A DNA stretch of 64,000 nucleotides from Devosia sp. (lineage in GTDB: Bacteria > Pseudomonadota > Alphaproteobacteria > Rhizobiales > Devosiaceae). The notes beneath the pieces are model-generated. The model saw nothing but the letters and a program-made list of their open reading frames with translations, was not told the DNA's origin and searched no databases. Below, piece by piece: positions 1 to 64,000 of this stretch (its first letter is position 1; each line of letters begins with the position of its first letter). The stretch lies in the NCBI RefSeq assembly GCF_040509215.1, contig NZ_JBEVLL010000324.1, forward strand, positions 5,857 through 69,856. Reading direction: 5' to 3'. The translations under genes and the position numbers were made by a program.

Positions 1-2339
1 ATGAGGTCGACCTTGTAGTCGAGGTCTTCGAGCACTTCGAGGGCCTCTTCGCCGCCATCGGCCTCGAAGACTTCATAGCCGGTGGTGCGGAGGGCACGGG
101 CGGAGAAAGCGCGGACGCTTTCCTCGTCTTCGACGAGCAGGATGCGTTCGTGGCCGGTCAGGTCCTTGGCGGGAGCGGCGGCGGCGATGGTCTTGGCTGC
201 AGTCTCTTCGGCCGTCGGCACGTAGCGCGGCAGGAAGATCTTGAAGGTGGTGCCGACGCCGACAGTCGAGACCGGATAGATGAAGCCTTCGGTCTGCTTG
301 ACGATGCCGTAGACGGTGGAAAGACCGAGACCGGTGCCCTTGCCCAATTCCTTGGTGGTGAAGAAGGGCTCGAAAATCTTGGCCATGATCTCGGGCGACA
401 TGCCGGTGCCGGTATCCTGTACGTCGATCAGCACATAATCGGCCGGAACCATGCCTTCGAACTTCAGCTCGCGCGTCTCGTCTTCAGTGACATTGCTGGT
501 GCGCACGGTGATCGAACCGCCATCGGGCATGGCGTCGCGAGCGTTGACGACGAGATTGATGACCACCTGTTCGAGCTGAACGACGTCGGCGCGGATCGGC
601 CAGATATTGCGGCCATGTTCGACCGATAGCTGGTTCTTTTCGCCGATCATGCGCTTCAAAAGCACCGTAAGGTCATCGACGATCAGCGGCAGCTCAAGCA
701 CCTGCGGGCGCAGCGTCTGGCGACGGGAGAAGGCCAGGAGCTGGCGGGTGAGGCCGGCAGCGCGATTGGCGTTCTGCTTGATCTGCATGAGTTCGCTGAA
801 GGACGGATCGCCGGGTTTGTGCTTTAGCAGCAGAAGGTCTGAGAAGCCGATGATGGCGGTCAGCAGATTGTTGAAATCGTGCGCTACGCCGCCAGCGAGC
901 TGGCCGACGGCCTGCATCTTCTGGCTCTGGGCGAACTGGGCTTCGAGCTTGCGCTGATCAGTCATGTCGAGAGCATAGACATTGATCTGCTCGGGCGACC
1001 CGGCGCTGACTTCGGAGGCGGAAATGTAGAGGCGAACGGCGCTGTCGCCTTCGACGCTCAGCTGCGCGTCGACCGGCTCGACTTCGGTACGCTGGGCCGT
1101 GGCGTCGGAGAGCGCCTTGGCGAGCTTGTCGCGGCTGCCTTCGCCGATGAGATCGTGCAGCGGCTGCAATTCCAGGCTCTTTTCCTCGCCGGACCAGCGG
1201 AAGATGCGGCCGAAGGGAGCATTGGTGCGCACGATGCGGCCTTCGCCGTCGAGAGTGGCAATAGCAAAGGGCGTATCGTTGAAGAAGCGCGAGAAGCGGA
1301 CTTCGGCGGCGCGCAACTCTTCCTCATTCTCGGGTGCGCTGGAGCGGTTGAGCACGAGCGTGCGCGTTTCGCCCAATTCGCCATCGGCGAGACGGGCAGC
1401 GCGGTGCAGCAGGCGGACTGGCAGAGCCGTGCCATTGCGGCGCACGAGGTCGATGTCGATGATTTCGGTGGTGATCTCGCCATCGCGACGGCCGCGCATG
1501 AGCAGGGTCGCGCCATCGCCACGGACAACATCGCCGAGGCGCAGGTGGCCGGCGTTGAACTCGGCAAGGTCGTAGCCCAGCCAATCGGCCAGGGTCGAGT
1601 TGAGATACTGGATATGGCCCTGCGCATCGGCGGAGAAGAAGCCGGCCGGGGAGTGATCGAGATAATCGATGGCGCGCTGCAGATCGAGGAAAGCGGTCTC
1701 GTTGTTTTCCCGGTCGCGCGTGATGTCTTCGACGGTCCAGCCGACAACCGGCTTGCTGGTTTCATCGTTCTGCGGCAGCGGCCGCACCGAAACGCGATAC
1801 CAGAACGCGCGATTGGTTTCGGTCTGCGAGCCTCCTAGGCCGCCGACGATACGCATATCCTCGATGGCATTGCGGCCATCCTTGGCCGCACGGGTCAGCC
1901 GATACATGGCCTCGCCGGCATCGGCCTGGCCGGAAAAGAGCCGCGGCACACTGACGGGCACGCCATTGTTGAGCGCGCCGGCGAATGTGCCATAATGGGC
2001 ATTGGCATAGGCGATCTTGCCATCGCGATCGGCAACGACGATGCCGCGGCCGACCGTATCGACCAAGGCCCGCGCAATGGTGCGGCGCTCTTCGGAGGCG
2101 GCGAAGCGGAACAGCCCGGCGGCAAGACCAAAGAGGAAAAAGACCCCGGCCACGGCCAGGAGGCCAACAAAGACCATCACCACTTCAGGCGGCAGGCGAT
2201 CGCCAAACAGCGCAAAAGTGGCGGCAGCGCCGATGATGACAAGACCGAGCGCAGCGACGCGCCACAGCCCGGCTCCACCTCGAGCCGAGGCAACCAGCGG
2301 ATCGGGATAATTGTCCTCGCCGAGCGGGCTTGTTGCCAT
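1..2339 (-). CDS. cckA: Hybrid sensor histidine kinase/response regulator, CckA-like (N-terminus at 2339; C-terminal receiver domain runs off the left edge)
   Basis: This frame is not in the ORF track because it has no stop inside the window. My translation from ATG 2339 gives [15 protein letters not shown], then two TM segments and PAS-like regions. HisKA follows ([44 protein letters not shown]), then HATPase ([19 protein letters not shown]), then the start of a receiver domain ([15 protein letters not shown]...LDYKVDL). Confidence 0.8.
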
Positions 2340-2451
2340 GGGTCGAAAAACTCCAGCGCTGGGACCAATCCGCATTCAGTTGAATACCGGCCAGTCCCCA
2401 ACCTGCCCCGATTCGGGACACTCCCACTGGTCTATCAAATGGGTCGCCGCC

Positions 2452-3078
2452 ATGGGAGAGCGAAGGCGGCTTTTCACACGAGGAGACCGGACCGAAGGCG
2501 ACTTGCACACCCAAACTTACGCGAGGAGACGAAAAATAGATCGCTTCATCATCATTTCAGGCTGTTCGGGCGGCGGGAAATCAACCCTGCTTGAAGATCT
2601 GGCGGGTCGAGGCTTTTCGGTGATTGAGGAGCCGGGACGGCGCATCGTCGCGTCCGAGCTGGCCAGAGAGGGCAAAGCCGTGCCCTGGATCGACGCCGAG
2701 GCCTTCCTGCGCAGGGCCATTGCGCTTTCGCTTGAGGACCTTGAGCGGGCGAGCGCCCTGCCCGGCCGGGTATTTTTTGACCGTGGCCTGCTCGATGCGG
2801 CGTCCGGTCTGGCGGAAATGTCAGGCGAGCCAGTGTTGCAGCGCTTTGCGGAGCAATGGCGGTTCAACGCGAAGGTGTTTTTGACGCCGCCATGGCCGGA
2901 AATCTACCGGCAGGATGCCGAGCGGCAGCATGGGCTCGATGCGGCCGTTGTTGAATACGAGCGGTTACTGCGGGACTATCCCGCGCTCGGCTATGAAATC
3001 GTGGAGCTGCCGAAGGTGCCGGTTGGCGAGCGGGCAGATTTCGTTCTGGCGGCGCTGGGAGAAAACACGCAAGACTAA
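2452..3078 (+). CDS. AAA/P-loop ATPase (AAA_28-like small NTPase)
   Basis: Walker A motif IIISGCSGGGKSTLLEDL in ORF 2311..3078. The start is uncertain: ATG 2452, or TTG 2503 preceded by GAAGG. The upstream part of the track ORF overlaps the cckA start region. Confidence 0.7.
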   Translation: MGERRRLFTRGDRTEGDLHTQTYARRRKIDRFIIISGCSGGGKSTLLEDLAGRGFSVIEEPGRRIVASELAREGKAVPWIDAEAFLRRAIALSLEDLERASALPGRVFFDRGLLDAASGLAEMSGEPVLQRFAEQWRFNAKVFLTPPWPEIYRQDAERQHGLDAAVVEYERLLRDYPALGYEIVELPKVPVGERADFVLAALGENTQD

Positions 3079-3143
3079 GGGCATATGGCGCTTGCGCATT
3101 TTCTCGTCAGGCCGCTAGATCATTGCGGCTTGGGGTAGAGAAA

Positions 3144-3875
3144 ATGAGCGCGAAGGTCGATCTTCCGTATTATTCGGGCCAGCCGGTGGCGATTTCCCCT
3201 GCTGGATGGTCACTCGTTGTGGCCGCCGTCGTGGCCGCATTCCTGCTGCTTGTTCTCCTGCCGTTTCCCTCGCCGCCGCTCGACTTTATCCCTGCCATTC
3301 TGTTCACCGGCCTGCCGCTTGTGGCCCTGATGGCTGTGACCGGCTGGCGAGCGCCGGCCATTTTCGGGCGGCTTGGCATCAAGGAAGTTGGCCTTGGGCT
3401 TGGTTTTGGCGTGTTGACGATAATCGTCTCGGGGATCATCGGCTTTGCGGTCGCAAATCTGATTGGCGCATCTGCGAACCCTGCCGTCGAAGGGTTGCAG
3501 GCGATCGGCACCGTGGACCTGGTGCTGTTCCTGGCGCGCACGCTTGTTCAGCTTATCGGCGAAGAAGTCGTGTCCATCCTGCCGCTGCTCGCGGTGCTGT
3601 GGTTTTGTGTTAGCCGGCTCGGTCTATCCCGGCGCTTGGGGCTGATTATCGGCGTCGTGGTTTCGACGCTGTGGTTCGCTGCCATGCATCTGCCGACCTA
3701 TAACTGGAATTTTCTCCAGTGCCTCGGCATCATCGGATCGGCGCGGGTGGTGTTGACGCTCGCCTATCTCTTCACCCGGAACATCTGGGTCTCGTCCATT
3801 GCCCATATCTTCAATGATTGGGCATTGTTCCTGACGAGCTTCGCCCTCGGACACTTACCGATCGGCGAGGGTTAG
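3144..3875 (+). CDS. CPBP family intramembrane metalloprotease (CAAX/Abi-type)
   Basis: Multi-pass membrane protein with CPBP-like motifs: GEEVVS, FAAMHL and IAHIFNDW. ATG 3144 is preferred over TTG 3123. Confidence 0.75.
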   Translation: MSAKVDLPYYSGQPVAISPAGWSLVVAAVVAAFLLLVLLPFPSPPLDFIPAILFTGLPLVALMAVTGWRAPAIFGRLGIKEVGLGLGFGVLTIIVSGIIGFAVANLIGASANPAVEGLQAIGTVDLVLFLARTLVQLIGEEVVSILPLLAVLWFCVSRLGLSRRLGLIIGVVVSTLWFAAMHLPTYNWNFLQCLGIIGSARVVLTLAYLFTRNIWVSSIAHIFNDWALFLTSFALGHLPIGEG

Positions 3876-3882
3876 GCGGGCG

Positions 3883-4578
3883 CTACAGCGTCTCCGGCAG
3901 TGTAATCGAGCCGCTGGCCAGCCCTACGACGAGGGCGAGGAAGAGAAAAAGCGGCACGGCAATGACGAGCGTTGTGACCACGATGGTCGCCGATATGACC
4001 GGACGCAGCTTGGCGCTTTGGGACAGCCACAGCGTTTCGACCGCGACATACCAGACAAGACCAGCCACGAAAACGAGGCTGCCGGCCACGAGGATCGGCG
4101 TCGACAACTCGGCTTCGGACACGCACTGCAGGCCAAGGGTGACCGCAACCACAAAGGGCACGGCGGCGTAGCACTGGCTGTAGAAGATCGGCTTGAACGT
4201 GGTGCGCGTGAGCCGCGCGCGATTGGCCCTGAGCTGGATGATGCCGAAAACCAGCGGAAAGAGGCTGAAGGCCACAGCCCGGAAGATCAGGAGGTTCCAG
4301 TCATCGGCGAGAAGGCCCGTGAGGATGTGATCGCCGGCGGGGTCTGAGAGCTGGCCTACGCTGTGGAGGACAATGAGCGAAATGAGCAGCAGAACGGGTG
4401 GGCTCAGGCCGTCGTCGAACTGGCGATCTTCTTCTTCGAGCAATTGCCGCTCGGCATAAGAGAGCATGTGGAGCGGGCGGCGGACAATGCGCCACAGGGT
4501 CAGGGGATAGAAGACGAACCAACTGATGAGTTCGTAGAGCAATTCCTCAAGCGATTTGAGGAGCTTCATGAAATCCAT
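3883..4578 (-). CDS. Uncharacterised multi-pass membrane protein, last gene of the fliQ-fliR-flhB transcription unit
   Basis: 231-aa ORF starting 9 nt after the flhB stop. It has an N-terminal amphipathic segment followed by 4-5 hydrophobic helices. I recognise no family. Confidence 0.6.
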   Translation of the reverse strand: MDFMKLLKSLEELLYELISWFVFYPLTLWRIVRRPLHMLSYAERQLLEEEDRQFDDGLSPPVLLLISLIVLHSVGQLSDPAGDHILTGLLADDWNLLIFRAVAFSLFPLVFGIIQLRANRARLTRTTFKPIFYSQCYAAVPFVVAVTLGLQCVSEAELSTPILVAGSLVFVAGLVWYVAVETLWLSQSAKLRPVISATIVVTTLVIAVPLFLFLALVVGLASGSITLPETL

Positions 4579-4587
4579 TGAAGTGCC

Positions 4588-5673
4588 CTACCCCCGTGCC
4601 TTCCAGCTCTGGCCGTGCTTGAGGCGCATGACGAAGCCGATGATTTCGGCGACGGCCTTGTAGTGATCGGCCGGGATATCCTCGTCGACATCGACAGCGG
4701 CAAAGAGCGCGCGGGCCAGCGGCGGGTTCTCGATGATCGGCACCTCGTTTTCCTTGGCGACGGCACGGATACGCAGGGCTACGGCATCGGCACCCTTGGC
4801 GACGCATCGAGGCGCGCCCATGCCCTTGTCGTATTTGAGGGCGACAGCGTAGTGGGTCGGGTTGGTGACGACCACGGTGGCGTCGGGCACGGCCTGCATC
4901 ATGCGCTTGCGGGCGCGCTCCTGACGCAACTGCCGGATGCGACCCTTCACATGCGGGTCGCCTTCCATCTGCTTGTATTCTTCGCGGGTTTCCTGAACCG
5001 TCATCATCTGCCGCTTCCACCATTTCTGGCGGGTGTAGAAATAGTCGGCGCCGGCAATGACGGTCACCACGATGAGCACGGCGGTGAGGATTTTCACCCC
5101 CAGCTCCTGGAAATCCATCAGGATGATGATGGGATCGGCCGTCATCATGGTGTCGAGGCGGTCGCGCTCGGGCCAGACCACCATGACGACGACGATGCCG
5201 ACCACGGCGATTTTCAGGAGGCCCTTGCCGAAATTCACCAGCGCCTCGCTCGAAAACAGGCGCTTGGCCCCGGCGAGAGGTGAGATTTTCGAGAATTTCG
5301 GGGTGATCGGCTCGGTCGAGAACAGCGGCCGGTGCTGCACGAGATTGGCGAGGATGCCGCAGATATAGAGGACGGCCAGCGGCGCCAGCACCGCGCCGAT
5401 CAGGGAGAAAGCTAGGCCATTGAAGAAGGCCGAGAACCCTGCGCCGTCGACGTCGAAACGGTCGGCATTCATCATGATGATCTGCAAGGGATTGCTGATC
5501 TGCAGGGATACCCACGGCGCCATCGAGGCGAAGACGATGGTCGTGCCGACGAGCATGAACCAGGTGGTGACCTCCTGGCTCTTGGCGACGTCGCCTTTCT
5601 TGTGGGCTTCCTCAAGCTTCTTTTGGGAAGGATCTTCTGTTTTGCTGTCTTGCTCCGGGGCTTCGTCGGCCAT
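4588..5673 (-). CDS. flhB: Flagellar type III export switch protein FlhB
   Basis: 361 aa. Contains the NPTH autocleavage motif (VVVTNPTHYAVALKY) and a typical FlhB N-terminus (EDPSQKKLEEAHKKGDVAKSQEV). Confidence 0.95.
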   Translation of the reverse strand: MADEAPEQDSKTEDPSQKKLEEAHKKGDVAKSQEVTTWFMLVGTTIVFASMAPWVSLQISNPLQIIMMNADRFDVDGAGFSAFFNGLAFSLIGAVLAPLAVLYICGILANLVQHRPLFSTEPITPKFSKISPLAGAKRLFSSEALVNFGKGLLKIAVVGIVVVMVVWPERDRLDTMMTADPIIILMDFQELGVKILTAVLIVVTVIAGADYFYTRQKWWKRQMMTVQETREEYKQMEGDPHVKGRIRQLRQERARKRMMQAVPDATVVVTNPTHYAVALKYDKGMGAPRCVAKGADAVALRIRAVAKENEVPIIENPPLARALFAAVDVDEDIPADHYKAVAEIIGFVMRLKHGQSWKARG

Positions 5674-5676
5674 GGA

Positions 5677-6447
5677 CTACCCCCGCCACATGGCCAGATG
5701 ATTTTCGAAGGCGGAGAGATACCACCCCATCATCATCATGAGCAAAAGTGCAAACAGAACCAGGCCGGCCAGGATATTGGCGGGCATGAGGATGAAATAG
5801 ACCTGCAGAGCAGGCATGAGGCGCGACAGGATGCCGGCGCCGAGGTTGAAGACGAGGCCGAAGACGATGAAGGGCGCCGACATCTGCACGCCCACCGAGA
5901 AAGCCGAGGCCACGGTCTTCAGCGCCAACTGCATGGCGTCTTCCGACATGATCGGCATGGTCGGCGAAAAGACGTCGTAGCTGTCATAGATTGCCGCCAG
6001 CGCCATATGGTGCAGGTCGGTTGCAAAGATCAGTGTGATGCCGAGGAATGAGAGGAAGCTGGTGAAAACGGCGCTCTGCTGGCCCTGCTGGGTCGGATCC
6101 GCCGACATGGCGCCCGAAAGGCCGATCTGGAAGGCGATGACAGCGCCGGCCACCTGCGTCGCCATGGTGGTGATGCGCACGATGCTGCCGATGATGAGGC
6201 CAACGGCGAGCTCATGGAACAGCAGCGCCACCATGCCCGGAATATCGGGTGGCATGGGGGGCATGATGCTCGAAAGCAGCGGATAGAGCACGAAGGTGAA
6301 GGCGAGCCCGAATGCGAGGCGCAGCCGCATCGGGATAGTGTCTTCGCCAAGCGCCGGCAGCAGCATCAGCATGGCGCCGATACGCGCGAAGAGAATGAGA
6401 TAGGTGAAGGCCGCGCCGGGCGCCCAGTCGAGGTTGAGCGTAAACAT
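5677..6447 (-). CDS. fliR: Flagellar export apparatus protein FliR
   Basis: Hydrophobic FliR-like protein starting MFTLNLDW. Its ATG overlaps the fliQ stop by 1 nt (TGATG). The track ORF 5677..6720 is over-extended into fliQ. Confidence 0.9.
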   Translation of the reverse strand: MFTLNLDWAPGAAFTYLILFARIGAMLMLLPALGEDTIPMRLRLAFGLAFTFVLYPLLSSIMPPMPPDIPGMVALLFHELAVGLIIGSIVRITTMATQVAGAVIAFQIGLSGAMSADPTQQGQQSAVFTSFLSFLGITLIFATDLHHMALAAIYDSYDVFSPTMPIMSEDAMQLALKTVASAFSVGVQMSAPFIVFGLVFNLGAGILSRLMPALQVYFILMPANILAGLVLFALLLMMMMGWYLSAFENHLAMWRG

Positions 6448-6713
6448 CAGCCGCCGACGATGATCATGTCGACAACCCGCGTCATATAGGCCGACATGGT
6501 CGCGCCGAGAAACGGCAGCGTCAGCAGCATGGTGACGAAGATGGCGATGATCTTGGGAACGAAGACCAGGGTTTGTTCCTGGATTTGCGTCAGGGCCTGG
6601 AACAGCGCGATGACGACGCCCACGACAAGGCCGACAAGCATCATCGGCAAGGACACGATGATCAGCGTCCAGATACCTTGATTGGCGATGTCGAGCACTT
6701 CGGCGCCGGTCAC
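6447..6713 (-). CDS. fliQ: Flagellar export apparatus protein FliQ
   Basis: 88 aa with two TM helices and the typical FliQ sequence (LVVGVVIALFQALTQIQEQTL). GTG start preceded by GAGGGAA. Confidence 0.95.
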   Translation of the reverse strand: MTGAEVLDIANQGIWTLIIVSLPMMLVGLVVGVVIALFQALTQIQEQTLVFVPKIIAIFVTMLLTLPFLGATMSAYMTRVVDMIIVGG

Positions 6714-6866
6714 GACTCAATTCCCTCTGCGGTCACGCGCAAATGGTAACTGATTCCTGAATGGGCAGCGAATTCTAAGCCAGAGTGCCGCACAACTAAC
6801 CGATGTCCCCCGGCCTTGGCCGGGGTGACAATCAAGAGGGGGACGGCGTCAGATCTAGTCCGACGC

Positions 6867-7361
6867 TTAGATCGGCATGCTCATGATCGATTCATACGAC
6901 TGGATCACGCGGTCACGGATCGTCACGATGCTTTCGATCGCAAATTCGGTCTGCGACATGGCGGTGACCATATCGACCACGTTGGCCTTGCCATTGACCA
7001 TGTCGATGGCCATCTGGTCCGAATTCCGGCCCTGATCGACGACACCCTGGACCGACTGGGCCAGCATGGCGGCGAAGTCATTGCCACCATTGCCCGGATT
7101 GGTACCGAGCTGCGCACCGGGCATCGAAGCCTGGGTGAGCATGCGGGTGGCCGCGTCGCTGAGTGTCGCGATGGCGGTGGGGTCGGCAGCGCGACTGCTT
7201 TCAGTCACGGACTGGACCGACTGGGCCAGCATCTGCGCGAAGTTGGGACCGCCGGCAACGCCGGCGATGGCTGCTTCCGCCTCAGGGCGGCTGAGCTGCG
7301 ATGCAAGGCGGCTGGCATTGCCATAGGCCGCGGCTGCGATATTGAATGGTGTTGACGCCAC
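6867..7361 (-). CDS. fliE: Flagellar hook-basal body protein FliE (elongated, with internal partial duplication)
   Basis: The C-terminal ~70 aa match FliE (DFAAMLAQSVQGV...VVDMVTAMSQTEFAIESIVTIRDRVIQSYESIMSMPI). It lies in flgB-flgC-fliE order. GTG start. Confidence 0.85.
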   Translation of the reverse strand: MASTPFNIAAAAYGNASRLASQLSRPEAEAAIAGVAGGPNFAQMLAQSVQSVTESSRAADPTAIATLSDAATRMLTQASMPGAQLGTNPGNGGNDFAAMLAQSVQGVVDQGRNSDQMAIDMVNGKANVVDMVTAMSQTEFAIESIVTIRDRVIQSYESIMSMPI

Positions 7362-7381
7362 GATGATAGCCCCCAGAACCG

Positions 7382-7792
7382 TTAGCCGCGCAGGATGTCG
7401 AGCGTTTGCCCGAGCATCTGGCGAGTGACGGAAACCACGTTGAGATTGGCCTCATAGCTGCGCTGGGCCTCGCGCATGTCCATCGTCTCGATCAGTGTGT
7501 TGACGTTGGGGTATTGAACATAACCATTCGCATCGGCGGCCGGGTGGCCGGGCTCGTAGCGATTGTTGAAGTCGCTCTGGTCATAGGCAAGCTTGCCCAT
7601 GCTCACGACGCGACCGCCGAGCTCGTTGTTCATCACCGTTTCAAAGGTGGGAACGCGACGGCGATAAGGCTCGCCGCCCGGCGTCGACGCCGTGGAGTCG
7701 GCGTTGGCAATATTTTCGGCGATGACGCGCATGCGGGCCGACTGTGCGTGCAGACCCGTGGCGGCGATGCCGATAGAAGTGTTGAAATCCAT
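7382..7792 (-). CDS. flgC: Flagellar basal-body rod protein FlgC
   Basis: 136 aa with the conserved rod N-terminus (RMRVIAENIANADST) and C-terminus (YEANLNV). Confidence 0.95.
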   Translation of the reverse strand: MDFNTSIGIAATGLHAQSARMRVIAENIANADSTASTPGGEPYRRRVPTFETVMNNELGGRVVSMGKLAYDQSDFNNRYEPGHPAADANGYVQYPNVNTLIETMDMREAQRSYEANLNVVSVTRQMLGQTLDILRG

Positions 7793-7807
7793 GCTTCAAG
7801 CCCTTTC

Positions 7808-8215
7808 TTATGCGGTCTTGCCGAGTGCGGTCTTCAAGATTTTGACCGATTTCTGGTAGAGGGAGGTCGCGGCCTGATAGTCCATCATATTGGTCGTGAC
7901 CTTCATCATCTCGTCTTCGAGGGTGATGCCGTTCCCCTTCGGCGTGATCTCGAAATTGACCATCTTGTCGTCGGTAAAGCTTGTGCCGCCGCCGATAGAG
8001 GTCGAAAAGTGCCTGGGCTGCGTCGTCGCAGTGTTGACGACCGGCGCCTGAACGACGCTGAAACGGTCTTCGAAATTATACTGCTTCAGGTCGCGCCCCT
8101 TGAAGCCAGGATTGTCAGCGTTGGCGACGTTCTCGGCCAACAGACCCTGACGGGCCTGATGCCAACGCATCTTGTCCGTCAGCGCCGAAAAGACCGGCAT
8201 GTCCAGCAACCCCAT
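7808..8215 (-). CDS. flgB: Flagellar basal-body rod protein FlgB
   Basis: Rod-protein motif LLAENVANADNPGFKGRDL. ATG 8215 has a GGAG 8 nt upstream and is preferred over the TTG at 8236 used by the track. Confidence 0.9.
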   Translation of the reverse strand: MGLLDMPVFSALTDKMRWHQARQGLLAENVANADNPGFKGRDLKQYNFEDRFSVVQAPVVNTATTQPRHFSTSIGGGTSFTDDKMVNFEITPKGNGITLEDEMMKVTTNMMDYQAATSLYQKSVKILKTALGKTA

Positions 8216-8266
8216 CGCGACTACTCCTGAGTCCAAGTCAGATGGGCAAAACCTGCCTAATCAGGG

Positions 8267-8281
8267 TTAAAGAAGAGTTAA
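8267..8281. promoter_or_regulatory. Candidate CtrA binding site (TTAA-N7-TTAA)
   Basis: Exact TTAAagaagagTTAA in the AT-richer divergent flgB / fliO-fliP intergenic region, 52 nt upstream of the flgB ATG. Confidence 0.5.
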
Positions 8282-8491
8282 TAGTGACCCCATGCTGTCC
8301 TAAAATGCCTCGCATTCTGCATGATTGCCTGATTTGACTGGGCAGAAAATGCCCGACAGAGTCGGGAAGGCCACTCTAAAGCGCGTCGCGATCTTTCAGA
8401 TTCGCTCTCCACGCTTTAGTCTTTTGTTGTTACGCATGCCTCGCCCGAGACCGGCGACCACCTTCGGGCACATGCTTAGGAGTTAGAATCA

Positions 8492-9145
8492 GTGCAGTTC
8501 ATCACCAGCCTCTTCGGCGGAAGCGGCAATACCTACCTGACCGCACTCTTCGCCCTTGGCGTCGTCATCGTCCTCATCCTTCTGGGCGTGTGGCTGCTCA
8601 AGCTGCTGTTCAGCGTATCGAGCAATGGCGTGCGCGGCCGCAACAAGCGACTCGCCATCGTTGACAGCCTCGTCGTCGACCAGAAGCGGCAATTGCTGAT
8701 CATTCGGCGCGACAATGTCGAACATTTGATCCTGACCGGCGGCAATCAGGACCTGGTGGTGGAATCCGGCATCGTGCCGCCCGAGCCGCCGGCGGCGCAG
8801 ACGACCCGCCGCCCGGTGCCGATGATCGGCCGGAAAGCCAGCAATGACGCCAAGCCCGTCGAAACCAAGCCCGCAGCCGCCGTCGTGACCACCGTCGCCG
8901 GCCCCGGCGCTGCCATTGACCGTGCCCGCGAAGCCAACAAGGCACGCGAACAGGCGCCGGGCCGCTCGCTGCGCCACACGGGCCTGCTGCGCCCCGTCTC
9001 CACGCAAGACACGCTGCCAGCCGGGTATAAGCCGGACATTTCACCCGCGACCGCGACCGACTCAGCTACAGAGGACGCAGGACGAGCGGTTAACGAAAGC
9101 GTAACGCGTGATCACGAAGCGCAGGGCGAAAACAACCGAAACTAG
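8492..9145 (+). CDS. fliO: Flagellar biosynthesis protein FliO (with long Pro/Ala/Thr-rich C-terminal tail)
   Basis: Single N-terminal TM helix followed by the alpha-type FliO core (RLAIVDSLVVDQKRQLLIIRRDNVEHLILTGG). Sits immediately upstream of and overlaps fliP. GTG start. Confidence 0.75.
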   Translation: MQFITSLFGGSGNTYLTALFALGVVIVLILLGVWLLKLLFSVSSNGVRGRNKRLAIVDSLVVDQKRQLLIIRRDNVEHLILTGGNQDLVVESGIVPPEPPAAQTTRRPVPMIGRKASNDAKPVETKPAAAVVTTVAGPGAAIDRAREANKAREQAPGRSLRHTGLLRPVSTQDTLPAGYKPDISPATATDSATEDAGRAVNESVTRDHEAQGENNRN

Positions 9146-9902
9146 TGCTGCGCGGGCGCGCCTCAAGAAGCGCGCCCTGATCGGACTCATCGTAGCGGCG
9201 GGGCTTTCGCTCGCTGCCGTGGGCGTTGCCCAGGCGCAGGAACTCTCTATCGGCTTTGGCGACGACACCGCTCTCGCCGAACGCGCCATCCAGCTCATCG
9301 GCCTTCTCACCATCCTGTCGCTGGCCCCGTCCATCCTTGTGATGGTGACGAGCTTTACGCGCATCGTCGTCGTGCTGTCGCTGCTGCGTACGGCTATCGG
9401 CCTGCAGACCGCGCCGCCGAACTCGGTGATGATCTCGCTGGCGCTGTTCCTCACCTTCTTCATCATGCAGCCGACGCTGGAAGAGAGCTACAACAACGGC
9501 ATCGCGCCGCTGCTGGCCGGCGAAATCGAGATTTCGGAAGCCTTTGAGCCCACGGTTGCGCCGCTCCATGCCTTCATGCGCGCCAATGTGCGCGAGCAGG
9601 ACCTGTCGCTGTTCTATGACCTGACGGAAGCCGAAGTTCCGGCCGAGCCGGAAGCCATTCCGCTGCAACTGCTGATCCCGGCATTCCTGATTTCAGAACT
9701 GCGACGCGCCTTCGAAATCGGATTCTTGCTCTTCCTGCCCTTTGTCATCATCGACATGGTCGTCGCCTCGGTGCTGATGAGCATGGGTATGATGATGCTG
9801 CCGCCCGTGGTGATCTCCCTGCCCTTCAAGCTGATCTTCTTCGTGCTTGTGGATGGGTGGTATCTGGTGGTCGGCTCACTGGTGCGAAGTTTTACCAGCT
9901 AG
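9108..9902 (+). CDS. fliP: Flagellar export apparatus protein FliP
   Basis: Signal-like N-terminus and conserved FliP sequence (LTILSLAPSILVMVTSFTRIVVVLSLLRTAIG; FLLFLPFVIIDMVVASVLMSMGMMMLPP). Confidence 0.95.
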   Translation: MITKRRAKTTETSAARARLKKRALIGLIVAAGLSLAAVGVAQAQELSIGFGDDTALAERAIQLIGLLTILSLAPSILVMVTSFTRIVVVLSLLRTAIGLQTAPPNSVMISLALFLTFFIMQPTLEESYNNGIAPLLAGEIEISEAFEPTVAPLHAFMRANVREQDLSLFYDLTEAEVPAEPEAIPLQLLIPAFLISELRRAFEIGFLLFLPFVIIDMVVASVLMSMGMMMLPPVVISLPFKLIFFVLVDGWYLVVGSLVRSFTS

Positions 9903-9912
9903 CTCGCGAGAG

Positions 9913-10308
9913 TCAGGCGCCGTATTCGGCGTCCGTGACCTGTTCCATCCAGTCGACGACCTTGCCATCCTTGACCTCCTGGAGCGCGATGTGGGTCATG
10001 GCGTTGCCCGGAGCGGCGCCATGCCAGTGCTTTTCGCCGGGAGCGAACCAGACGACATCGCCGGGACGGATTTCTTCCACCGGTCCGCCAAGCCGCTGAA
10101 CGCGGCCAATGCCGGAAGTGACGATCAGTGTCTGTCCGAGCGGGTGGGTGTGCCAGGCTGTGCGCGCGCCGGGCTCGAAGGTGACATGCGCGCCCTGAAC
10201 ACGCTCGGGCGCGAAGGGATTGAACAGCGTGTCGATGCGGACGGTGCCGGTGAACCAGTCTGCCGGACCCTTTGCCGACGCATTGGTGCCTACGCGAATG
10301 ATTTCCAT
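9913..10308 (-). CDS. Cupin domain protein (small conserved WHTHP-type cupin)
   Basis: 131 aa with cupin motifs [16 protein letters not shown] and PGEKHWHGA. Confidence 0.85.
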
Positions 10309-10398
10309 GATGCTTTCCTTCTTGATGCCGCCTCGACCTCGGGAGCCCGGGATCTCCGTCGGCCCTTAGCGGTCGTTAGGTCAACATCCGATTTTGGT

Positions 10399-10426
10399 GT
10401 GCATTCGCGCAAGAGCGCGAATGCAC
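10399..10426 (-). terminator. Perfect 12-bp stem-loop directly after the poly-Asp protein gene
   Basis: GTGCATTCGCGC-aaga-GCGCGAATGCAC, 8 nt downstream of the stop at 10434. There is no clear U-tract. Confidence 0.4.
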
Positions 10427-10433
10427 GAGATGA

Positions 10434-10694
10434 TCAGTCGTCGTCGTCATCGTCGTCATCATCGTCCCAACGATCGTCATCGTCGTCGTCCCAATCGTCG
10501 TCGTCACCCTGCCAGGTCGGCTTGCCATGGCGCCACCAGAATGGGCGGTCGTCGTCATCTGCAACGAGGATGATGCTGGCGTCGGGTTTCGAAACGACAG
10601 GCTGCAATGTTTCGATCCCGAGGCCAAAGCTGACGCTTGGGGCCACAAGCAACATCGCCAGAGCAAAGCCGATCGGCTTGAAAATCGTCTTCAT
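10434..10694 (-). CDS. Small secreted poly-Asp/Trp protein (86 aa)
   Basis: Start MKTIFKPIGFALAMLLVAPSVSFG is a signal peptide, with a strong RBS GAGAGGAG 8 nt upstream. The C-terminus is DDDDRPFWWRHGKPTWQGDDDDWDDDDDDRWDDDDDDDDDD*. The track ORF 10434..10949 is an over-extension through the upstream gene. Confidence 0.65.
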   Translation of the reverse strand: MKTIFKPIGFALAMLLVAPSVSFGLGIETLQPVVSKPDASIILVADDDDRPFWWRHGKPTWQGDDDDWDDDDDDRWDDDDDDDDDD

Positions 10695-10710
10695 TGGTGG
10701 GGCTCCTCTC

Positions 10711-11103
10711 TCAGTCGTCGTCGTCAGACGAATTGGACGAGGAATTCGAGCTCGAATTCGATGAGGAATTGTTGCTCGAATTGGAAGACGAGTTGCTCGA
10801 CGAGTTCGAGGAGCTGTTGCTGTTCGAGTTCGACGAACTGTTGGAGTTCGAGTTGGAAGAGCTGTTCGAGTTCGAATTCGACGATGAATTGCTGCTCGAA
10901 TTGGAGCTCGACCCCCAAGGGTTCTTCCAGGTGCCGTTGTTGAGGTCATAGAGCAGCCCGCCGCGCTTGGAGTCGGCGACCTGCAGGTGTTGGGCCGGGG
11001 CTAGCCCTGGCGCGGGATCGGCGACGCCATAGGCTTGGGCCGGCGCATTTGCAGCCATGAGGCCGGCAACGGCGAGGGTAGTGATGGTAATGGTCTTGCC
11101 CAT
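10711..11103 (-). CDS. Secreted Ser/Asn-repeat protein with C-terminal DDDD (130 aa)
   Basis: Start MGKTITITTLAVAGLMAANAPAQA is a signal peptide with an AQA cleavage site, and AAAGGA is upstream. A 62-residue (SSSN/SNSN)n tract is followed by DDDD*. The next gene starts 16 nt downstream. Confidence 0.65.
   Translation of the reverse strand: MGKTITITTLAVAGLMAANAPAQAYGVADPAPGLAPAQHLQVADSKRGGLLYDLNNGTWKNPWGSSSNSSSNSSSNSNSNSSSNSNSNSSSNSNSNSSSNSSSNSSSNSSNNSSSNSSSNSSSNSSDDDD
10726..10911 (-). repeat. Coding low-complexity tract (SSSN/SNSN)x~15
   Basis: 12-nt periodic Ser/Asn codons that use mixed synonymous Ser codons (TCG, AGC, TCC, TCA, TCT, AGT). All six frames are open here. Confidence 0.9.
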
Positions 11104-11149
11104 TGGACATGTCCTTTTTCTGCTCGGAGCCTTGTCGCTCCACAGGGAA

Positions 11150-11176
11150 AGACGCAGGACATCGCCATCTATTCCC
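11150..11176 (-). promoter_or_regulatory. Candidate ECF-type promoter upstream of the Ser/Asn-repeat and poly-Asp gene pair
   Basis: The minus strand reads GGGAATAG-N14-CGTCT. The -10-like element ends 46 nt before ATG 11103. Confidence 0.45.
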
Positions 11177-11198
11177 GAAAAATTTCGTTTCTCCAGAA

Positions 11199-11225
11199 GG
11201 GAATAAGCGGAGGGCCGATCCGTCA
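11199..11225 (+). promoter_or_regulatory. Candidate ECF-type promoter upstream of the uncharacterised gene 11254..11958
   Basis: GGGAATAA-N14-CGTCA, 28 nt before the ATG. It lies back-to-back with the 11150..11176 site. Confidence 0.45.
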
Positions 11226-11253
11226 TGCCTTCATAGAACGAAGGAGCATCGAC

Positions 11254-11958
11254 ATGTTCGCCAGCCCAAAAGCCAAGATCCGCTTTCTCTGCACGCCGGA
11301 AGACGAGGGCGTCATCGCTCCGCCAATACCGTCAAAAGGCCACCTGCCCGACTGGTTTCGCAAACTGCCGGCCGTCGACCAGAGCAAGCTGGCGCCCAAC
11401 GATACCGGCCTCACGGTCAAGCGCTGCATGCCTTTCCTCGATGCGATGATGACCGGCTACATCATTCCGCTGGCCGCAACCGTGCGTCTCGAAATCCGCG
11501 ATGGCGGCAAGACGGTGACGGCCGGCTGGGATTTTGACAGGACCATGGTCAGCAATCACGGGAGCCATCAGGTCGCCGGTCATCCGCAAGGCGACATGCC
11601 GCCCTGCAAGTTCCACAATTATTGGTCCATTCGCACGCCCAAGGGTTGGAGCTGCCTGTTCGTACCGCTGCTGAACCGGCCCAATCCGGTCTTCGAGCCG
11701 GTGGCCGGGATCGTCGACACCGACACTTATGTCGCCCCGATCCATTTTCCGTTCTTCGCGCGTGGCGCCGATGGCCTGCACGAAATCGAAAAGGGCACGC
11801 CGCTGATCCAGGTGATCCCCTTCAAGCGCGACAGCACCATGCTCGAAGCCGAGATCGGCAGCGAATCCCGCAGCGAGGCTGCCGAGCGCCATAAAGTGTC
11901 CCGCAATACGATCGCGAGCACCGGTTGGTACCGGCGCTTTGCACGCGCTGCCCGCTGA
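11254..11958 (+). CDS. Conserved uncharacterised protein (no signal peptide; possibly DUF6065-like)
   Basis: 234 aa starting MFASPKAKIRFLCTPEDEG, with RBS AAGGAG upstream. Contains KRCMPFLDAMMTGYIIPL and His-rich HGSHQVAGHP. The family assignment is from memory only. Confidence 0.7.
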   Translation: MFASPKAKIRFLCTPEDEGVIAPPIPSKGHLPDWFRKLPAVDQSKLAPNDTGLTVKRCMPFLDAMMTGYIIPLAATVRLEIRDGGKTVTAGWDFDRTMVSNHGSHQVAGHPQGDMPPCKFHNYWSIRTPKGWSCLFVPLLNRPNPVFEPVAGIVDTDTYVAPIHFPFFARGADGLHEIEKGTPLIQVIPFKRDSTMLEAEIGSESRSEAAERHKVSRNTIASTGWYRRFARAAR

Positions 11959-11960
11959 AA

Positions 11961-13250
11961 TCAGCAGGGCGACGGGATGCGCACCAGCCCCCAGCCGAAG
12001 ATCGCATCCCGGCCGGGCTCACCGAGATCGAGGCTGGCCTCGATAAGTGCATCCATGGCGGCTGGCGGCTCGACACCCTTGGCCAGGGCTGCCGCCAGCG
12101 CCGTGGTGACGAAAGGTACGGCGAAGGACGTGCCGGTCTGGGGGCGGATGCCGGAGATCGAGGCGGCCGTGGAGATATCGACGCCGGGCGCGGCAAAACT
12201 CACATGTTCGCCCTGCACTGCCCGGCGATAGATGTTTTGCCGGCGGTCGACGGCAGTCACCGCGACGACATCGGGATATGCGGCGGGAAACATGGCTTCG
12301 GCCCGCGGCCCCGCATTGCCGACTGCCGCGACGACCGGGATGCCGGCAGTCTGGATTCGAGAGATGGCGTCGGCGAGAATGGCATTGTCGGGCCCGGCAA
12401 GGCTGAGGCTGGCAACATCGACCTGAGCCGTGGCCAGACGATCGAGTGCTTCGACCAAGGCGAATACATCGCTTCGCTCGTCCTGACCAACGCGGCCGAA
12501 GGGATCGACGACGAGCACCTCGGCAGCGGGCGCCAGGCCAGGGACCCGACCGCTGCCAACGAACATGGCGACGACGGCGGTGCCGTGTTTCAGCTCCGAC
12601 GGCTCCGCATCCACATTGCCGATCGTTTCGAGCGTCAGGCGCGCTTCGCTCAGCATCGGATGGTCGAGATTGACGCCTGTATCAATGACGCCGATATGAG
12701 GCGCGAAAACGCAGGTAGCGCCGACGGAAACCGGCGGCCAATCGACGGCCTCCCAATGTTCGCACATGGCGCCTTCGCATCCGATGGGAACCGCCTGGCT
12801 TCGATAGTAGGAATTGGGCGCGACGAGCGCTTCGGGCGAGGCTTTGCGCACGGCAGCCAGGGCTGCTTCGACATCGAGATCGTCGGGTAATTCCAGCAGC
12901 AGCCGGCCACTGCTTTCCGAGACGATCAGAAAACCCGCGGCGAGCAGGACGTCCCTGCCCGCAGCATCGAGGCTCGCGACCACCACTTGATCGTCGGCCT
13001 GTTCGGGCAATGGCACAGCGACCGGCGCAGGACGGCGGACGATCCGGCCGCCCATCCATGGTTCGTCGTCATCATCGTCATCGTCGCTCGAACCGGAGTC
13101 CCAATCGTCGTCATCGTCACCGCCATCATCGTCGTCATCGTCCTGCGCATAAGCCGGGGCAACGAGAAGGGGCGAGGCGAGGAGCCCGGGGACTGCAACG
13201 AGACCGAGCGCGACGAGCAAGGCGCGGAGCGAAGTGGTGGGGCTGGACAA
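11961..13250 (-). CDS. Secreted S8 family serine peptidase (subtilase) with poly-Asp N-terminal extension
   Basis: Catalytic triad contexts IGVIDTGVNLDHP (Asp), KHGTAVVAMF (His) and TGTSFAVPFV (Ser). The signal peptide ends APAYA, followed by QDDDDDDGGDDDDDWDSGSSDDDDDDDEPW. TTG start with AAGGAAG upstream. Confidence 0.9.
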   Translation of the reverse strand: MSSPTTSLRALLVALGLVAVPGLLASPLLVAPAYAQDDDDDDGGDDDDDWDSGSSDDDDDDDEPWMGGRIVRRPAPVAVPLPEQADDQVVVASLDAAGRDVLLAAGFLIVSESSGRLLLELPDDLDVEAALAAVRKASPEALVAPNSYYRSQAVPIGCEGAMCEHWEAVDWPPVSVGATCVFAPHIGVIDTGVNLDHPMLSEARLTLETIGNVDAEPSELKHGTAVVAMFVGSGRVPGLAPAAEVLVVDPFGRVGQDERSDVFALVEALDRLATAQVDVASLSLAGPDNAILADAISRIQTAGIPVVAAVGNAGPRAEAMFPAAYPDVVAVTAVDRRQNIYRRAVQGEHVSFAAPGVDISTAASISGIRPQTGTSFAVPFVTTALAAALAKGVEPPAAMDALIEASLDLGEPGRDAIFGWGLVRIPSPC

Positions 13251-13285
13251 TATGCGCTTCCTTCGACAATCGGTCTTGCAAGGCT

Positions 13286-13312
13286 AGACGTCTGAGACAT
13301 CAGAATATTCTA
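13286..13312 (-). promoter_or_regulatory. Candidate ECF-type promoter upstream of the S8 peptidase
   Basis: The minus strand reads TAGAATAT-N14-CGTCT, 35 nt before TTG 13250. Confidence 0.4.
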
Positions 13313-13339
13313 TGCAGCACACAAAAAAGCGACAGGCGC

Positions 13340-13367
13340 GGGAATAAACCCCATCACCCATCCGTCT
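13340..13367 (+). promoter_or_regulatory. Candidate autoregulatory ECF-type promoter upstream of the sigma factor
   Basis: GGGAATAA-N15-CGTCT ending 8 nt before ATG 13376. It lies back-to-back with the 13286..13312 site. Confidence 0.45.
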
Positions 13368-13375
13368 TCCAGCGT

Positions 13376-13876
13376 ATGAGCACCATAGCTTCCAGTCTCG
13401 TTCCCATGCTGCCACGCCTCCGGCGCTATGCGCTCGCCCTTTGCAAGGTGGGCGACATCGCAGACGATCTCGTGCAGACCGCCTGCGAAAAGGCGCTGGC
13501 CAGCCAGCGTCAAACGCTCGACCTCTCCTTTGACGCCTGGATGTTTCGCATCCTGCGCAATAGCTGGATCGACCGGCTGCGCCGCCAGAAGACGCGCGGC
13601 GAGGAGATCGACATCGTCGAGCACAGCGATATTGGCGCGTTCGATGGCTCCTCCATTCCGGAAAACCGCCTGGTGCTGAAAAAGACCATGGAGGCCATCG
13701 GCCGCCTGCCGCAGGACCAGCGCGAGTTGCTGCTGCTGGTGTGCGTGGAAGAGCTGAGCTATCGCGACGCGGCCGAGGTGCTCGACCTGCCTATCGGTAC
13801 AGTCATGAGCCGGCTTGCGCGGGCCCGTCGAAAACTCGCCGAGGATGTCGGCATAGAAGCGGGGCAATTGCTGTGA
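13376..13876 (+). CDS. ECF (sigma-70 family group IV) RNA polymerase sigma factor
   Basis: 166 aa with region 2 (DLVQTACEKAL...WMFRILRNSWIDRLRRQK) and region 4 (LPQDQRELLLLVCVEELSYRDAAEVLDLPIGTVMSRLARARRKL). The track ORF 13010..13876 is over-extended. Confidence 0.9.
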   Translation: MSTIASSLVPMLPRLRRYALALCKVGDIADDLVQTACEKALASQRQTLDLSFDAWMFRILRNSWIDRLRRQKTRGEEIDIVEHSDIGAFDGSSIPENRLVLKKTMEAIGRLPQDQRELLLLVCVEELSYRDAAEVLDLPIGTVMSRLARARRKLAEDVGIEAGQLL

Positions 13877-14604
13877 AGGACCAAAGCATGCAGCGCGATT
13901 TTTCCGACGAAACCCTCATGGCCTTCGCCGATGGCGTTCTGGATGAACCTCAGTTTTCGCAGGTCGCCGAAGCCATTGAAAGCGATGAGGCCCTGGCGAC
14001 GCGGCTCGAAACCCTTGTCACCGGCTCGACGCTTGCTCGACGTGGGTTTGACGAACTCCTTGCGCCGGTCTCGCCGGAGTTGGAGGCGGCCGTGCGGCAG
14101 ACGATCAAGGCGGCTGAGCGCAAGCCCTTCTGGAAATTCTCCTGGGGCAACTGGCTTTATCCTGCGGGCGCATTTGCTGCCGCAGCCGTGGCCGTCGTCG
14201 TCGCTATTCCGTCCCTGGGCCTGTGGCAGGCGTCTTCAGCGCCGTCATCCATGGCCGAGCTTGGTGGTGAGGAGGTTGCTGCTGTGCTCGACACCCTGCC
14301 CTCTGGCGGTACAACCACCTTGGCGAGCGGCACCGTCATCAATCCAATCGCCACCTTCACCAATGGCGACCAGCAGGTCTGCCGAGAGTTCGAGACCGAG
14401 GGCAGCGCCAGTTATCTCGTGGTTTCCTGTCGGGCTGGTTCGTCCTGGTCTGTTCAGCTTGCACTTGCGACCGCAAACGAAGATGGCAACTACCGGCCGG
14501 CGTCAGGTTTTGAAGTGTTGGACGCCTATCTGCAAACGGCTGGTGCAGGAGAACCGCTTGTCGGCGATGACGAGTTGGCGGTTCTTCGCAGCCCCTCACG
14601 CTGA
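13873..14604 (+). CDS. Anti-sigma factor (single-pass membrane protein with periplasmic domain)
   Basis: The GTG start overlaps the sigma stop (GTGA); the alternative is ATG 13888. It has an N-terminal anti-sigma-like helix region (FSDETLMAFADGVLDEP), one TM helix (AGAFAAAAVAVVVAIPSLGLW) and a ~130-aa C-terminal domain. Confidence 0.75.
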   Translation: MKDQSMQRDFSDETLMAFADGVLDEPQFSQVAEAIESDEALATRLETLVTGSTLARRGFDELLAPVSPELEAAVRQTIKAAERKPFWKFSWGNWLYPAGAFAAAAVAVVVAIPSLGLWQASSAPSSMAELGGEEVAAVLDTLPSGGTTTLASGTVINPIATFTNGDQQVCREFETEGSASYLVVSCRAGSSWSVQLALATANEDGNYRPASGFEVLDAYLQTAGAGEPLVGDDELAVLRSPSR

Positions 14605-14615
14605 CCGAGGACGTC

Positions 14616-14635
14616 GCGCCCTGCTGCTAGGGCGC
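14616..14635. terminator. Short stem-loop between convergent anti-sigma and GT4 genes
   Basis: GCGCCCT-gctgct-AGGGCGC overlapping the GT4 stop codon. No U-tract. Confidence 0.3.
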
Positions 14636-15706
14636 GATGCGGGTCCGATGGGCGACGCGCCCCAGGACCTCACCAACGGTCTTTTCGGTTTTGTCCCAAC
14701 TGTCGAGCTTTCGTCCGGCTTCGGTAGACAGCTCAGCCATGGTCTGTCTTGCGGCTTCATCGGTCAGGACCGAACGGAGGGCACTGGCAAAAGCGTCGAC
14801 ATCGTCCACCGGCACCAGAATGCCGGCCCCCGGCGCTACCGTGTCGGGCACTGCTCCCGTTCGGCATGTCACGATGGGGAGGCCATGCAGCATGGCTTCG
14901 CCGAGGACGATGCCATAGCCCTCGTAACGCGTGGCCAGAGCGAACAGCGTCGCCTGACGATAGCGCTCGATAACCTGGTCATCGGCGAGGAGGCCGGTGA
15001 GAGTCACACGATCGCCGAGGCCCAGTTCAGCGACTTGTCGGAGAAGCGCCTGCTCGACTGCTGGGTCGTGGGTCTTCCCGACAATCTGCGCCTGCCAGTC
15101 GAGATCGCCGATCTGACCGAGCGCAGCAACGAGAACATCGTGGCCCTTGCGCTCTGCCAGGAGACCCACCGACAGGATCAGCGGCGGCGACAAAGGCTTG
15201 TGGATGGGGTCGGCGGGGCGGAAGCCCGGAGGCGCAATGGTGACCTTTTGCTCGGGAACGTCGAACTGCTGCATCAAGATGCGGGCGGTGTGCGGGCTGG
15301 GGACCAGCACGGCGTCCGCCAGCTCTAGGTTGTCGGCCTCCCGTTGGAGCAGGAACCGGGATTGCGCGGGCGCCAACCCAGTTTCGAGGCCGAGGGGGTG
15401 ATGGATCATGGCGACAATGGGCGCCTTGATGGTTCGCAATCCGGCGGTGTCGATGGAGCCGAAGACGAGCCCGTCGATAATCAAAGGCATATCGGGCGGG
15501 AGGGCGGCCATGGCGGCGATTGCGGCGGCCGTTTCGTCGGCGCTGGGGTTCGGAAAGCCGGCACCCAGTTCGATGTGTTTTACCGCGCGGCCGTTCCGAC
15601 GCAGCGCCTGCAGCAGTTCATATTCGTAGATGTAGCCGCCGGTCTTTTGTGTGGCATCGCCGGGAATGGCAAAGGCGGCCGGGCGCTTTGGTGCTTGTTC
15701 GGTCAT
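14627..15706 (-). CDS. Glycosyltransferase family 4 (GT-B, RfaG-like)
   Basis: 359 aa from MTEQAPKRPAAF, with a GT4 C-terminal core (LFALATRYEGYGIVLGEAMLHGLPIVTCRTGAVPD). The ATG overlaps the upstream permease stop (ATGA). The track ORF 14627..16426 is over-extended. Confidence 0.85.
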   Translation of the reverse strand: MTEQAPKRPAAFAIPGDATQKTGGYIYEYELLQALRRNGRAVKHIELGAGFPNPSADETAAAIAAMAALPPDMPLIIDGLVFGSIDTAGLRTIKAPIVAMIHHPLGLETGLAPAQSRFLLQREADNLELADAVLVPSPHTARILMQQFDVPEQKVTIAPPGFRPADPIHKPLSPPLILSVGLLAERKGHDVLVAALGQIGDLDWQAQIVGKTHDPAVEQALLRQVAELGLGDRVTLTGLLADDQVIERYRQATLFALATRYEGYGIVLGEAMLHGLPIVTCRTGAVPDTVAPGAGILVPVDDVDAFASALRSVLTDEAARQTMAELSTEAGRKLDSWDKTEKTVGEVLGRVAHRTRIAP

Positions 15707-17277
15707 AGGGCGAGTTGCTCGCTGGCAAAGGTTTTGAGAATTCGGCGCTCCAGCCAATGGACCGCGGCATAGAGCAGGCTTGCCGCCAGCGCGAGGAGGA
15801 CGATGGCACTCCAGAGCATGGCGTAGTTCGAGGTCGAGGCGGTGAGGGCCATCAGGCTTCCGATGCCCGTGCCCGTCGCCAGCCATTCCGCAGTTGTTGC
15901 GGACAGAAAGGCGGCGGGCACCGCCATGCGCGCCGAAGCGAAGAAGGCCGGCAGCATGGCGGGAATCTGCGCGTGGATCAGCCTCTGCCACGGAGAGGTG
16001 GCATAGCTTGCAAAGAGATCGAGCACTGGTTGGGGTGTCCGCCGCATGCCTTCGAGACAAGCGGCGAGCGTTGGAAAGAAGATCATGACGGCAACGATCA
16101 CTATGGTTCCGACCGCCCCGCGACCGAGCGCCAGAACGAGGAGAGGCGCTGTCGTCACGATGGGCACGGAGCGCAGGGCAATGGCGATCGGCAACGTGCC
16201 TGCGGCAAGCCGGGGGCGGAGCACCAGCAAAATAGCAAGCCCGGCACCTAACCCGAGGCCAACGAGGTAGCCGGGCAAAGTCAGCGACAAAGTCTGCCAG
16301 AAAGCATCCGTGAGTACGGCGCGATTGGCTGAGGCTGGCGGGTCCGTGAAGAGGAAGGCAAAGACATCCTGCGGGCGTTTTGCGAAGAAGGGTGAAAGGT
16401 TGAGGACGTTCATCAGGCCGAGCCAAAGCGCCAGGATGATCACGGTGAGGAGCGCGAAGGTCCCGAGGCTACGCGCCAGGCTCGCGGCCTTTGATCGTGG
16501 CAGATCTTGTCGGCCGGGAGAGAGCAGCAGCGGCGGTGGACCGGCGCCGAGGCGGCGGCCGAGCCAGCCAAACAGCCAGAACGCCAGAGCCGAAATGGTG
16601 GCGGCCAGAGCGGCAATTGCCCAGGTCATATCCACATCGAGCCCGCGCATGGCGCGAATGCTGAGAACACCGAGGCCACGCTCGGCGCCGGTGAATTCGC
16701 CCACCATGGCGCCCAGAAATGCCGCAGGCGCGCCGATCTGCAGGCCCGCGGTAAAATACGGAAGAGATGCCATGGCGCGAACGTGCATGATTTCGCTCAC
16801 CCGTCCGCGACCATAGCTGCGCACGAGATCGAGCCAACTGGCGGGCATGGACCGAAGGCCGACCAGCAGGCAGAGATAGGTCGTGTAATATGTGGCAAGC
16901 GCTGCCAGGACGACCTGCGGGCCATCGCCGACGCCGTAGATGACGCGCAGGATCGGACCCGTAGCGACGAAGGGCAGGCAGAAGAACACCAGCGCTACGC
17001 CCGATACCAACCGCTCGATACGCGGCATGGCCAGCGCGATCGTTGCCAGCACGACGGCCGCAGCATTGCCGAGAACGAAGCCGATAGCGGCGGATTTCAG
17101 CGTTATGGCGGCCGATCCGACCAGCAATGGTGCCTCGGCGATTATGGCACGGAGGACTTCTGCCGGGCCGGCAAAGACGAACAGGCCCTGCGTGAGGCTC
17201 GCCAGTGTCTGCCACGCGGCCAACACGACAAGGGCGGTGAGAAAGGTCGGAACGGCTGCAGCGATACGATCCGTCAC
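15703..17277 (-). CDS. ABC transporter permease, fused double TauC/SsuC-type (NitT/TauT family)
   Basis: 524 aa with ~12 TM helices and two tandem binding-protein-dependent permease units. The GTG overlaps the ATPase stop (GTGA). Confidence 0.85.
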   Translation of the reverse strand: MTDRIAAAVPTFLTALVVLAAWQTLASLTQGLFVFAGPAEVLRAIIAEAPLLVGSAAITLKSAAIGFVLGNAAAVVLATIALAMPRIERLVSGVALVFFCLPFVATGPILRVIYGVGDGPQVVLAALATYYTTYLCLLVGLRSMPASWLDLVRSYGRGRVSEIMHVRAMASLPYFTAGLQIGAPAAFLGAMVGEFTGAERGLGVLSIRAMRGLDVDMTWAIAALAATISALAFWLFGWLGRRLGAGPPPLLLSPGRQDLPRSKAASLARSLGTFALLTVIILALWLGLMNVLNLSPFFAKRPQDVFAFLFTDPPASANRAVLTDAFWQTLSLTLPGYLVGLGLGAGLAILLVLRPRLAAGTLPIAIALRSVPIVTTAPLLVLALGRGAVGTIVIVAVMIFFPTLAACLEGMRRTPQPVLDLFASYATSPWQRLIHAQIPAMLPAFFASARMAVPAAFLSATTAEWLATGTGIGSLMALTASTSNYAMLWSAIVLLALAASLLYAAVHWLERRILKTFASEQLAL

Positions 17278-18047
17278 GACGTCGGCAATCCTTCACTGGC
17301 GGCCAAAGTGCTCGATATTTCCGCCATCGCGCCGCGTTTGGTGCTCTCGTTGCCGCGCATGCCGGTGAAATCACCGACGATCCGAGCCGGGCGTGGCGAG
17401 AAGACAATCACGCGGTCGCTGACATTGACGGCCTCGGAAATGGAATGGGTGACCAAAAGCGTGGTGGTGCCCGGCTTTTGCCAGAGCGCCGGCAAATCCT
17501 GGTTGAGGCGGGCGCGGGTCAGTTCGTCGACGGCGCCGAATGGCTCATCCAGCAAAAGCAGGCTCGGCTCGGTCACGAGACACCGGGCGATGGCAGCGCG
17601 CTGGCGCATGCCGCCCGACAGTTCGGCGGGTCTGGTATCGGCAAACTGGCTGAGCCCGACGAGATCGATGAGGTGGGAAACCCTGGCCTCGTCCTTGTCC
17701 CTGCGAGCCAGTTTCAGCGCGAGGGCGACGTTCTGGCGCACGGTAAGCCAGGGCAAGAGCGCGGCATCCTGAAAGGCGAAGGCGAGACCTGCTCTTTTCG
17801 TGACCTCGACCGGGGTTTCGCCACCGATCTGCACCGAGCCGGCCGTGGGTTTTTCGAGCCCGGCGATCAGGCGCAGAAGGGTTGACTTGCCGCAGCCGGA
17901 GGGCCCGACCAGGGCGGTCGTCTCTCCGGCATTGAAGCGAATATCGAGCGGGCCCACGGCGCTGATCGCCTTGCCGCCACTGTGGAAGGTCTTTTCAAGC
18001 TGCCTGCAGACTATTTCAGGCGATCGCGATGCCTCAGCCCTGGGCAT
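17274..18047 (-). CDS. ABC transporter ATP-binding protein (NitT/TauT family)
   Basis: Walker A GPSGCGKSTLL, signature LSGGMRQRAAIARCL, Walker B LLLLDEPFGAVD. Confidence 0.9.
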   Translation of the reverse strand: MPRAEASRSPEIVCRQLEKTFHSGGKAISAVGPLDIRFNAGETTALVGPSGCGKSTLLRLIAGLEKPTAGSVQIGGETPVEVTKRAGLAFAFQDAALLPWLTVRQNVALALKLARRDKDEARVSHLIDLVGLSQFADTRPAELSGGMRQRAAIARCLVTEPSLLLLDEPFGAVDELTRARLNQDLPALWQKPGTTTLLVTHSISEAVNVSDRVIVFSPRPARIVGDFTGMRGNESTKRGAMAEISSTLAASEGLPTS

Positions 18048-19032
18048 GCACTTCCTCGAGAATGGATCGGTCCCATAGATCGGCGGTGACGTTGCGGCCG
18101 AGGAGGCCGAGCGTTTCGACGTTCTGAGCGACGGTTTCGTCGGTGAACCAGCCGAAGCCGAATTCGTCGGTGAGCGCGGAGAACATCAGCGGGACCTGGC
18201 GCTCGGCCTGCAATTCCTGGGTCGGCAGGTCGAGGCCCTGATCGGGGTACATTTCGAGGGTCAGCGCCGCGGCGGCTTTCGGATCGGCCTTGTAGTCATC
18301 CCATCCGCGCACTTCGCCCCGCATGAGGGCGACAAGGTCGCTCCGGCGGTTGGCTATGCTGTCGTCGGTCGCGATATAGGTCTGCGAATGCACGGCATAG
18401 CCATGATCGGCCATCAGCATGGTGACGCTTTCGACGCCCTTGATCGCCATGGCCACGGGGAGATCGGTTTCCCAGCAGAGGAGGCAATCGACCTGATTGG
18501 CGATCAGCGGCGCCGCGTCATACTGTGTCGGCACGATCTCGATCTGAGTGATGTCGACATTGTTGATGGTGCAGAGCGCCTGCAGCACCGGGGTATTGGC
18601 CAGCGCCATGCCGATGCGCTTGCCGACAAGATCCGCTGGGGTGTTGACGGGATTGGCGGGAAGCGAAGCGATGACGAACGGGTTTTTCTGCATGGCAACG
18701 CCGATGATCTTGAACGGCGCGCCCTGCTCGACCGAAGCCGAGGCATAGTCGGCGGCCGAAATGCCGATCAGGGCTTGGCCCGTAACGACGGCCGGATCGA
18801 CGGGGGCATTGGGACCGCCGGGGTTCAGCGCCACATTGAGCCCCGCTTCGGACCAGTAGCCCTTGGACTTGGCAATGTAGCTGCCACCGAACTGCACCGA
18901 ATGCAGCCAACTCAGTTGCAGGGCGACGTCCTTGGTCTCCTGCGCAAAAAGACGCTGCGGCATGGCGGCCAGACCAATGGTTCCGAGGCCGGCATAGACG
19001 AACCGGCGGCGAGAAAGCTTGAGATGGGTCAC
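18034..19032 (-). CDS. ABC substrate-binding protein, NMT1/THI5 (SsuA/TauA)-like, Tat signal
   Basis: GTG 19032 is preceded by GGAG. The N-terminus THLKLSRRRFVYAGLGTIGLAAMPQRLFAQ is a twin-arginine signal. The track ORF 18034..19497 is over-extended. Confidence 0.8.
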   Translation of the reverse strand: MTHLKLSRRRFVYAGLGTIGLAAMPQRLFAQETKDVALQLSWLHSVQFGGSYIAKSKGYWSEAGLNVALNPGGPNAPVDPAVVTGQALIGISAADYASASVEQGAPFKIIGVAMQKNPFVIASLPANPVNTPADLVGKRIGMALANTPVLQALCTINNVDITQIEIVPTQYDAAPLIANQVDCLLCWETDLPVAMAIKGVESVTMLMADHGYAVHSQTYIATDDSIANRRSDLVALMRGEVRGWDDYKADPKAAAALTLEMYPDQGLDLPTQELQAERQVPLMFSALTDEFGFGWFTDETVAQNVETLGLLGRNVTADLWDRSILEEVHAQG

Positions 19033-19049
19033 GACGATCTCCAAGGTTT

Positions 19050-20000
19050 TCAAACGGGATTTGGACGGTGTCGAAGAAGAACGAAAAGCCCGGGCAGGCT
19101 TGCGGCAAGGATAACGAGGCCAAAGGCGAGGCTCGCCGCAAAGCCGGCCGCGGCGGTCGCGCCGGCTAGTGGGAACAGTGCGGCGGCAGCGCCCTCGCGA
19201 AAACCCCAACCGGCCACGGTTGTCGGGATGAGCATGGCGCAAAGGATCAGCGGCACGAGAACGAGAATGCCCTCGGCGGAGAGCGTGGTGCCCGTGGCGA
19301 GGGCGCAGAGGGTGAAACTCGACAGGTTCAACGCCACGATGACTACTGCAAGCGGCACTTGTTCGACCCAGGCGCCTTTGGCAAAAAGCGCCGTCACGAT
19401 CGACCGACCCAGATGATGGCGCCAATGCCGGCGCGCCAAGTGCGCCGCCAATAGGCAGAGGGCGACGACAGCGAGGAGCACCAGCACTCCCACCCAAAGC
19501 TCATGCGTCCCGATCGAAAACTCCAGTCCGCCCGGATTGAGCAACGCCCAGACGACTGCGATTGCCAGCAGGCTGAACATGGCGATCTGGCCAGCGAGGC
19601 GCTCGATGATCACGGCCTTGGCCGCAATGCCGAGCCCGGCCTGGTGGCGGGCTCGAACGGCTCGCGCTGCGTCACCCAGGACACCACCTGGAAGCGACTG
19701 ATTGACGAGTTGGGACAGGTAATATTCGGCCACGGCATGGCCCGGTGGAATGTCCTGACCAAGGCGGCAGGCTACGCGATGCCAGCGCCAAGCCGACGCT
19801 ATGGTCTGCAGGTTCACTGCGACGAAGGCCAGGAACAGATAGAGCCAATCGGCCTCGGCCAGAAGCGCCAAGGCGGCGGGCCCATCGGCAAGGTTCCACA
19901 AGAGCCCGATGATGACGACGGGCGGCAAAAGGCGAAGCAACAGCTTGAGGGGCGCCCTGCCCCGCTCGCGCTTTTCAAGCTTGAGCGCCGACGTGGTCAT
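19050..20000 (-). CDS. Flippase-like membrane protein (LPG-synthase TM domain / UPF0104 family)
   Basis: 316 aa from MTTSALKLEKRERG, polytopic, with an RWHRV-type motif (ASAWRWHRVACRLG). The ATG overlaps the upstream stop (ATGA). Confidence 0.75.
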   Translation of the reverse strand: MTTSALKLEKRERGRAPLKLLLRLLPPVVIIGLLWNLADGPAALALLAEADWLYLFLAFVAVNLQTIASAWRWHRVACRLGQDIPPGHAVAEYYLSQLVNQSLPGGVLGDAARAVRARHQAGLGIAAKAVIIERLAGQIAMFSLLAIAVVWALLNPGGLEFSIGTHELWVGVLVLLAVVALCLLAAHLARRHWRHHLGRSIVTALFAKGAWVEQVPLAVVIVALNLSSFTLCALATGTTLSAEGILVLVPLILCAMLIPTTVAGWGFREGAAAALFPLAGATAAAGFAASLAFGLVILAASLPGLFVLLRHRPNPV

Positions 20001-21622
20001 GGCTGTCCTCCGCTTGAGGATGAGGCGTCTATGAAGCGATCGCGAAACTCGCTCATGGGCCATATGGGAGCCGAAGCGTCGGGAATGAGCCCGTCGGTAA
20101 AGTCCCACTCGTCGAACAGCGAGAGGGCTGCCTCGGTACCAACGAGATGGACAGGCACGTCTTGCCCCTCGATCTGCGACACGCTCTGGGCCGGCGGATG
20201 GTCGCCAAGGATGACGAGCAGCCAATCGCGTCCGGCGTGGCGTGCGGCAAAGTCGAAGACGACTTCGAGGGAATAGTCGAGGGCCAGACGATACTGCTCG
20301 CGCATCAGGTCGCGGTTTGCCCATACGTCGGCACCCGGGGGACCGACATGCTGACTGGCGTTGAAGATCGAGCCGTCGGCCACGGCATCCCAATCGACGA
20401 CGCGCGGCACGGGTGTCCACGGCGCATGTGAAGAGAGCAGCGCGGTCATGGCGAAATCTGGCGTGCCGTCTTGCGGCAGGATGCGATCGACGGTGCTCAA
20501 GGTGTACTGGTCCGGCATCGTGGTCCAGTTGAACGCTTCGCCGTGATAATCGAGATCGGCAGCTTCATAGATGGCGTCGAACCCCATGAAGCGCGCTTCG
20601 GGCCAAGGCAGGGTGATGGCTGGCATGATGGTCGTGGTGCGGTAACCCGACGCCTGGGCCAGATGGTAGAGCGAGGGGCGAGAGCTTGCGAGCATCGCCC
20701 GGTATCGCGCCTGATTGTCTATCGAGAGGCCCGATGCCAGCGTCGCATGCGCCAACCAGCTCTGTCCGCCTGCAACGGGCGAGGTCAGCCAGGCCGAGCG
20801 CATGGCCAGTCCCGCGGCGGCCAGTTTGCTCTCGGCCGCTTCGAGACGCGCCAAATGGGTGGGGGCATAGAGGGGATTTCGATAGGCCGTCTGCCCATAG
20901 CTTTCGACGAAAATGACGAAAACATCGCGCCCCGCGAGACGATCGAAGAGGTTTTCACGCCCCGCAAAAGGATCTGTCTGCGCCTCGGTTTCGAAGGCGG
21001 CGAGATCGGCGTAGAGGGTGCGGAACGTCGTAGTTCGGTCGAAGGCGAGTTGGGTGGAAAAACTGCTGCCCGGCACGTCCACCGGCAAGGTCCAGGCCTG
21101 TCGTGCGGCGCCGACGTCGGCAATGACGAAGAACAGTGCCACCAGCCCGGCGGCCGCGGCGCCGATCCGCATGCCTTTGCTCGGCTCGTAGCGACTGATC
21201 AGGCCTGTGCTCCACCAGAGGATGCCCGCCAGGGCAAAGGGGATGAGGCCGATACCCACCGCCAAGGCGATCGCTAGCGGCCAGCCCACGGAGCCCCCAG
21301 CCAGCCGCAGTCCGGCTTCTGCCAATGGCAGGTCCATGAGCGGATTGAACGGGCGATTGAATGCGGTGAAGGTCGCGATATCGGCCAGTTTCAGGACCGA
21401 TACGCCGGTAAGAAGCAGGACAATTCCGGCCCGCACGGCATAGGTGATCGCGTTGCCGGCGGGTACCACGAGCAAAAGCCCCACGATGACGAACCATTCG
21501 AGGGGCAGTTGCAGGAGCATGCCCGGCGTCAGGGCATCGGGGTGGTTTGGCTGCGCCAAAACGGCATAGATCGCGAGGCCGGCGAAGAGGGGGCTGGTTA
21601 TGCCGGCCGGTTTTCGGGTCAA
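19997..21622 (-). CDS. Membrane-anchored alkaline-phosphatase-superfamily (sulfatase/LtaS-like) transferase
   Basis: N-terminal ~5 TM helices plus a C-terminal sulfatase-like domain (VFVIFVESYG..., LLSSHAPW, LVILGDHPP). The proposed TTG start at 21622 overlaps the upstream TGA (TTGA), but the start is uncertain. Confidence 0.7.
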   Translation of the reverse strand: MTRKPAGITSPLFAGLAIYAVLAQPNHPDALTPGMLLQLPLEWFVIVGLLLVVPAGNAITYAVRAGIVLLLTGVSVLKLADIATFTAFNRPFNPLMDLPLAEAGLRLAGGSVGWPLAIALAVGIGLIPFALAGILWWSTGLISRYEPSKGMRIGAAAAGLVALFFVIADVGAARQAWTLPVDVPGSSFSTQLAFDRTTTFRTLYADLAAFETEAQTDPFAGRENLFDRLAGRDVFVIFVESYGQTAYRNPLYAPTHLARLEAAESKLAAAGLAMRSAWLTSPVAGGQSWLAHATLASGLSIDNQARYRAMLASSRPSLYHLAQASGYRTTTIMPAITLPWPEARFMGFDAIYEAADLDYHGEAFNWTTMPDQYTLSTVDRILPQDGTPDFAMTALLSSHAPWTPVPRVVDWDAVADGSIFNASQHVGPPGADVWANRDLMREQYRLALDYSLEVVFDFAARHAGRDWLLVILGDHPPAQSVSQIEGQDVPVHLVGTEAALSLFDEWDFTDGLIPDASAPIWPMSEFRDRFIDASSSSGGQP

Positions 21623-22377
21623 GAGCGATGCCTTGCCAGCCAGATCACGTCGCGGCCGAAGGAATAGCCGAGCAGCAGCGTACCGATCGCGGCCAGGCTC
21701 CATGACAAAGGGCCACTGATGATGGGCGCGAGAAGCGCAATCAACACCGCTATTTGCACCACACAGATCGCCTTGCGGGTGAAGCGCTCCGGAAGCGGCG
21801 CCAGAAGCCTTGGCCACGCCAGCGCTGCCCCAAGGAACAGATAGCGCATGCTCCCAAGGGCCAGCACCCATGCTCCGGCCTTGCCTGACTGCCAGCAAAG
21901 CAGCGCGAGGAGCAGCGCAAAGACGGAGTCGATCTCCATATCGAAGCGGGCGCCAAAGTCCGAGGTCAGCCCCTGCCGGCGCGCAAAGTACCCGTCGACC
22001 CCATCAAGGCAGAGCGAGAAAATGGCAATGGCGAGAACGGACCATGCGAGTTGATCGCTTTGGGCCAGAAGTCCGGGCGCGGCCAACAGCGCGCAGAGCG
22101 CCGCGATGATCGCGGCTCTCGATAGCGTGACGATATTGGCAATGCCCAATCGATCATGCGGATAGTGGCGTCGCAGGGCTGCCCCGGCGAGACCAGCAAA
22201 AATGGCGAAGACCAGAGCCGCCGTGGTGGCACCGGCTACCGATTGCGTGAGGATATAGCCAAGCGCGAGGGCGGCCGGCGCAAGCAAAAGGCAAGCAATG
22301 ACGTATCGAGCGGCAACAGACAGACCGCGCCTGTCGAGGGTCGAGGGCAAGCGTCGCGCTGTTTCAGCTTCAATCAT
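21619..22377 (-). CDS. CDP-alcohol phosphatidyltransferase family protein
   Basis: Signature DGVDGYFARRQGLTSDFGARFDMEIDSVFALL fits DG-x2-AR-x8-G-x3-D-x3-D. Polytopic membrane protein. Confidence 0.85.
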   Translation of the reverse strand: MIEAETARRLPSTLDRRGLSVAARYVIACLLLAPAALALGYILTQSVAGATTAALVFAIFAGLAGAALRRHYPHDRLGIANIVTLSRAAIIAALCALLAAPGLLAQSDQLAWSVLAIAIFSLCLDGVDGYFARRQGLTSDFGARFDMEIDSVFALLLALLCWQSGKAGAWVLALGSMRYLFLGAALAWPRLLAPLPERFTRKAICVVQIAVLIALLAPIISGPLSWSLAAIGTLLLGYSFGRDVIWLARHRS

Positions 22378-22472
22378 GATTGCCCTTGCCAGAGCTGCTG
22401 CCGAACTACGACAATTATGTCATGTTACGGCATCTCTGTAAGAGTGGTTCACCGAAAGCACGGAAAAAGGCG

Positions 22473-23006
22473 ATGAGCACCGCGGATGGCTACAAACCTC
22501 TTGCCAAGATCTTCCATTGGTTGACTGCACTGCTCGTGCTGCTGACCATTCCTGCAGCGCTAACCATGCTGACGCCGGGGATTGGGCGCTGGCTGCAAGA
22601 TCCCCTGTTCATGTTTCATAAAAACGTCGGCGTGGTGCTTCTGGTTCTGGTTGCGGCGCGGTTGGCTTATCGCCTGCTCAATCCGCCGCCGCCCCTGCCC
22701 CAGAGCATGCCGCGGTTTCAACGATACATCGCCGAGACCACGCACTGGCTGCTCTACGGCTTGCTCCTCGCCATGGCCATTTCCGGGTTCATCCGCGTCA
22801 CGGCCGGCGGCTTCCCGCTGGAGGTCTTCGACCGGTTTGGCATTCAAAACCTGGTTCCACGATCGGACAGCCTGGCGGAAACGGCCAAGCGAATTCACGC
22901 CTTCCTGCGATTTCCACTGATCACATTGATCGTGCTGCATATCGGCGCGGCGCTCTACCATGGTTTCATCAAGCGAGACGGTATCGTCAACCGCATGCTG
23001 CCCTAG
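22473..23006 (+). CDS. Cytochrome b561 family protein (CybB-like)
   Basis: Starts MSTADGYKPLAKIFHWLTALLVL. Four TM helices with conserved His residues (FHW, FHKNVG, THWLLY, VLHIGAALYH). Confidence 0.85.
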   Translation: MSTADGYKPLAKIFHWLTALLVLLTIPAALTMLTPGIGRWLQDPLFMFHKNVGVVLLVLVAARLAYRLLNPPPPLPQSMPRFQRYIAETTHWLLYGLLLAMAISGFIRVTAGGFPLEVFDRFGIQNLVPRSDSLAETAKRIHAFLRFPLITLIVLHIGAALYHGFIKRDGIVNRMLP

Positions 23007-23129
23007 CGGCGCACCCTTTGCGCGAGAGCGCCGACGGTCCGGATCGTTAAAATTGCGTGTTTCTCATCAGGCTCCCGCTAACGGACTCCTGTCAGCTTGC
23101 CCGCAACGGCATAGGGACTAGAGCGAAGT

Positions 23130-24032
23130 ATGAGTGGAATGGTACGGGCGATCAAAGGGTCGCTCACGTTGAAGGTTTTCGCTGTCTGTTTTATCGCCGT
23201 ACACCTGCCGCTGATCGGACTTCTGTTTTATCTCGGACTCGGCCATCCCTCTGATCCGATTGCAACTTTGCTTGTGGCCCTGCTTTCCACGGTGCTCGGC
23301 TGCGCCCTGTCCTATATGGCCGTGCATCGCTTCGTCAGCCCTATCGACCGGCTGATTCAGGCCGTGGACCGGTACCAGAGCGAGGGCAAGGAACCGGACC
23401 TCGAGCTCAAGGGCTCGGACGGGATAAGCCGGCTCGCCCACAAGCTTGTGTCGCTGATACGCGCGCAGGAACTCAGGCTCAAAACGCTGAAGCGGCAGGC
23501 CAATAGTGATGCACTCACCGGGCTTGGCAACCGGCGTTGGCTTCAGAACGCGGTGTCTCTCGAGCTGAACCGGGCGACGAGAAGCGATCAATGGGTGTGG
23601 GTGATTGCCTTCGACCTCGATCACTTCAAGCAGGTGAATGATACGCATGGTCACGCCGCGGGCGATGAAGTGCTGATGCTCGTGGCCGAGATAGCGCAAA
23701 GCCAGCTCCGCCCTTACGATCTGATCGCGCGAATTGGCGGCGAGGAGTTTTGCGTGGTGAGCGCCGATAGCAGCCCCTCATTCGGCTTCATCGCCGCAGA
23801 GCGCATCCGCGCTGCTCTGGAAGCCCACAAGCCAAGCCTTGGCGGGCACCCCACGACGATCACTGCGAGCTTTGGCGTGCACAAGGGAGACCCCCACAAG
23901 GAGGGCTTTGCCGAAATGCTGAGGCTGGCGGACGCGGGTCTCTACGGCGCGAAAGCAAAGGGACGAAATCTCGTCGTAGGCAGCAACGACACCTCTGCTG
24001 CGTCGGAGACTTTCCTGAAAGAGAGGACCTGA
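23130..24032 (+). CDS. Membrane-anchored diguanylate cyclase (GGDEF)
   Basis: Two N-terminal TM helices, then DALTGLGNRR and the active site RIGGEEF. Confidence 0.85.
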   Translation: MSGMVRAIKGSLTLKVFAVCFIAVHLPLIGLLFYLGLGHPSDPIATLLVALLSTVLGCALSYMAVHRFVSPIDRLIQAVDRYQSEGKEPDLELKGSDGISRLAHKLVSLIRAQELRLKTLKRQANSDALTGLGNRRWLQNAVSLELNRATRSDQWVWVIAFDLDHFKQVNDTHGHAAGDEVLMLVAEIAQSQLRPYDLIARIGGEEFCVVSADSSPSFGFIAAERIRAALEAHKPSLGGHPTTITASFGVHKGDPHKEGFAEMLRLADAGLYGAKAKGRNLVVGSNDTSAASETFLKERT

Positions 24033-24076
24033 GGGCGGGGTTTGGGAAGACGGAGCCGCTAGCGGAATGAGGACGG

Positions 24077-24095
24077 TGCTGGCGAAGAGCCAGCA
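24077..24095. terminator. Short stem-loop between convergent GGDEF and MFS genes
   Basis: TGCTGGC-gaaga-GCCAGCA. No U-tract. Confidence 0.25.
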
Positions 24096-24103
24096 TCAAG
24101 CGC

Positions 24104-25324
24104 TCAGGCGGCTTGAGATGCTGTTGCGGCAACGTCTCCAGGCTTGGTCCGTCGCCAAATCTCGCTGAATACGGCGACGCAGCAGAGACCGGCAGCCGCC
24201 AAAATCCAGATCGAGGGTTTTGGCCCGATGGCGCCCAGACCCAGCGAAAGCGCAAAGGGTGCGATGGCGGAGACGCCGAGGCGGCCGAGGCTGATCCGGC
24301 CCAGGCGCTTTCCAAACCCGGCTTTGCCGAAGAGGGCCAGTGGCAAGGTGCCGGAAACGATGCTGAAGAGACCGCTGCCAAGGCCGAAGATGATGGCGAA
24401 GGCGATTGCGCCTGTGATCGCAGGTGCAGTCAGAGCGAGAACCACGAGCGCGGCCGGCATCAGGAGTGCCGAAATCACCGACAGGGTTGGGGCTGACAGA
24501 TCCTTGCCGAACGCCATGTTGATCAACCGGCTGGCGACCTGTGCCGGCCCGAAGAGCGTGGCAACCAGCACGCCGGTTTCGCCAAGGCCCAGCAGACCGA
24601 GCATGGGCACGATGTGGAACAGCGTCGCCGCCGAAACAAAGCCGGCGAGCGAAAAGCCGAGCACGACGAGAATGAAGGTGAAGCTGTTGGCTCCTCTCGC
24701 CTCTATGAGTTGGAGGGTATTTTCAACGACTGGTCGCTGGGCGGCAATTCGCGCAAATCGGGTGAGCCAGAGGTGGAGCGGCAGGCAGACGAGGACGTGC
24801 ATGCCGGCGAAGACGAAATAGACTTGGTGCCAGTTCAAGGCCTGAAGCATCCAAGTGGTCAGCGGCCAGAAGATCGTCGAGGCGAAGCCGGCGATCAGCG
24901 TGAGATACGTAATGCTGCGCTGCGCCTGCGGTCCCGTCGCCTGGGCGAGGAGCGCGAAGGCGGTGGAATAGAGCACGAAGGCCGAGGCCAGTTCGACAAT
25001 GACCAGCCCCGCCAGGAAAATGGAGAGATTGTCCGAAAGGCCGCAGACGATCAGCGACACGGCTGCCGCGGCGGAACCAATGGACAGGACCCGGGCGGCG
25101 CCATGCTTGTCCGCAAGGGCACCTGCATAGGGTGAAATCAACCCGCCTGCGAGAAGTGCCAGGGAGATCGACCCGTAGATCCATTCGACGGCCACGCCGA
25201 ATGTTTCGGCAATGCCGGGCGCGAGGATGGAAAAGCTATAGTAGAGCGTTCCGTAGCCGATGATCTGGGTGACGCCGAGCGCCCAGATGGCGCCGGCGTT
25301 CGAATGGGTCGCAGATTTGGTCAT
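24104..25324 (-). CDS. MFS transporter, distal gene of the ars operon (ArsK/ArsJ-like candidate)
   Basis: 406 aa with ~12 TM helices. It starts 9 nt after the arsC stop on the same strand. Confidence 0.8.
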   Translation of the reverse strand: MTKSATHSNAGAIWALGVTQIIGYGTLYYSFSILAPGIAETFGVAVEWIYGSISLALLAGGLISPYAGALADKHGAARVLSIGSAAAAVSLIVCGLSDNLSIFLAGLVIVELASAFVLYSTAFALLAQATGPQAQRSITYLTLIAGFASTIFWPLTTWMLQALNWHQVYFVFAGMHVLVCLPLHLWLTRFARIAAQRPVVENTLQLIEARGANSFTFILVVLGFSLAGFVSAATLFHIVPMLGLLGLGETGVLVATLFGPAQVASRLINMAFGKDLSAPTLSVISALLMPAALVVLALTAPAITGAIAFAIIFGLGSGLFSIVSGTLPLALFGKAGFGKRLGRISLGRLGVSAIAPFALSLGLGAIGPKPSIWILAAAGLCCVAVFSEIWRRTKPGDVAATASQAA

Positions 25325-25333
25325 GTGCTGAGA

Positions 25334-25756
25334 TCAGACAATGCGATTGCCTGCGGCGTCGATAATGACTTCGCCGTCTTCCTTGATAAAATGCCCGATA
25401 TCGGGGTTCTCGAGTATGTCGAGCACCACCTCCGAAGGCCGGCACAGGCGCGTGCCGCTCGGCGTTTCGACGAAGGGCCGGTTGAGCAGCACCGGATGCG
25501 CGGCGATCGCATCGAGCAACGCGTCGTCGGAGAGGCTGGTATCGCCAAGGCCAAGCGCTTCGTAGGGCGTGTCCTTCTGCCGGATGGCTTCACGCAGCGT
25601 GATGCCGGCGGCCAAGACCAGTTCGACCACGCGTTCGCGGCTCGGCGGGATTTTGAGGTATTCAATGACGATGGGCTCGACGCCGCTTTGCCGGATCATG
25701 GCGAGGGTATTGCGGGACGTGCCGCATTCCGGGTTGTGATAGATCGTGACGGTCAT
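25334..25756 (-). CDS. arsC: Arsenate reductase, glutaredoxin-coupled ArsC type
   Basis: Starts MTVTIYHNPECGTSRNTLAMIR (catalytic Cys context). 140 aa. The ATG overlaps the aqpS stop (ATGA). Confidence 0.9.
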   Translation of the reverse strand: MTVTIYHNPECGTSRNTLAMIRQSGVEPIVIEYLKIPPSRERVVELVLAAGITLREAIRQKDTPYEALGLGDTSLSDDALLDAIAAHPVLLNRPFVETPSGTRLCRPSEVVLDILENPDIGHFIKEDGEVIIDAAGNRIV

Positions 25757-26448
25757 GATGGGTCTTCCGGATTGATGGGGAGATCGCCGCCAGAGGGCAC
25801 GCGAAGCAGCCAGGACATCAGCGCCAGTGCAACGACCGCGCCGGCAGACTGGGCCAGGATGAAGCCCGGCAAATCGACCGGCCGGATGCCGGAGAATGTG
25901 TCGGTGAAAGAACGGGCAATCGCGACGGCAGGGTTGGCGAATGAGGTGGACGCGGTGAACCAATAGGCCGCGGTGATGTAGAGGCCGACGAGCATCGGCA
26001 CGGCTTTCCGCTCGAAACGGATGCCGGCAAGGATGACGGCGACAAGACCGAAGGCAGCGACGCCCTCCGAGAACCATTGCGCGCCGCCGGTCCTGACCCT
26101 GGTCGAGGCCTGCAGCAAAGGCAGCGAGAACATCGCATGGGCGGCGATGGCCCCCAGCACGCCGCCGATGAGCTGCGCCAGCGTGTAGAGCCCGGCCTCC
26201 CGCGCCGGCAGCTCGCGGCGCAGCGCAAAGACCAGCGAAACGACTGGGTTGAAATGGGCGCCCGAGATTGGCCCGAACGTGCTGATCAGCACGACGAGGA
26301 TAGCGCCGGTGGCAAGGGTGTTGGCGAGCAATGTCAGCGCGACATCGGTGGTCAGGGTTTCAGCCATGATGCCGGAACCCACGACCGTCGCGACCAGGAG
26401 CCCCGTGCCGAGAGCTTCGGCGGTCAGCCGGCGCGAGAGATCGATCAT
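25753..26448 (-). CDS. aqpS: Aquaglyceroporin (MIP family) AqpS-type arsenite channel
   Basis: MIP motifs GAHFNPVVS and FANPAVAIAR. Sits in arsR-aqpS-arsC order, as described for Sinorhizobium. Confidence 0.9.
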   Translation of the reverse strand: MIDLSRRLTAEALGTGLLVATVVGSGIMAETLTTDVALTLLANTLATGAILVVLISTFGPISGAHFNPVVSLVFALRRELPAREAGLYTLAQLIGGVLGAIAAHAMFSLPLLQASTRVRTGGAQWFSEGVAAFGLVAVILAGIRFERKAVPMLVGLYITAAYWFTASTSFANPAVAIARSFTDTFSGIRPVDLPGFILAQSAGAVVALALMSWLLRVPSGGDLPINPEDPS

Positions 26449-26496
26449 ACTGCCCCAGCAGGGTTCGAGGTGCCTGCGCTCTTGGGCATGACCAGA

Positions 26497-26871
26497 TCAG
26501 CGGGCACAGGCGTTCTCCTTGGCACCGGCGGGCATGCAGCATTCCACGGCGACTGCGGCCGCGGGGATGCACACTTCGGGATGGCCGGAGCAGCAATCGC
26601 GCATGAGGAACTCGACGAGCCCCGACAGGCCCTCAAAATTGGCGCTGTAGATGATCGAGCGGCTCTCGCGTCGGGACTGGATCAGACCGGCCCGCTCAAG
26701 GTGCGCAAGGTGGAAAGAGGCGCTCGACGACGAGGCGTCGACGGCGTCCCCGATTGCGCCCGCTGCCATTCCCTCAGGGCCGGCCTGCACCAGGATCCGC
26801 ACCATTCTCAGCCGGGTTTCCTGGCTGAGGGCGCCGAAAGCATTGAGGGCTTGCGGTTCTTCAAGTTTCAT
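26497..26871 (-). CDS. arsR: ArsR/SmtB family metalloregulator with C-terminal Cys cluster
   Basis: HTH region ETRLRMVRILV...SSSSASFHLAHLERAGLI. Cys-rich C-terminus DCCSGHPEVCIPAAAVAVECCMPAG. Confidence 0.9.
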   Translation of the reverse strand: MKLEEPQALNAFGALSQETRLRMVRILVQAGPEGMAAGAIGDAVDASSSSASFHLAHLERAGLIQSRRESRSIIYSANFEGLSGLVEFLMRDCCSGHPEVCIPAAAVAVECCMPAGAKENACAR

Positions 26872-26877
26872 CTCAAT

Positions 26878-26897
26878 ATCTCAACAATTATTGAAAT
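26878..26897. promoter_or_regulatory. Candidate ArsR operator (imperfect 20-bp palindrome)
   Basis: ATCTCAACAATTATTGAAAT matches its reverse complement at 16 of 20 positions. It lies in the 41-nt arsR / DUF6428 divergent intergenic region. Confidence 0.3.
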
Positions 26898-26912
26898 TAT
26901 GGATAGCCCAAC

Positions 26913-27431
26913 ATGAGCACACACGCAACTCCTCGCTACATCGAAGTGGAATCCTCGTTGGGCGCGGTGCTTGCGCGACTGGCGGGAAGCGACGACCTGC
27001 CGCTATCGATCGAGTACGGGGAGCGCGTCGTGCAGCCGGGCTATCACATCACCGAAGTGAAAGCCGGCTCATTCGTCACCCTGGACTGCGGCGGCAATCC
27101 CGACGCCTGGCAGGAGACGGTGCTGCAGGTGGAAGACATTCCGGCCAAGGACGATCGCGCGATGATGACGGCCGGAAAATTCCGGTCGACCCTCGCGCAG
27201 GTCGACCGGAAGGTGCCACTCGACCACGGCGCTCGGCTCACCATCGAAATCGGGCGCCCTGGCGAGGCAATGCAGGTCTTCGACATTGCCGATCTGGCAA
27301 TTCGGGAAAATCGAGCGGTGCTGTCGCTTGGGCTTCGGGCTGCCATCTGCAAACCGCGCCATCGCGCTGAGCGGATCACCGCCGCGGCCTCATGCTGCAC
27401 ACCTTCTGCCAAGGCCCGTGGGTGCTGCTAG
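26913..27431 (+). CDS. DUF6428-like protein divergent from arsR, with C-terminal vicinal cysteine pairs
   Basis: 172 aa. Contains PGYHITEVK and AAICKPRH, and ends AAASCCTPSAKARGCC. The family name is from memory. Confidence 0.7.
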   Translation: MSTHATPRYIEVESSLGAVLARLAGSDDLPLSIEYGERVVQPGYHITEVKAGSFVTLDCGGNPDAWQETVLQVEDIPAKDDRAMMTAGKFRSTLAQVDRKVPLDHGARLTIEIGRPGEAMQVFDIADLAIRENRAVLSLGLRAAICKPRHRAERITAAASCCTPSAKARGCC

Positions 27432-27495
27432 ACCGCTTGAGTGTGGTCGAGCCTGACGATGATCTCCGACGAACCCCGTAAGCCGTGGCCGCGCC

Positions 27496-27804
27496 TTAGC
27501 GGCGCGAACCGAACACTCGATCAGCGATGCGGCTATTGCGATTGGCGGCGATCCCCGGGATCAGCAACGCATCGATGAACCACCAGATGGCGACGATCAC
27601 CCAAAGGAAGCTCAGGAAGCCGAACGACATGAAGGTGAGAAGCAGGACGACGCCTGACAGCGCCAGCATGATAAAACCGCTCAGCGGCCGACCAAGGTAA
27701 AACCTGTGCGCGCCGACATAGCCGAGGAAGCCCCAAAGCAGATAGGCCACCAGCAACGATTTCTTCTCGATATCATACTGAGCCGAAGCCCGATCCATCA
27801 CCAT
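27496..27804 (-). CDS. TM2 domain-containing membrane protein
   Basis: LLWGFLGYVGAHRFYLGR and WWFIDALLIP motifs. Confidence 0.8.
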   Translation of the reverse strand: MVMDRASAQYDIEKKSLLVAYLLWGFLGYVGAHRFYLGRPLSGFIMLALSGVVLLLTFMSFGFLSFLWVIVAIWWFIDALLIPGIAANRNSRIADRVFGSRR

Positions 27805-28018
27805 GTGGCACTCCCAATGTTCGACAATTGAAATGGTGAATTGCAGCGGGTTTTCAAGATACTTGATGCGAGGAAGCGGTCAGCGTCCGTCCAATACGGC
27901 ACGGGCGCATCTGGGGTGATGAAATCAAGCGAGACAGCTTTTCTTTCGCGCAAAGCGCTAGGGAAACAATGTCTTAAGAGCCAGTCGCGTAGATTTCCCC
28001 ATACTCGAGAGATCGCAA

Positions 28019-29269
28019 TTGGTTCAGCCATCGCCCATCGTCGCTGCTACCGACACGGCGTTGCCGGAGCAATTTCTCGGCCGTCTGCGCCATCTGGCCC
28101 AGTGCGCCGGTGCTGGCCTGGTCGAAATAGACCGATGGATTGCCCACGAGGGCGTCTTGCCGCCCTCCGACCTTCCCATGTCGCTTTTTCGGGATTTCGC
28201 CCAGGTCTTCCCCCACCCTACGCGTTCCCACGCCTTCCTTCTGATTGCACCAATTCCCACCATTGATGAAGAACGCCCGCTTTGGCTGGTGCTCTGGGAC
28301 ACGCGACCGCGCAGTGAAATCTCCAGCCACATCCTGCTCGCCCGTGTCACCGAGCTGGTGGGCCAATCTGCGATGGCCGGCCGGCGAGCGGCAGAGCGCC
28401 ACCGCCAATGTCTGGTCGAGCGCGCCTCGGCGACCGCTCGCATCGGCATCTGGTCATGCACCCTGCCCGACCAGCGTTTGACCTGGACCAATGGCGTCTA
28501 TGATCTTTTCGAGCTGCCGCGCGGTTCAGTCATCGATCGCAGCACCTCGCTCAAGATGTATGAGCCTGAGTCGGCCAGGCAAATGCAGGCGCTTCGAGCC
28601 GAGGCCATCGCCACCTGTGGCGATTTCAACTTCGATGCTCAGATCATAACCGCAAAGGGCAATCCGCGCTGGATGCGCATCACGGCAACCGTCGATGGCA
28701 TCGATGGAAAGGCCCGGCGGATCTTTGGGATGAAGCAGAACATCACCGAAGAAAAGCACATGGCCGAACGGACGCGGATTCTTTCCCAGACCGACGTTTT
28801 GACCGGCCTTGCCAATCGCAGCCTGTTCAACGCGCGTTTGGAGGACCTCCACGGTCAGCGGAACGGCGTTCCAGTCGGTGGGCTGATCCTCATCGATCTC
28901 GATAACTTCAAGGCGATCAACGATACGCTCGGCCACGCCCATGGCGACACCTGCCTCGTTAAGGCCGGCGAGCGGCTGCGCCAATGCGTCCCGGCCGGAG
29001 CGCTAGTCGCGCGTATCGGCGGCGACGAATTCGCCATACTCACCGACGGCCGCGACCACGTTGATATGGAACGCCTTTCGAGGGACATCATCAGTGCCTT
29101 CGAACACCCAATCCAACTCGGAATGCAACAGCATCGCGTGGGCGCATCGCTCGGGATCGCGGTCCGCGGCACCCAGGATGCTGATACTCTCTACCGCGAT
29201 GCCGACGCCGCACTTTATTCGGCCAAGTCGGCGGGCCGTGGCACCTGGCGCGTCTTCAACGCCGCCTGA
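28019..29269 (+). CDS. PAS-domain diguanylate cyclase (GGDEF)
   Basis: PAS_3-like region (IGIWSCTLPDQRLTWTNGVYDLFELP...RWMRITAT), then DVLTGLANR and RIGGDEF. The start is uncertain (TTG 28019). Confidence 0.8.
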   Translation: MVQPSPIVAATDTALPEQFLGRLRHLAQCAGAGLVEIDRWIAHEGVLPPSDLPMSLFRDFAQVFPHPTRSHAFLLIAPIPTIDEERPLWLVLWDTRPRSEISSHILLARVTELVGQSAMAGRRAAERHRQCLVERASATARIGIWSCTLPDQRLTWTNGVYDLFELPRGSVIDRSTSLKMYEPESARQMQALRAEAIATCGDFNFDAQIITAKGNPRWMRITATVDGIDGKARRIFGMKQNITEEKHMAERTRILSQTDVLTGLANRSLFNARLEDLHGQRNGVPVGGLILIDLDNFKAINDTLGHAHGDTCLVKAGERLRQCVPAGALVARIGGDEFAILTDGRDHVDMERLSRDIISAFEHPIQLGMQQHRVGASLGIAVRGTQDADTLYRDADAALYSAKSAGRGTWRVFNAA

Positions 29270-29298
29270 ATTATCGCCGAGTGAGCCATCAGTCGGTG

Positions 29299-30441
29299 TC
29301 ACCAAACTGGTAGCTTGAGCGACGAGGCCAGGGCAACAAGTTCGGCCTGGCGGTGGCAACCTGTTTTGGCGAATACCTGCAGCAAGTGTGTCTTGATCGT
29401 GCTCTGGGCCGCGCCGGTCTCGGCTGCGATCTGGCCGGGTGAGGCCCCAGCGGAGATTTTCTCAAAAACCCTGGCTTCAGCCGGGGTCAGATCGAACAGG
29501 GACGCGATCTCCAGTTCGGGCCAGAGCGGTGACTTCCGGGATGGCGCTATGAAGATCGCCGCGTCGGCCGACACGCTGACCGTGGGGCGGATTTGCCCCG
29601 AGCGCAGCGGCAGAATGTGGAAAACATGGGTTTCGTCGCCCAACCGTAGCGGAACCCCGAAGCCGTTCGGTCCGAGGGCCGTCTCATCCGTGGCCGCCCT
29701 CACCACGGCCCGCGAGAGCGCCGCTGTGGCGCCGGGAGACGACACCGACAGCCTGCCATTGACGGAGCTTACTGGCGCGCCTGTGGATAGCATGTGCCGC
29801 GCAACTTGATTGGCATGGATGACCTTGAGGCTGGCGTCTGTCATGATCACGCCAACGGACAGCGCATCGACGACGCTTTGGAACATGTCCGACTTGATGG
29901 AGCCGATATCGAGCAGGCGCGATATCGCGACGGATCGCTGCAGGTGGGGAATCAGCAGTCGGGCAAGCCCAAGCTCGGTCTCGGTGACGGGGCCAGCATC
30001 GCGGTGCCGGCCGAAGGCTATCGTGCCCATGGCAGCACCATCGCGGGCGAGCCCGACCCCCATGACATCGATCATTCCACGGGGCCTGGTCCATTCGACA
30101 TAGATGCGGTTTGCCTCGGTCAGCCCTTCCTGGTGCTTTTCCGACATCAGCGCCGGCTCGTTGGGGTCATAGGTCAGGAGCTTGCCAATCCCGCCCCACT
30201 GCTCAACCGCCTCGGCGCCGTAGCCATGCAGCTTCTCAAGCCAATGCGGCTCGATGCCGGTGGTGTAAAGCAGCAGAATGTCGCCTGACGGATAGCTGCG
30301 CAGATTGAGCGCCGCACTCTTGAAGTTCATTGCGGCGCAGAGCGCTGCTAGTGTCCGCGGCCACTCGTTCGGATCGATGGCGCTATCATAGATGGCCGCC
30401 ACCAGATCCGACATTTCGTCCAAGCCAATCGCTTGCTCCAT
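29299..30441 (-). CDS. LuxR family transcriptional regulator (solo, large N-terminal sensor-like domain)
   Basis: C-terminal HTH LTPAEARVFEKISAGASPGQIAAETGAAQSTIKTHLLQVFAKTG. Confidence 0.8.
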   Translation of the reverse strand: MEQAIGLDEMSDLVAAIYDSAIDPNEWPRTLAALCAAMNFKSAALNLRSYPSGDILLLYTTGIEPHWLEKLHGYGAEAVEQWGGIGKLLTYDPNEPALMSEKHQEGLTEANRIYVEWTRPRGMIDVMGVGLARDGAAMGTIAFGRHRDAGPVTETELGLARLLIPHLQRSVAISRLLDIGSIKSDMFQSVVDALSVGVIMTDASLKVIHANQVARHMLSTGAPVSSVNGRLSVSSPGATAALSRAVVRAATDETALGPNGFGVPLRLGDETHVFHILPLRSGQIRPTVSVSADAAIFIAPSRKSPLWPELEIASLFDLTPAEARVFEKISAGASPGQIAAETGAAQSTIKTHLLQVFAKTGCHRQAELVALASSLKLPVW

Positions 30442-30602
30442 TCCGCCCTCCGGTGCTCACCGAAATTGAAGGCATATAAAGAGCTCCACCAAACGGTGGA
30501 GGTATCAACGCGTGCAGGCTGATCCACTAGAGACCGCCAACCAGTGATCCGGCAACACCGCTGGTCGCCCAGAGGTTGGCGCTTCCAAATGGAGAGGGTA
30601 TC

Positions 30603-30854
30603 ATGAACTACCCTATGCTTCTAGATTACGGCCTCGTCGGCGATCTGCACTTCTCGAGCGGCAGCGGCGAACTCGACGATCTCAGTGACCATATGCTCCA
30701 GGACATCGGCTACAAACGTGTTGGCGGTCACGTCATCAAGGACCAAGGCCCACTTGAGGAGCCTGTCGTCCAGCGCAGTAGCTGGTCCTGGTCGCTCTGG
30801 GGACGAAATCGCGTCACTCCAAAGGTTTCGCACCATTCCGCGACGCTTGCCTGA
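30603..30854 (+). CDS. Small protein with DUF1127-like motif
   Basis: LDDLSDHMLQDIGYKR resembles the DUF1127 core (L..LSD..L.DIG..R). The start (ATG 30603 versus TTG 30576) and the C-terminal extent are uncertain. Confidence 0.4.
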   Translation: MNYPMLLDYGLVGDLHFSSGSGELDDLSDHMLQDIGYKRVGGHVIKDQGPLEEPVVQRSSWSWSLWGRNRVTPKVSHHSATLA

Positions 30855-31255
30855 TTGAAGGCCGGCCTCTCTGCGGACACCGTGGGCCCTCGACTTCGTC
30901 GAATCTTCAATCGACGGGAGGGCCCTCGTGTCCCGCGGCAAGGTTGGCGCAAATTGACGGATCAACCAATTGCCTTGTCACCGGCACGAACCGGCTGCAT
31001 CCTGAGTGCCTCCATCGCACCAGCTCCGCACAAGTCGCCCATGGGGCTGGCAGTATTCGTGAGTTGTGAACGACCTGGCGTTTTCAGGCTGATTGACTGG
31101 CCTTGCCTGCCGGAACCACCCCGCGCACCCATCGGCCGCCGATAGCCTTTGCGCCCAAGCCAGAACCATCATGCCTACGCACGCCGGCAAGCCCAGCGCC
31201 GTTTGCGCAATGGGTTGAAGACAGCCGGCTCCGCTTCAACCGGAGGACGACTGAC

Positions 31256-33436
31256 ATGACCGCTTCCTTTACGGCAGACTTTCCCAACGGGGTTTCCGCA
31301 GGTGACGTCACGCAGCACTCGGCGCTGCTCTGGACCAGGGCAGCCGATGTGGGGCGCCTTCGCCTGCAGGTCGCGATAGACCCGCTCTTTAACAAGGTAA
31401 TCGAGACGCAAAGGGTTCAGGTGAACGATAGCGCCGTGCCGGTGAAGATCGAGGTCGATCACCTCAAGGCTGGCACCGATTACTATTATCGCTTCATCGA
31501 CGCGTCCGGCGATGTCATTGGCGGCAGTTTCCGTACGGCCGCCGCAACCGGCACCTCGGACGGCTTTCACTTTGGTGTCGTCAGCGACATGCACGGCGCC
31601 GATTTCGCGCCGTTCGTCGCCATCAGGAATGCGCCCGCAGCCGACCTCGACCTGCTGGTCAAGCTGGGCGATCAGGTCTTCGCCGACCAACCACCTCCCG
31701 GCGCGGCGACGCTTGCCGAGTTCCGCGCGGAACATGAAGCCATCTACAGCGAGAAATTCGGCTTCAATTTCCTCGCTGACCTGCAGGCCAATACGCCGAT
31801 CCTCTCCATGCCCGACGATGCGGAACTGGTAAACAACTGGGCGGGTGGCGCGAGCCCCGCCTCCGATCCGCGTTTTTCGGGTCAAGGCGGCGACTTCATC
31901 AACGAGACGCCGCTTTACGGGAACGCCATGCGGGCGTTTCAGAACTACAATGCGATAGAGAACCGCAGCTATCACCATACGGGCGACGACCGTTTTGATG
32001 GTGCCCCGGACTTGTACCGCTACCAGACCTATGGCTCGGACGCCGCGGTCTTCATGTTGGACGCGCGTTCGTTTCGCGACGCAGAGGTAGCCTCGCCCCT
32101 CAATCCGCTCGATCCATCCGAGGTGGCCCCATTTCTCGCCAATGCTTTCGAGGCTGGTCGAACCATGCTCGGCGAGGTCCAGTTCGAGAAGCTGAAACAG
32201 GACCTGCTCGATGCGCGCGATCAAGGCGTTGTGTGGAAGTTCGTGATGTTGCCCGAACCGATCCAGAACTACGGGCCTCTTGTGGACGCCGGGGATCGAT
32301 ATGCAGGCTATGCGGCCGAACGTACTGCCCTCCTCGCCTTCATCGATGACAACCACATAGAGAACGTGGTGTTCGTAAGCGGCGACACCCATTGGTATTC
32401 CGTCAACAACCTCACCTACCAGGCGTTCGCAGGCGGGCCACAGATTGCAAGCAGTGCCTTCGAGGTGGTGGTGCCATCGGTGGGAGGCGATCTGATCGGG
32501 CCGCTGGTGGCGCCAACCGCTGCGGCTCTGGGACTGATCTCCCCGGCGGAGCTGGCTTACTACGAGAGCCTTCCCAATGCGCCTGACGCCGACAGCGTCC
32601 TCAACGACAAGGACGACTTCAACGAGTTCGTCCTCGATACCGTGCTGGCAGGATTTGGCTACGACCCGCTTGGGCTCGATAACAACCTTACCGCCGCGGC
32701 CGGCAAGATCAATGCCACCCTGCTGCAGGGTGCCTACTTCGTCAGTCATGATTTCGGCTGGTCGGACTTCAGCATCGATGGAGCTGCGGGCAAGCTGACG
32801 GTGACCACCTGGGGCATGCCGGGTTACACACCGGTGGATCTGGCAGCTGATCCGGCAGCGATCCTCGAACGCAGCCCGGCCATCGTCAGCCAGTTTGAAG
32901 TGACGCCACAATCGAACTCGATCCTCGGCACGAGCCGCAGCGATCGCATCGTGGGCACCAGCACTGACGATGTCATCCTTGGCGCAGCCGGCGACGACAG
33001 GCTGCGCGGCAACGGTGGCGCCGATCACCTCGATGGCGGCGTCGGCAACGACAGCCTGGAAGCTGGCGGCGGCGATGACCAGATACATGGCCGGGCCGGG
33101 AATGATCGGCTGTACGGCAACGCTGGTGCCGACACGCTTTCGGGCGGCCAGGGCCGGGACGCGCTCCATGGCGGCGAAGGAGACGACCTCTTCGTATTTG
33201 CGCCTGACTTCGGCCGGGACACGATCTACGATTTCGATGCCAACCCCGCCGGCGGGCAGGATATGATCGACATCTCCGATCTCGGGATCACTCCCGAGGA
33301 GTTTGCCGCGAGGGTGAAGATCTACGACATCGGCGCCCACGTGCAGATCGTGATCGATGCGGACCTCGACCAGTCGATCCAACTTTTCGGGGTCGGCAAT
33401 GTACAGACCGTGACGCAGGCCGATTTCATCATCTGA
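31256..33436 (+). CDS. phoD: PhoD-like alkaline phosphatase fused to C-terminal RTX (hemolysin-type Ca-binding) repeats
   Basis: ATG 31256 follows GGAGGA. The PhoD N-domain (GVSAGDVTQHSALLWTRA...YYYRF) and metallophosphatase core are followed by ~7 GGxGxD nonapeptides (GAAGDDRLRGNGGADHLDGGVGNDSLEAGGGDDQIHGRAGNDRLYGNAGADTLSGGQGRDALHGGEGDD). No N-terminal Tat or Sec signal. Confidence 0.85.
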   Translation: MTASFTADFPNGVSAGDVTQHSALLWTRAADVGRLRLQVAIDPLFNKVIETQRVQVNDSAVPVKIEVDHLKAGTDYYYRFIDASGDVIGGSFRTAAATGTSDGFHFGVVSDMHGADFAPFVAIRNAPAADLDLLVKLGDQVFADQPPPGAATLAEFRAEHEAIYSEKFGFNFLADLQANTPILSMPDDAELVNNWAGGASPASDPRFSGQGGDFINETPLYGNAMRAFQNYNAIENRSYHHTGDDRFDGAPDLYRYQTYGSDAAVFMLDARSFRDAEVASPLNPLDPSEVAPFLANAFEAGRTMLGEVQFEKLKQDLLDARDQGVVWKFVMLPEPIQNYGPLVDAGDRYAGYAAERTALLAFIDDNHIENVVFVSGDTHWYSVNNLTYQAFAGGPQIASSAFEVVVPSVGGDLIGPLVAPTAAALGLISPAELAYYESLPNAPDADSVLNDKDDFNEFVLDTVLAGFGYDPLGLDNNLTAAAGKINATLLQGAYFVSHDFGWSDFSIDGAAGKLTVTTWGMPGYTPVDLAADPAAILERSPAIVSQFEVTPQSNSILGTSRSDRIVGTSTDDVILGAAGDDRLRGNGGADHLDGGVGNDSLEAGGGDDQIHGRAGNDRLYGNAGADTLSGGQGRDALHGGEGDDLFVFAPDFGRDTIYDFDANPAGGQDMIDISDLGITPEEFAARVKIYDIGAHVQIVIDADLDQSIQLFGVGNVQTVTQADFII

Positions 33437-33490
33437 AATGGCCCCGACCGGCAAGGAGCGAGCGTGACCTCTCAGGGCCACGCTTGCTTG

Positions 33491-35587
33491 TTATTCAGTT
33501 GCTGATGAGACTTCTGGCGAGTTCTTGAGGTGTCGCTCGAAGAAGGCAGCAAGTTTGCCATAGGCGAAACGGGTGAGCGTGCGGCTCTGCTTGGCCCAAG
33601 CGTGGCCTGTTCCTGGCAGCGTGACCAATTCAAAGGTCTTGCCCTGCCCGATCATCTTTTCAACGAGCGCCATCGTGTCGGCATAGAGTACAACCTCGTC
33701 CTTGGTGCCGTGGATGATGGTCAATGCGTCCTCAAGGCCCGCGCTGTGAAACAGCGCCGATTGCGCATGGTAGCGCTCGATATAGTCCTCACCTTCGGTG
33801 AGACCCATGATCCAGCCCTGTTCGGGATAGGCGTGCCAGACATTGGTCGCCGGAGCCCCCGCGAAGCCGGCGGCGTAGAAGCCCGGTTTTTTGAACAAGG
33901 ACATCAGCGTCATCAGGCCACCATAGCTGGAGCCCCAGAGGCCGACGCGCTTGGGATCAGCATAGCCGAGGCCGGTCAGCGTGGTGACGCAGTTGGCGAT
34001 ATCTTCGATATCCTGAGTGCCATAGCTGTTGAGCATGACGCGGTTCCACTCGCGTCCGCGACCGAAGCTGCCGCGAATTTCGGGACTGACGACGACGAAA
34101 CCGCGCGAGGCGAGATACTGGTCGATGCCCCAGCTCGGATGCGCCGCACGGCCGCCCCATTGGTTGAGGAGACCATCGGAATAGACCGACCCAACCACCA
34201 TTGGATGGGTGCCATCGGGTTTGAAATCTGGAGGCAGCATGACACGCGCCATAAGCTCGGCGCCATCGACATGGCTTTTGAATGAGACATAACGCACTTC
34301 GGCCCAGCGCCTTTCAGCAAAGGCGGGCAATGGCGAATGCGTCACCTCTGCCGGCTTGCTCGTACCCCCGATGGGCTGCACCAATAGTTCTGGCGGCGTC
34401 ATGTCGTCGCTGAAGAGATCGGCGAAGGCGCTGAAGTCGGGGGCATAGGTCGGGACGTGAATACCGGCGGGGCCGGTCAGGCGCGTTACGGCGCCACCGG
34501 TCAATGCCACCGAGTATACGTGACGCTCGGCCGGGTGCGCCTCGTTGGCGATGAGGTAGATCTTGCCATTGGAGGCATCGAGGACGAACTCCGCGATCTC
34601 CCAGGACCCCGATGTAATCGGCTCGAGTGCTGCGCCCTGTTCGGGCAGACGATGGAGATGATTGTAGCCGTCGCGATCGGTCAGGACGATCAGGCCCTTG
34701 TCGTCGGGCGCGAAGGATACCTGCCAGTCGGGCCGGATTTTTACAGGGTCATTTGCCGCATAAAAGACATTGCGGACGCCGCTGCGGGTGTCGAACATGA
34801 AGATGGTGTGGTTCTTTATCGACAGGTCGCTGCTGCTGATGAAGAGCGACTTGCCATCCTTGGAGAGGCCATAGCCCCAGATTGCATCTTCGGCGTCGGG
34901 GCGATCGAACCAGGTGACTTCGCCACCCTCGGGCTTGACGAGGCCGACGCGCCGGCGCGTGAGCAGGTCGCCGGGGAAAGAACGCACGAAGCGGTCCTTG
35001 CGCGCCTCGCCGCGGGAGTCGTAGGCAATCTCGATTTTGCGGGTATTGGTATCATCGGCTTCGACGAAGACGAGATTTCCATTGGGTGAGCACTGGAAGG
35101 ATTCGACGCCGACGAAGGTGGACCCCGCCACCAAGGTCTTGGGTTGGGCCGCGACGTCCGCAGCGACGATCATGAGTGCGTTGCCCGACAGAAAAGCCAA
35201 CGCAGTGCCCTCCGAAGCTGCCGCAATGGAGCTGACACCCTGCGTGCCGATGGCGAGCGGTTGGACCGTGCCATCGCCGAGGGCGAGATAAAGCTGCCCC
35301 TGGAGAACGAACGCCACGCGACCTTCGCTTAGCCAGGCCAGTTCCGAAATCCCGACGGGCTCGCCACTGGTGCGACCGGTACCGAGTTGAGTGAGGCGCC
35401 GCCGGGTTTTCGTTTCGCGTTCCCAGATCCAGATATCGCGAAAAGTATGGCCGGCGTCATTCCAGAGAAAGGCCAGGCTTCTGCCATCTGCCGACCACGA
35501 CGCAGCGGTCGGCAGCGTGCCGATAATGCTGGGCTCGCTATAGAGCGTTTCGAAGGTCAACGGCTTGGCAGAAGGCTCGATGGTCAT
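33491..35587 (-). CDS. S9 family serine peptidase (prolyl oligopeptidase / DPP-IV-like, beta-propeller + alpha/beta hydrolase)
   Basis: Nucleophile motif GLWGSSYGGLM. C-terminal hydrolase domain with IIHGTKDEVV and GTGHAW. Confidence 0.9.
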   Translation of the reverse strand: MTIEPSAKPLTFETLYSEPSIIGTLPTAASWSADGRSLAFLWNDAGHTFRDIWIWERETKTRRRLTQLGTGRTSGEPVGISELAWLSEGRVAFVLQGQLYLALGDGTVQPLAIGTQGVSSIAAASEGTALAFLSGNALMIVAADVAAQPKTLVAGSTFVGVESFQCSPNGNLVFVEADDTNTRKIEIAYDSRGEARKDRFVRSFPGDLLTRRRVGLVKPEGGEVTWFDRPDAEDAIWGYGLSKDGKSLFISSSDLSIKNHTIFMFDTRSGVRNVFYAANDPVKIRPDWQVSFAPDDKGLIVLTDRDGYNHLHRLPEQGAALEPITSGSWEIAEFVLDASNGKIYLIANEAHPAERHVYSVALTGGAVTRLTGPAGIHVPTYAPDFSAFADLFSDDMTPPELLVQPIGGTSKPAEVTHSPLPAFAERRWAEVRYVSFKSHVDGAELMARVMLPPDFKPDGTHPMVVGSVYSDGLLNQWGGRAAHPSWGIDQYLASRGFVVVSPEIRGSFGRGREWNRVMLNSYGTQDIEDIANCVTTLTGLGYADPKRVGLWGSSYGGLMTLMSLFKKPGFYAAGFAGAPATNVWHAYPEQGWIMGLTEGEDYIERYHAQSALFHSAGLEDALTIIHGTKDEVVLYADTMALVEKMIGQGKTFELVTLPGTGHAWAKQSRTLTRFAYGKLAAFFERHLKNSPEVSSATE

Positions 35588-35620
35588 GGCATTTCTCGAG
35601 GAATTGGACGGAGTGGAAGC

Positions 35621-36871
35621 TCAGGCCGACTTGGGGCTGAGATCGGTCTTGTAGATTTCGCCGTCCTTCATGATCAGGCGCAGGTTCTTTTCTGGCTCGG
35701 TGAGCACCGAGATATCCTTGAGCGGGTTGCCGTCGACAATGAGAATATCGGCAATGGCGCCCGCTGCGATGACGCCAAGGTCACCGGAGCGCTGTACGAT
35801 CTCGGCATTGATGGAGGTTGCCGACCTGAGCACGTCCACCGGCCGCTGCACGCGGGCACGGATGGTCAGCTCCTGCAACTGGGCGAATTCCATGTCGCCC
35901 ATGAGATCGGTTCCGAAGCCGAGCTTTACGCCGGCATCTTCACAAAGGCCCAGCATGACGATGCCGGCATCGTTGACCATGTTGAGCTTCTGCATGACGT
36001 AGGGCGAGAGGCCCAGACGTTCGCCATGCTGGGCGGTGACTTCGTAGGCGACCAGGGTCGGCACGACGAAGGCGTCGGCAGCAGCGACCATGGCAGCGGT
36101 TTCGGCATTGATCAGGTTGCCGTGCTCGATGGTGCGCACGCCGGCGCGGATCGAGTGGGCGATGGCGGCGCTTTCATAGGCGTGGGCGCAGACATATTTG
36201 CCGCGCACGGCTGCCTCCCGCACAACGGTGCGGATTTCCTCTTCGCTGTACTGCGGAACGTCGATGGCGTCGTTGGGCGACCCCACGCCGCCAGAGGCGA
36301 GCACCTTGATATGGTCCGCGCCCTTGCGCAGCTCGTTGCGAACGACGCTGCGGAGGTTTTCGGTACCCTCGACAATGCGGCAGGTGAAATAGAAGGCGCT
36401 CGAATTGAGGTCGATATCGAGGCTTTCGTCTGTCGTGCTGCGGTGGTCGCCGTGCCCGCCGATCTGGCTCAGTGCGGGACCGCCGACGAAAAGCCGCGGA
36501 CCCGGGATATAACCCTGGGCAATGGCGTTGCGGATGCCGACATCGCCGCCAGCAACGTCGCGCACGCTGGTGAAGCCGCGATCGAGCATCTTGCGAATGC
36601 GCGGAACGGCGCGGGCCGTCATTTCGGTCAGCGGAATATTGCGGTCGTGCTCGGCAACAAGGTTGATGGCAAACACATGAGCATGGGCATCGATGAGACC
36701 CGGCATCAAAGTGCGTCCGCCGACATCATACTCGGTGACACCCTTGCCCGAAATCGACTGGTCGGTGACGGCCTCGATACGACCATCGACGACCAGAACG
36801 TTCATGCCCGGAATGGCCTCGTCGCTGCGCCCGTCAAAGAGCGTAGCATTGGTGAAAGCGATGGCTGCCAT
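35621..36871 (-). CDS. Amidohydrolase family metal-dependent hydrolase
   Basis: Starts MAAIAFTNATLFDG, followed by LMPGLIDAHAHV (HxH metal site). RBS GGAGGA. The track ORF is over-extended to 36991. Confidence 0.85.
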   Translation of the reverse strand: MAAIAFTNATLFDGRSDEAIPGMNVLVVDGRIEAVTDQSISGKGVTEYDVGGRTLMPGLIDAHAHVFAINLVAEHDRNIPLTEMTARAVPRIRKMLDRGFTSVRDVAGGDVGIRNAIAQGYIPGPRLFVGGPALSQIGGHGDHRSTTDESLDIDLNSSAFYFTCRIVEGTENLRSVVRNELRKGADHIKVLASGGVGSPNDAIDVPQYSEEEIRTVVREAAVRGKYVCAHAYESAAIAHSIRAGVRTIEHGNLINAETAAMVAAADAFVVPTLVAYEVTAQHGERLGLSPYVMQKLNMVNDAGIVMLGLCEDAGVKLGFGTDLMGDMEFAQLQELTIRARVQRPVDVLRSATSINAEIVQRSGDLGVIAAGAIADILIVDGNPLKDISVLTEPEKNLRLIMKDGEIYKTDLSPKSA

Positions 36872-37179
36872 GTATTTTTCCTCCGGCCGAGCACGTGCAT
36901 ACCGGCTGCGACCAGCCAGTGTTCGGGCGCTAATGTGTCGGCATCGACGATGGCTGTAAAGCCGTTTGATCAAAAAATCACAAGTCTGCAATTCTGAGGT
37001 TCTACCGGCACTTCTCCGACTGTTTTCACATTTGGGGTCGTTGACATCGTCCCAAACCGCCTTCTAGTATCCCGGCGTTTGATCAAATGCTCAGACAGCG
37101 ATTTTCGGGCTTTAGGGGAAGCATTGCCGGGGAATCGTCGAGGGTGATGGGAACTGCCGCATTGGCAGAAAGGGAAAAA

Positions 37180-38919
37180 ATGACACATCGGACATCTGCC
37201 AGGATGGCCTTGGCCGGGCTGACGCTCGCCTTGATGAGTTCTGCAGGCGCTTTTGCGCAGGAGGCCCAAACCGGTGGCACGCTGCGTGTCCTGGGCACGG
37301 CCGAAGTCGACCGGTTCGACACGGTGCCGCCTGCGACCGCCGACACCGGCAGCTTCTTTCGCGCTACAACGCGGCAGCTGATCAATTTCGCCGCTTCTAC
37401 CGACACTGATGAGCAGATCGCGCCGCAGGCCGATCTGGCCGACAGCGTTCCCGTGCCCACCGACGAAGGCCTGACCTATACGTTCAAGCTACGCCAGGGC
37501 GCCAATTGGGATGCTCCGGATGGCCCGCGCCAGATCGTTGCGGGCGATGTTGAGCGCGGCTTCATGCGCCTCTGCAATCCCTTCATTCCCGCACCGGCCG
37601 TATCCTACTTTGAAGACCTGATCGTCGGCTTTGCCGATTTCTGCGCCGGTTTTGCGGGCGTGGAACCGACGGCCGAAGCCATGAAGGCCTATATCGAGGC
37701 TGGCGACGTTGCCGGCATCGAGACGCCATCGGACAATACTGTCGTTTTCCGTCTCAAGTACGCGGCCAATGACTTTATCTATCTGCTGACACTGCCGGTC
37801 ACGACGCCCGCTCCGGTGGAAGTGCTCGACTACCTGCCCGACAGCCCGGAATATCGTGAGAACTATATTTCGAACGGCCCCTACACGATCGAAGCCTATG
37901 TGCCGGACACACAGGTCACCCTGACCCGCAACCCCGCATGGCAGGCCGAGAGCGATCCGTTGCGCAAGGCCTATGTCGACAAGATCGAAGTGATTGCCGG
38001 CGTGCAGCCTGATGCCGCGATGCAGCAGTTGCAGTCCGGCGACGGCGATATGCTCTATGACATCAACGTCCCGCCGGTCACGGTGCAGATGCTGACCATG
38101 CAGGGCGACGACAAGATCTCGACGCTGGCCGAGGGTGCCTCGCGCATGATCTGGATCAACACCGTTTCGGAAAACAATGACGGGGCCCTTCGCAATCCGC
38201 GGGTGCGCCAGGCCCTGAACTATGCCGTCAACAAAGCCGCTATCGTGCAGCAGCTTGGTGGGCCGGAATTCGCGACCCCGCTCAACGGGATCTTCCCGCT
38301 CGGCATTCTGGGTCACCACGACTTCGCGCCCTACCCGACCCCCGATAGCCAGGGCGATGTGGCAAAGGCCCGCGAACTTCTGGCTGAAGCCGGTTATCCC
38401 GATGGGCTGTCGCTGAAGATGCCGTTCCGCAATGCCGGCAACGGCGCTGCCGAAGCTCAGGTGCTGCAGGCCAGCCTTGAAGAAGCCGGTTTCAAGATCG
38501 AGCTGGTGCCGACGCCGCCATCCGACTTCTACCCGCGCCTGATCACCAATTTCGACAATGCGTTGAATGGTGTCTGGGACCTGGTTCCCTCAGGCTGGTC
38601 GCCGGATTGGCCGGGCGGCGCTGCCCGTTCGATCTTCCAGCCACAATACACCTATGACGGCACCCACGGGACGTTCAACTTCTCGGACTATAACAATGAG
38701 GCGGCTAACGAAGTCGGCGCGAAGGCACTGGCAACGTCTGACCTAGCCGAGGCAGCAAAGCTCTGGAACGAGGTCGACGAAATCGTCATGGCCGATCCTC
38801 CGACCGTGCCGCTGATCTCCCAGACCACCGTTCTCTATCACGGTGCCGGCGTCCAGAACTTCCTGCCCTATGCAGCAGGCGGCAATGGCGACTGGACCAA
38901 TGTCTGGCTGAGCCGCTAG
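37180..38919 (+). CDS. ABC peptide/opine-type substrate-binding protein (family 5)
   Basis: Signal peptide MTHRTSARMALAGLTLALMSSAGAFAQ. Length and sequence are typical of SBP_bac_5 proteins. Confidence 0.9.
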   Translation: MTHRTSARMALAGLTLALMSSAGAFAQEAQTGGTLRVLGTAEVDRFDTVPPATADTGSFFRATTRQLINFAASTDTDEQIAPQADLADSVPVPTDEGLTYTFKLRQGANWDAPDGPRQIVAGDVERGFMRLCNPFIPAPAVSYFEDLIVGFADFCAGFAGVEPTAEAMKAYIEAGDVAGIETPSDNTVVFRLKYAANDFIYLLTLPVTTPAPVEVLDYLPDSPEYRENYISNGPYTIEAYVPDTQVTLTRNPAWQAESDPLRKAYVDKIEVIAGVQPDAAMQQLQSGDGDMLYDINVPPVTVQMLTMQGDDKISTLAEGASRMIWINTVSENNDGALRNPRVRQALNYAVNKAAIVQQLGGPEFATPLNGIFPLGILGHHDFAPYPTPDSQGDVAKARELLAEAGYPDGLSLKMPFRNAGNGAAEAQVLQASLEEAGFKIELVPTPPSDFYPRLITNFDNALNGVWDLVPSGWSPDWPGGAARSIFQPQYTYDGTHGTFNFSDYNNEAANEVGAKALATSDLAEAAKLWNEVDEIVMADPPTVPLISQTTVLYHGAGVQNFLPYAAGGNGDWTNVWLSR

Positions 38920-39003
38920 TCGCGACCAGCACGCAAGTCACATGGAGGCCGGCATCCAGATTGCCGGCCTCCTGAATTCGGCTCCTTGGCGACCCATCCA
39001 CTT

Positions 39004-40851
39004 ATGACCGTTCTTTCCGTTCGCAACCTGAACATCGACATCCCGACCGGGGATGGGCATGTGCACGCCGCCCGCGACGTTTCGTTCGATGTGGAGGCCG
39101 GGGAACTCTTCGGCATTGCCGGGGAATCGGGATCGGGCAAGAGCGTGTTGTCCCAGGCCATCATGGGGTTGCTGCCGGGCGCCATCGTCTCGGGCGAAAT
39201 CCTCTTCGAAGGTCGCAACCTGCTGACGCTTTCCGCCAGGGAACTGCAACGATTGCGCGGCAATCGCATCGCCATGATCTCGCAGGATCCGCTCTCGAGC
39301 CTGCACCCATTCTACACGATCGGCGCCCAGATCACCGAGGCCATCCATACGCACCGCAAGGTCGGCAAGGCCGAGGCGCTGAAGGAAGCGATCGAAATTC
39401 TCGGACGCGTCGGCATTCACGACCCCGAAAAACGCGTCCACGATTACCCACACCAATTCTCGGGCGGCATGCGCCAGCGCGTCATGATCGCGATGGCCAT
39501 CGTGCTTCGCCCGGCCCTGCTGATCGCCGACGAACCGACTACCGCGCTCGACGTGACGGTGCAGGCCCAGATCATCAATCTGCTCAATGAGATGCGGCTT
39601 GAACTGGGCACGGCCATCATCATGGTCACGCACGATCTCGAACTGCTCTCATCCATCGCCGATCACGCCATGGTCATGTATGCCGGCAATCGCATGGAAA
39701 TGGGGCCCGGAGAGGCGGTGCTCACGACCCCCGCCCACCCTTATACTTTGGGGCTGCTGCGTTCCTCGCCCAGCCATGAAACCCGCGGCGCCCTACCCTC
39801 CATTCCCGGCCAGCCGCCCAGCCTGCTGATCGAGCAGAAGGCCTGCGCCTTCGCGCCGCGCTGCGCGGCTGTCATGGACATCTGCCGCAAGGAACGCCCG
39901 CCGCTGCGTGATTTTGTCGATGGCACGCGCTCGCTTTGCTGGCTCGAGGAGAAGGCGGCGAACACCGCCGCTGCCCTGCCTGCCGCGCCGGAGGAGCCAA
40001 AGGCCGTCGAGCAGAACTCTGACATTGTCGTCAGCGTCTCCGACGTTCGCCTGACCTATGGCGGCCGATCGCTGTTCGGCAAGACCGTCAATCTCGAAGT
40101 TCTCAAGGGCGTCAGCCTGGAATTGCCCCGCGGCAAGACGCTGGGCATCGTGGGAGAGAGCGGCTGCGGCAAGTCGACCCTGGCGCGCATCATCGCAGGC
40201 CTCCTGCCGCCCACATCGGGCGACGTCACCATCGAAGGCCAAAGCGTTATTGGCCTTGATCGACGCGACTGGATCGAGATGCGCAAGCGGGTGCAGATGG
40301 TGTTCCAGGACCCGTTCGGGTCGCTCAATCCGCGGCGCCGCGTCGGATCGATCATCGGCGATCCCTTCCGCATCCAGAACGTTGCTCACGGCGCCGAGCG
40401 CAAGAACAAGGTGCGCGACCTCATGGAGATCGTCGGGCTCAATCCCGAGCACTACAATCGCTTCCCCTCGGAATTTTCCGGCGGCCAGCGGCAGCGCATC
40501 GGCATTGCCCGCGCCCTCGCGCTCAATCCCTCCATCATCATTTTCGACGAACCGGTCTCAGCCCTCGACGTGTCCATCCAGGCGCAAATTCTCAACCTGA
40601 TCGGCCGGCTGCAACGCGAGCTAGGGCTGTCCTATCTGTTCATTTCCCACGATCTGGCCGTCGTCAGGCACGTCAGCTCCGAGATCATCGTGATGAAAGC
40701 CGGCCAGGTGGTCGAGCGCGGGGACACCGAGACCCTCTACCACCAGCCGCAACACCCCTATACGCGCGAACTGCTGGCCGCAGCCGATCCCAATTACCGA
40801 AAGAGTGGCGGAGGGTTCGCAACACCCGCCTCGCCGGGAGCAGCATCATGA
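39004..40851 (+). CDS. Fused double ABC ATP-binding protein (DppD/DppF-like)
   Basis: Two Walker A sites (GESGSGKS; GESGCGKST) and two signatures (FSGGMRQR; FSGGQRQR). Confidence 0.9.
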   Translation: MTVLSVRNLNIDIPTGDGHVHAARDVSFDVEAGELFGIAGESGSGKSVLSQAIMGLLPGAIVSGEILFEGRNLLTLSARELQRLRGNRIAMISQDPLSSLHPFYTIGAQITEAIHTHRKVGKAEALKEAIEILGRVGIHDPEKRVHDYPHQFSGGMRQRVMIAMAIVLRPALLIADEPTTALDVTVQAQIINLLNEMRLELGTAIIMVTHDLELLSSIADHAMVMYAGNRMEMGPGEAVLTTPAHPYTLGLLRSSPSHETRGALPSIPGQPPSLLIEQKACAFAPRCAAVMDICRKERPPLRDFVDGTRSLCWLEEKAANTAAALPAAPEEPKAVEQNSDIVVSVSDVRLTYGGRSLFGKTVNLEVLKGVSLELPRGKTLGIVGESGCGKSTLARIIAGLLPPTSGDVTIEGQSVIGLDRRDWIEMRKRVQMVFQDPFGSLNPRRRVGSIIGDPFRIQNVAHGAERKNKVRDLMEIVGLNPEHYNRFPSEFSGGQRQRIGIARALALNPSIIIFDEPVSALDVSIQAQILNLIGRLQRELGLSYLFISHDLAVVRHVSSEIIVMKAGQVVERGDTETLYHQPQHPYTRELLAAADPNYRKSGGGFATPASPGAAS

Positions 40852-41786
40852 GCTCCGAAATCAAGCAGCGCAGTTCGCTGGAACTGACCATGCGCCGGCT
40901 CCTGTCGGATCGTGCCGGGATGGTGTCGATGCTCTTCATCATCGCGCTTGTGGGCGCAGCCGTTGGCGCTGACGGGATCGCGGCGCTGACCGGTCATTCG
41001 GCCACTGCCCAATTCCTCGACACCGGCCTTACCCCCACGGGCCTGCCCGTCCCGCCCAGCGGAGAATTTCTGTTCGGCACCGATCAACTAGGACGTGACG
41101 TGCTTGTCCGGCTCGCCCATGGCGCGCGTATCTCGCTGGCCATAGGTGTCGTTGCCTCGCTCCTGGCCGCCATCATCGGCGTGACCGTCGGACTGGTGGC
41201 AGGCTACTTCGGCGGCTGGGTCGATGTGGTGCTGGGGCGCCTCATGGATCTGGTCATGAGCATCCCCGTGCTGCTCTGCATGCTCTCGCTGGTGGCCGTG
41301 TTTGGGCCGAGCGTCGCCCTGAGCCTCACCGTCATCGTGTTCTTTTCCTGGACCACGATGGGCCGCGTCATCCGCGGACAGGTCTTGTCCCTCAAAGAGC
41401 GCGAATTCGTGCTCGCATCACGTTCGATGGGCGCGGGGCATCTGTCGATCATGTTCACCGATATCCTGCCCAATCTCGGCGCGCCGATCATCATCTACAC
41501 CACCATGATGGTGCCCACCTCAATCATCTTCGAAGCAACGCTCTCCTTCCTTGGCCTCGGCATCATCCCCCCGGCACCAAGCTGGGGCGGCATGCTGGCG
41601 GAGGCCGCCAACAACTCCATCTACATGTTCGCCTGGTGGCTGGTGCTTTTCCCCGGCCTGGCGCTGCTCTTCACCACGCTGTCGTTCAACATTCTGGGCG
41701 ATGCCCTGCGCGACGCGCTCGACCCCGCCAGCATGCGGCACAAGGTTCAGAAGAAGAAAAAGAAGTCCGTGGGGACCGCGTCATGA
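40848..41786 (+). CDS. ABC peptide transporter permease (DppC-like)
   Basis: Polytopic BPD_transp_1-type protein. The start overlaps the ATPase stop (ATGA). Confidence 0.9.
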   Translation: MSSEIKQRSSLELTMRRLLSDRAGMVSMLFIIALVGAAVGADGIAALTGHSATAQFLDTGLTPTGLPVPPSGEFLFGTDQLGRDVLVRLAHGARISLAIGVVASLLAAIIGVTVGLVAGYFGGWVDVVLGRLMDLVMSIPVLLCMLSLVAVFGPSVALSLTVIVFFSWTTMGRVIRGQVLSLKEREFVLASRSMGAGHLSIMFTDILPNLGAPIIIYTTMMVPTSIIFEATLSFLGLGIIPPAPSWGGMLAEAANNSIYMFAWWLVLFPGLALLFTTLSFNILGDALRDALDPASMRHKVQKKKKKSVGTAS

Positions 41787-42739
41787 TCTCCTTTATCGCC
41801 AGCCGCGTTGGCTTTGCTGCGCTTGTCCTCGTCATGCTCAGCGGCTTCGTCTTCACCCTCTTCTTCGTCGCGCCGGGCGATCCGGCACGCATCGTCGCCG
41901 GTGAGCGCGCCACCGAAGCCCAAGTTGCCATGGTGCGGGAGAACCTCGGCCTCGACCGCCCGATCATCGAGCAGTATGTCAGTTTCGTCGGCCGCAGCGT
42001 TAGCGGCGACCTCGGCTATTCCTATCGCAACCAGCAGCCCGTGCTGGAGCTGATCAAGAACCGCATGCCGGCGACCATTTCGCTGTGCGTCGGCGCCGTC
42101 GTTCTCTGGCTTCTGATGGGCATTCCCATCGGCATTATGTCAGCGCGGCGGCCCGGAAGCCTCGCCGACCGTATCGGTCAGGGTTTCGTGCTCATCGGCG
42201 TCAGCTTCCCATCCTTCGTGCTGGGCATGGCGGCGCTGTATTTTCTCTACTTCGTGCCGCGCCAGGCAGGATTCACCCTGTTCCCGCCCGGCGGCTATCG
42301 GCCGTTCCTCGACAATCCCGGCCTTTGGGCTTGGCACCTGATGCTCCCCTGGTTCACGCTGGCGCTCACCTCGGCCGCCATCTACGCACGACTGACACGC
42401 GGGCAACTGCTTGAAGTGCTGGGCGAGGACTATATCCGCACGGCGCGGGCCAAGGGCCTCTCCGAGCGCAAGGTCATCTACAAGCACGGCGTGCGGTCGA
42501 TCTTCTCGCCCCTTACGACGCAGTTGGGCGCCGACATTGCCGCTCTTCTCGGCGGCGCGCTTGTCACCGAGCAGGTCTTCGGCCTCCAGGGTATCGGCTC
42601 GCTGGCCGTCCAATCGGTACAGACCCAGGACCGGCCCGTGATCATCGGCGTCGTCATGCTGGCCGGCTTCTTCATCGTCATCGCCAACCTGATCGTGGAT
42701 TTTCTCTACATCCTGCTCGATCCGCGTATTCGGACCTGA
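41783..42739 (+). CDS. ABC peptide transporter permease (DppB-like)
   Basis: Starts MISFIASRVGFAALVLV. The ATG overlaps the upstream stop (ATGA). The track ORF 41636.. is over-extended. Confidence 0.9.
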   Translation: MISFIASRVGFAALVLVMLSGFVFTLFFVAPGDPARIVAGERATEAQVAMVRENLGLDRPIIEQYVSFVGRSVSGDLGYSYRNQQPVLELIKNRMPATISLCVGAVVLWLLMGIPIGIMSARRPGSLADRIGQGFVLIGVSFPSFVLGMAALYFLYFVPRQAGFTLFPPGGYRPFLDNPGLWAWHLMLPWFTLALTSAAIYARLTRGQLLEVLGEDYIRTARAKGLSERKVIYKHGVRSIFSPLTTQLGADIAALLGGALVTEQVFGLQGIGSLAVQSVQTQDRPVIIGVVMLAGFFIVIANLIVDFLYILLDPRIRT

Positions 42740-42741
42740 CC

Positions 42742-44025
42742 ATGACCAGCCAAACCCAGCAAACTCTTTGGACACGCACCGCGCGGCTGCCGGCGGAATC
42801 TGACGCTGTGCTTCCGCAGGCGGTCGACGTCGCCATCATCGGCGGCGGCTTCACCGGTATGACGGCCGCGCGCGAGCTGCTGATCGCCGATCGCTCCGTC
42901 GCGGTATTGGAAGCGGGCCAGATCGGCGCGGGCGCCAGCGGCATGAATGCCGGTTTCGTCGTTCCCAACTTCGCCAAGGCCGACCCTAACGCCGTTCGCT
43001 CAAAACTGGGAACCGAGCGTGGCAATGCGCTGCTCCGGCTGGTCGGCGATGGCGCCAATGCCGTGTTCCGGACTATCGAGGAAGACGGCATCGCCTGCGA
43101 CGCCAGCCAGACAGGCTGGCTCAATCCCGCCTATGGCGCAGCAAGCGCCGAAATGCTCAAGGCGCGTGCCGCCCTTTGGCGCGAGCTTGGGCGACCTGTC
43201 TCGTTTCTCGATGCCGAGCAGGTCCGCGAACAGACCGGCATGGGTATCTATGCCGGTGCGCTGCTCGACGACGAAGGCGGCACGATCCACCCGCTCGACT
43301 ATCTGCGCGGACTTGCGCAGGGCGTCCGGCGCCGGGGTGGCACCGTGCATGAGGGGCAATGCGTCGACAAGGTCACGCGGGACGGAGCGGGCTGGCGCCT
43401 GACCATACGCTCGGGCGCGACGCTCACTGCCGCCAAAATCCTTCTCTGCACCAATGCATTTACCACGGGCGTTGCCTCACCCATGGGGCGCTCGGCCGTT
43501 CCACTGCGGGTCTATCAGATTGCGACAACGCCGGCTGATCCCACCACTGTCAAACGCATTGCCCCCGATGGCCGGCCCGTCGGCGATACGAGGCAAAACC
43601 TCTTCACTTATCGACTCGATCGGGACAATCGCCTGATCAGCGGCGGCATGGCGGCAATTCCGTTTGGCGCCTTTGATCGGCTCGGCCGCACCGTTTCCGA
43701 GCGCCTCAGCGAAGAGCTCCATCTGCCACAGGCGGTGACGCCGGAAGTGGTCTGGACGGGCGTTGCCGCGATGACGCCAGATTTTCTGCCACGGCTCTAC
43801 CAGTTGGGCGAAGGGTGGTTTGGCGGCATCGGCTGCAATGGACGCGGCATCGCCATGACGGCACAACTCGGCCGCGTTCTGGCCCGTGCCGCCCTGGGCG
43901 AGAGCCTCGAGCATCTGCCTATCCCGGTTCGGCCGCTCCGCCCCCTGCCCTTCCACCAATTCACGCCAATCGTCGCTTCGGCAGCCCTCATTCAGGCCCG
44001 CCTAAAGGACAAGCTGGCCCGATGA
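42742..44025 (+). CDS. FAD-dependent oxidoreductase (DAO family)
   Basis: Rossmann motif VDVAIIGGGFTGMTAAREL. Confidence 0.85.
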   Translation: MTSQTQQTLWTRTARLPAESDAVLPQAVDVAIIGGGFTGMTAARELLIADRSVAVLEAGQIGAGASGMNAGFVVPNFAKADPNAVRSKLGTERGNALLRLVGDGANAVFRTIEEDGIACDASQTGWLNPAYGAASAEMLKARAALWRELGRPVSFLDAEQVREQTGMGIYAGALLDDEGGTIHPLDYLRGLAQGVRRRGGTVHEGQCVDKVTRDGAGWRLTIRSGATLTAAKILLCTNAFTTGVASPMGRSAVPLRVYQIATTPADPTTVKRIAPDGRPVGDTRQNLFTYRLDRDNRLISGGMAAIPFGAFDRLGRTVSERLSEELHLPQAVTPEVVWTGVAAMTPDFLPRLYQLGEGWFGGIGCNGRGIAMTAQLGRVLARAALGESLEHLPIPVRPLRPLPFHQFTPIVASAALIQARLKDKLAR

Positions 44026-44067
44026 CCGAACAGCATACCGGCCACGCATGCCGTCAGGATTTATAGT

Positions 44068-45231
44068 ATGAAGCAACTCGCCCGCCGCATCACTGGCACG
44101 TCCAAGAAATCCTTCGGCATGTATGCTCGCGCCGCCGCCAGCGGCCGCGATGACCTGATCCATATGGAACTGGGCAAGCCCTTTGCGGATACGCCCCAGC
44201 ATATCAAGGACGCGACCATTGCCGCGATCCAGGCCGGCAAGGTCCACTATTCGGACCTGCCCGGTATTCTGACGCTGCGCGAGGCGATTGCGGCCAAGCT
44301 CGCGCGCCAGAACGCCATGGAGGTCACGCCCGACCAGGTTGTGGTCACCAATGGCCTGACTCATGGCTCCTATGCCGCCCTCATGGCCTTCATTGACGAG
44401 GGCGACGAGGTCATCCTACTCGAACCCTATTATCCCCAGCACATCGGCAAGATCGAGCTGGCGGGCGGCGTTCCCGTGCCCGTGCCGCTCGACGCAGCGA
44501 ACGACTACGCCATCGATCTGGCTGCGATCGAGGCCAGTATCACGGACCGGACGAAGATGATCGTCCTGATCAACCCGTGCAATCCAACCGGTCGCGTCTA
44601 TAGCAACGAAGAACTGACGGCGCTGGCCGACATCGCCATCCGCCACGACCTGATCGTGGTGTCAGACGAAGTCTATGAAGAGATCGTCTATGACGAGGCG
44701 AGACACATTTCGATCGCCTCCCTGCCCGGCATGGCCGAGCGCACGGTGACCCTTTTCGCCTTCACCAAGAGCTACGCCATGGATGGTTGGCGCATCGGCT
44801 ATCTGGCGGCTCCAAAGGCGGCTATCGGCGCGATACTCAAGATCACCGCCAATGACGTGACCCATGTGAATACCTTCATTCAGGAAGGTGCGCTCGCCGC
44901 GCTCAACGGCAACCCGGCCGTGCTGGCCGAACTGATCGCCGATGATCGCGCCAAGCGAGATCGCGTCGTCACCCGCCTCAACCAGATTTCGGGGGTTACC
45001 TGCCCCTGGCCGAAGGGCACTATCTACGCCTTCCCCGACATTTCCGCGCTCGGCCTCACGGCCCAGAATATGGCCGAACGCCTGATGGACGAAGCAGGCG
45101 TCGTCGTCGAGGCCGGCAGCTTCTATGGAGCCGCCGGCGAAGGACGCCTGCGGCTATGCTTTGGAGCATTGTCGCTCGAAGAGATCGATCAGGCTCTCGA
45201 TCGCTTGGCAGCTTTCGTCAGGACGCTTTGA
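44068..45231 (+). CDS. Pyridoxal-phosphate-dependent aminotransferase (class I/II)
   Basis: PLP-lysine context FAFTKSYAMDGWRIGY. Length 387 aa. Confidence 0.9.
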   Translation: MKQLARRITGTSKKSFGMYARAAASGRDDLIHMELGKPFADTPQHIKDATIAAIQAGKVHYSDLPGILTLREAIAAKLARQNAMEVTPDQVVVTNGLTHGSYAALMAFIDEGDEVILLEPYYPQHIGKIELAGGVPVPVPLDAANDYAIDLAAIEASITDRTKMIVLINPCNPTGRVYSNEELTALADIAIRHDLIVVSDEVYEEIVYDEARHISIASLPGMAERTVTLFAFTKSYAMDGWRIGYLAAPKAAIGAILKITANDVTHVNTFIQEGALAALNGNPAVLAELIADDRAKRDRVVTRLNQISGVTCPWPKGTIYAFPDISALGLTAQNMAERLMDEAGVVVEAGSFYGAAGEGRLRLCFGALSLEEIDQALDRLAAFVRTL

Positions 45232-45300
45232 GCGAGCCATTTCCGAGTTGCGGTTAGTGTCCGTTGCTCATACTAGCAAAGAACAAAAGGTCGGCAGCAT

Positions 45301-46044
45301 ATGGGGAAGGGTATTCGATTGCTCGAAAGCAAATTCTCAACCGGCGAGCTGAAACCAGTCTCCTCTCGAAAGACTGTACACGACCTGGTCTATGAGCAAT
45401 TGCGCGATGCCTTGATGTCGGGCGCGTTCGAGGCCCGGAAATCCTTCACGATCGCTTCCCTCTCGGAGCGATTTCATACCTCGCACATGCCGGTCCGTGA
45501 GGCGCTGCGGCGCCTTGCCTCGGAGAATGCCCTGAGCATTTCCGCCTCGGGCACGGCCTATGTTCCAGCCATTACCGCGCCGGAGCTGCGCGATATTACC
45601 CTTGCGCGCATGATCGTTGAAGGCGCGACCGCGCGCATCGCCGGCCCCCTGCTCACGCCGGACGACGTGGTCGCCCTCGAGCAGATCCTCAATCATCACC
45701 GGGCCAGCGCCAGCGCCGGAAACAACATCGAAATGACGGCGGCAAACCGCGCCTTCCATTTCCATATCTACCGCGCCTCCGGCAGCGTCGTGCTGATGAG
45801 CCAGATCGAGAACCTGTGGCTCCGCTCGGGGCCCTATGTTCGCTTTCTCTCCGACAGGATGAGCGAACTGCTCAAGACCGAGCATCGCGCTGGCTTTACC
45901 GACCAGCATGCCGCCATGATCGACGCCATCAAGAATAGCGACTGGAATGCCCTGGGCCACGCCTGCGAAGCCGACATTCGCGCCTCGCAGGATCTGCTTC
46001 TCGACATCCTCGCCGACGAAGACGGCACGACCAGCGCGCCATAA
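45301..46044 (+). CDS. GntR family transcriptional regulator (FCD domain)
   Basis: wHTH region VYEQLRDALMSGAFEARKSFTIASLSERFHTSHMPVREALRRLASE. Confidence 0.85.
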   Translation: MGKGIRLLESKFSTGELKPVSSRKTVHDLVYEQLRDALMSGAFEARKSFTIASLSERFHTSHMPVREALRRLASENALSISASGTAYVPAITAPELRDITLARMIVEGATARIAGPLLTPDDVVALEQILNHHRASASAGNNIEMTAANRAFHFHIYRASGSVVLMSQIENLWLRSGPYVRFLSDRMSELLKTEHRAGFTDQHAAMIDAIKNSDWNALGHACEADIRASQDLLLDILADEDGTTSAP

Positions 46045-46149
46045 GCCACTCACTTTTGCCGATTTGCGTTCCGGGTCGCGGAGCGAACTCTCACAGACCA
46101 AAACACTCCGTGATCATACGATCACACGCTGAAAACTGAGGTTTAGAAA

Positions 46150-46539
46150 ATGTCGACCGACCGCTGGGCAATTTCCTCTGGATCGAAATTCGAAAAGCTG
46201 GCGGGCTATTCCCGGGCGATCGTCGATGGCGAATGGGTTTTCGTGTCGGGCACTGCCGGCCACGATGCAACCGGCTCGATCTCGCCCGATCCGGAAGAAC
46301 AGACGCGCCAGTCGCTTCGCACCATCGCCAACGCCCTCGCCCAGGCAGGCGCCAGCCTTGCCGACATCGTCCGCCTCAATGTCTATGTCGCAGAGCGGCA
46401 CGACGTCATGACGGTCTCGAAAGTTCTCGGCGAAACATTCTCAGACCCGCGCCCCACCAACACAACAATCATCTGCGGCTTTCCCGTCGAAGAGATCAAA
46501 GTCGAGATCGAGGTAACCGCTCGCAAACGCGGCGCCTGA
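46150..46539 (+). CDS. RidA/YjgF family reactive-intermediate deaminase
   Basis: 129 aa. YSRAIVDGEWVFVSGT...VEIEVTA is typical of the family. Confidence 0.9.
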   Translation: MSTDRWAISSGSKFEKLAGYSRAIVDGEWVFVSGTAGHDATGSISPDPEEQTRQSLRTIANALAQAGASLADIVRLNVYVAERHDVMTVSKVLGETFSDPRPTNTTIICGFPVEEIKVEIEVTARKRGA

Positions 46540-46586
46540 CGACGATGATTGAAGACGGCTAGGGCATGTTGGGTGCTAGGAACGGA

Positions 46587-47447
46587 TTAGTTCAAGTCTC
46601 CCCTGATGCGCTCCAGGCGTGCCAAGGCTTCAGAGGTGTCCTTCTTGGACGCGACAGCGAGAGCGACGACGAGCGTCTCCAGCCATGCGAGTGTAGTTCC
46701 GTGTGTGGCCATGCCGCCAGTCTCTCCGCGTGGTAGCACGACCAACTGGTCGCATTTCTGTGCCAGTTCGTTTCGGGCATCACCGGTCACCAGGACAATC
46801 GGTATGCCAAGACGCAGGGCCTCATTGGCCGCTGCGCGAACTTCCGCGTAGACGCGATCATAGGAGAGGACCAACAGACCATCGTCGGGGTGGAGCTGAA
46901 GCAATTCGTCGGCAAGAGCCTTGCCGGAGGCGCGCAGCAACATGACTTCACGGCCATGGCGTCGCATCAGGTGGCCGATGTAGCTGACGATATGGGCAGT
47001 TTGGCCCTGGCCGAAGAGGACGATGCGGCGGCGGGCACCCAATATCTGGGCGACAGGAGCAATGGTACGTCCCGCCTCGCCATCGCGCAGATGAAAAAGA
47101 GCTTTCGCTTGCATATCGAGCGATCTCTCGATCGCTTTGCGCATGTCCGCTTGCGTTTCGCCGACCACCTTGCTGAAGGCCTTGCTGGGTGTTGATGCAC
47201 TAAGCGATTCAGCCAGGAGCTGCTTGAGTTCGGCGAGACCGCCGAAGCCGAGCGCCTGCGCGGTTCGCACGACGGTGGCGTCCGACGTTTCCAATATGAG
47301 GGCGAGATCGTGCGCGGATTTCGCCACGACGTCGAGCGGATTGCTGACGAAGTACAATGCGACGCGACGCATGGCCTTGGGCAGATCGGGCAGTTTGCGC
47401 TTGATGTCGTCGTAAAGCGTCTCGCTCAAACCGAGCCTCCGTAGCAA
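46587..47447 (-). CDS. MurR/RpiR family transcriptional regulator (HTH_6 + SIS)
   Basis: N-terminal HTH (AMRRVALYFVSNP...SDATVVRTAQALGFGG) and a SIS-like C-terminal domain. Confidence 0.85.
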   Translation of the reverse strand: MLRRLGLSETLYDDIKRKLPDLPKAMRRVALYFVSNPLDVVAKSAHDLALILETSDATVVRTAQALGFGGLAELKQLLAESLSASTPSKAFSKVVGETQADMRKAIERSLDMQAKALFHLRDGEAGRTIAPVAQILGARRRIVLFGQGQTAHIVSYIGHLMRRHGREVMLLRASGKALADELLQLHPDDGLLVLSYDRVYAEVRAAANEALRLGIPIVLVTGDARNELAQKCDQLVVLPRGETGGMATHGTTLAWLETLVVALAVASKKDTSEALARLERIRGDLN

Positions 47448-47493
47448 ACGCTACTTATTGCTACGAAGCCGGGCGACTGGCAACGGGTTTGTC

Positions 47494-48075
47494 ATGGCAA
47501 AACTCCTTAAAGCTCAGGCACTGCAATGGAACCACATCGGCCCGTGGAGTTTCCGGGTTGAGGCCGGGCATTGCCTTGGCATCACCGGACCATCGGGCGT
47601 CGGAAAAAGCGTTCTGCTCAGAATCCTCGCGGATCTGTTGCCCCACCAGGGCGAGGCTGAGGTGGATGGGGTCGCCTGCTCCGCTATGCCGGCGCCGACA
47701 TGGCGCCGGACGGTGCGCTATTGTGCGGCTGCTTCGGGCTGGTGGGCAGATACGGTCGCGGAGCACTACACCGATATCGGTGCGGCAAAGCTAAACGCCG
47801 GTCAAATCAGCCTGACGCCGGATCTGTTTGACAAAAATCCGGCTCAACTCTCGACCGGTGAACGCCAGAGGATGGCGCTGCTCCGGTCCCTGGAAAACGA
47901 TCCGGGCTTTTTGCTCCTCGACGAACCAACGTCAGCACTCGACGCGACGACGACAGCAGAGGTCGAAGCGTTGATCGCCGGAAAAATGCGAAACGGCATG
48001 GGCGTGGTGCTGGTCTCGCACGATGGCGGGCAGTTGGAACGGCTATCCAGTTCCATCCTCGAGATGCGCAAATGA
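47494..48075 (+). CDS. fetA: FetA/YbbL-like ABC ATP-binding protein
   Basis: Walker A GPSGVGKSVLL, signature LSTGERQRMALLRSL. Coupled to the fetB-like gene. Confidence 0.8.
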   Translation: MAKLLKAQALQWNHIGPWSFRVEAGHCLGITGPSGVGKSVLLRILADLLPHQGEAEVDGVACSAMPAPTWRRTVRYCAAASGWWADTVAEHYTDIGAAKLNAGQISLTPDLFDKNPAQLSTGERQRMALLRSLENDPGFLLLDEPTSALDATTTAEVEALIAGKMRNGMGVVLVSHDGGQLERLSSSILEMRK

Positions 48076-48872
48076 GCACGGGTTTCAGCACGCTTGAACT
48101 GATCGTGGCGGCTATTCTGGTTGTAGCGAGCGCCGGCCTGTCGCTGGCGCTAAAGCTGGGTATTCATCGCTCCATGCTGATATCAGCCGCGCGCATGGTG
48201 GTGCAGTTGCTGATCGTCGGGCTCCTCCTGCGCAGCATTTTTGCGATGACCAATCCATGGATCACGGCCGGGCTTGTGGCACTGATGATTCTCGCGGCCA
48301 GCTATGAGGTCTCCGCACGCCAGCAGCGCAAGCTTGCTGGTGCTTGGAATTTCATCGTCAGCGGCGCTGCGGTCAGCGCTTCGACTTTGTTCGTCTCGCT
48401 TTTTGCCCTGACCAGTGTTGCAATGACGCAGGATTGGACAGCGCCGCAGGTTGCCATTCCAATTGCCGGCATCGTGCTCGGAACATCGATGAATGCGGCC
48501 AGTGTGGGACTGACCGCGCTGATGGACGGCCTTGTCGCAGACCGAGACGCCATTGAGGCGCGGCTGGCGTTGGGTCATAGCAAGCGACAGGCCGTGCAGA
48601 AACTGATGCAGCGCGCGGCACACACCGGCACGATCAATGTCATCAACCAGATGGCCGGGGCCGGGATCATCACGCTACCCGGGATCATGAGCGGGCAGGT
48701 CTTGGCGGGACAAGATCCGCTGATTGCAGCGCAATCGCAGATTTTCCTGATGCTTTTGCTCGGTGCGGTATCAACGGCCAGCATCGTCATTGCCATCACA
48801 CTGGCGCTCGGACGATTGACCGACGAGCGGCACCGGCTGCGTCTCGACCATTTGCAGGGAGCCGTCGGATGA
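48072..48872 (+). CDS. fetB: FetB/YbbM-like (UPF0014) ABC permease, putative iron exporter
   Basis: Strong similarity by eye to E. coli FetB blocks (IPIAGIVLGTSMNA..; LPGIMSGQVLAGQDP). Confidence 0.85.
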   Translation: MSTGFSTLELIVAAILVVASAGLSLALKLGIHRSMLISAARMVVQLLIVGLLLRSIFAMTNPWITAGLVALMILAASYEVSARQQRKLAGAWNFIVSGAAVSASTLFVSLFALTSVAMTQDWTAPQVAIPIAGIVLGTSMNAASVGLTALMDGLVADRDAIEARLALGHSKRQAVQKLMQRAAHTGTINVINQMAGAGIITLPGIMSGQVLAGQDPLIAAQSQIFLMLLLGAVSTASIVIAITLALGRLTDERHRLRLDHLQGAVG

Positions 48873-50743
48873 GCGACAGACGAAATCCGATGCAGGCGGT
48901 CAATGGCTGGTTCGCAGGCCTGCTCGATCCGTTCCGCCAGCGGCAGGACCATGAGCCGCCGCCCGAGATACTGGGCTTTTTCTGGCACTATCTGCGCCAG
49001 GCCAAGGTGCCATTCGGTGCGCTGCTCGTCGCCAGCGGCGTGGTCGCACTGATCGATGCCGCGGTGTTCTACTTCGTCGGTCGCCTGGTAGACCTCCTGT
49101 CCGCAGCAAACCCGGCGAGCGGCTGGCAAGGGCTGATTGCCGGTCACGGTTGGGAATTGTTCGCCATGGCCGCGGTAGTCCTGGGCGGTCGAACACTGTT
49201 TTCGTGGCTGCTGATCGCGCTTGAAAGCATCACCATTTCGCTCGGCTTCCACAGCATGGTGCGCTGGCAGGCCTGGCTGCACGTGTCACGCCAGAGCATG
49301 ACCTACTTCAACAATGACTTTGCCGGTTCGATCGCTCAAAAGGTCTGGCAGAGCGGCCCGTCTGTTGGCGATTTTTCGATCAACCTGATCCAGACCGGCT
49401 GGTACATTGTGGTCTATACGGCGACGACGCTGGTGATGGTGGCAACACTCGACTATCGACTGGCGCTGATCGTGGCCTTGTGGCTTGGGCTCTTTGGGGT
49501 GATCGCGTGGCGATCCCTGCCCCGCATCCGCCGCTACACGGCAGAGACCGCCGAGGCCAATTCCGCGCTCCATGGCACGGTCGTCGATGCCTTTTCCAAC
49601 ATCACGACGCTCAAGCTCTTTGGGACGGACACGCACAATGACGGGCATATCCGTCGCGGTTTTGACCGGTTTCTGGAGGCCAGCCGGCGCGGGGCCAGTA
49701 CGGTTACCAATGCCTCGGTGACAGCTATTCTGCTTTCAGGGCTCGCCATCATTGCGGCGGCAGCGCAATCGATCGATCTCTGGGCCAACGGGCTGATGAC
49801 GACGGGAGCCGTGGCGTTTACGCTCGGACTGCTGCTGCGGCTTAACCAGATGCTGCTGGGCCTGCTCAATCAGTTCAACGTCATGATGCGCAATTTTGGG
49901 GTGGCGCAGAACTCGGCGACAGGCGTGGCGCGGCCGCACGGGGTGATCGATGCTCCGAACGCCAAACCGCTGCAGATCAGCAAGGGCGAAATCCGCTTCG
50001 AGCAGGTTCGCTTCTGCTATCATCCGGGGCGTCCAATCATTGAAGGCTTTGATCTGACGATTGCACCAGGCGAGCGCGTCGGCGTTGTCGGGCGTTCTGG
50101 CGCCGGCAAGTCCACGCTGATGAACCTGCTGCTGCGCTTCTATGATCTCGATGCCGGACGCATCCTCATTGATGGGCAGGACATCGCCCAGGTCATGCAG
50201 GAAAGCCTCAGGACGAGCATTGGCGTTGTCACCCAGGATACATCCCTGCTGCATCGCAGCGTGCGAGAAAACCTGGCCTATGGGCGCCCTGACGCGACGG
50301 AGGCCGAGGTCGTCGAGGCTGCGCGCGTTGCACAGGCGCATGACTTCATCGGCAATCTCACCGACTTCAAGAAGCGCGGCGGCTATGAGGCCTATGTGGG
50401 AGAGCGGGGCATAAAGCTCTCGGGTGGGCAGCGGCAGCGGGTTGCTATTGCACGGGTTCTGCTGAAGGACGCGCCGATCCTGTTGTTGGACGAAGCGACT
50501 TCGGCTCTCGACAGCGAGGTCGAGGCTGCCATTCAGGCACAGTTTGAAATGCTGATGCGCGGCAAGACGGTGGTCGCCATCGCCCATCGGCTTTCCACCA
50601 TCGCGGCGATGGATCGGCTGGTGGTGATGGAGGAAGGACGCATTATTGAACAGGGCAGCCACCAGCAATTGCTGGCGGCCGGCGGGCGCTATGCGAGCCT
50701 TTGGAGCCGGCAGTCCGGCGGATTTCTGGCCGAGGAAGACTAG
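48869..50743 (+). CDS. ABC exporter, fused TMD-NBD half-transporter (MsbA/multidrug-like)
   Basis: Six N-terminal TM helices, then GRSGAGKSTLMNLL, LSGGQRQRVAIARVL and ILLLDEATSALD. The ATG overlaps the fetB stop (ATGA). Confidence 0.9.
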   Translation: MSDRRNPMQAVNGWFAGLLDPFRQRQDHEPPPEILGFFWHYLRQAKVPFGALLVASGVVALIDAAVFYFVGRLVDLLSAANPASGWQGLIAGHGWELFAMAAVVLGGRTLFSWLLIALESITISLGFHSMVRWQAWLHVSRQSMTYFNNDFAGSIAQKVWQSGPSVGDFSINLIQTGWYIVVYTATTLVMVATLDYRLALIVALWLGLFGVIAWRSLPRIRRYTAETAEANSALHGTVVDAFSNITTLKLFGTDTHNDGHIRRGFDRFLEASRRGASTVTNASVTAILLSGLAIIAAAAQSIDLWANGLMTTGAVAFTLGLLLRLNQMLLGLLNQFNVMMRNFGVAQNSATGVARPHGVIDAPNAKPLQISKGEIRFEQVRFCYHPGRPIIEGFDLTIAPGERVGVVGRSGAGKSTLMNLLLRFYDLDAGRILIDGQDIAQVMQESLRTSIGVVTQDTSLLHRSVRENLAYGRPDATEAEVVEAARVAQAHDFIGNLTDFKKRGGYEAYVGERGIKLSGGQRQRVAIARVLLKDAPILLLDEATSALDSEVEAAIQAQFEMLMRGKTVVAIAHRLSTIAAMDRLVVMEEGRIIEQGSHQQLLAAGGRYASLWSRQSGGFLAEED

Positions 50744-51663
50744 CCGAGGAGCGCGGACTCGATGCCATCGAGCACGATGTCGGCCGCCGTCGGGGCAACC
50801 ATGGTGTACCAAGGCTCGATGACAACCTCGCGCGCATTTCCAGTGCGGACGGCTTTGAGCTTGGGCCAGGTTTCGGCGATCGCTGCCCGCGCCTCTCGTG
50901 CAATCGGGTAATCGATTTCGGCGAAAAATAGCCAATCGCCATCCATGTCAGCGACTTCATTCGGCGTGAGCTTGCGGATGATGGCATCGAAGCGCTGGGA
51001 CGCCGGACGCAGGAGGCCCAAATCTTTTGCGATGGTGCCGACAAACGCCCTCTCGCCGTAAACTTCCAGCCCCTTGGGCCCGATGCGGGCGAAGGAGATT
51101 TCGTCGCCACTGCGTCCGGCTGCGGCGAGACGCTGGCGCAGGGCGCTGGCACGGGAATGATAGCCGGCCATGATGCGGGTCGCCTTTTCGCGCTCGCCCA
51201 AAAGCTCGGCGAACAGCCGAAAATCCTGCTTCCAGTTGTAGCCGTAGCCTTCTGTGAGAAAGGTTGGCGCAATGGCATTGAGCTCGTTGAAGGCGCGGCC
51301 ATGGGCGCCGGCCGCGGTTCCGACGATGACGTCTGGTCTGAGAGCCGCAATCGCTTCGAAATCAAGTTGGGTGCGGGCGCCGACAGGCTTGATCGCCGCT
51401 ATGGCCTCTGCATGTTCGGGAAAAGCCTCGGCGAGATAGGCCGGCACGGGCGCGGGGAAGCCGTTGATGGTCGTGCCAACCGGCACCGTACCGAGATTGA
51501 TGGCCTGATCCAATTGACCTGTTGCCAACGTGACAACGCGCTTCGGACGCGTAGGCACGGACATCGTGCCGAAAAAATGGGTGACCTCGCGCGGAAAGAC
51601 ACCGTCCGCGGCAGTGCTGCCCTTGCCCTCTGGCACTTCGGTCGGAGCGGTAAAATCGGACAT
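50740..51663 (-). CDS. Siderophore-type binding protein paralog 3 (Peripla_BP_2-like), no signal peptide
   Basis: Starts MSDFTAPTEVPEGKGSTAADGVFPREV, with AAGGAA upstream. It is homologous over its full length to the two upstream paralogs. Confidence 0.75.
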   Translation of the reverse strand: MSDFTAPTEVPEGKGSTAADGVFPREVTHFFGTMSVPTRPKRVVTLATGQLDQAINLGTVPVGTTINGFPAPVPAYLAEAFPEHAEAIAAIKPVGARTQLDFEAIAALRPDVIVGTAAGAHGRAFNELNAIAPTFLTEGYGYNWKQDFRLFAELLGEREKATRIMAGYHSRASALRQRLAAAGRSGDEISFARIGPKGLEVYGERAFVGTIAKDLGLLRPASQRFDAIIRKLTPNEVADMDGDWLFFAEIDYPIAREARAAIAETWPKLKAVRTGNAREVVIEPWYTMVAPTAADIVLDGIESALLG

Positions 51664-51665
51664 GT

Positions 51666-52553
51666 CTATTCCTTGAGGAGGCCGATTAGCTGATCGAGTA
51701 CGATCCGCGCTGCAGCTGCGCCGGCATTGTTGAAGAAGGGTTGGTAGTCGACTTCGACGGCGCGGCCCTCCCGCACGGCCTGCAGGTCTGACCACCCCGG
51801 CATGGACCTGATCATGTCGAGCCCATCACCCTGGCCCGCATAGACAATCCAGTCGGCAGTAACGGCCTCTATTTCGTGGGGCTCGATGTTGCGCGAAGTT
51901 GCCTCAAAGCTTTGCGCCTCCGGACGCCGGAGGCCGAGACCATCGGCAATCGTGCCGACGAAAGACTGGCGCCCCATGATTGTCAGGCGTTTGCCATTGG
52001 ACTGGATAAAGGACACAGTTTCCTGGCGGGGATTGGCGGCCGCACTATCGGCATGGAAGCGATCGAGAAATGCCTGAGCTTTTTCGATGCGCCCCAGAGC
52101 ATGGGCCATCAGCAGGAAATCCACCTGCCAGTTGAAACCCTTGCCGCGCGTGACGACGACGGGAGCAATTTGCAAGAGGGCGGCGTAATTCTCCTGCCGG
52201 TCGCCGGCGAGATTCATGAAGATCAGGTCGGGTTTGAGGGCGCGGAAGACGTCGAGATGCGGCGCCTTGCGATCGCCGAGATCGGTCAGGCTGCCGAGCT
52301 CTCGCGCCAGATGGGGATGGATATGGGTCAGGTAGGGCTCGAAAACACCCGTTCCATGCCCCTGTGTCGCTGCCACCGGCACCACGCCAAGCGTGGTGGC
52401 GCAATCGAGTTGGCCGGTAGAAATCACCGCGATACGGCGCGGCTCGTTTGCGATCAGCAGTTCTCCGGCCTCATGTCGGAGCTGGCGTGGAAAAACGCCG
52501 TCTGCGGCGTCGCTGCCGGTGTTGGAGAGACTCGTAGGAGCGAGTGAAATCAT
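51666..52553 (-). CDS. Siderophore-type binding protein paralog 2 (Peripla_BP_2-like), no signal peptide
   Basis: Starts MISLAPTSLSNTGSDAADGVFPRQL. The in-frame upstream sequence is Arg-rich and not hydrophobic. Confidence 0.75.
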   Translation of the reverse strand: MISLAPTSLSNTGSDAADGVFPRQLRHEAGELLIANEPRRIAVISTGQLDCATTLGVVPVAATQGHGTGVFEPYLTHIHPHLARELGSLTDLGDRKAPHLDVFRALKPDLIFMNLAGDRQENYAALLQIAPVVVTRGKGFNWQVDFLLMAHALGRIEKAQAFLDRFHADSAAANPRQETVSFIQSNGKRLTIMGRQSFVGTIADGLGLRRPEAQSFEATSRNIEPHEIEAVTADWIVYAGQGDGLDMIRSMPGWSDLQAVREGRAVEVDYQPFFNNAGAAAARIVLDQLIGLLKE

Positions 52554-52568
52554 CGATGCTGATCCGGG

Positions 52569-52603
52569 AAAATAGAAAGAGGCGGGACCGCGAAAGCCCC
52601 GCC
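52569..52603 (-). terminator. Rho-independent-like terminator between binding-protein paralogs 1 and 2
   Basis: The minus strand reads GGCGGGGC-tttcgcg-GTCCCGCC followed by TCTTTCTATTTT. Confidence 0.5.
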
Positions 52604-52626
52604 CCGATGGGTCATGACGACGACGA

Positions 52627-53613
52627 TCAGTTGATCGTTGCCGAGATCTTGTCGAGCACGATGCGGGCGGCGGTCGGGCCGGCATTGAAGAAGAAGGGGT
52701 CGAAATCGACCTCTACCGCATGACCGGCGGCAACGCCTTCAAGCGTGCTCCAAAGCGGAGCTTCGGTGATCACCTTGATGCCATCGCCGCGGCCTGCGTA
52801 GAAGATCCAGTCGCCATCGGCCTGGTCCAGCAGTTCGGTGCTGATGTCCTCAGAGGTCTTGGCAAAGGTCTGGCTGTCCGGACGAGCTAGGCCCATGTCC
52901 TCGGCAATGCTACCGGCGAAGGACGGCACGCCGAAGATGCGCGTGCGGTCGCCAGTCGACTGGATGAACGACACCGTCGGCGGATTGGCAGCAACCGACG
53001 CGGAAAAGGCGTCCGCATCGGCATGATACTGGTCGAGGAAGGCCTGGGCCTGCTCGCGACGGCCGAGCGCGTCGGCCGTGAGCAGGTAGATGACCTTCCA
53101 GTTGACGCCAGTCGCATTGGTCACGACGGTCGGCGCAATCTTGGACAGGATTTCATACTGGGCTCGCTCTTCCGGCGTGTCCTCGGCGGCATTGACGAGG
53201 ATCAGGTCAGGGCGAGCTTCGGCAAGGGCTTCAAGGTCGATCTCGAGGCGAAGGCCGAGATCGAGAACCTCATCAAACTGCGCAGACAGATCCGGGTAGG
53301 CCGTAACGAGATAGGGATCGACGAGACCCGACTGCCCATTGCCACGTGTGGTCGCGACCGGCACGACGCCCGCAGCCAGGGCGCTGTCGAACTGGCCAGT
53401 CGAAATGATCGCCACCCGCTTGGGCTCGCTGGCGAGCGTCGTTTCGCCCAACACATGCTTGATCGTGCGCGGGAAGACGCCATCGGCGGCGCCGCTACCC
53501 AGATCAACCAGGGCGCGCGGCGCAGTGTGGATCACATCCTGCGCTAAGGCAGGCAGGCCGAGCGCCAGGATGGCGAGGGGGATGGCGGCAAGGCCGCGGA
53601 GAGAAATCTGCAT
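52627..53613 (-). CDS. Periplasmic siderophore-type ABC substrate-binding protein (paralog 1, with Sec signal)
   Basis: Signal peptide MQISLRGLAAIPLAILALGLPALAQ. Alternative TTG start at 53637. Peripla_BP_2-like body. Confidence 0.85.
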   Translation of the reverse strand: MQISLRGLAAIPLAILALGLPALAQDVIHTAPRALVDLGSGAADGVFPRTIKHVLGETTLASEPKRVAIISTGQFDSALAAGVVPVATTRGNGQSGLVDPYLVTAYPDLSAQFDEVLDLGLRLEIDLEALAEARPDLILVNAAEDTPEERAQYEILSKIAPTVVTNATGVNWKVIYLLTADALGRREQAQAFLDQYHADADAFSASVAANPPTVSFIQSTGDRTRIFGVPSFAGSIAEDMGLARPDSQTFAKTSEDISTELLDQADGDWIFYAGRGDGIKVITEAPLWSTLEGVAAGHAVEVDFDPFFFNAGPTAARIVLDKISATIN

Positions 53614-53692
53614 GATTGTCCGCCCGGAATGTAGCAAGCGCTACAGTGTTATGATAAGGCGATTGTAATAGTCAAATTAAACATCGCTCTCC

Positions 53693-54730
53693 ATGACCGC
53701 ACCTTCCACCAGCTCGTCGCATGGACCATCCTCCCGTCTTCGGCGGTCAGCGGGGCTGTTCGCGCTGGTTGCGCTCCTGGCACTTCTGGTCCTTTGCAGC
53801 ATCGGTGTTGGCGCGAGACCCATCTCGATTGATATCGTGTGGCGCGCGCTGGTTGCACCGGATGGTGGGCGCGACGCCATCATTGTCTGGCAATTGCGCA
53901 TGCCGCGCACTTTGCTCGGCATTCTGGTCGGCGTTGGCCTCGGCCTTAGCGGCGCGATGATGCAGGCACTGACCCGCAATCCGCTTGCCGCACCGGGGCT
54001 CCTCGGCATCAATGCGGGCGCGGCCTTTTTCGTCGTCATCGCCATTTCTGTTTTCGGGATCACCAATTTTTCCGGCTATGTCTGGTTCTCCATGGCCGGC
54101 TGCGCGGCGACAGCGGCACTTGTCTACCGCCTCAGCGGCAATACCGGCTCTTCGGTGCAACAGGTGCGGTTGATCCTTGCAGGTGCGGCCATCTCGGCCT
54201 GCCTCGGCGCCGCGACCGGCATCATCACGCTCTACAATTCGCAGACGTTTGACTCCTATCGCTTCTGGGTTGTCGGCTCCCTGCAGAACCGCGTGCCGGA
54301 AGTTGCCTTCCAGGTTCTACCCATCATCCTCCTGGGTGCGGGGATGGTCGTTGCCTTGGGTGGCAGGCTCAATGCTTTGGCGCTGGGCGATGATGTCGGA
54401 CGAGCTCTGGGCGTGCGGATTACCCAGGTGCGGGCGCTGAGCATGGTGGCCATTACGCTTCTTTGCGGCGGCTCGACCGCCGCGGCCGGCCCAGTCGGCT
54501 TTGTCGGCCTCATGGTGCCTCATGCCGTGCGGATGATCGTCGGACCGGACTGGCGCTGGATCTTGCCTTATAGCGTCCTTGCCGGACCGATCGTGGTGCT
54601 CGCCAGCGACATTGTCGGACGGATCATCGCGCCTCCGGGCGAACTCGAAGTCGGCATCGTCACGGCGTTTGTCGGCGCGCCAGTTTTGCTCTTCCTTGTG
54701 CTCCGCAAGACTCAGGCGTCGCAGCGATGA
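53693..54730 (+). CDS. FecCD-family iron-siderophore ABC permease
   Basis: 345 aa, polytopic. RMPRTLLGILVGVGLGLSGAMMQ is typical of FecCD. Confidence 0.9.
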   Translation: MTAPSTSSSHGPSSRLRRSAGLFALVALLALLVLCSIGVGARPISIDIVWRALVAPDGGRDAIIVWQLRMPRTLLGILVGVGLGLSGAMMQALTRNPLAAPGLLGINAGAAFFVVIAISVFGITNFSGYVWFSMAGCAATAALVYRLSGNTGSSVQQVRLILAGAAISACLGAATGIITLYNSQTFDSYRFWVVGSLQNRVPEVAFQVLPIILLGAGMVVALGGRLNALALGDDVGRALGVRITQVRALSMVAITLLCGGSTAAAGPVGFVGLMVPHAVRMIVGPDWRWILPYSVLAGPIVVLASDIVGRIIAPPGELEVGIVTAFVGAPVLLFLVLRKTQASQR

Positions 54731-55785
54731 CCGAAGCATCCCCCAAGCTCAATCGTACGACATGGCGCCCCCTGCCCGGCGTTGCCCTACCTTACCAACC
54801 GCGCTCATTGTGGCTTCTGGCGATCTCGCTGATCGCCATAACTGCACTTGTTATTGCGACGCTATTGACCGGGGAATTCACGCTTTCACCGTCCGGCGTC
54901 TGGCAGACGCTGACCGGTCAGCAGGACGACAGCCTTGCCAATCTCGTTGTGCTGGAACTGCGCCTCCCTCGCATTCTGGCTTGCCTTCTCGTCGGCTTGG
55001 CCCTGGGCCTTTCCGGCGCGATTTTTCAGGGCATGGCCCGCAATCCACTGGCCAGCCCCGATGTCGTCGGCTTCACCACCGGCGCCGCGACCGGCGTCCT
55101 GGTTCTGTTGCTGGTCGAAGGGTTTGCCGTCACCGCAAGCCTGTCGGTCGGCGCCATGGTTGGCGGCTTTGGCACGGCCCTGATCGTCTACCTGCTGGCC
55201 ATGCGGCGCGGAGTTCATGGCCAACGGCTGATCCTCGTTGGCATCGCTATTGGCGCCATGCTGGCGGCGATCAATTCCTACCTCATCACCCGGGCCGAGC
55301 TGGAATCGGCGCAGGCCGCCCGCATCTGGATGCACGGAAGCCTCAATGGGGTGAGCTGGCCACAGGTTCTGCCACTGCTGCTCTGGTCATTGATCCTCGT
55401 GCCGGCGGCAATGGCTCTGTCGCGCCGGCTTGGCCTGCTCGAATTTGGCGACGATATCGCCGCCGGTCTCGGACTGCCGGTCAATCGCTCAAAGACGCAG
55501 CTCATTGTGGTTTCGATAACGCTTGCCGCCGCCGCCATCTCGGTTGGCGGACCGATCGGTTTTGTGGCACTCGCAGCGCCCCAGCTGGCGCGAAAACTGG
55601 CCGGAACCGGTGGCATCGCGCTGCTCCCATCCGCCGCCGTCGGTGCGACGCTCTTGCTTGCCGCCGATCTTCTGGCGCAACGCCTCCTGGCGCCTTTTCA
55701 GATACCCGTCGGCCTGCTGACCGGCGCGCTGGGGGGCGCCTACCTGCTCTTCCTCCTGTCGCGCGAGTGGCGCCGAGTGGACTAA
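54727..55785 (+). CDS. FecCD-family iron-siderophore ABC permease
   Basis: 352 aa, with RLPRILACLLVGLALGLSGAIFQ. The ATG overlaps the upstream stop. Confidence 0.9.
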   Translation: MTEASPKLNRTTWRPLPGVALPYQPRSLWLLAISLIAITALVIATLLTGEFTLSPSGVWQTLTGQQDDSLANLVVLELRLPRILACLLVGLALGLSGAIFQGMARNPLASPDVVGFTTGAATGVLVLLLVEGFAVTASLSVGAMVGGFGTALIVYLLAMRRGVHGQRLILVGIAIGAMLAAINSYLITRAELESAQAARIWMHGSLNGVSWPQVLPLLLWSLILVPAAMALSRRLGLLEFGDDIAAGLGLPVNRSKTQLIVVSITLAAAAISVGGPIGFVALAAPQLARKLAGTGGIALLPSAAVGATLLLAADLLAQRLLAPFQIPVGLLTGALGGAYLLFLLSREWRRVD

Positions 55786-55975
55786 ACTGCCAAGTGTAGT
55801 CATTCGATGACGCTATCCAGCGTCATGGCGAGGTTCAGATCAGTCCGTTCAACTGCAAGTTCAAAGCCGCATCCTGTGAGTGGGGCATCGCCCGCTTACT
55901 GTCCGACCACGACCGCTGGACCAATGCGCAGGATATCCAAGTTGCCGGCGGCCATATCACGTAAAGGGAGACGAA

Positions 55976-56377
55976 ATGCTCGATCATATTTTTCTGACCG
56001 TTGGCGATCTCGACCGCGCCATCGGATTTTACGAGGCGGTTTTACCCATACTGGGGATCAGTCGGCGCCTCGATTACGATGGCAATCAGGGCCCTGCCGG
56101 CCATCCGGACCTCAAGGGCTTTGGGGCCAATGGCCGGATATTTTTCTGGTTGCGGGTAGGTCAGCCGGCACCCAGCGCGGTGCATGTTGGCTTCGTGGCA
56201 GAGTCGGAAGAGATGGTCGACGCCGCCTATGCGGCCGCTCTGGCTGCCGGCGCAAAGCCAATCCACGCGCCGGGACCGCAGCTGCACTACGACCCGCGCT
56301 ACTATGCAGCGCAGGTCACTGACCTCGACGGCTATTCGCTCGAGTTCGTCTACAAAAGCTGGCAGCACAAGGATTGA
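55976..56377 (+). CDS. VOC (glyoxalase/bleomycin-resistance/dioxygenase) family protein
   Basis: Starts MLDHIFLTVGDLDRAIGFYEAVL, with RBS AAGGGAG upstream. The track ORF is over-extended from 55880. Confidence 0.85.
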   Translation: MLDHIFLTVGDLDRAIGFYEAVLPILGISRRLDYDGNQGPAGHPDLKGFGANGRIFFWLRVGQPAPSAVHVGFVAESEEMVDAAYAAALAAGAKPIHAPGPQLHYDPRYYAAQVTDLDGYSLEFVYKSWQHKD

Positions 56378-56541
56378 TGCCAATGACCGCATCGCACCAT
56401 TTCACGCGCCGGTCGCCTCCCTGTGTCTTCCTCGGGTGAACGGCGTCTGCCAGACAATCCTCCAGGGACCGGGGGTCTAAATGCGCCATGCGGGTGAGCG
56501 ACTGAACGGTCCATACGACTGCCACAGCGCGATTTGCACAT

Positions 56542-56964
56542 TCACCTTGTGATCGAGGCGCCGGCGAAATCGGCGTTTGCGATGGCTGTGCAAAGGTCGT
56601 TCCAATCGCAGCCCGCGCAGGCGGAGCGCGTTTTTGTTGACCGGAAAGCGGCCCGCCATGCGGCTAGGGTTTCGGCTCCGATTTCGATTATGGCGTCTGG
56701 TGCTACCGTGAGGTTGAACAGGTGCGCCATGTCGTCAGCCGCATGCCTGTCTCGTTCGCGCACACTGTCGCGCAGACAGTGCGCTGAATCGCCGGCCAGG
56801 AGCGGGGCGCAGATGTCGTCCGGGCCTTCGACAATCAGGATGTTTTCTCCTGCCGACAGCCGCTCTGCGATGGCGTCAAAGTTTTTCGTGAAATCGGCGG
56901 AGTATCCTTTGCCTACATAGGTCAGTAGGCAAAGGAGATGATGCGGGCGCAGACGGACGGTCAT
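56542..56964 (-). CDS. DUF1284 domain protein, translationally coupled to bioY
   Basis: N-terminal RLRPHHLLCLLTYVGKGYS signature. The ATG overlaps the bioY stop (ATGA). Confidence 0.8.
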   Translation of the reverse strand: MTVRLRPHHLLCLLTYVGKGYSADFTKNFDAIAERLSAGENILIVEGPDDICAPLLAGDSAHCLRDSVRERDRHAADDMAHLFNLTVAPDAIIEIGAETLAAWRAAFRSTKTRSACAGCDWNDLCTAIANADFAGASITR

Positions 56965-57539
56965 TGTGACTTTTGGGTCTTCCGACGGAAAAGGGCGTAG
57001 AGAAGAGCCGCGCCAAGGGCCGATTTGAAAAGGCCACCGACGAGGAAGGGGAAGACGCCAAACGTGAAGGCGTCATTGGGGCCGATGGACACGGCTAGCC
57101 ACATTGCCCCAAGCGCGAGACACACCGCGTTTCCCAGGATCATGCTCACAAAGGCCAGTACCGGACGCTGACCGCTCCAGCCTTGCTCGGCGAGCCATCC
57201 GGTCAATGCCGCTGCCAGCGGAAAGGCGAAAAGATATCCGGCCGTCGGGCCAACGAAGTGATGTGCGCCAGCGGCGCCGCCAGAAAGAACGGGCATGCCC
57301 ATGGCCGCTTCGGCCAACCACGCAAGGACCGTCAGGGCGCCGAGGCGCCAGCCATAGAGCGCACCGACCAAGGTCACCGCCAAAGTCTGCAGGTTTACCG
57401 GAACAGGGACCAGCGGCACCTCGACGTAGGACGCCGCGGCGAGGAAGATTGTTCCCGCAAAAACGGCGGCGGCCTGCCACAGAAGCGGCTTGTCCCGGAG
57501 ATGGATCAAGGTGGAAGCGGCGGATTTGTCAGTGACCAT
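56961..57539 (-). CDS. bioY: Biotin transporter BioY
   Basis: PVPVNLQTLAVTLVGALYG...GPTAGYLFAFPLAA is typical BioY. ATG 57539 has a GGAG 6 nt upstream and is preferred over 57551. Confidence 0.9.
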   Translation of the reverse strand: MVTDKSAASTLIHLRDKPLLWQAAAVFAGTIFLAAASYVEVPLVPVPVNLQTLAVTLVGALYGWRLGALTVLAWLAEAAMGMPVLSGGAAGAHHFVGPTAGYLFAFPLAAALTGWLAEQGWSGQRPVLAFVSMILGNAVCLALGAMWLAVSIGPNDAFTFGVFPFLVGGLFKSALGAALLYALFRRKTQKSQ

Positions 57540-57556
57540 TTGTGGCTCCATCTAAA

Positions 57557-57566
57557 TTATAGATAA
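57557..57566. promoter_or_regulatory. BioR operator candidate TTATAGATAA
   Basis: Exact match to the published alphaproteobacterial BioR palindrome TTATMKATAA. It lies in the AT-rich stretch 18 nt upstream of the bioY ATG, with a degenerate second copy (ATATCTATCG) 9 nt further upstream. Confidence 0.6.
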
Positions 57567-57649
57567 TTTCTAATATCTATCGCTAAATGAATCCACGGCA
57601 CGATCGCGCTGGCAAGAGCGAAGTCTTGGAAGCGAACAAAAAGATGGGA

Positions 57650-58267
57650 TCAGCGGGGGGCGCGACCGCCCAACAGCACATGACGCTTGAGAATTGATCC
57701 TGCCTGCTCGACCTGCCCTGCTCGCAACGCAACCAGAATCGCGCTGTGATCCCTATCGGTTGGAGCCTCCCATTCTGCGCTCCAGCCGGAGAACAGGAAC
57801 CGGGCGCTTGCCGTCTGCAGATCGTCGATCGCCTTGAGCAGCCTTGGCATTCCGCAGGGCGCAAGAAGAGTGCGATGGAAATTCCGATTGGCCTGCTCCC
57901 AGGCCTGGACGTCGGGAGCGCTATCGCCCTCGTCGTTTATTTCTTCCGCGTGGTCCAGGATTGCACGGGTGAGGTGGGGGGCAGCGTTTTGCAGGGCCAG
58001 CACTTCGAGTGCAGCGCGCATCTCGGCCACTTCCTTCACCTCGGCGCGGGAGAAGCCGGCCACGCGGACGCCCCGACGCGGCTCACTGACCGCCAGTCCT
58101 TGTGCCTCAAGGCGCCGAAAGGCCTCTCGCACCGGCACGTGGCTGGCGCCGAACTCCTCGGCGACATGGTCCTGACGCAACGGCGTGCCGGGCTCGAGCG
58201 CCCCGGAGATGATCCGACCGGCGAGTGTCTTTGCAATCTGGTTGGCGAGCGTGTCGTCTTTGGCCAT
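57650..58267 (-). CDS. bioR: GntR/FCD family regulator, probable biotin repressor BioR
   Basis: GntR wHTH (LRQDHVAEEFGASHVPVREAFRRLEAQGL). Sits immediately upstream of bioY with a BioR box between the two genes. Confidence 0.65.
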   Translation of the reverse strand: MAKDDTLANQIAKTLAGRIISGALEPGTPLRQDHVAEEFGASHVPVREAFRRLEAQGLAVSEPRRGVRVAGFSRAEVKEVAEMRAALEVLALQNAAPHLTRAILDHAEEINDEGDSAPDVQAWEQANRNFHRTLLAPCGMPRLLKAIDDLQTASARFLFSGWSAEWEAPTDRDHSAILVALRAGQVEQAGSILKRHVLLGGRAPR

Positions 58268-58444
58268 GTATCTGAAAAGGTGAAATGAGATCGTTTGGAC
58301 GAGTGCAAATTTCTCATACACCGGCAAGGATTAGCTTGCACGCCGTGATAGCGACGTCGTCGGCTTCTCGTGCGGGGGCCACGGCGGCACCCTGCCCCAT
58401 GGCGTGAAACCAAGTGCTTGCATGACTGCAGATAACTCGCCTAT

Positions 58445-58552
58445 GGTCGCGCCATTCCACAGGGGTGCTCCGTAGAGTCGGGGCTGAGATGGAGGCAGCA
58501 AGCCTTCGGACCCTACAGCTGATCTGGGTAATACCAGCGGAGCGAGGCGGGC
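58445..58552 (+). promoter_or_regulatory. TPP (THI-box) riboswitch
   Basis: Conserved cores cAGGGGTGCtc...GCTGAGAt...ACCCtacaGCTGATCTGGGTAATACCAGCGgAGcGAGG. The 3' end overlaps the SD (GAGG) of ykoF. Confidence 0.85.
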
Positions 58553-58553
58553 T

Positions 58554-59162
58554 ATGTTTTCTGGCGCACAGATTTCCCTTTATCCGATGGCTGACGATTT
58601 CGTCGGCATCATCATGAACGCTCTTTCCGCGCTCGATCCCTATCGTGATCGCCTGCGGATCGAGACGGACGATATTTCGACACTCCTGGTCGGACCGCCG
58701 GAAGTCTTGTTCCCGGCAATGCGCGACCTCTTCAGCGCAGCCGCGCGAACGGGTGTCCATTGTACCCTTTCGGCGGCAATTTCGCGCGGTTGCCCCGGCG
58801 AACCAGATGAGGCCATCTGCCAGTCCGGACATTTAGCCGGTCCAATGGCCTCCCTTGCCGAACGACAGAAGACTGCGCTGGCGGCGGTTGCGGATGCACC
58901 GACGATGGGCGTGTTCTCGGTCGCCCAGTTCTCGCTCTACGTCATGGGGCAAGGGAACCATATGGACGAGATCTATGGCTGCATCGACTTCCTGAAGAGC
59001 TCGGGCACCTTCGAGACGTCCAAACATTTCTGCACCAAGCTCAATGGCGATACCGGCGCCCTGTTCGCAACGCTGGAACAAGCCTTTTGCGGCTTTGGCC
59101 CACCCGAAGGGCACGTCACGATCGATCTCACGGTTTCGGCCAACAGCCCCAGCACACGCTAA
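58554..59162 (+). CDS. ykoF: YkoF-like thiamine/HMP-binding protein
   Basis: Tandem ACT-like halves beginning MFSGAQISLYPMADDF and VAQFSLYVMGQGNHMDE. Confidence 0.8.
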   Translation: MFSGAQISLYPMADDFVGIIMNALSALDPYRDRLRIETDDISTLLVGPPEVLFPAMRDLFSAAARTGVHCTLSAAISRGCPGEPDEAICQSGHLAGPMASLAERQKTALAAVADAPTMGVFSVAQFSLYVMGQGNHMDEIYGCIDFLKSSGTFETSKHFCTKLNGDTGALFATLEQAFCGFGPPEGHVTIDLTVSANSPSTR

Positions 59163-59173
59163 GCGCGGAAGCC

Positions 59174-59974
59174 ATGATGTCGATTGCATACGCACCATTG
59201 CGCGCTTTCGCGCGCCTTTCGCTCCATGCCGGTCCGGCCGTGTTGTCGGTCGCCACACTTTTCCTGGGCTGGGAAGCCTATGTGCACTTCTCGGACATCT
59301 CGCCGACAACATTGCCGGCGCCTTCCCGAATTCTGCTTCAGGCCTATGAGCAGCGGGAGGCGCTTGCGAGCCATAGCCTCGCGACACTCCAGGCCACGAC
59401 TTTCGGGTTCACTTGCTCGCTGATTGCCGCGTTCCTGTTCTCGCTTCTGGTGGACTTCTTTCCGCTACTGCGACGCGCCCTGTTTCCAGTCTTCATCATC
59501 ACCCAAACCCTGCCATTGGTCGCCATCGCTCCGCTGATCGTGCTGTGGTTCGGCTTTGGGCTCACGCCCAAGATCGTCTTGGTCGCCCTGGTGACGTTCT
59601 TTCCCATGCTGGTGGCACTGGTGCAGGGATACGCGGCCACTGACCGCGATTTGGAGGCGCTGCTCGCCTCAATGGGCGCCTCGCGGTGGCGCATCTTCGC
59701 CATGGCGCGGCTACCATCGGCCCTGCCCTATTTTTTCGCTGGGCTCCGGATCTCCATCACCTATGCGGTCGTCGGGGCGATCTTCTCCGAATATGCCGGC
59801 GCGGCCAGGGGACTTGGGATCTACATCCTCAACGCCAAGAACAATTTTCGCCCAGACCTTGTGCTGGCGGCGGTCTTTGTCAGCGCCACGCTGACCCTCG
59901 TGCTTTTCGGCGCCACCGTCTTGCTCCAGCGCGCCGCCATGCCATGGGCCCGGCTCGGGGAGAAGAACCCATGA
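59174..59974 (+). CDS. thiX: ABC permease ThiX (NitT/TauT family; pyrimidine-precursor uptake)
   Basis: Six-TM permease within the riboswitch-controlled operon. Confidence 0.8.
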   Translation: MMSIAYAPLRAFARLSLHAGPAVLSVATLFLGWEAYVHFSDISPTTLPAPSRILLQAYEQREALASHSLATLQATTFGFTCSLIAAFLFSLLVDFFPLLRRALFPVFIITQTLPLVAIAPLIVLWFGFGLTPKIVLVALVTFFPMLVALVQGYAATDRDLEALLASMGASRWRIFAMARLPSALPYFFAGLRISITYAVVGAIFSEYAGAARGLGIYILNAKNNFRPDLVLAAVFVSATLTLVLFGATVLLQRAAMPWARLGEKNP

Positions 59975-60720
59975 CCGCGCCCGGCCTGGAAATGCGGGGT
60001 GTGAGCAAGGCCTTTGATGGCCGAAGCGTGCTGGATCGGATCAGCCTCGTCGTACGGCCGGCCGAGTTCGTTTCCATCGTGGGACCGTCAGGGGCCGGAA
60101 AATCCACCATTCTCAATCTTCTGACGGGGGCTTTGGCTCCCGATGGCGGTGAGATCTTGTTCGACGGAATTCACCTCACACCCAGCCGTCAGCGCTTCGC
60201 GTTCATGCCGCAGCGCGATGCGCTGATGCCCTGGCGTCGCGTCATCGACAATACGACGCTTGGTCTCGAGGTGGCAGGAATGGCCCGAAGCGCCGCACGC
60301 GCCAAAGTCCGGCCCTTGCTTGCCGAGTTCGGACTCGATGGCTTCGAACGCCACTACCCAGCGCAATTGTCCGGCGGAATGCGCCAACGCGCCGCGCTCC
60401 TGCGGACCGTGGTGCAGGGCAAGCCCGTGCTGCTGCTCGACGAACCGTTCGGCGCCCTTGATGCACTCACCCGAACCCGAATGCAGCGCTGGCTGGCCGA
60501 GATGTGGACCCGTCATCGCTGGACAGTGCTCCTCATCACCCATGATGTGCGGGAGGCCGCGCTGCTCTCCGACCGAGTCTATGTGCTTTCCGCCCGGCCG
60601 GCTCGCATCGACCGCGTGATCGAGGTGCCACTGCCTCATCCCCGACCACCGGCTGGCTCGGCCACCCTAGCCGCCATCGAGTCCGAAATCCTGCAAACGC
60701 TCTTCAACAGCGAGGTTTAG
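59971..60720 (+). CDS. thiZ: ABC ATP-binding protein ThiZ
   Basis: GPSGAGKSTILNLL, LSGGMRQRAALLRTV, LLLLDEPFGALD. The ATG overlaps the upstream stop. Confidence 0.85.
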   Translation: MTAPGLEMRGVSKAFDGRSVLDRISLVVRPAEFVSIVGPSGAGKSTILNLLTGALAPDGGEILFDGIHLTPSRQRFAFMPQRDALMPWRRVIDNTTLGLEVAGMARSAARAKVRPLLAEFGLDGFERHYPAQLSGGMRQRAALLRTVVQGKPVLLLDEPFGALDALTRTRMQRWLAEMWTRHRWTVLLITHDVREAALLSDRVYVLSARPARIDRVIEVPLPHPRPPAGSATLAAIESEILQTLFNSEV

Positions 60721-60722
60721 TC

Positions 60723-61730
60723 ATGCCGCTCTTTCGCAGTGCCGCCGCCCTACTCATTGCCGGCTTGGCCACAACTGGCCCTGTCATGGCGGAATCCGTT
60801 CCGGTGACCGTGGCGCTCGACTGGACGCCCAATACCAATCACATCGGTCTCTACGTGGCCGAGGCGAAGGGCTTTTACGAAGACGCGGGCCTCGATGTGC
60901 AAATCCTGCCCTATTCGGACACATCGGCTTCAACCCTCGTCGCCAACCGCGTGGCCGATTTCGGCGTCATCGGGTCCATTGGCCTCTTCATCCAACGCGC
61001 CGCTGGCGCCGATCTGGTTGCGACCTACGCGCTCGTTCAGACCGAAACAGGGCGCCTGGTGTTCAACGGCGACCGTCAGGATATCCAAAGCCCCAAAGAC
61101 CTCGATGGCAAGACCTATGCAGGCTTCGGTGGCGCCTGGGAGGACGTCCTGCTGGGCACGATGATCCGCAACGATGGCGGCAAAGGCGAATATGAAACAG
61201 TCACCCTGGGCACTTCGGCCTACGAGGCGCTCTACAATGGTGCTGTAGATTTCACGCTCGAGGTTTACACCTGGGAGGGCGCGAAGGCAGAGCGCGATGG
61301 TCGCAAACAAGGCGCGTTTCGCTATGCAGATTTCGGCGTGCCGGATCAGCACACCAACTTCATAGGAACCAGCGGAGCCTATCTCGCAGAACATCCCGAC
61401 AGGGCGAAGGCCTTCATCGGCGCCACGCAAGAGGGATATGCCTACGCGGTCGACAACCCGGACGAGGCCGCCGACATTCTCGTCGCGGCGAATCCCGATG
61501 CTGCCCTCGACCGTGATTTTGTCCGTGCATCACTCCAGGCTCTTATCGACGGCCACTATCTCAAAGCGGAAACTGGCGAGGTCGGAGTTATCAATCCGGC
61601 CAAAATGGACGCCGTGGGCAATTTCATTTTCCAGTCGGGCATCCTGAGGGATGGCGAGGGCAAGCCGCTGACGGATGCCCCTGATGTGTCGGCCTATTAT
61701 TCCAACGATTACCTCAATACTCGGCCTTGA
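60723..61730 (+). CDS. thiY: NMT1/THI5-like substrate-binding protein ThiY
   Basis: Signal peptide MPLFRSAAALLIAGLATTGPVMA, then VALDWTPNTNHIGLYVA, typical of THI5/ThiY. Confidence 0.85.
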   Translation: MPLFRSAAALLIAGLATTGPVMAESVPVTVALDWTPNTNHIGLYVAEAKGFYEDAGLDVQILPYSDTSASTLVANRVADFGVIGSIGLFIQRAAGADLVATYALVQTETGRLVFNGDRQDIQSPKDLDGKTYAGFGGAWEDVLLGTMIRNDGGKGEYETVTLGTSAYEALYNGAVDFTLEVYTWEGAKAERDGRKQGAFRYADFGVPDQHTNFIGTSGAYLAEHPDRAKAFIGATQEGYAYAVDNPDEAADILVAANPDAALDRDFVRASLQALIDGHYLKAETGEVGVINPAKMDAVGNFIFQSGILRDGEGKPLTDAPDVSAYYSNDYLNTRP

Positions 61731-61857
61731 GCGCCTCGAGAACGGCAACGAATAGTTCGATGCCGTTCTGACGCCGCGGGCCGATTCAACCTGCCTTTTT
61801 GGGCGGATCATCAACAGAGCCAAGGATGGGATTGACTAAGAAATCATCAAATGCATA

Positions 61858-61889
61858 AATGACACCGATGTCATGACATCGGTGTCATT
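61858..61889. repeat. Perfect 32-bp palindrome (16+16, no spacer)
   Basis: AATGACACCGATGTCA|TGACATCGGTGTCATT. Each arm itself contains TGACA-N4-TGTCA. It lies 87 nt upstream of the LacI-family gene. Confidence 0.9.
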
Positions 61890-61975
61890 GTCGCCGGGGA
61901 GACATCGCGGCGGATCTGATTGCACGAACGCGGGAGGCGCGTTGTGTAAGAAAGGTTCGACCGAAGGAGGATCGC

Positions 61976-63052
61976 ATGGCCACAATTTATGACGTAGCGA
62001 AAGCTGCGGGGGTATCGCCCAAGACCGTCAGCCGCGTGATGAACGGGGATGCGCCCGTCAACGAAAAGACGCGCGAAGCCGTCGAGGCTGCGATGGCCTC
62101 GCTCAATTATGTGCCGTCGAGCGCCGCGCGCACCATGCGCTCGCAGCGTTCCGGCCTGATTGGCATGATCACCGGCGCCATCAGCACCACCCACCAATTC
62201 GAAGATACCGGCCTGCCGGAAATCTACCTCGTGCAGGGCGCACAGCGTGTCATTGCGCAAAGCAATCGTACGCTGCTGATCGCTGACAGCGGCGGCCAGG
62301 CCGATCGCATACCCGCCCTCCTCCAGACGTTCCGCGAGCACCGCGTCGAGGGCGTGCTTTACGTCGCCGAATATCATCGCGAGGTGAGCCTGCCGGCCAA
62401 TCTCCGCGATCGCCCCATCGTCTTGGTCAACTGCTTCGACGCCGAGGACACACCTGCCATTCTGCCTGATGACGAGGCCGGGCAGTTTGCGCTCGTGGAC
62501 GGGCTGATCAAGCGCGGGCATCGCCGCATCGGCTATCTCACCCTGCCCGAGCAACAGATCGCCTCCGGCTTGCGCGTCGATGGCTATGTCCGCGCCCTCA
62601 AGAGCAATGGCATCGAATTTGACGAGCAGCTCGTGCAGGTCGGCGCGCTGCCGATCGCGGTCAATGAATTCGACCTGCTTTGGGATGCTCTCGATCGCGT
62701 CTTGCGCGCCGAACCGACGGTGATCTGCTGCGCCAACGACAAGATGGCGATGCGGGTCTATGGCCTGCTGCGCGAGCGCGGCCTCGCAATCCCGCGCGAC
62801 ATCTCGGTCGCCGGTTATGACAATTACCGCATGATTGCCGAGCACCTGCACCCCGGCCTCACCAGCGCCCAACTGCCCTACGCGGCGATGGGTGCGCTGG
62901 CGGCCGACAAGCTGCTGCGCATCATCAGCGGCACACAACGCCCGGCGGAACCCGCCCGTGAGCTCGTTTCCGGCCCCGTCGTCTGGCGCGACAGCGTCCA
63001 GCCGCGCGACGCCGCCATCACCCATCTATCTACCAGGAGGAAAGACACGTGA
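61976..63052 (+). CDS. LacI family transcriptional regulator
   Basis: N-terminal HTH MATIYDVAKAAGVSPKTVSRVMNG plus a periplasmic-binding-like effector domain. Confidence 0.9.
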   Translation: MATIYDVAKAAGVSPKTVSRVMNGDAPVNEKTREAVEAAMASLNYVPSSAARTMRSQRSGLIGMITGAISTTHQFEDTGLPEIYLVQGAQRVIAQSNRTLLIADSGGQADRIPALLQTFREHRVEGVLYVAEYHREVSLPANLRDRPIVLVNCFDAEDTPAILPDDEAGQFALVDGLIKRGHRRIGYLTLPEQQIASGLRVDGYVRALKSNGIEFDEQLVQVGALPIAVNEFDLLWDALDRVLRAEPTVICCANDKMAMRVYGLLRERGLAIPRDISVAGYDNYRMIAEHLHPGLTSAQLPYAAMGALAADKLLRIISGTQRPAEPARELVSGPVVWRDSVQPRDAAITHLSTRRKDT

Positions 63053-64000
63053 AATCCCTAAGCATTCTCGCCGCCACGCTGGCCTTCAGCACGGCCCTCA
63101 GCGGCGCCGCCTTTGCGCAGACGAGCCTGACCATGTGGTATCATGGCGCGGGCAGCACCGTGGAACGTGACCTGATCAACGGCATCATCACCGACTTCAA
63201 CGGCTCGCAGGCCGACTGGAAAGTCTCGCTGCAGGAATTCCCGCAGGCTGCCTATAACGACTCCGTCGTGGCCGCCGCCGTTGCCGGCAATCTTCCCGAT
63301 ATCATCGACGTCGATGGCCCCGTGATGCCGAACTGGGCTTGGGCCGGCTATATGCAGCCGCTGCAGCTCTCCGAAGGCGCGCTCGACGGCTTCCTGCCCG
63401 GCGCCATCGGCGAATATAATGGCGAAGTCTATTCAGTCGGCCTCTGGGACGCTGCGGTCGCCATGTATGCCCGCAAGTCGACCCTCGAAAAGTTCGACAT
63501 CCGCGTTCCGACGCTCGAAGAGCCTTGGACGCGCGAAGAGTTCGACGGCATCCTTGAAACCCTCAAGGCCTCGGGCGAGTTCGACTATCCGCTCAACCTC
63601 GGCATGGCCGACCAGGGCGAATGGTACCCCTATGCCTTCGCGCCCTTCCTCTGGAGCTTTGGCGGCGATCTCGTTGATCGCACTTCCTATGAAACCGCCG
63701 AAGGCGCGCTCAATGGCGACGCTGCGGTCGAATTCGGCGAGTGGTGGCAGAGCCTTTTCACCAATGACTATGTGCCGGGCACTAGCCAGGACATGGCGAG
63801 CCACGAAACCGGCTTCATCGATGGCGACTACGCGCTGCAGTGGAACGGCAATTGGGTGGCGGTGAATACCCTCGCAGCTCTTGGCGACGATGTCGTGTTC
63901 CTGCCCGCGCCTGATTTCGGCAACGGTCCGAAGATCGGCGGCGCATCCTGGCAGTTCGGCGTCTCCTCGACCTCGGCTCATCCCGATGGCGCCAGCGCCT
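63049..64000 (+). CDS. ABC sugar substrate-binding protein (family 1), 3' end beyond window
   Basis: GTG 63049 overlaps the lacI-family stop (GTGA), with AGGAGGA upstream. Signal peptide KSLSILAATLAFSTALSGAAFAQ. This frame is not in the ORF track because it has no stop in the window. Confidence 0.85.
   Translation, partial: MKSLSILAATLAFSTALSGAAFAQTSLTMWYHGAGSTVERDLINGIITDFNGSQADWKVSLQEFPQAAYNDSVVAAAVAGNLPDIIDVDGPVMPNWAWAGYMQPLQLSEGALDGFLPGAIGEYNGEVYSVGLWDAAVAMYARKSTLEKFDIRVPTLEEPWTREEFDGILETLKASGEFDYPLNLGMADQGEWYPYAFAPFLWSFGGDLVDRTSYETAEGALNGDAAVEFGEWWQSLFTNDYVPGTSQDMASHETGFIDGDYALQWNGNWVAVNTLAALGDDVVFLPAPDFGNGPKIGGASWQFGVSSTSAHPDGASA

Follow-up and report, generated by a model that had tools for sequence, protein, structure and literature searches.

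Does the ECF sigma factor encoded at 10.4-14.6 kb of a sequence from the soil bacterium Devosia sp. drive every transcription unit around its own gene, and does such an arrangement resemble any described system? In the 64,000-nucleotide stretch analyzed (the window), this region holds, in order, a poly-Asp gene, a Ser/Asn-repeat gene, a DUF6065 gene, an S8 peptidase gene, the sigma gene, and an anti-sigma gene. The cassette is chromosomal, with flagellar genes adjoining. The original prediction proposed that all units between 10.4 and 14.6 kb are driven by the local sigma factor, and this view is sustained by motif conservation at about 90 loci and by data from S. meliloti. Its further statement that the composition matches no described system has to be given up: the gene set corresponds to the regulon of RpoE6, of group ECF26, and the literature on that group describes both a GGAATA/GT promoter consensus and a divergently transcribed serine protease gene. 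The term "secretion module" was likewise an overstatement, since secretion machinery is absent; Sec-type signal peptides are carried by just three of the products and are lacking in the DUF6065 protein. Very probably, this Devosia region is orthologous to RpoE6/EcfR6 of S. meliloti, an ECF sigma/anti-sigma module that belongs to group ECF26.

The sigma factor (166 aa; 13376..13876, plus strand) consists of sigma-2 and sigma-4 domains only (Pfam Sigma70_r2, 9e-13; Sigma70_r4_2, 8.5e-18) and scores 70.8 bits against the TIGR02937 sigma70-ECF model (cut-off, 42.9); it is an ECF (group IV) sigma-70 factor. Its match to the S. meliloti GR4 rpoE6 locus (60% identity across 158 aa), taken with the protease and anti-sigma context, affiliates it with ECF26/RpoE6 as a predicted RpoE6 ortholog. 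Eleven nucleotides past its stop codon starts the gene for the anti-sigma factor (238 aa; 13888..14604, plus strand), the putative EcfR6 ortholog, which can be aligned with the S. meliloti locus over 252 aa at 35% identity. Hydropathy reveals one hydrophobic span in this protein (about residues 89-116), and Pfam and NCBIfam searches matched it to no model.

The four motif strings originally proposed as promoters all occur where, and on the strand on which, they had been placed. Ahead of the Ser/Asn-repeat/poly-Asp operon lies GGGAATAG-N14-CGTCT (11150..11176, minus strand), and ahead of the DUF6065 gene lies GGGAATAA-N14-CGTCA (11199..11225, plus strand); both have the canonical GGAATA-N15-CGT arrangement. 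All four conform to the ECF26 consensus GGAATA/(C)GT, two of them with a deviation. The putative autoregulatory promoter of the sigma/anti-sigma genes, GGGAATAA-N15-CGTCT (13340..13367, plus strand), has exact boxes but N16 between GGAATA and CGT (+1 spacing), while the S8 gene candidate, TAGAATAT-N14-CGTCT (13286..13312, minus strand), carries one mismatch in the -35 element (AGAATA). The sites form two divergent pairs, with -35 elements 22 and 27 nt apart. The gap between CGTC and the start codon measures about 35 nt for the S8 gene, 28 nt for the DUF6065 gene, and 46 nt for the Ser/Asn-repeat gene, all three of which are preceded by AAGGA/GGAG-type ribosome-binding sites; for the sigma gene the distance is a mere 9 nt or so, and its mRNA is therefore predicted to be leaderless. 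No sigma-70-like promoter was found in 9.8-15 kb of the window.

How far does the motif stand out from its background? GGAATA-N13-17-CGTC occurs three times in the 64-kb window against 0.29 expected (0 of 100 shuffles reach three), and all three exact matches adjoin the sigma gene. With the window left out, 257 sites of other genomes were used to construct a PWM; scanned over about 128,000 window positions, it ranked the four sites 1 to 4, with 21.4 bits for the Ser/Asn-repeat operon, 19.4 for the DUF6065 gene, 10.3 for the sigma gene, and 8.3 for the S8 gene. The null maximum has a mean of 10.1 and a 95th percentile of 15.6 bits, so that the sigma and S8 sites, taken singly, fall inside the chance-maximum range. 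It could be argued that one of the four sites does not function, the S8 gene using another promoter and its AGAATA site being a decayed remnant. Indeed, the mismatch affects the first G of the -35 element, the score lies below the mean chance maximum, and the motif with one mismatch shows no enrichment over the window (9 occurrences versus 7.4 expected). The site is nevertheless the fourth-best PWM match in 64 kb and sits exactly at the place of the protease promoter in 70 relatives, and variants occur at this place in relatives (TGAATA in locus L003, CGAATA in L083, GGAATG in L086, and AGAATA in L090); moreover, a sigma-70-type promoter was not detected in the S8/sigma intergenic region. As the S8 site is not significant by its sequence, the case for it is one of position, which coincides with the conserved minus-strand site of 70 loci and the experimentally mapped SMa0142 promoter. 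We consider a decayed remnant unlikely and retain all four sites as candidate promoters.

The gene set and the motif are both kept across related loci, which were drawn from the best 80 genomic sigma matches, in Hyphomicrobiales and Inquilinus (sigmas 53-62% identical to the query). An anti-sigma gene is present in 80 of 80, an S8 homolog in 76 (immediately divergent in about 72), and a DUF6065 gene in 43. The Ser/Asn-repeat and DUF6065 genes are gained and lost jointly, with both at 43 loci and DUF6065 only at none. Within the 1.25 Mb of these loci, GGAATA-N14-16-CGT is found 321 times (10 expected), at fixed positions, and the N15 spacing alone accounts for 296 matches (3.5 expected). When the genes that follow a motif site are clustered, anti-sigma accounts for 74 loci, S8 for 70, the Ser/Asn-repeat family for 46 of the 80 and for the window as well, DUF6065 for 43, glycerate kinase for 25, and poly-Asp for 4 besides the window. 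The site at 11150..11176 is conserved among Devosia-clade loci, and five further independent loci of this clade keep both divergent promoter pairs, the neighborhood of the cassette being different in each. The view that the motif occurrences are chance matches or conventional transcription-factor sites, and not promoters, has nothing in its favor except that one window holds few sites. It is effectively refuted by the enrichment in the window and, at N15, in related loci, by the strict orientation toward the downstream gene with fixed spacing, and by the transcription start sites (TSSs) mapped at the orthologous S. meliloti sites (PMC6180224). Across the relatives, the core of the module is formed by the sigma factor, the anti-sigma factor, and the Asp-tagged subtilase; the Ser/Asn-repeat and DUF6065 genes are an accessory pair, and the poly-Asp protein is a rarer accessory.

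In S. meliloti, RpoE6/EcfR6 (SMa0143/SMa0144) is encoded on pSymA, with a local regulon comprising the SMa0142 serine protease, SMa0146, and SMa0148 (PMC6180224). Using overexpression and TSS mapping, Lang et al. (2018, mSphere, PMC6180224) found that RpoE6 drives the protease gene, the DUF6065 gene, ecfR6, and the gene between ecfR6 and the DUF6065 gene; SMa0142, ecfR6, and SMa0148 were induced with log2 values of 4.7, 3.6, and 6.5. The RpoE6-dependent promoters read GGAATA-N15-CGTT, in agreement with the published ECF26 consensus (-35 GGAATA/-10 GT, quoted there from Staron 2009 and Rhodius 2013), and a divergent serine protease gene is stated there to be widely conserved in ECF26 members. 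The S. meliloti locus giving the best match to the sigma of the window contains, letter for letter and at corresponding positions, the published promoter strings of SMa0142, ecfR6, and SMa0148, and the site at 11199..11225 is the counterpart of the TSS-mapped SMa0148 promoter. Since the same motif lies in the same positions beside orthologous genes at about 90 loci, and since its S. meliloti counterparts are TSS mapped and RpoE6 induced, the four Devosia sites are predicted to be ECF-type promoters, and the membership of all local transcription units in the regulon of the local sigma is supported.

Might these promoters be read mainly by another ECF26 paralog elsewhere in the genome (RpoE1/RpoE4-like, GGAATA-N-CGTCT), the local sigma being a target and not the driver? 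The -10 element of the window, CGTC(T/A), resembles those of the S. meliloti rpoE4, sorT, and SMc01022 promoters (Table 1 of PMC6180224), whereas RpoE6-type sites in other genera have CGTT. Cross-talk between these systems also goes both ways, RpoE4 weakly inducing SMa0142 (log2 0.7) and RpoE6 inducing rpoE4 and sorT (PMC6180224). However, the motif accompanies the local sigma gene through at least six Devosia-clade neighborhoods and about 90 loci, and the orthologous S. meliloti genes respond far more to RpoE6 than to RpoE4 (PMC6180224). Furthermore, the loop preceding the FDAW motif of sigma-2 has diverged in Devosia sigmas, which coincides with the altered fourth base of the -10 element and suggests that the local sigma has evolved together with the sites it reads. 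We regard control by a paralog as quite improbable and favor the local sigma as the driver.

Two nearly exclusive promoter wirings exist among the orthologs. At 72 loci a sigma-dependent promoter is intragenic in the sigma ORF and drives the anti-sigma gene only, while at 16 loci it lies upstream of the sigma gene; this upstream site occurs in all Devosia-clade loci, Microvirga, and Salinarimonas and is absent in the 72 others. At 13850..13873 (plus strand), the place of the intragenic sigma-dependent anti-sigma promoter in most relatives, the window holds a degenerate remnant, GGCATA-N15-CTG, with 7 of 9 core bases.

The subtilase (429 aa; 11961..13250, minus strand), whose gene is divergent from the sigma gene and 125 nt from its start, belongs to Peptidase S8: it has a PF00082 domain (residues 185-421, 3.6e-26), and its translation shows VIDTG, HGTAV, and GTSFAVP, the motifs of the catalytic residues Asp, His, and Ser. 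With the protease that occupies the SMa0142 position in S. meliloti it shares 46% identity, and it carries a signal peptide, with QDDDDDDGGDDDDD at the mature N terminus; an Asp-rich tract is present at the start of 67 of 68 protease homologs. This tract, the two wirings, and the Ser/Asn-repeat/DUF6065 co-occurrence seem not to have been described before. The 234-aa DUF6065-family protein (11254..11958, plus strand; no signal peptide) has 68% identity to its S. meliloti counterpart at the SMa0148 position. It scores 20.6 bits against the PF19541 model, below the gathering score of 26.6, and is 65-99% identical to many proteins with a precomputed PF19541 match or the name "DUF6065 family protein"; judged by these identities, it can in practice be assigned to DUF6065. 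The top Foldseek matches of its AF2 model (pLDDT 82.5; one of five models confident) are dUTPases (E 6e-5, target TM 0.6-0.74, 10-15% identity), faintly hinting at a dUTPase-like fold, and a profile search of PDB sequences returned nothing relevant.

The Ser/Asn-repeat protein (130 aa; 10711..11103, minus strand) is predicted to be exported. Its signal peptide is followed by a short N-terminal region and then by (SSN/SN)n repeats, the last residues being DDDD; Ser makes up 34% and Asn 18% of the protein. Its family is also present in S. meliloti and S. medicae, the S. meliloti counterpart probably being SMa0146. The operon continues 16 nt further on with its second gene, which has a GGAG ribosome-binding site and encodes a small, presumably exported poly-Asp protein (86 aa; 10434..10694, minus strand). 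In this protein the signal peptide is followed by IILVADDDD, a stretch rich in Trp and Arg, and a tail of poly-Asp; the mature part counts 26 acidic and 5 basic residues, and Pfam and NCBIfam searches matched nothing. A homolog occupies the same position in Devosia-clade locus L091, and analogous poly-Asp-type proteins have their own motif promoter in L036, L037, L051, and L054. Directly past the poly-Asp stop codon, a 12-bp GC-rich hairpin (10397..10427, minus strand; dG -28.4 kcal/mol, z -6.0, with 0 of 200 shuffles folding equally well) is the probable terminator of the operon; it is devoid of a U-tract, which explains its absence from the terminator scan.

Following the general model for ECF systems, the anti-sigma factor, a single-pass membrane protein, would sequester the sigma until some extracytoplasmic cue inactivates it. 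As motif conservation and the ortholog experiments suggest, the freed sigma would then direct RNA polymerase to the four local promoters (GGAATA-N15/16-CGTC), arranged as two divergent back-to-back pairs. From one of them, sigma and anti-sigma would be co-transcribed, probably on a leaderless mRNA; this operon, being under the sigma's own promoter, would provide positive autoregulation with built-in negative feedback. The remaining three would yield the exported S8 subtilase with its poly-Asp mature N terminus, the cytoplasmic DUF6065 protein, and, from the Ser/Asn-repeat/poly-Asp operon, two exported low-complexity proteins. We can but guess that polyanionic, hydrophilic disordered polypeptides might play an envelope or surface role, for example in divalent cation/mineral binding or surface hydration, and that the subtilase might act there as an effector or processing enzyme.

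In the E. coli RpoE-RseA and B. subtilis SigW-RsiW systems, the sigma and the membrane anti-sigma are co-transcribed from the sigma's own promoter. The wiring of the window and of the Devosia clade resembles that of these canonical autoregulated ECF operons, whereas most orthologs of the module place the anti-sigma alone under the sigma via the intragenic promoter; the regulon content is unrelated. In S. meliloti, group ECF26 also includes RpoE1/RpoE4 (Bastiat et al. 2012, PMC3511301), which are autoregulated and have a single-pass anti-sigma downstream; their promoters share the GGAATA -35 box and the CGTCT -10 element (PMC6180224). However, their signal is sulfite and their regulon sorT-sorU-azu2, while the Devosia cassette has no sulfite-oxidation genes; rpoE6 has been reported as uninduced by sulfite-generating compounds.

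Compared with the RpoE6/EcfR6 system of S. meliloti, the window differs in several respects. There, an RpoD/RpoH-like promoter precedes the TSS of rpoE6, and ecfR6 is driven by an RpoE6-type promoter within the rpoE6 ORF (PMC6180224), whereas the window retains the intragenic site only in decayed form and has an ECF-type promoter ahead of the sigma gene instead. The -10 element is CGTC and not CGTT, the DUF6065 and repeat genes lie upstream of the protease and not downstream of the anti-sigma gene, a poly-Asp gene is added, and the cassette is chromosomal, beside flagellar genes. Both systems share orthologous proteins (identities of 60% for the sigma, 35% for the anti-sigma, 46% for the S8 peptidase, and 68% for the DUF6065 protein), the layout of divergent protease, sigma, and anti-sigma genes, Ser/Asn-repeat and DUF6065 genes each with their own promoter, and the promoter architecture GGAATA-N15-CGT.

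The cassette at 10.4 to 14.6 kb comprises six genes. Two small minus-strand ORFs encode a poly-Asp protein (10434-10694) and a Ser/Asn-repeat protein (10711-11103). They are followed by a plus-strand ORF of 234 aa with a sub-threshold Pfam match to DUF6065 (11254-11958), a minus-strand S8 peptidase gene with its S8 domain recognized by Pfam (11961-13250), and the plus-strand genes of an ECF sigma factor with Pfam sigma-2 and sigma-4 domains (13376-13876) and of its anti-sigma factor (13888-14604). Neither Pfam nor NCBIfam gave anything meaningful for the anti-sigma factor or the two small proteins; the sole curated-model output for these three, a spurious sub-threshold Phage_Arf match and a ClfB repeat match, was set aside. 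Inspection and hydropathy indicate Sec-type signal peptides on the S8, Ser/Asn-repeat and poly-Asp proteins and a single membrane span in the anti-sigma factor; no signal peptide was seen on the DUF6065 protein. A strong hairpin lies just past the poly-Asp stop codon, no sigma-70-type promoter was detected in the cassette region, and Rfam returned no RNA family within the cassette. Elsewhere in the window, Rfam places a TPP riboswitch (RF00059) at 58451-58563 (+), scoring 60.1 bits (gathering score, 54.3).

The original prediction read four promoters of a single GGAAT-like/CGTC motif from the sequence, and all four strings are present where it located them: at 13340-13367 (+) before the sigma gene, 13312-13286 (-) before the S8 gene, 11199-11225 (+) before the DUF6065 gene, and 11176-11150 (-) before the Ser/Asn-repeat and poly-Asp genes. 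The strict pattern GGAATA-N13-17-CGTC occurs three times in 64 kb, versus 0.29 expected, and all three matches adjoin the sigma gene. The fourth site, that of the S8 gene, lies outside this pattern, its -35 element reading AGAATA; since allowing one mismatch gives 9 matches versus 7.4 expected in the window, i.e., no enrichment, this site needs outside support. When the ~128,000 window positions are scored with a PWM from 257 sites of related loci, all outside the window, the four sites take ranks one to four (21.4, 19.4, 10.3, and 8.3 bits). Further motif-like sites at 19705-19728 (-) and 34178-34201 (+) score at most 6.3 bits within long ORFs and were treated as chance matches. The back-to-back -35 boxes are separated by A/T-rich spacers, cgaaaaatttcgtttc at 11177-11198 and acacaaaaaagcgaca at 13313-13339, which may be shared UP-like elements; Devosia relatives keep the "aaaaa(t)(t)cgaca" stretch that lies ahead of the sigma promoter.

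Scanning the sigma protein against one genome per species yielded 80 loci (53 to 62% identity) from Sinorhizobium/Ensifer, Mesorhizobium, Aminobacter, Rhizobium, Agrobacterium, Shinella, Neorhizobium, Microvirga, Inquilinus, and other genera. The anti-sigma gene lies downstream of sigma in all 80, an S8 homolog is present in 76 (immediately upstream and divergent in about 72), and a DUF6065 gene is found within a few kilobases in 43. Across 1.25 Mb of these related loci, GGAATA-N14-16-CGT occurs 321 times versus 10 expected, the N15 spacing alone accounting for 296 versus 3.5 expected. The matches sit at fixed positions, and the ORFs just 3' of them group into few families: anti-sigma factors (74 loci), S8 peptidases (70), Ser/Asn-repeat proteins with a signal peptide (46 of 80, plus the window), DUF6065 proteins (43), glycerate kinases (25), CitMHS/DASS-type transporters (16), the sigma factor itself (5 of 80, plus the window), and small exported poly-Asp proteins (4, plus the window). 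Gene set and motif are therefore both conserved in relatives, as judged from the 80 loci and a PWM derived from other genomes.

The motif has different targets in different genera, so that the accessory regulon varies with lineage. The anion transporter and the glycerate kinase stand behind the motif in the Ensifer adhaerens group, Aminobacter, Agrobacterium, and Pseudochrobactrum. Accessory targets were seen in related loci L007, L017, L023, L036-L038, L042, L046, L049, L054, L058, L060, L063, L064, L066, L073, and others, and in a few loci the motif stands ahead of genes for a DUF4956 membrane protein or for RTX-like proteins with GGxGxD repeats.

Closer to the window, whose DUF6065 protein shares 99% identity with a Devosia riboflavina protein, contigs encoding 71 to 84% homologs provided five more independent Devosia-clade loci (L083, L086, L090, L091, and L092). 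All five share the gene order of the window (small ORF on the minus strand, DUF6065 on the plus strand, S8 on the minus strand, sigma and anti-sigma on the plus strand), and all five keep both divergent promoter pairs, with occasional CGAATA, GGAATG, or AGAATA variants of the protease-site -35 element. The flanks differ in each: panBC/coaBC, dnaA/rpsT/fpg, an mrp antiporter, tctABC, and a LytTR regulator. The cassette adjoins flagellar genes in the window and lies on the pSymA megaplasmid in Sinorhizobium. Compared with window positions 9100-16400, each of the Devosia-clade genomes examined has other flanking genes, so the cassette of five or six genes moves as a unit. The flagellar genes lie directly to its left (7406-9902) and include, from translation only, FlgB-like (7808-8236, -), FliO-like (8492-9145, +), and FliP-like (9108-9902, +) ORFs. 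Downstream of the probable terminator hairpin, a cupin gene without an ECF motif (9913-10308, -) scores above the NCBIfam (R)-mandelonitrile lyase cut-off (197.9 versus 140 bits); S. kostiense (L009) also has a cupin homolog close to the module.

The orthologs are wired in two alternative ways, which constitutes a natural experiment on ECF circuit design. Most relatives lack an ECF-type site upstream of sigma; their GGAATA is found within the final codons of the sigma ORF, where it always reads in frame as Gly-Ile (GGA-ATA), and CGT precedes the anti-sigma start. Both codons are rare in these genes (ATA, 8.6% of Ile codons; GGA, 11% of Gly codons). Among 93 loci, 72 have the intragenic site only, 16 the upstream site only (all Devosia-clade loci, Microvirga, and Salinarimonas), 1 both, and 4 neither in exact form. 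The intragenic site falls at ~8457-8478 in the locus coordinates of L001-L082. The equivalent window position (13850-13873) has decayed to GGCATA…CTG, and the Ile of the site is not kept in Devosia relatives. In Sinorhizobium meliloti, Lang et al. 2018 (PMC6180224) noted the intragenic promoter and mapped a transcription start site (TSS) of rpoE6, the sigma gene of this locus, with an RpoD/RpoH-like promoter. The intragenic form is thus one of negative feedback only, with the anti-sigma factor under predicted sigma control, and the window form is a classical autoregulated sigma/anti-sigma operon. The distance from CGT(C/A) to the sigma start codon is exactly 9 nt in the window, L083, L090, and L091, and S. 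meliloti TSSs lie ~9 to 12 nt past CGTT (Lang et al. 2018, PMC6180224). On these distances, the sigma mRNA would be leaderless.

Outside Devosia, the fourth base of the -10 element is T in 72% of sites at protease promoters and in 100% of sites at the promoters of the other four target families; in Devosia, it is C or variable. The loop preceding FDAW in sigma-2 reads TLDLSFDAW in Devosia sigma factors versus (F/W)xPGT(R/K)FDAW elsewhere. This correlation would be compatible with a possible co-evolution of sigma factor and promoter. The main rival explanation is that an RpoE1/RpoE4-like paralog reads the CGTCT promoters, which we regard as improbable. We favor control by the local sigma factor: an extracytoplasmic signal would free it from the membrane anti-sigma factor, and it would then turn on three other promoters of the cassette as well as its own leaderless operon. 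The resulting products would be one cytoplasmic protein, that of the DUF6065 gene, and three exported ones: the Asp-tagged subtilase and the Ser/Asn-repeat and poly-Asp polypeptides. Taken jointly, this whole chain is in our view very probable.

The Ser/Asn-repeat and DUF6065 genes co-occur near perfectly, which argues for a functional pair: across the 80 loci, 43 have both, 3 the repeat gene only, none DUF6065 only, and 34 neither, two of the three repeat-only loci being truncated and the lineages counted not being independent. In those 34 loci, S8 still stands alongside sigma and is therefore the core effector or part of the signalling; the anti-sigma factor, for example, could be a candidate target. 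An Asp-rich tract follows directly behind the signal peptide (A-x-A/DDDD…) in 67 of 68 S8 homologs. L091 has the Ser/Asn-repeat and poly-Asp gene pair of the window. L086 encodes a single hybrid protein (…VADDDDRRYFRGRWW… followed by SN repeats), which suggests that both small proteins belong to one low-complexity family as related variants. Annotations can give the wrong strand for such repeat genes. In S. medicae ml29 pSymA (L082, 7347-7700), the GenBank "hypothetical protein" WQO68150.1 (LDERFELEFEELFEDELELEF…) runs antisense to the Ser/Asn-repeat ORF, which carries the signal peptide, ribosome-binding site, and ECF promoter. The GenBank protein is likely a wrong-strand call; a similar antisense ORF is present in the window (10694-10951, +).

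For the DUF6065 protein, an AF2 model (pLDDT 82.5, one of five models confident) weakly matches dUTPases, and a sequence profile searched against the PDB gave nothing relevant, only marginal MBT-repeat matches. The idea of a cupin/2OG oxygenase acting as an Asp/Asn hydroxylase on the Asp/Asn-rich proteins was dropped, the AF2 model being weakly dUTPase-like. As for physiology, our guess is that polyanionic, hydrophilic disordered chains bind cations or minerals or hydrate the surface. More broadly, Hyphomicrobiales could possess, in the RpoE6-type module, a widespread but uncharacterised envelope system for the regulated export of disordered homopolymer-like polypeptides, namely poly(Ser-Ser-Asn) and poly-Asp proteins and the subtilase, itself starting with poly-Asp. 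These chains could serve in binding to divalent cations or to mineral surfaces, or in hydration of the cell surface, DUF6065 could be the obligate cytoplasmic partner of the Ser/Asn-repeat protein, and evolution could have switched the module between positive autoregulation and anti-sigma-only negative feedback through an in-ORF promoter of rare GGA-ATA codons. As a whole, this proposal is speculative and rather unlikely to hold in every part.

The closest described system is that of S. meliloti RpoE6 (SMa0143), a group ECF26 sigma factor. Lang et al. 2018 overexpressed each S. meliloti ECF sigma factor and mapped TSSs; RpoE6 induced the divergent protease gene SMa0142 (log2 4.7), the anti-sigma gene ecfR6 (3.6), and SMa0148 (6.5), as well as SMa0146 and SMa0139, from GGAATA-N15-CGTT promoters (PMC6180224). 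The divergent protease is widely conserved in ECF26, whose group consensus is -35 GGAATA/-10 GT, and the RpoE6-specific targets are not induced by general stresses (PMC6180224). The RpoE6 regulon is the second-largest ECF regulon of S. meliloti; RpoE6 was reported to be uninduced by sulfite-generating compounds, and SMa0142 overexpression gave no symbiotic phenotype. We found no paper on DUF6065 and, on the function of SMa0142, SMa0146, and SMa0148, none beyond a negative symbiosis screen of SMa0142.

The window sigma factor is 60% identical to its best S. meliloti match, whose locus holds the published SMa0142, ecfR6, SMa0148, and rpoE6 promoter strings verbatim: upstream of the protease gene, inside the sigma gene, and upstream of the DUF6065 gene. 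An extra motif lies between ecfR6 and the DUF6065 gene; the Ser/Asn-repeat ORF behind it, which encodes a signal peptide, is presumably SMa0146. Identity between the two loci is lower for the anti-sigma factor (35%) and S8 (46%) and reaches 68% for DUF6065. These sequence and promoter matches identify the cassette of the window as an ECF26 module of RpoE6 type; the original prediction was right that the regulon is real, as the conserved motif and gene set and the RpoE6 orthology indicate, and mistaken that no described system matches it. Six Devosia genes, three of them unrecognised by curated models, thereby receive a confident and testable regulon assignment and are tied to the one experimentally studied ortholog. 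Three leads emerge for work on RpoE6: a conserved core of sigma factor, anti-sigma factor, and Asp-tagged subtilase; a Ser/Asn-repeat protein and DUF6065 that behave as an inseparable pair; and the two feedback wirings of the orthologs. Relative to the described RpoE6 system, the alternative wiring, this pair, and the Asp-tagged protease are modestly new.

Follow-up and report, generated by a model that had tools for sequence, protein, structure and literature searches.

The window, i.e. the whole 64-kb stretch of Devosia DNA that was analysed, carries two small tandem genes on the minus strand, referred to here by their products, P1 and P2. An earlier note, which gave no strand, had described two ORFs of the secreted type with ribosome-binding sites, a 16-nt gap and a 12-bp hairpin, and their coordinates were borne out (Table 1). 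The genes are 16 nt apart; the ribosome-binding sites, AAGGA for P1 and GGAG for P2, both lie 8 nt 5′ of the ATG. The translations agree as well. P1 consists of a signal peptide, a 40-aa N-terminal region, a 62-aa (SSSN/SNSN)n tract and an acidic end; it begins with MGKTITITTLAVAGLMAANAPAQA, followed after the putative cut by YG, and the tract terminates in DDDD directly before the stop codon. P2 is composed of a signal peptide, ILVADDDD, RPFWWRHGKPTWQG and a poly-Asp/Trp tail of the type (D4–10[R]W)n; it includes the peptide IILVADDDDRPFWWR and ends in DDDDRPFWWRHGKPTWQGDDDDWDDDDDDRWDDDDDDDDDD. The signal peptides were assigned by eye from Lys in the n-region, a hydrophobic core and AQA or SFG before the cut. 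The putative signal peptidase I sites lie between AQA and Y in P1 and between SFG and L in P2, and the n-, h- and c-regions are conserved. Both proteins are predicted from their sequences to be Sec-exported, largely disordered envelope proteins.

Table 1. Genes and putative regulatory features of the P1–P2 region (window coordinates).
Feature	Position	Strand	Remarks
Hairpin 3′ of P2	10399..10426	minus	perfect 12-bp stem, 4-nt loop, no U-run
P2	10434..10694	minus	start 10694; 86 aa, translated ORF
P1	10711..11103	minus	start 11103; 130 aa, translated ORF
P1–P2 operon promoter (ECF26-type, predicted)	11151..11175	minus	GGAATA-N15-CGTC; GGAATAGATGGCGATGTCCTGCGTC; 48 nt before P1 ATG
DUF6065 promoter (ECF26-type, predicted)	11200..11224	plus	motif match
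DUF6065 protein	11254..11958	plus	234 aa, no signal peptide; weak Pfam match
S8 serine protease	11961..13250	minus	Pfam Peptidase_S8, 92.6 bits; N-terminal poly-Asp/Trp extension AQDDDDDDGGDDDDDWDSGSSDDDDDDDEPW
S8 promoter-like site	13287..13311	minus	AGAATA-N15-CGTC, one mismatch in −35 box
Sigma/anti-sigma operon promoter (ECF26-type, predicted)	13341..13366	plus	motif match
ECF sigma factor	13376..13876	plus	166 aa, Pfam Sigma70_r2/r4_2; alternative start Met11 at 13406
Anti-sigma factor, single-pass	13888..14604	plus	238 aa; assigned by position, one hydrophobic segment and 33% identity to EcfR6

The mature form of P2, about 62 aa long, contains 25 Asp residues (40%) and has a net charge of −21. 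Its AlphaFold 2 (AF2) model (pLDDT 58, pTM 0.19) has only a small β-hairpin, 41–44/53–56, and is too low in confidence for a fold search; P2 is predicted to be largely disordered. An exhaustive profile search of 1.84 billion representative proteins gave 11 matches to P2, and 11 homologues were counted in a database of 5.8 billion proteins. All homologues keep the poly-Asp and, wherever enough context could be read, the relatives of P2 sit within the same ECF/S8 module. A Pfam scan of P1 and P2 gave nothing and an NCBIfam scan gave only a spurious match of the P1 repeat to ClfB (NF033845; 18.9 bits against a cut-off of 999). With none of the 11 relatives of P2 named, the earlier statement that there is no characterised counterpart holds. 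The hairpin after P2 was missed by the terminator scan because it has no U-run; the 61-nt stretch 10380–10440 that includes it has a folding energy of −27 kcal/mol (z = −5.4 versus shuffles). The scan for terminators and sigma-70 promoters gave nothing relevant and an Rfam search of 9.5–14.8 kb found no match.

The coding status of P1 requires some care. All six frames are open through its S/N tract, so an open frame is by itself no proof of coding. P1 might not be coding at all, its tract being a degenerate DNA repeat (68–85% matches) and the real product, if any, that of the antisense ELEF/ELLD ORF. This is the frame chosen by PGAP and by the original S. meliloti annotation (SMa0146), and its third codon positions coincide with those of the SSSN frame. 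The last point also touches the mixed serine codons, taken in the earlier note as a sign of selection on protein composition: all six kinds are indeed present in the tract (TCG 20, AGC 9, TCC 8, TCT 3, TCA 2, AGT 1) and the argument points in the right direction, but it is weaker than supposed owing to that coincidence. The antisense ORF, however, lacks conserved start and stop codons, a conserved signal and a conserved promoter and, in Devosia, stops 13 codons past the tract. The sense ORF has a conserved signal peptide, an RBS and an ECF promoter; its dN/dS is far below 1 outside the tract (0.11–0.35 for the non-repetitive N-terminal part, across the orthologous Devosia-type loci) and terminators are present in S. 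meliloti and at locus L020. In addition, the downstream P2 is non-repetitive and clearly coding, with dN/dS of 0.07–0.30 over the full length and 0.13–0.38 in the first 62 alignment columns. The suggestion of coding selection is further upheld by five orthologous Devosia-type loci (L001, L005, L007, L009 and L023), where P1 varies in length in-frame and every indel in P1–P2 keeps the frame. Taken together, the conserved signal peptides, dN/dS, in-frame length changes, promoter and RBS, and the terminators of homologues indicate, at the level of sequence comparison, that P1 and P2 are real proteins under purifying selection at the protein level; the noncoding explanation is hardly credible.

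P1 belongs to a previously unrecognised signal-peptide–(SSSN)n family distributed across Hyphomicrobiales. The family was delimited by a signal peptide, a short N-terminal region and an (SSSN/SNSN)n tract of at least about 40 residues, with the gene beside DUF6065. P1 has all of these features, as do members in Agrobacterium, Rhizobium, Sinorhizobium, Mesorhizobium, Phyllobacterium and Bauldia; overall, the family occurs at the DUF6065 locus in seven other genera. A word-indexed homologue search with P1 found three proteins only: annotation frequently overlooks the gene or places it on the opposite strand, and the candidate list fills up with low-complexity words. Relatives were instead collected by six-frame scans of the loci reached via DUF6065 and S8. 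The (SSSN)n genes of Agrobacterium and S. meliloti have an upstream ECF motif and an RBS, and that of S. meliloti has a rho-independent terminator; the copy in R. leguminosarum 248 carries a frameshift. The C-terminal tails differ by genus and can be acidic, basic and Trp-rich, or replaced by a peptidoglycan-binding domain. Members from Agrobacterium and Rhizobium, like P1, end in Asp and have no basic tail, the Arg/Trp-rich tails GRWRWR, GWSRNWRR and RPGKLWRVR are found in other genera, and the Bauldia member has a PG_binding_1 domain (Pfam, 60.7 bits), which was counted as support for a periplasmic location.

P1 and P2 are predicted to be transcribed together, as one unit within a self-contained module of six genes of the ECF26 (RpoE6) type. 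The other four genes encode an ECF sigma factor, an anti-sigma factor, a DUF6065 protein and a divergent S8 protease. The sigma factor is 59% identical to that of the RpoE6 locus on pSymA of S. meliloti 2011 (group ECF26). Pfam gave no domain for the anti-sigma factor, its periplasmic part included. The catalytic D/H/S motifs of the S8 protease are visible (VIDTG, HGTAV, GTSFAVP), Pfam gives no confirmation of an I9-type pro-domain, and the acidic N-terminal extension is kept in all genera. The DUF6065 protein has 1739 homologues, several of them named DUF6065 by NCBI; the best 120 of the 1739, from across genera, are at least 65% identical. It has no meaningful sequence match in the PDB and is not mentioned in the literature; one of five AF2 models was confident, and the fold search gave weak dUTPase/dCTP-deaminase-like matches (query TM 0.32–0.40). 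As these were the only fold matches, the idea of a cupin-type Asp/Asn hydroxylase was dropped. A cassette of five or six genes occurs at L001, L005/6, L007, L009 and L022/23 between unrelated flanks; the flanking genes differ at every locus and only the six module genes are conserved. At L020, a P2-like gene with its own motif and terminator immediately follows the S8 gene. Rhodobacterales loci have the sigma factor, the anti-sigma factor and a poly-Asp S8 protease and lack P1 and P2, so the small proteins are dispensable for the core module.

The genes of P1 and P2 adjoin the sigma/anti-sigma pair, which is divergent from the serine protease gene; this arrangement is typical of ECF26 (PMC6180224). 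The window contains the motif GGAATA-N15/16-CGTC three times exactly and once as an AGAATA variant, each time just 5′ of one of the four units. The looser exact pattern GGAATA-N14–18-CGTY occurs three times in the 64 kb, against 0.52 expected (two of 100 shuffles reach three), and each of these matches precedes a cassette unit. The predicted P1–P2 and DUF6065 promoters are back-to-back, with −35 boxes about 25 bp apart. The P1–P2 motif and its position are the same in every orthologous locus, all four sites recur with the same spacing in every Devosia-type locus spanning the whole cassette, and the equivalents of the variant S8 site in L005, L007 and L022 read GGAATA.

The closest known system is the RpoE6–EcfR6 locus of S. 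meliloti (pSymA, SMa0139–SMa0148, ECF26) described by Lang et al. 2018 (PMC6180224). Its sigma factor, anti-sigma factor, S8 protease and DUF6065 protein (SMa0148) are orthologous to those of Devosia, with identities of 59%, 33%, 47% and 68%, respectively. As in Devosia, a GGAATA/CGT motif stands 5′ of each unit, and three of the four motif instances in S. meliloti 2011 are identical to RpoE6-dependent promoters mapped by 5′-RACE/RNA-seq, including those of SMa0142 and SMa0148 (PMC6180224). At the position of SMa0146, annotated on the opposite strand, lies a signal-peptide–(SSSN)n gene; its product, which has a basic REYRPGKLWHTGR tail, is the only small protein of the S. meliloti locus and P2 is absent, whereas Devosia has both P1, with its DDDD tail, and P2. 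SMa0142, SMa0146 and SMa0148 are the strongest RpoE6 targets, and SMa0146 rose by log2 2.3 on an array after overexpression of RpoE6 in S. meliloti (PMC6180224). However, the array probe and RACE primers for SMa0146 target the annotated antisense orientation, so this value is not clean evidence for SSSN mRNA. An S. meliloti mutant lacking rpoE6–ecfR6 showed no phenotype when tested in symbiosis or under envelope stress (PMC6180224). In the literature, SMa0146 was found only in Lang et al. 2018, and no paper was found that connects ECF anti-sigma factors with subtilisin-like proteases in alphaproteobacteria.

The N-terminal extension of the protease offers a clue to the role of the small proteins. 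The N-termini of the S8 proteases can be aligned collinearly with P2 and with the SSSN proteins, all having a common layout of a signal or anchor, a short spacer, hydrophobic-x-Ala, a low-complexity tract and an (E/R)-P-aromatic-G-basic motif. In the S8 extension, the tract is poly-Asp or Asp/Gly and the closing motif is (E/R)P-aromatic-GG-basic. The tract includes Trp in Devosia and Bauldia; the Bauldia protease has DDDDDDWDDDDDDWDDDDRPGFGGF, the same pattern as P2. Unlike the protease, the small proteins end after this region and have no pro-domain or catalytic domain. The likeness, which consists of short motifs and biased composition and carries no statistical support, suggests that the small proteins mirror the protease extension. 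The link to the adjacent S8 and ECF genes, raised earlier as a guess, is real and stronger than proposed, as seen in the conserved gene order and in the promoters and N-terminal layout common to these genes.

In the reading we favour, with a probability of about 0.6, P1 and P2 are exported, belong to the ECF regulon and are coupled in function to the S8 protease. Release of the sigma factor by the anti-sigma factor would induce the protease, DUF6065 and P1–P2 together. Once exported, P1 would be a long tether, hydrated and neutral except for its acidic tip, and P2 a small hydrophobic/aromatic hairpin (IILV...WWRH) bearing a polyanion of net charge −21. Given the layout that they have in common with the protease extension, the most likely site of action of the proteins is the periplasm, on that protease or next to it; they may be its substrates or, alternatively, may mimic or compete with its acidic extension in trans. 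The poly-Asp stretches would probably work by binding divalent cations or basic surfaces. The precise biochemical role is a guess, and the odds are against any one version of it. A still more tentative proposal, which we consider rather unlikely, is that P2 in Devosia and the (SSSN)n proteins in Hyphomicrobiales are free-standing copies of the protease extension, decoys or tethers that would set the activity or location of S8 and thereby cleavage of the anti-sigma factor. If true, this would be an undescribed feedback element in ECF sigma signalling, with a low-complexity polyanion or polar chain as the regulatory currency.

Functions independent of the protease have also to be considered. Poly-Asp tails in calsequestrin and biomineralisation proteins bind Ca2+, and these proteins resemble P2 in their long Asp runs and passage through the secretory pathway. 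By this analogy, P2 and the DDDD tip of P1 could be high-capacity, low-affinity periplasmic binders of Ca2+, Mg2+ or metals that sequester cations, buffer their level or adhere to mineral surfaces, which would suit the acidity of mature P2 and the retention of poly-Asp in all its homologues and in the protease extension. P2, however, is bacterial, is only 62 aa long, has periodic Trp/Arg, belongs to a sigma/protease module and has no sequence or fold relation to calsequestrin. Chelation alone also leaves the regular Trp/Arg spacing and the conserved ILVAD...RPFWW core unexplained, the module is not consistently accompanied by a transporter or metal-related gene, and the P1 family elsewhere keeps the S/N tract while the acidic end gives way to an Arg/Trp tail or a peptidoglycan-binding domain. 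Mineral or cation binding, proposed in the earlier note, is not supported as a general function, and a protease-independent cation sink is improbable; within this set, P2 and the poly-Asp stretch of the protease are plausible cation binders.

E. coli Asr is a small periplasmic, low-complexity, proteolytically processed stress protein. P1 and P2 may be compared with it as small, Sec-exported, disordered and stress-regulated proteins, possibly processed by a periplasmic protease; Asr differs in being basic (Lys/His/Ala-rich) and controlled by PhoBR/RstAB, and there is no homology. Hydrated disordered chains of this or the LEA type might protect envelope proteins or peptidoglycan in desiccation, osmotic or pH stress, with the protease as a parallel quality-control effector. 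Such hydrophilins would be extremely hydrophilic and disordered, as P1 and P2 are predicted to be; one family member has a peptidoglycan-binding domain and the RpoE6 regulon of S. meliloti overlaps the general-stress RpoE2 regulon (PMC6180224). Yet the stresses that trigger RpoE2 did not induce RpoE6-specific targets (PMC6180224), P1 and P2 have no sequence relation to known hydrophilins, and neither the hydrophobic-Ala motif nor the likeness to the protease N-terminus would be explained, which makes this account less probable than the cation sink. Less probable again, and very unlikely, is that the proteins are masked precursors of membrane-active Arg/Trp-rich peptides, kept inert under poly-Asp or S/N pro-regions and released by S8. 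In eukaryotic defensins, anionic pro-pieces neutralise cationic peptides; here, Arg/Trp-rich motifs recur at the ends of low-complexity tracts (RPFWWRHGKPTW in P2 and the basic tails of other genera) and an S8 protease is predicted to be co-regulated. These cores are, however, very short and show little conservation from genus to genus, genes for immunity or export are absent, and the Asp-ending members, P1 among them, have no basic tail.

Several further identities were considered and set aside. The tract of P1 resembles those of the ClfB MSCRAMM and serine-rich repeat glycoproteins, where a Ser-rich repeat serves as a stalk; P1, however, has no LPXTG, ligand-binding domain or dedicated glycosyltransferase, and the host is Gram-negative. 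The N-x-S sequons of the tract had prompted a proposal of glycosylation; this reading was rejected, because no glycosyltransferase or oligosaccharyltransferase conserved with the module was found among the loci compared, where the flanks differ every time. A RiPP system with S8 as leader peptidase (LanP/PatA) was judged by modifying-enzyme genes, a leader that is not of the Sec type and family matches of a core rich in Cys/Ser/Thr; it was set aside, as no modifying enzyme was found, DUF6065 having just the weak dUTPase-like fold match, and the would-be precursors carry Sec-type signals. The protease itself scores far below the NCBIfam cut-offs for PatA (43.5 against 421 bits) and QhpE (80 against 165 bits). 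Rhicadhesin is a small Ca-binding adhesin of Rhizobiaceae whose gene, to our knowledge, has never been identified; its equation with P1 was put aside, the link being only size and acidity while the C-terminal tails of the family range from acidic to basic.

RpoE6-type ECF26 modules are common in rhizobia and related bacteria (Sinorhizobium, Rhizobium, Agrobacterium, Mesorhizobium and Devosia), on chromosomes and megaplasmids alike. To their components can be added a small, predicted exported (SSSN)n protein, often missed or annotated on the wrong strand, and, in Devosia, a poly-Asp/Trp protein; the annotation of SMa0146-type genes is corrected accordingly. The two proteins are rare bacterial examples of disordered, near-homopolymeric chains, predicted to be exported, that selection has preserved. 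They also give handles on the role of the module, namely the substrates of the protease, cation binding and feedback in sigma-reporter strains. The Azospirillum ‘RpoE6’ lies in a flagellar gene cluster and appears to be a different sigma factor.

Two small genes, P1 (130 aa, with an S/N tract) and P2 (86 aa, with poly-Asp/Trp), are located in tandem, 16 nt apart, on the minus strand, which confirms the earlier description of two low-complexity ORFs with signal peptides, a short gap and a hairpin. Putative ribosome binding sites (AAGGA for P1, GGAG for P2) are each placed 8 nt 5′ of the ATG. P1 is translated as MGKTITITTLAVAGLMAANAPAQA followed by YGVADPAPGLAPAQHLQVADSKRGGLLYDLNNGTWKNPWG, 62 residues of SSSN/SNSN and DDDD; P2 consists of MKTIFKPIGFALAMLLVAPSVSFG followed by LGIETLQPVVSKPDASIILVADDDDRPFWWRHGKPTWQGDDDDWDDDDDDRWDDDDDDDDDD. 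Ser and Asn make up 62% of predicted mature P1; predicted mature P2 carries a net charge of −21, 25 of its 62 residues being Asp. Across the whole window, comparable low-complexity tracts are found only in P1, P2 and the adjacent S8 protease. The 61-nt segment carrying the hairpin (10380-10440) folds at −27 kcal/mol (z = −5.4); the hairpin has no U-run and is therefore not a canonical terminator.

Module genes and neighbouring features in the window
Feature	Coordinates	Strand
ECF sigma factor	13376-13876	
Single-pass anti-sigma factor	13888-14604	
S8 protease, divergent	13250..11961	
DUF6065 protein	11254-11958	plus
P1	11103..10711	minus
P2	10694..10434	minus
Perfect 12-bp hairpin, 3′ of P2	10399-10426	
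Cupin	9913-10308	minus
Flagellar export/rod cluster	4547-9902	

All six reading frames are open across the S/N tract of P1, so an open frame is no evidence of coding there, and the SSSN frame shares its third codon positions with the antisense ELEF/ELLD frame, which is why gene callers often pick the antisense ORF. It is nevertheless unlikely that P1 is non-coding or that the antisense gene is the real one; the antisense ORF stops 13 codons past the tract, and its start is not conserved. Support for P1 and P2 as genuine genes comes from sequence outside the tract. Both are kept in five orthologous Devosia-type loci, with exclusively in-frame length differences; dN/dS in these loci lies at 0.11-0.35 for P1 (N-terminal, non-repetitive portion), 0.07-0.30 for full-length P2 and 0.13-0.38 for the first 62 alignment columns of P2. 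Within the tract, the repeat is near-perfect at the protein level but degenerate in the DNA, with 68-85% matches and six Ser codons. P1 and P2 are predicted disordered proteins of exported type, under selection.

The six genes (sigma, anti-sigma, protease, DUF6065, P1 and P2) have an identical order in Devosia-type loci L001, L005/6, L007, L009 and L022/23, with unrelated flanks. P2 homologues sit in the module wherever enough context is available; in L020, a P2-like gene with a terminator directly follows the protease gene. The source of the window is a Devosia: its protease is 96% identical to that of a Devosia sp. MAG, and the best match of the DUF6065 protein is from D. riboflavina (99% identity). 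Identities to the S. meliloti counterparts are 59% for the sigma factor/RpoE6 (group ECF26), 68% for DUF6065/SMa0148, 47% for S8/SMa0142 and 33% for anti-sigma/EcfR6. The ECF26/RpoE6 module is already catalogued; the Devosia version differs within it, bringing two uncharacterised small-protein families. In S. meliloti, the strongest RpoE6 targets are SMa0139, SMa0142, SMa0146 and SMa0148, the promoter consensus is −35 GGAATA / −10 GT and, as of 2018, no function or phenotype of the module was known (Lang et al. 2018, PMC6180224).

The motif GGAATA-N14-18-CGTY has three matches in the 64-kb window (0.52 expected), located 48 nt 5′ of P1, 30 nt 5′ of DUF6065 and 10 nt 5′ of the sigma ORF; a variant, AGAATA-N15-CGTC, lies upstream of the protease gene. 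The same geometry is repeated in each Devosia-type locus spanning the whole cassette, with about 25-31 bp between the −35 boxes of divergent promoter pairs. The motif also stands upstream of all units of the S. meliloti cassette and of the Agrobacterium (SSSN)n gene. Of the four cassette motifs in S. meliloti 2011, three coincide exactly with experimentally mapped RpoE6-dependent promoters. P1 and P2 are co-located with the sigma, protease and DUF6065 genes and have promoter motifs in common with them. The earlier interpretation holds in part: the suspected link to the adjacent S8/ECF genes is real, and these results put it in precise terms.

The fourth motif (GGAATA-N15-CGTT), previously unreported, precedes a signal-peptide-(SSSN)n ORF on the strand opposite SMa0146, with an AAGGAG ribosome binding site and a clean rho-independent terminator. 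SMa0146 was annotated on the antisense (ELEF) strand by both the original annotation and PGAP (L019, pSymA, 5869-6351, minus strand; L015 5858-6223). The published SMa0146 RACE primers correspond in sequence to the SSSN-sense strand and therefore probed the antisense annotation (antisense RNA); the lack of a reported TSS for SMa0146 fits this. In rhizobial genomes, genes of this family are frequently overlooked or assigned to the wrong strand.

P1-family proteins, recognised by neither Pfam nor NCBIfam, comprise a signal peptide, a short region and (SSSN)n, often with a hydrophobic-x-Ala-Gly motif (IIVAGN, FILAGN) before the polar tract, and are encoded beside DUF6065. Their C-terminal ends differ: DDD in Agrobacterium and Rhizobium, REYRPGKLWHTGR in Sinorhizobium, DRGWSRNWRR in Mesorhizobium, DRGRWRWR in Phyllobacterium and a true PG_binding_1 domain (60.7 bits) in Bauldia; the polar tract is therefore conserved and the acidic tip is not. 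P2 is rare: a word-indexed search gave 11 homologues, and an exhaustive profile search against 1.84 billion representative proteins likewise gave 11 matches. P2 homologues have in common a hydrophobic-Ala-Asp motif (ILVAD, IVVAD, IQLAD), a basic/aromatic core (RPFWWRHG.P.WQ) and repeated D4-7(R)W units. The AF2 model of P2 predicts only a small β-hairpin (IILV/WWRH), the remainder being unstructured.

In every genus, the protease N-terminus runs from a signal/anchor through a short spacer and (A/V/L)-x-(A/S) to a poly-Asp or Asp/Gly tract and an (E/R)P-aromatic-GG-basic motif (Devosia, AQDDDDDDGGDDDDDWDSGSSDDDDDDDEPWMGGR; Bauldia, LASDDDDDDWDDDDDDWDDDDRPGFGGF; Sinorhizobium, LALADDDDDDDGG...GWSGGK). 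Rhodobacterales proteases have 50-60 consecutive Asp/Glu after the signal/anchor (Parasulfitobacter L002 5596-7179; Pseudaestuariivita L003 5608-7176); these two loci have sigma and anti-sigma genes beside the protease, but no P1, P2 or DUF6065. P2 and the SSSN proteins can be aligned collinearly with the protease extension and may be free-standing copies or mimics of it, as short motifs and composition suggest, homology being without statistical support.

Release of the sigma factor would induce all four transcription units, and P1 and P2 would enter the periplasm, a location for which the peptidoglycan-binding family member argues. There they most likely work together with the protease: they could be its substrates, or could compete with or mimic its acidic extension. 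The poly-Asp stretches would probably function via divalent cations or basic surfaces. Pure cation buffering could plausibly apply to P2, though not to the P1 family, and the mineral binding proposed in the earlier note is not supported as a general explanation; glycosylation of the N-x-S array found no support either, no transferase being conserved with the module. Hydrophilin-like protection by these disordered proteins is improbable, and masked Arg/Trp peptides freed by the protease are more improbable still.

The DUF6065 protein has no signal peptide; in the best 120 of its 1739 homologues, identity across genera is 65% or more. Its AF2 prediction (pLDDT 79; a single confident model out of five) bears a weak likeness to the dUTPase/dCTP-deaminase β-barrel (TM 0.32-0.40). 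In S. meliloti, its gene (SMa0148) is the most strongly RpoE6-induced (log2 6.5; PMC6180224). On a Phyllobacterium zundukense plasmid (L018 4429-5702), DUF6065 lies together with a (SSSN)n gene with the DRGRWRWR tail, and neither a sigma nor a protease gene is present within 5 kb, so this pair can travel apart from the rest of the module.

In R. leguminosarum bv. viciae 248 (L016 5814-6253), a frameshift within the repeat splits the (SSSN)n-DDD gene; either the gene has become a pseudogene or the repeat is misassembled. At the sigma ORF (13341-13406), the promoter motif stops just 10 nt 5′ of the first ATG; either the mRNA would be nearly leaderless or translation would begin at Met11 (13406). 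One gene caller took the shorter start (156 aa) in L009. The cupin gene, downstream of P2, borders the module and is outside its conserved part; its product matches the NCBIfam model for (R)-mandelonitrile lyase at 198 bits (cut-off 140). The flagellar cluster (FlhB-, FliR-, FliQ-, FliE-, FlgC-, FlgB- and FliP-like ORFs, by inspection) adjoins the cupin gene on its low-coordinate flank; the cluster's adjacency to the module is not conserved in other loci. An extra GGAATA-N15-CGTT occurs just upstream of the glycerate kinase gene adjoining the module in A. tumefaciens (L017 7828-7852) and R. leguminosarum (L016 7866-7890), which suggests that glycerate kinase may be an additional regulon member in Agrobacterium and Rhizobium.

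Follow-up and report, generated by a model that had tools for sequence, protein, structure and literature searches.

Seven genes of a Devosia-like genome lie on the minus strand of the window (the whole 64,000-nucleotide stretch of DNA that was analysed) between positions 14627 and 22377, all of them ORFs in frame with one stop each. The first gene of this operon, g1 (21619-22377, ATG start), encodes a 252 aa protein of the CDP-alcohol phosphatidyltransferase family. It is followed by g2 (19997-21622, TTG start), whose 541 aa product is a polytopic alkaline-phosphatase (AP)-superfamily protein and putative phospho-head-group transferase, and by g3 (19050-20000, ATG start), encoding a 316 aa PF03706 membrane protein (UPF0104, MprF flippase-type or 'PplT'). 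The next three genes encode an ABC importer, with a 332 aa Tat-signal NMT1/THI5-type substrate-binding protein (SBP; g4, 18034-19032, GTG start), a 257 aa NitT/TauT-type ATPase (g5, 17274-18047, ATG start) and a 524 aa permease (g6, 15703-17277, GTG start). The last gene, g7 (14627-15706, ATG start), encodes a 359 aa cytoplasmic GT4 glycosyltransferase. Neighbouring genes overlap by 4 nt at g1/g2 (TTGA), g2/g3 (ATGA), g5/g6 (GTGA) and g6/g7 (ATGA) and by 14 nt at g4/g5, and a 17-nt gap separates g3 from g4. The recomputed coordinates and overlaps agree exactly with the seven minus-strand genes and junctions given in an earlier, sequence-only reading of this DNA, and the domain families named there for g1-g7 were borne out by Pfam scores. 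Its Tat-exported SBP has an SRRRF twin-arginine motif, which we read from the g4 sequence. The g6 product contains two BPD_transp_1 stretches within its 524 aa and is therefore a fused double permease, as had been claimed.

Divergent to the operon lies a gene for a CybB/YceJ-type cytochrome b561 (22473-23006, plus strand; PF01292, 109.6 bits), whose ORF is open from 22380 and whose translation probably begins from the ATG at 22473. The intergenic region (22378-22472, ~95 bp) contains a promoter-like site for the operon, CTTACA-17-CATAAT at 22442-22414 on the minus strand. A CTTGAC -35 box is found shortly 5' of the g1 start in most related loci, and no Rfam riboswitch was found in positions 22378-22472. 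In 56-57 of the 80 loci compared, cytochrome b561 is encoded beside the g1 orthologue. In Dinoroseobacter shibae, the orthologues Dshi_4166-4170 were up in light/dark versus dark, with the cytochrome b561 orthologue Dshi_4169 co-induced with the operon, and the region Dshi_4160-4172 was attributed to the singlet-oxygen response (PMC4373377). This conserved divergent neighbour, the published light and singlet-oxygen induction, and the opgGH link described below lie outside the sequence-only reading.

Relatives of g2 are encoded in at least 579 species genomes. Across 80 loci from species-representative genomes the g1-g2-g3 core was adjacent in nearly all, and its taxonomic range covers hundreds of alphaproteobacteria and some gammaproteobacteria. 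The block with the importer was present in about 25-36 of the 80 loci. Independent gene calls of CP051232.1 and D. shibae pDSHI05 also contained the seven-gene block, with like order and 4-nt overlaps. The comparative-genomics check suggested by the sequence-only reading thus found a conserved block, in which the ABC and lipid genes are syntenic in Hyphomicrobiales and Rhodobacterales.

The core is accompanied by one of three supply modules, which exclude one another: the NMT1 importer with GT4, a de novo block with GT4, or, with GT4 missing, an ABC importer of the sugar type. The de novo block encodes a GTP cyclohydrolase II (GCH-II; above NCBIfam cut-offs), a pyrimidine reductase (RibD_C), a PTPS-like protein that reads HGA instead of the usual HGH, a dehydrogenase, two methyltransferases and an IMPase-family phosphatase, and it also occurs in Halieaceae gammaproteobacteria. 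Of the 46 loci whose flanks extended 9 kb or more in each direction, 25 had the NMT1 importer, 14 the de novo block, seven neither and none both. This exclusivity (Fisher 5e-7, uncorrected for phylogeny) applies within ~10 kb of the core; the GTP block could be present elsewhere in importer-type genomes. Both types are found within Marivita, Ruegeria and Sulfitobacter, and two Marivita loci (L049 and L050) are colinear apart from a swap of the supply module. The third module, an orthologous CUT1 sugar-type importer, is found in four different arrangements with the core.

It is extremely improbable that the importer was inserted here by chance, or that it serves unrelated nutrient uptake such as thiamin-pyrimidine salvage, with the lipid genes independent of it. 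The importer is indeed absent from many related loci. However, its synteny with the lipid genes comes close to refuting this explanation: in Devosiaceae, Mesorhizobium, Paracoccus, Dinoroseobacter, Marivita, Ruegeria and others, the importer genes occupy a constant slot after g3 and before GT4, where stop and start codons overlap. The importer is also relocated along with GT4 in L033 and L063, and its distribution is strictly complementary to that of the de novo block. Finally, the window contains a separate TPP-riboswitch-controlled ykoF-thiX-thiZ-thiY operon, to whose ThiY g4 is only remotely similar.

The g7 product matches PF00534, PF13692 and PF13439 (Glycos_transf_1 / Glyco_transf_4), and no transmembrane segments were found in it. 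In relatives, GT4 accompanies either of two modules, the NMT1 importer and the block derived from GTP, and is absent where the sugar-type importer is present. Since GT4 co-varies with the supply module in this way, glycosylation is probably not the final add-on step that the sequence-only reading had envisaged.

We then considered what the importer might carry. The SBP g4 scored 136.5 bits against NMT1 (PF09084; Pfam cut-off 20.5), and its identity across orders is 70-79%, versus 45-55% for the enzymes. The nearest PDB structures to its AlphaFold model were thiamin-bound 4nmy, FAMP-bound ThiY (3ix1; TM 0.70/0.76) and Thi5, although sequence identity to ThiY and 4nmy was only ~18-21%. The ATPase g5 (ABC_tran, PF00005, 127 bits) was closest to nitrate, sulfonate and SaoA-type ATPases among NCBIfam families, all below cut-off. 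The permease g6 has ~12-13 hydrophobic segments, and its fused architecture recurs throughout the orthologous loci. The closest paralogous transporter, which sits after a gene of the 5-formyl-THF cyclo-ligase family, shares this architecture. RibXY, of the same transporter family, is a riboflavin importer (PMC4418817). Like ThiXYZ and RibXY, the g4-g6 importer belongs to the NitT/TauT family (COG0715 and COG0600) and has thiamin and FAMP binders as the nearest structures of its SBP. It differs from them in the ~20% identity of g4, in the fused double permease and in having neither a TPP nor an FMN riboswitch; the window carries its riboswitch-controlled thiXYZ-type operon elsewhere.

In the sequence-only reading, a sulfonate or a small polar alcohol is imported and placed on CDP-diacylglycerol by g1, with a separate final glycosylation; taurine, isethionate and DHPS would be compounds of this type. 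TauA and SsuA do belong to the NMT1/NitT-TauT family and are detectable structural neighbours of the g4 model, and sulfonate and SaoP/SaoA-type components are among the best NCBIfam matches of g5 and g6, all far below cut-off. However, the sulfonate binders were outranked by the thiamin- and pyrimidine-binding proteins, relatives replace the importer with a GCH-II, pyrimidine reductase and PTPS-like pathway rather than with sulfonate biosynthesis, and GT4 co-varies with the supply module. We therefore regard a sulfonate or small polar alcohol as improbable. The structural ranking of the SBP model, together with the GTP-derived alternative module, suggests that the head-group alcohol is probably a glycosylated N-heterocycle derived from GTP.

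The enzyme that would attach this alcohol to a lipid is g1. It scored 60.6 bits against CDP-OH_P_transf (PF01066; Pfam cut-off 22), and the motif D125-G-x-D128-G129-x2-A132-R133-x8-G142-x3-D146-x3-D150 was invariant in 12 orthologues. No NCBIfam equivalog cut-off was reached (pgsA 35 versus 109; PIP synthase 26 versus 170). A profile search of the PDB gave weak matches to CHPT1/CEPT1, PssA and PgsA, of which the choline/ethanolamine phosphotransferases were the best. The reaction may alternatively be between a CDP-alcohol and diacylglycerol; no cytidylyltransferase gene was found in the cluster.

An inositol-lipid pathway (PI/PIM or GPI) would make g1 a PI or PIP synthase, GT4 a PimA/PIG-A-like and g2 a PIG-N-like enzyme, with inositol coming from the IMPase of relatives or from the importer. 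The best PDB sequence matches of g7 were 6kih (2e-21), MshA (1e-13), PimB', BshA and PimA, the phosphatase of relatives is closest to inositol-1-monophosphatase, and g1 does match PIP synthase weakly. Yet the last two matches are well short of their cut-offs (200 versus 332 bits for the phosphatase, 25.9 versus 170 for g1), the IMPase gene is embedded in the GCH-II/RibD_C/PTPS block rather than beside an inositol-phosphate synthase, and the SBP is not of a sugar- or polyol-binding type. This pathway is thus very improbable, slightly more so than a sulfonate.

The g2 protein combines 4-5 N-terminal transmembrane helices with a C-terminal catalytic domain that matches Sulfatase (PF00884; 33.6 bits, Pfam cut-off 25) and that the transmembrane segments and K/R distribution predict to be periplasmic. 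Its AlphaFold model (pLDDT 84.7) matched PbgA, MCR-1, LtaP/LtaS, EptC, GacH, EptA and BcsG in Foldseek. The best structural match was PbgA/YejM, for which we know of no transferase activity. E240, T280, S288, H399, D474, H475 and H492 were invariant in the alignment, with T280 or S288 as uncertain candidates for the nucleophile. Sequence searches of the PDB, including a profile search, returned no matches to g2, and hhalign comparisons with E. coli OpgB and OpgE were not significant (E = 0.13 and 0.42). The g2 family includes 581 representatives at E<=1e-30, and 21 of the top 150 are 700-850 aa in length. Seven of ten long family members tested have a CDP-OH_P_transf domain at the N-terminus and are natural g1/g2 fusions, for example WP_130403582.1 of Thalassococcus sp. 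S3, which has the same cluster context. That the two are fused in several lineages is an argument for g2 acting on, or together with, the g1 product, although either direction of transfer would fit.

OpgB and OpgE decorate periplasmic glucans with phosphoglycerol and phosphoethanolamine taken from phospholipids (PMC3818809). Like these enzymes, LtaS, EptA/MCR-1, BcsG and GacH, g2 has an N-terminal transmembrane bundle and a periplasmic AP-fold domain, as the model matches indicate, but it lacks sequence-level membership of the OpgB/OpgE, LtaS or EptA types. Moreover, known AP-type transferases use bulk PE or PG, whereas g2 is encoded, and sometimes fused, with its own phospholipid synthase, and its operon adds a flippase-like protein and a module that supplies the head group.

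In many relatives g2 is also linked to opgG/opgH (27 of 46 loci, largely confined to Paracoccaceae). The arrangements include cytb-opgH-opgG, cytb-opgG-opgH and opgG after GT4 (L039), as well as opgG followed downstream by SBP-ATPase-permease-GT4 (L033, L063) or by GT4 (L034, L052, L067, L075). Linkage in several arrangements points to periplasmic glucans as the acceptor, although it could in part be inherited synteny. The window itself contains no opgG, opgH, EEP, IMPase or FkbM gene.

The flippase-like g3 is a clear member of PF03706 (LPG_synthase_TM; 106.6 bits, Pfam cut-off 33.4), and its gene lies directly 3' of g2 in most related loci. As in MprF, an aminoacyl-PG synthase fused to a PF03706 flippase (bioRxiv 10.1101/2022.03.11.483950), a PF03706 domain would translocate a dedicated lipid that is synthesised at the inner leaflet. 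Here, however, the synthase is a CDP-alcohol phosphatidyltransferase rather than a tRNA-dependent aminoacyl transferase, g3 is a separate protein, and a periplasmic transferase is added. E. coli ybhP-clsB-ybhN is another counterpart, since the trio of EEP, phosphatidyl transferase and PF03706 genes is also found in relatives of the cluster, in which the EEP protein is a YbhP homologue (27% identity, E = 2e-10). The two differ in that clsB belongs to the PLD-type and g1 to the CDP-alcohol superfamily, in the importer and GT4 genes of the window, and in its lack of an EEP gene; pairwise similarity between g3 and YbhN was not significant.

The E. coli operon lacks an AP-type transferase, so a lipid can be the end product. 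A specialised phospho(glyco)lipid in the outer leaflet may likewise be the product here, with g2 adding phosphoethanolamine or phosphoglycerol from bulk phospholipids to this lipid or to some other envelope molecule, like EptA, OpgE and the GPI enzyme PIG-N. The g2 fold does match enzymes that use bulk PE or PG as donors, g2 might draw on bulk phospholipids instead of a dedicated lipid, and the opg genes are absent from the window. Weighing against this are the fusions, within the limit on direction given above, and the recurrence of the opgGH link in different architectures, which fits a soluble periplasmic acceptor. We consider this alternative unlikely overall, but the strongest of those discussed.

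Imported choline is joined to CDP-DAG by Pcs to give PC, which then serves as a phosphocholine donor for envelope molecules. The operon resembles this route in that an imported alcohol would be joined to CDP-DAG by an enzyme of the CDP-alcohol transferase family, and the head group could later be passed to molecules of the periplasm or surface. It differs from it in that g1 scores below the cut-offs of the Pcs and other equivalog models, the SBP is of the NMT1/ThiY rather than the choline-binding type, and the Pcs route has no counterpart of GT4 or the flippase-like protein. PMC10434233 gives an overview of the Pcs route. In agreement with the sequence-only reading, we matched the operon to no characterised pathway by NCBIfam equivalog cut-offs, PDB sequence searches or the literature.

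Our preferred reading, which we hold tentatively, is that the operon builds a dedicated 'donor' phospholipid from an imported ring compound, which is flipped and its head group used in the periplasm. The NMT1-type SBP and fused-permease importer would take up an N-heterocyclic alcohol, probably of the pyrimidine, pteridine or ribityl type that relatives make from GTP. Cytoplasmic GT4 would glycosylate this compound before or after g1 forms a phosphodiester link to diacylglycerol, presumably from CDP-diacylglycerol. Judging by its family, g3 would carry the lipid to the outer leaflet, where LtaS/EptA-like g2 would move the phospho-head group to an envelope acceptor, with periplasmic glucans as the best candidates. 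The order of attachment, flipping and transfer had already been proposed from the sequence, and it gains from the g1/g2 fusions, the g2 fold matches and the interchange of importer and de novo block; the sulfonate ligand and last-step glycosylation of that proposal are unlikely. The operon and its divergent cytochrome b561 gene represent one variant of a widespread, modular and uncharacterised system.

The operon consists of seven minus-strand genes, numbered here from g1 (first) to g7 (last): g1 (21619-22377, start ATG), g2 (19997-21622, TTG), g3 (19050-20000, ATG), g4 (18034-19032, GTG), g5 (17274-18047, ATG), g6 (15703-17277, GTG) and g7 (14627-15706, ATG). In order from g1 to g7, neighbouring genes are joined by TTGA and ATGA overlaps, a 17-nt gap, an overlap of 14 nt, and GTGA and ATGA overlaps. 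These ORFs and junctions are identical to those described in the sequence-only reading, and Pfam upheld all of its domain calls (CDP-OH_P_transf, Sulfatase, LPG_synthase_TM, NMT1, ABC_tran, two BPD_transp_1 and GT4), although the Sulfatase match of g2 was weak (33.6 bits). Within Devosia, g2 shares 81% identity with a protein of Devosia sp. SL43, and g4 shares 98% with one of Devosia riboflavina. That reading had also found no characterised pathway to match the operon. This still holds: none of the seven proteins reached an equivalog-level NCBIfam name, and we found no description of the cluster in the literature, where the only relevant paper was an expression study in Dinoroseobacter shibae (PMC4373377).

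Scanning one genome per species revealed at least 579 loci that encode a g2 relative, and the best 80 of these were analysed including flanks of up to 10 kb. The genes g1, g2 and g3, which we call the core, were neighbours almost everywhere in this set. The full seven-gene block was found with its order kept in Devosia enhydra, Mesorhizobium and many Paracoccaceae (Marivita, Ruegeria, Tateyamaria, Thioclava and others), as well as on the 72-kb chromid pDSHI05 of D. shibae and on replicons of Paracoccus, Salipiger, Alloyangia and Tateyamaria. Independent gene calls in CP051232.1 gave the same block with identical 4-nt overlaps. Because the block recurs in order across relatives, with importer and lipid genes syntenic, a fortuitous insertion of the importer genes, as considered earlier, does not explain the arrangement.

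The g1 product is a member of PF01066 (60.6 bits, cut-off 22). The family motif D-x2-D-G-x2-A-R-x7-8-G-x3-D-x3-D is intact, with D125, D128, G129, A132, R133, G142, D146 and D150 invariant in 12 orthologues. For the subfamilies of known substrate, scores were below the NCBIfam equivalog cut-offs for pgsA (35.3 vs 109.1), PIP synthase (25.9 vs 170) and pssA (22.3 vs 107), and there was no NCBIfam match to Pcs. Profile matches were to CHPT1/CEPT1 (1e-6), PssA (4e-5) and PgsA (0.02).

The second core protein, g2, combines an N-terminal transmembrane bundle with an extracytoplasmic alkaline-phosphatase (AP) fold domain, the architecture of the LtaS/EptA/OpgB-type class. It has four to five hydrophobic segments and a K/R-rich loop ahead of the last one, and from hydropathy and K/R distribution its catalytic domain is predicted to be periplasmic. 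Neither the single sequence nor the family profile detected a solved structure in PDB sequence searches. The AlphaFold model (pLDDT 84.7) was matched by Foldseek to PbgA/YejM (2e-8), full-length MCR-1 (1e-7), LtaP (2e-7) and EptC (1.5e-6), and further to LtaS, GacH, EptA and BcsG. E240, T280, S288, H399, D474, H475 and H492 are invariant in the family alignment, the pattern expected of a metal-dependent phosphotransferase. E240 is part of FVESYG; S288, part of GGQSWLAH, begins a helix, and T280 and S288 are the candidate nucleophiles. The invariant residues sit at strand ends or a helix start of the model, and aligning them residue by residue with a solved enzyme gave nothing significant. Comparison of the family profile with E. 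coli OpgB and OpgE by hhalign was not significant (E = 0.13 and 0.42), so that g2 does not belong to OpgB/OpgE at the sequence level, nor did it match any NCBIfam model.

The g2 family contains 581 representatives (50% clusters) at E<=1e-30. Proteins of 700-850 aa make up 21 of the top 150, and seven of ten long proteins tested carry an N-terminal CDP-OH_P_transf domain, which makes them natural fusions. One example is WP_130403582.1 (RefSeq) of Thalassococcus sp. S3, whose cluster reads EEP, fusion, PF03706, GT4, IMPase, FkbM, dehydrogenase, PTPS, methyltransferase and RibD_C. Such fusions are the strongest single argument that g1 and g2 would act in one pathway.

The third core protein, g3, is a full-length PF03706 (UPF0104, MprF-flippase-type, 'PplT') protein and a putative flippase (106.6 bits vs 33.4, residues 27-300 of 316). 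A PDB sequence search with g3 found nothing, and its pairwise comparison with YbhN was not significant, though both are PF03706 members. PF03706 is the flippase part of MprF and has been put forward as a general translocator of phospholipids (bioRxiv 10.1101/2022.03.11.483950).

At the other end of the operon, g7 is a GT4 glycosyltransferase by its matches to the GT-B fold families PF00534/PF13692 and PF13439 (102.8, 99.2 and 34.5 bits). It reached no NCBIfam equivalog, and no transmembrane segment was found. It was most similar to 6kih, a cyanobacterial sucrose-phosphate synthase, followed by MshA, PimB', BshA and PimA. These enzymes glycosylate small phosphorylated acceptors or inositol lipids.

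Between the core and g7, g4-g6 encode together the parts of a NitT/TauT importer: an NMT1-type substrate-binding protein (SBP) with an export signal, BPD_transp_1 permease units and an ABC ATPase. The translation of g4 contains an RRRF twin-arginine motif. The importer gene order is kept in relatives, where the SBP is the most conserved component (70-79% identity across orders vs 45-55% for the enzymes). By sequence, its only PDB relatives were 4nmy, ThiY (3ix1) and Thi5. Ranking the PDB neighbours of its AlphaFold model (pLDDT 76.5) by Foldseek gave thiamin-bound 4nmy (3.5e-18), FAMP-bound ThiY (TM 0.70/0.76) and then Thi5, with TauA and SsuA at 1e-14 to 1e-12 and PqqT lower. The riboflavin importer RibXY belongs to the same transporter family, COG0715/COG0600 (PMC4418817). 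The closest paralogous transporter found, with a 33% identical SBP and the same fused permease of 524 aa, lies on a Roseinatronobacter plasmid, where it follows a gene of the 5-formyl-THF cyclo-ligase family. The context of a more distant SBP homologue, on pRL9 of R. johnstonii, was uninformative.

We considered whether g4 serves a ThiXYZ thiamin-pyrimidine importer. The window, however, contains a separate, canonical thiamin-pyrimidine salvage transporter: a ykoF-thiX-thiZ-thiY operon (58451-61730 including its riboswitch, plus strand) that encodes a YkoF-like protein, a BPD_transp_1 permease, an ABC ATPase and, as its last gene, a second NMT1-type, ThiY-like SBP (60723-61730, plus strand). 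It is preceded by the only TPP riboswitch in the window (RF00059, 58451-58563, plus strand; 60.1 bits vs a gathering score of 54.3), and the Rfam scan found no riboswitch within the g1-g7 cluster. The similarity of g4 to this ThiY-like protein is remote and spans only 40 aa. Since this separate riboswitch-controlled transporter exists, and g4 lacks both TPP-riboswitch control and close ThiY similarity, we rejected g4 as a thiamin-pyrimidine importer.

Loci without the NMT1 importer show what can take its place. There, the core is adjoined by GT4 and then by a GTP-derived block, which comprises an IMPase-family phosphatase whose start overlaps the GT4 stop, an FkbM methyltransferase, a GTP cyclohydrolase II (NF001591, 244 bits vs 148; TIGR00505, 207 vs 205.9), an MDR-type dehydrogenase, a PTPS-like protein, a second methyltransferase and a RibD_C pyrimidine-reductase-like protein. 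This arrangement also occurs in Halieaceae gammaproteobacteria. Of the 46 loci flanked by at least 9 kb on each side, 25 had the NMT1 importer next to the core, 14 the GTP-derived block, seven neither and none both (Fisher's exact 5e-7, uncorrected for phylogeny). Both types are present within single genera, and the Marivita loci L049 and L050 are colinear but for the swap of SBP-ATPase-permease in one for IMPase in the other. A PI/PIM/GPI-like pathway was dropped as the main reading, because the equivalog scores are far under the cut-offs and the IMPase is embedded in the GTP-derived block. An Inositol_P gene 5 kb from the importer-type cluster in CP051232.1 is a 26%-identical paralogue and not the cluster's phosphatase. 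In three Rhodobacterales loci (L037, L059 and L073), an FkbM-family methyltransferase gene sits, in the same orientation, between the orthologues of g1 and g2, and the methyltransferase therefore belongs to the pathway in some lineages; the window contains none.

A third module was found in five loci that lack both others (four of the seven with neither, and L025). These are also without GT4 and instead encode a CUT1 sugar-type importer (SBP_bac_1, two permeases and a MalK/UgpC-type ATPase). The CUT1 importers are orthologous (SBPs 63-86% identical) and are linked to the core in four different arrangements (L002 12558-16928, L006 11610-15803, L025 11344-13670 and L057 2133-4465). The GTP-derived block, the NMT1 importer with GT4, and the CUT1 importer without GT4 thus interchange. 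Most simply read, a GTP-derived heterocycle carrying a sugar would be the head-group alcohol: some species would make the aglycone, the Devosia species of the window would import and glycosylate it, and a few may import the finished glycoside. Alternatively, the CUT1 importer could serve glucan turnover, since one PDB neighbour, 5ysb, binds beta-1,2-gluco-oligosaccharides.

The system extends beyond the operon. A cytochrome b561 gene (22380/22473-23006, plus strand) is the divergent neighbour of g1, and 56-57 of the 80 loci have cytochrome b561 at this position beside the g1 orthologue. Downstream of it, many Paracoccaceae, along with some other alphaproteobacteria, carry opgH (455 bits on NCBIfam MdoH, cut-off 328) and opgG (494 bits on Pfam MdoG); the window itself contains no opg genes. 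The opg link survives rearrangement: both cytb-opgH-opgG and cytb-opgG-opgH occur, opgG lies immediately behind GT4 in L039, and downstream of opgG on the opposite strand are SBP-ATPase-permease-GT4 (L033, L063) or GT4 alone (L034, L052, L067, L075). In roseobacters, an EEP-family gene homologous to E. coli YbhP is frequently first in the operon, and in E. coli YbhP shares ybhP-clsB-ybhN with a phosphatidyl transferase and a PF03706 protein. A gene of 173 aa precedes the gammaproteobacterial cluster but does not encode a cytochrome b561. In Thalassococcus sp. S3 (CP022303.1, L091 4002-4583), a YceI-family gene holds the divergent position of cytochrome b561; in E. coli, yceI adjoins yceJ, a b561 homologue. 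Just past the cytochrome b561 gene of CP051232.1 (L083) is a TAXI-TRAP-type transporter (NMT1_3 SBP 4839-5762, DctM fusion 2826-4745), which is probably unrelated to the cluster. In the window, a GGDEF diguanylate cyclase gene (23130-24032, plus strand) lies directly downstream of cytochrome b561. Facing the 3' end of the operon in convergent orientation (13010-14604, plus strand) are a gene for an ECF-type sigma factor (Sigma70_r2/r4, with a weak match to PhyR_sigma2) and, after it, a 287-aa ORF without a Pfam match.

In the region 30-60 nt upstream of the g1-orthologue start, many related loci have a conserved CTTGAC -35 box and a CTA-type -10 element, only ~10-20 nt ahead of the ATG. This proximity suggests that the transcripts are very short-leadered or leaderless. 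The window has a promoter-like site ~36 nt upstream of g1. A sigma-E (RpoE-ChrR)-type motif, TGATCC-N-CGTA, was absent upstream of g1 in relatives, where only the housekeeping-like CTTGAC box was found.

In D. shibae, the orthologues on pDSHI05 run from Dshi_4162 (GT4) to Dshi_4168 (g1), followed by Dshi_4169 (cytochrome b561), Dshi_4170 (mdoH) and Dshi_4171 (opgG), as derived from gene order and the text of PMC4373377. Dshi_4167-4170 are up 1.6-2.2 log2 under light/dark vs dark starvation (Soora et al. 2015, PMC4373377). The Dshi_4160-4171 region was earlier assigned to the singlet-oxygen response, and curing of the chromid removes the light benefit during starvation (PMC4373377). Directly behind GT4 (L084 16339-18340) are a MipA/OmpV gene and Dshi_4160, which encodes the light-dependent protochlorophyllide reductase; both belong to the same light-induced region (PMC4373377). 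These data are expression and replicon-level evidence rather than evidence of gene-level function.

One joint reading, which we regard as improbable, is that a redox- or photo-active GTP-derived head group is exported on a lipid carrier, tethered in the periplasm and reduced by cytochrome b561, serving as an antioxidant or photoprotectant. The head group would be of the pteridine, lumazine or flavin kind, made in some species by the GCH-II/pyrimidine-reductase/PTPS-like block and scavenged here by the NMT1 importer. Its export would run from the CDP-alcohol transferase through the flippase to the LtaS-like transferase, which would leave it tethered by a phosphodiester to periplasmic glucans or the outer leaflet, where cytochrome b561 would keep it reduced from the quinone pool. 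Such a compound would explain the light and singlet-oxygen induction in D. shibae and, if true, would mean a new lipid class and a new way to install a cofactor-like molecule outside the cytoplasm.

The sequence-only reading had proposed import of a small polar alcohol or sulfonate, its attachment to CDP-DAG, flipping, head-group transfer to an envelope acceptor and a final glycosylation. Its outline stands, while the probable substrate class and the position of glycosylation are revised, and the system exceeds seven genes. It would work like the OpgB/OpgE/EptA/LtaS family but belongs at the sequence level to no characterised subfamily, and it adds an MprF-like synthase-flippase logic. The known envelope phospho-head-group transferases OpgB, OpgE, EptA/MCR, LtaS and BcsG draw on bulk membrane phospholipids; the window system seems to build a dedicated donor lipid, whose special head-group compound is either imported or derived from GTP, and it has its own flippase-like protein. 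If this is right, the system stands for a bacterial phospholipid not described before, whose head group is probably a glycosylated N-heterocycle, and for a new way of decorating periplasmic glucans or other molecules of the envelope. It would also assign a role to an extensive orphan branch of the alkaline-phosphatase superfamily, which counts 581 clusters at 50% identity and occurs in at least 579 species genomes, among them those of the model organisms Dinoroseobacter shibae and Paracoccus denitrificans.
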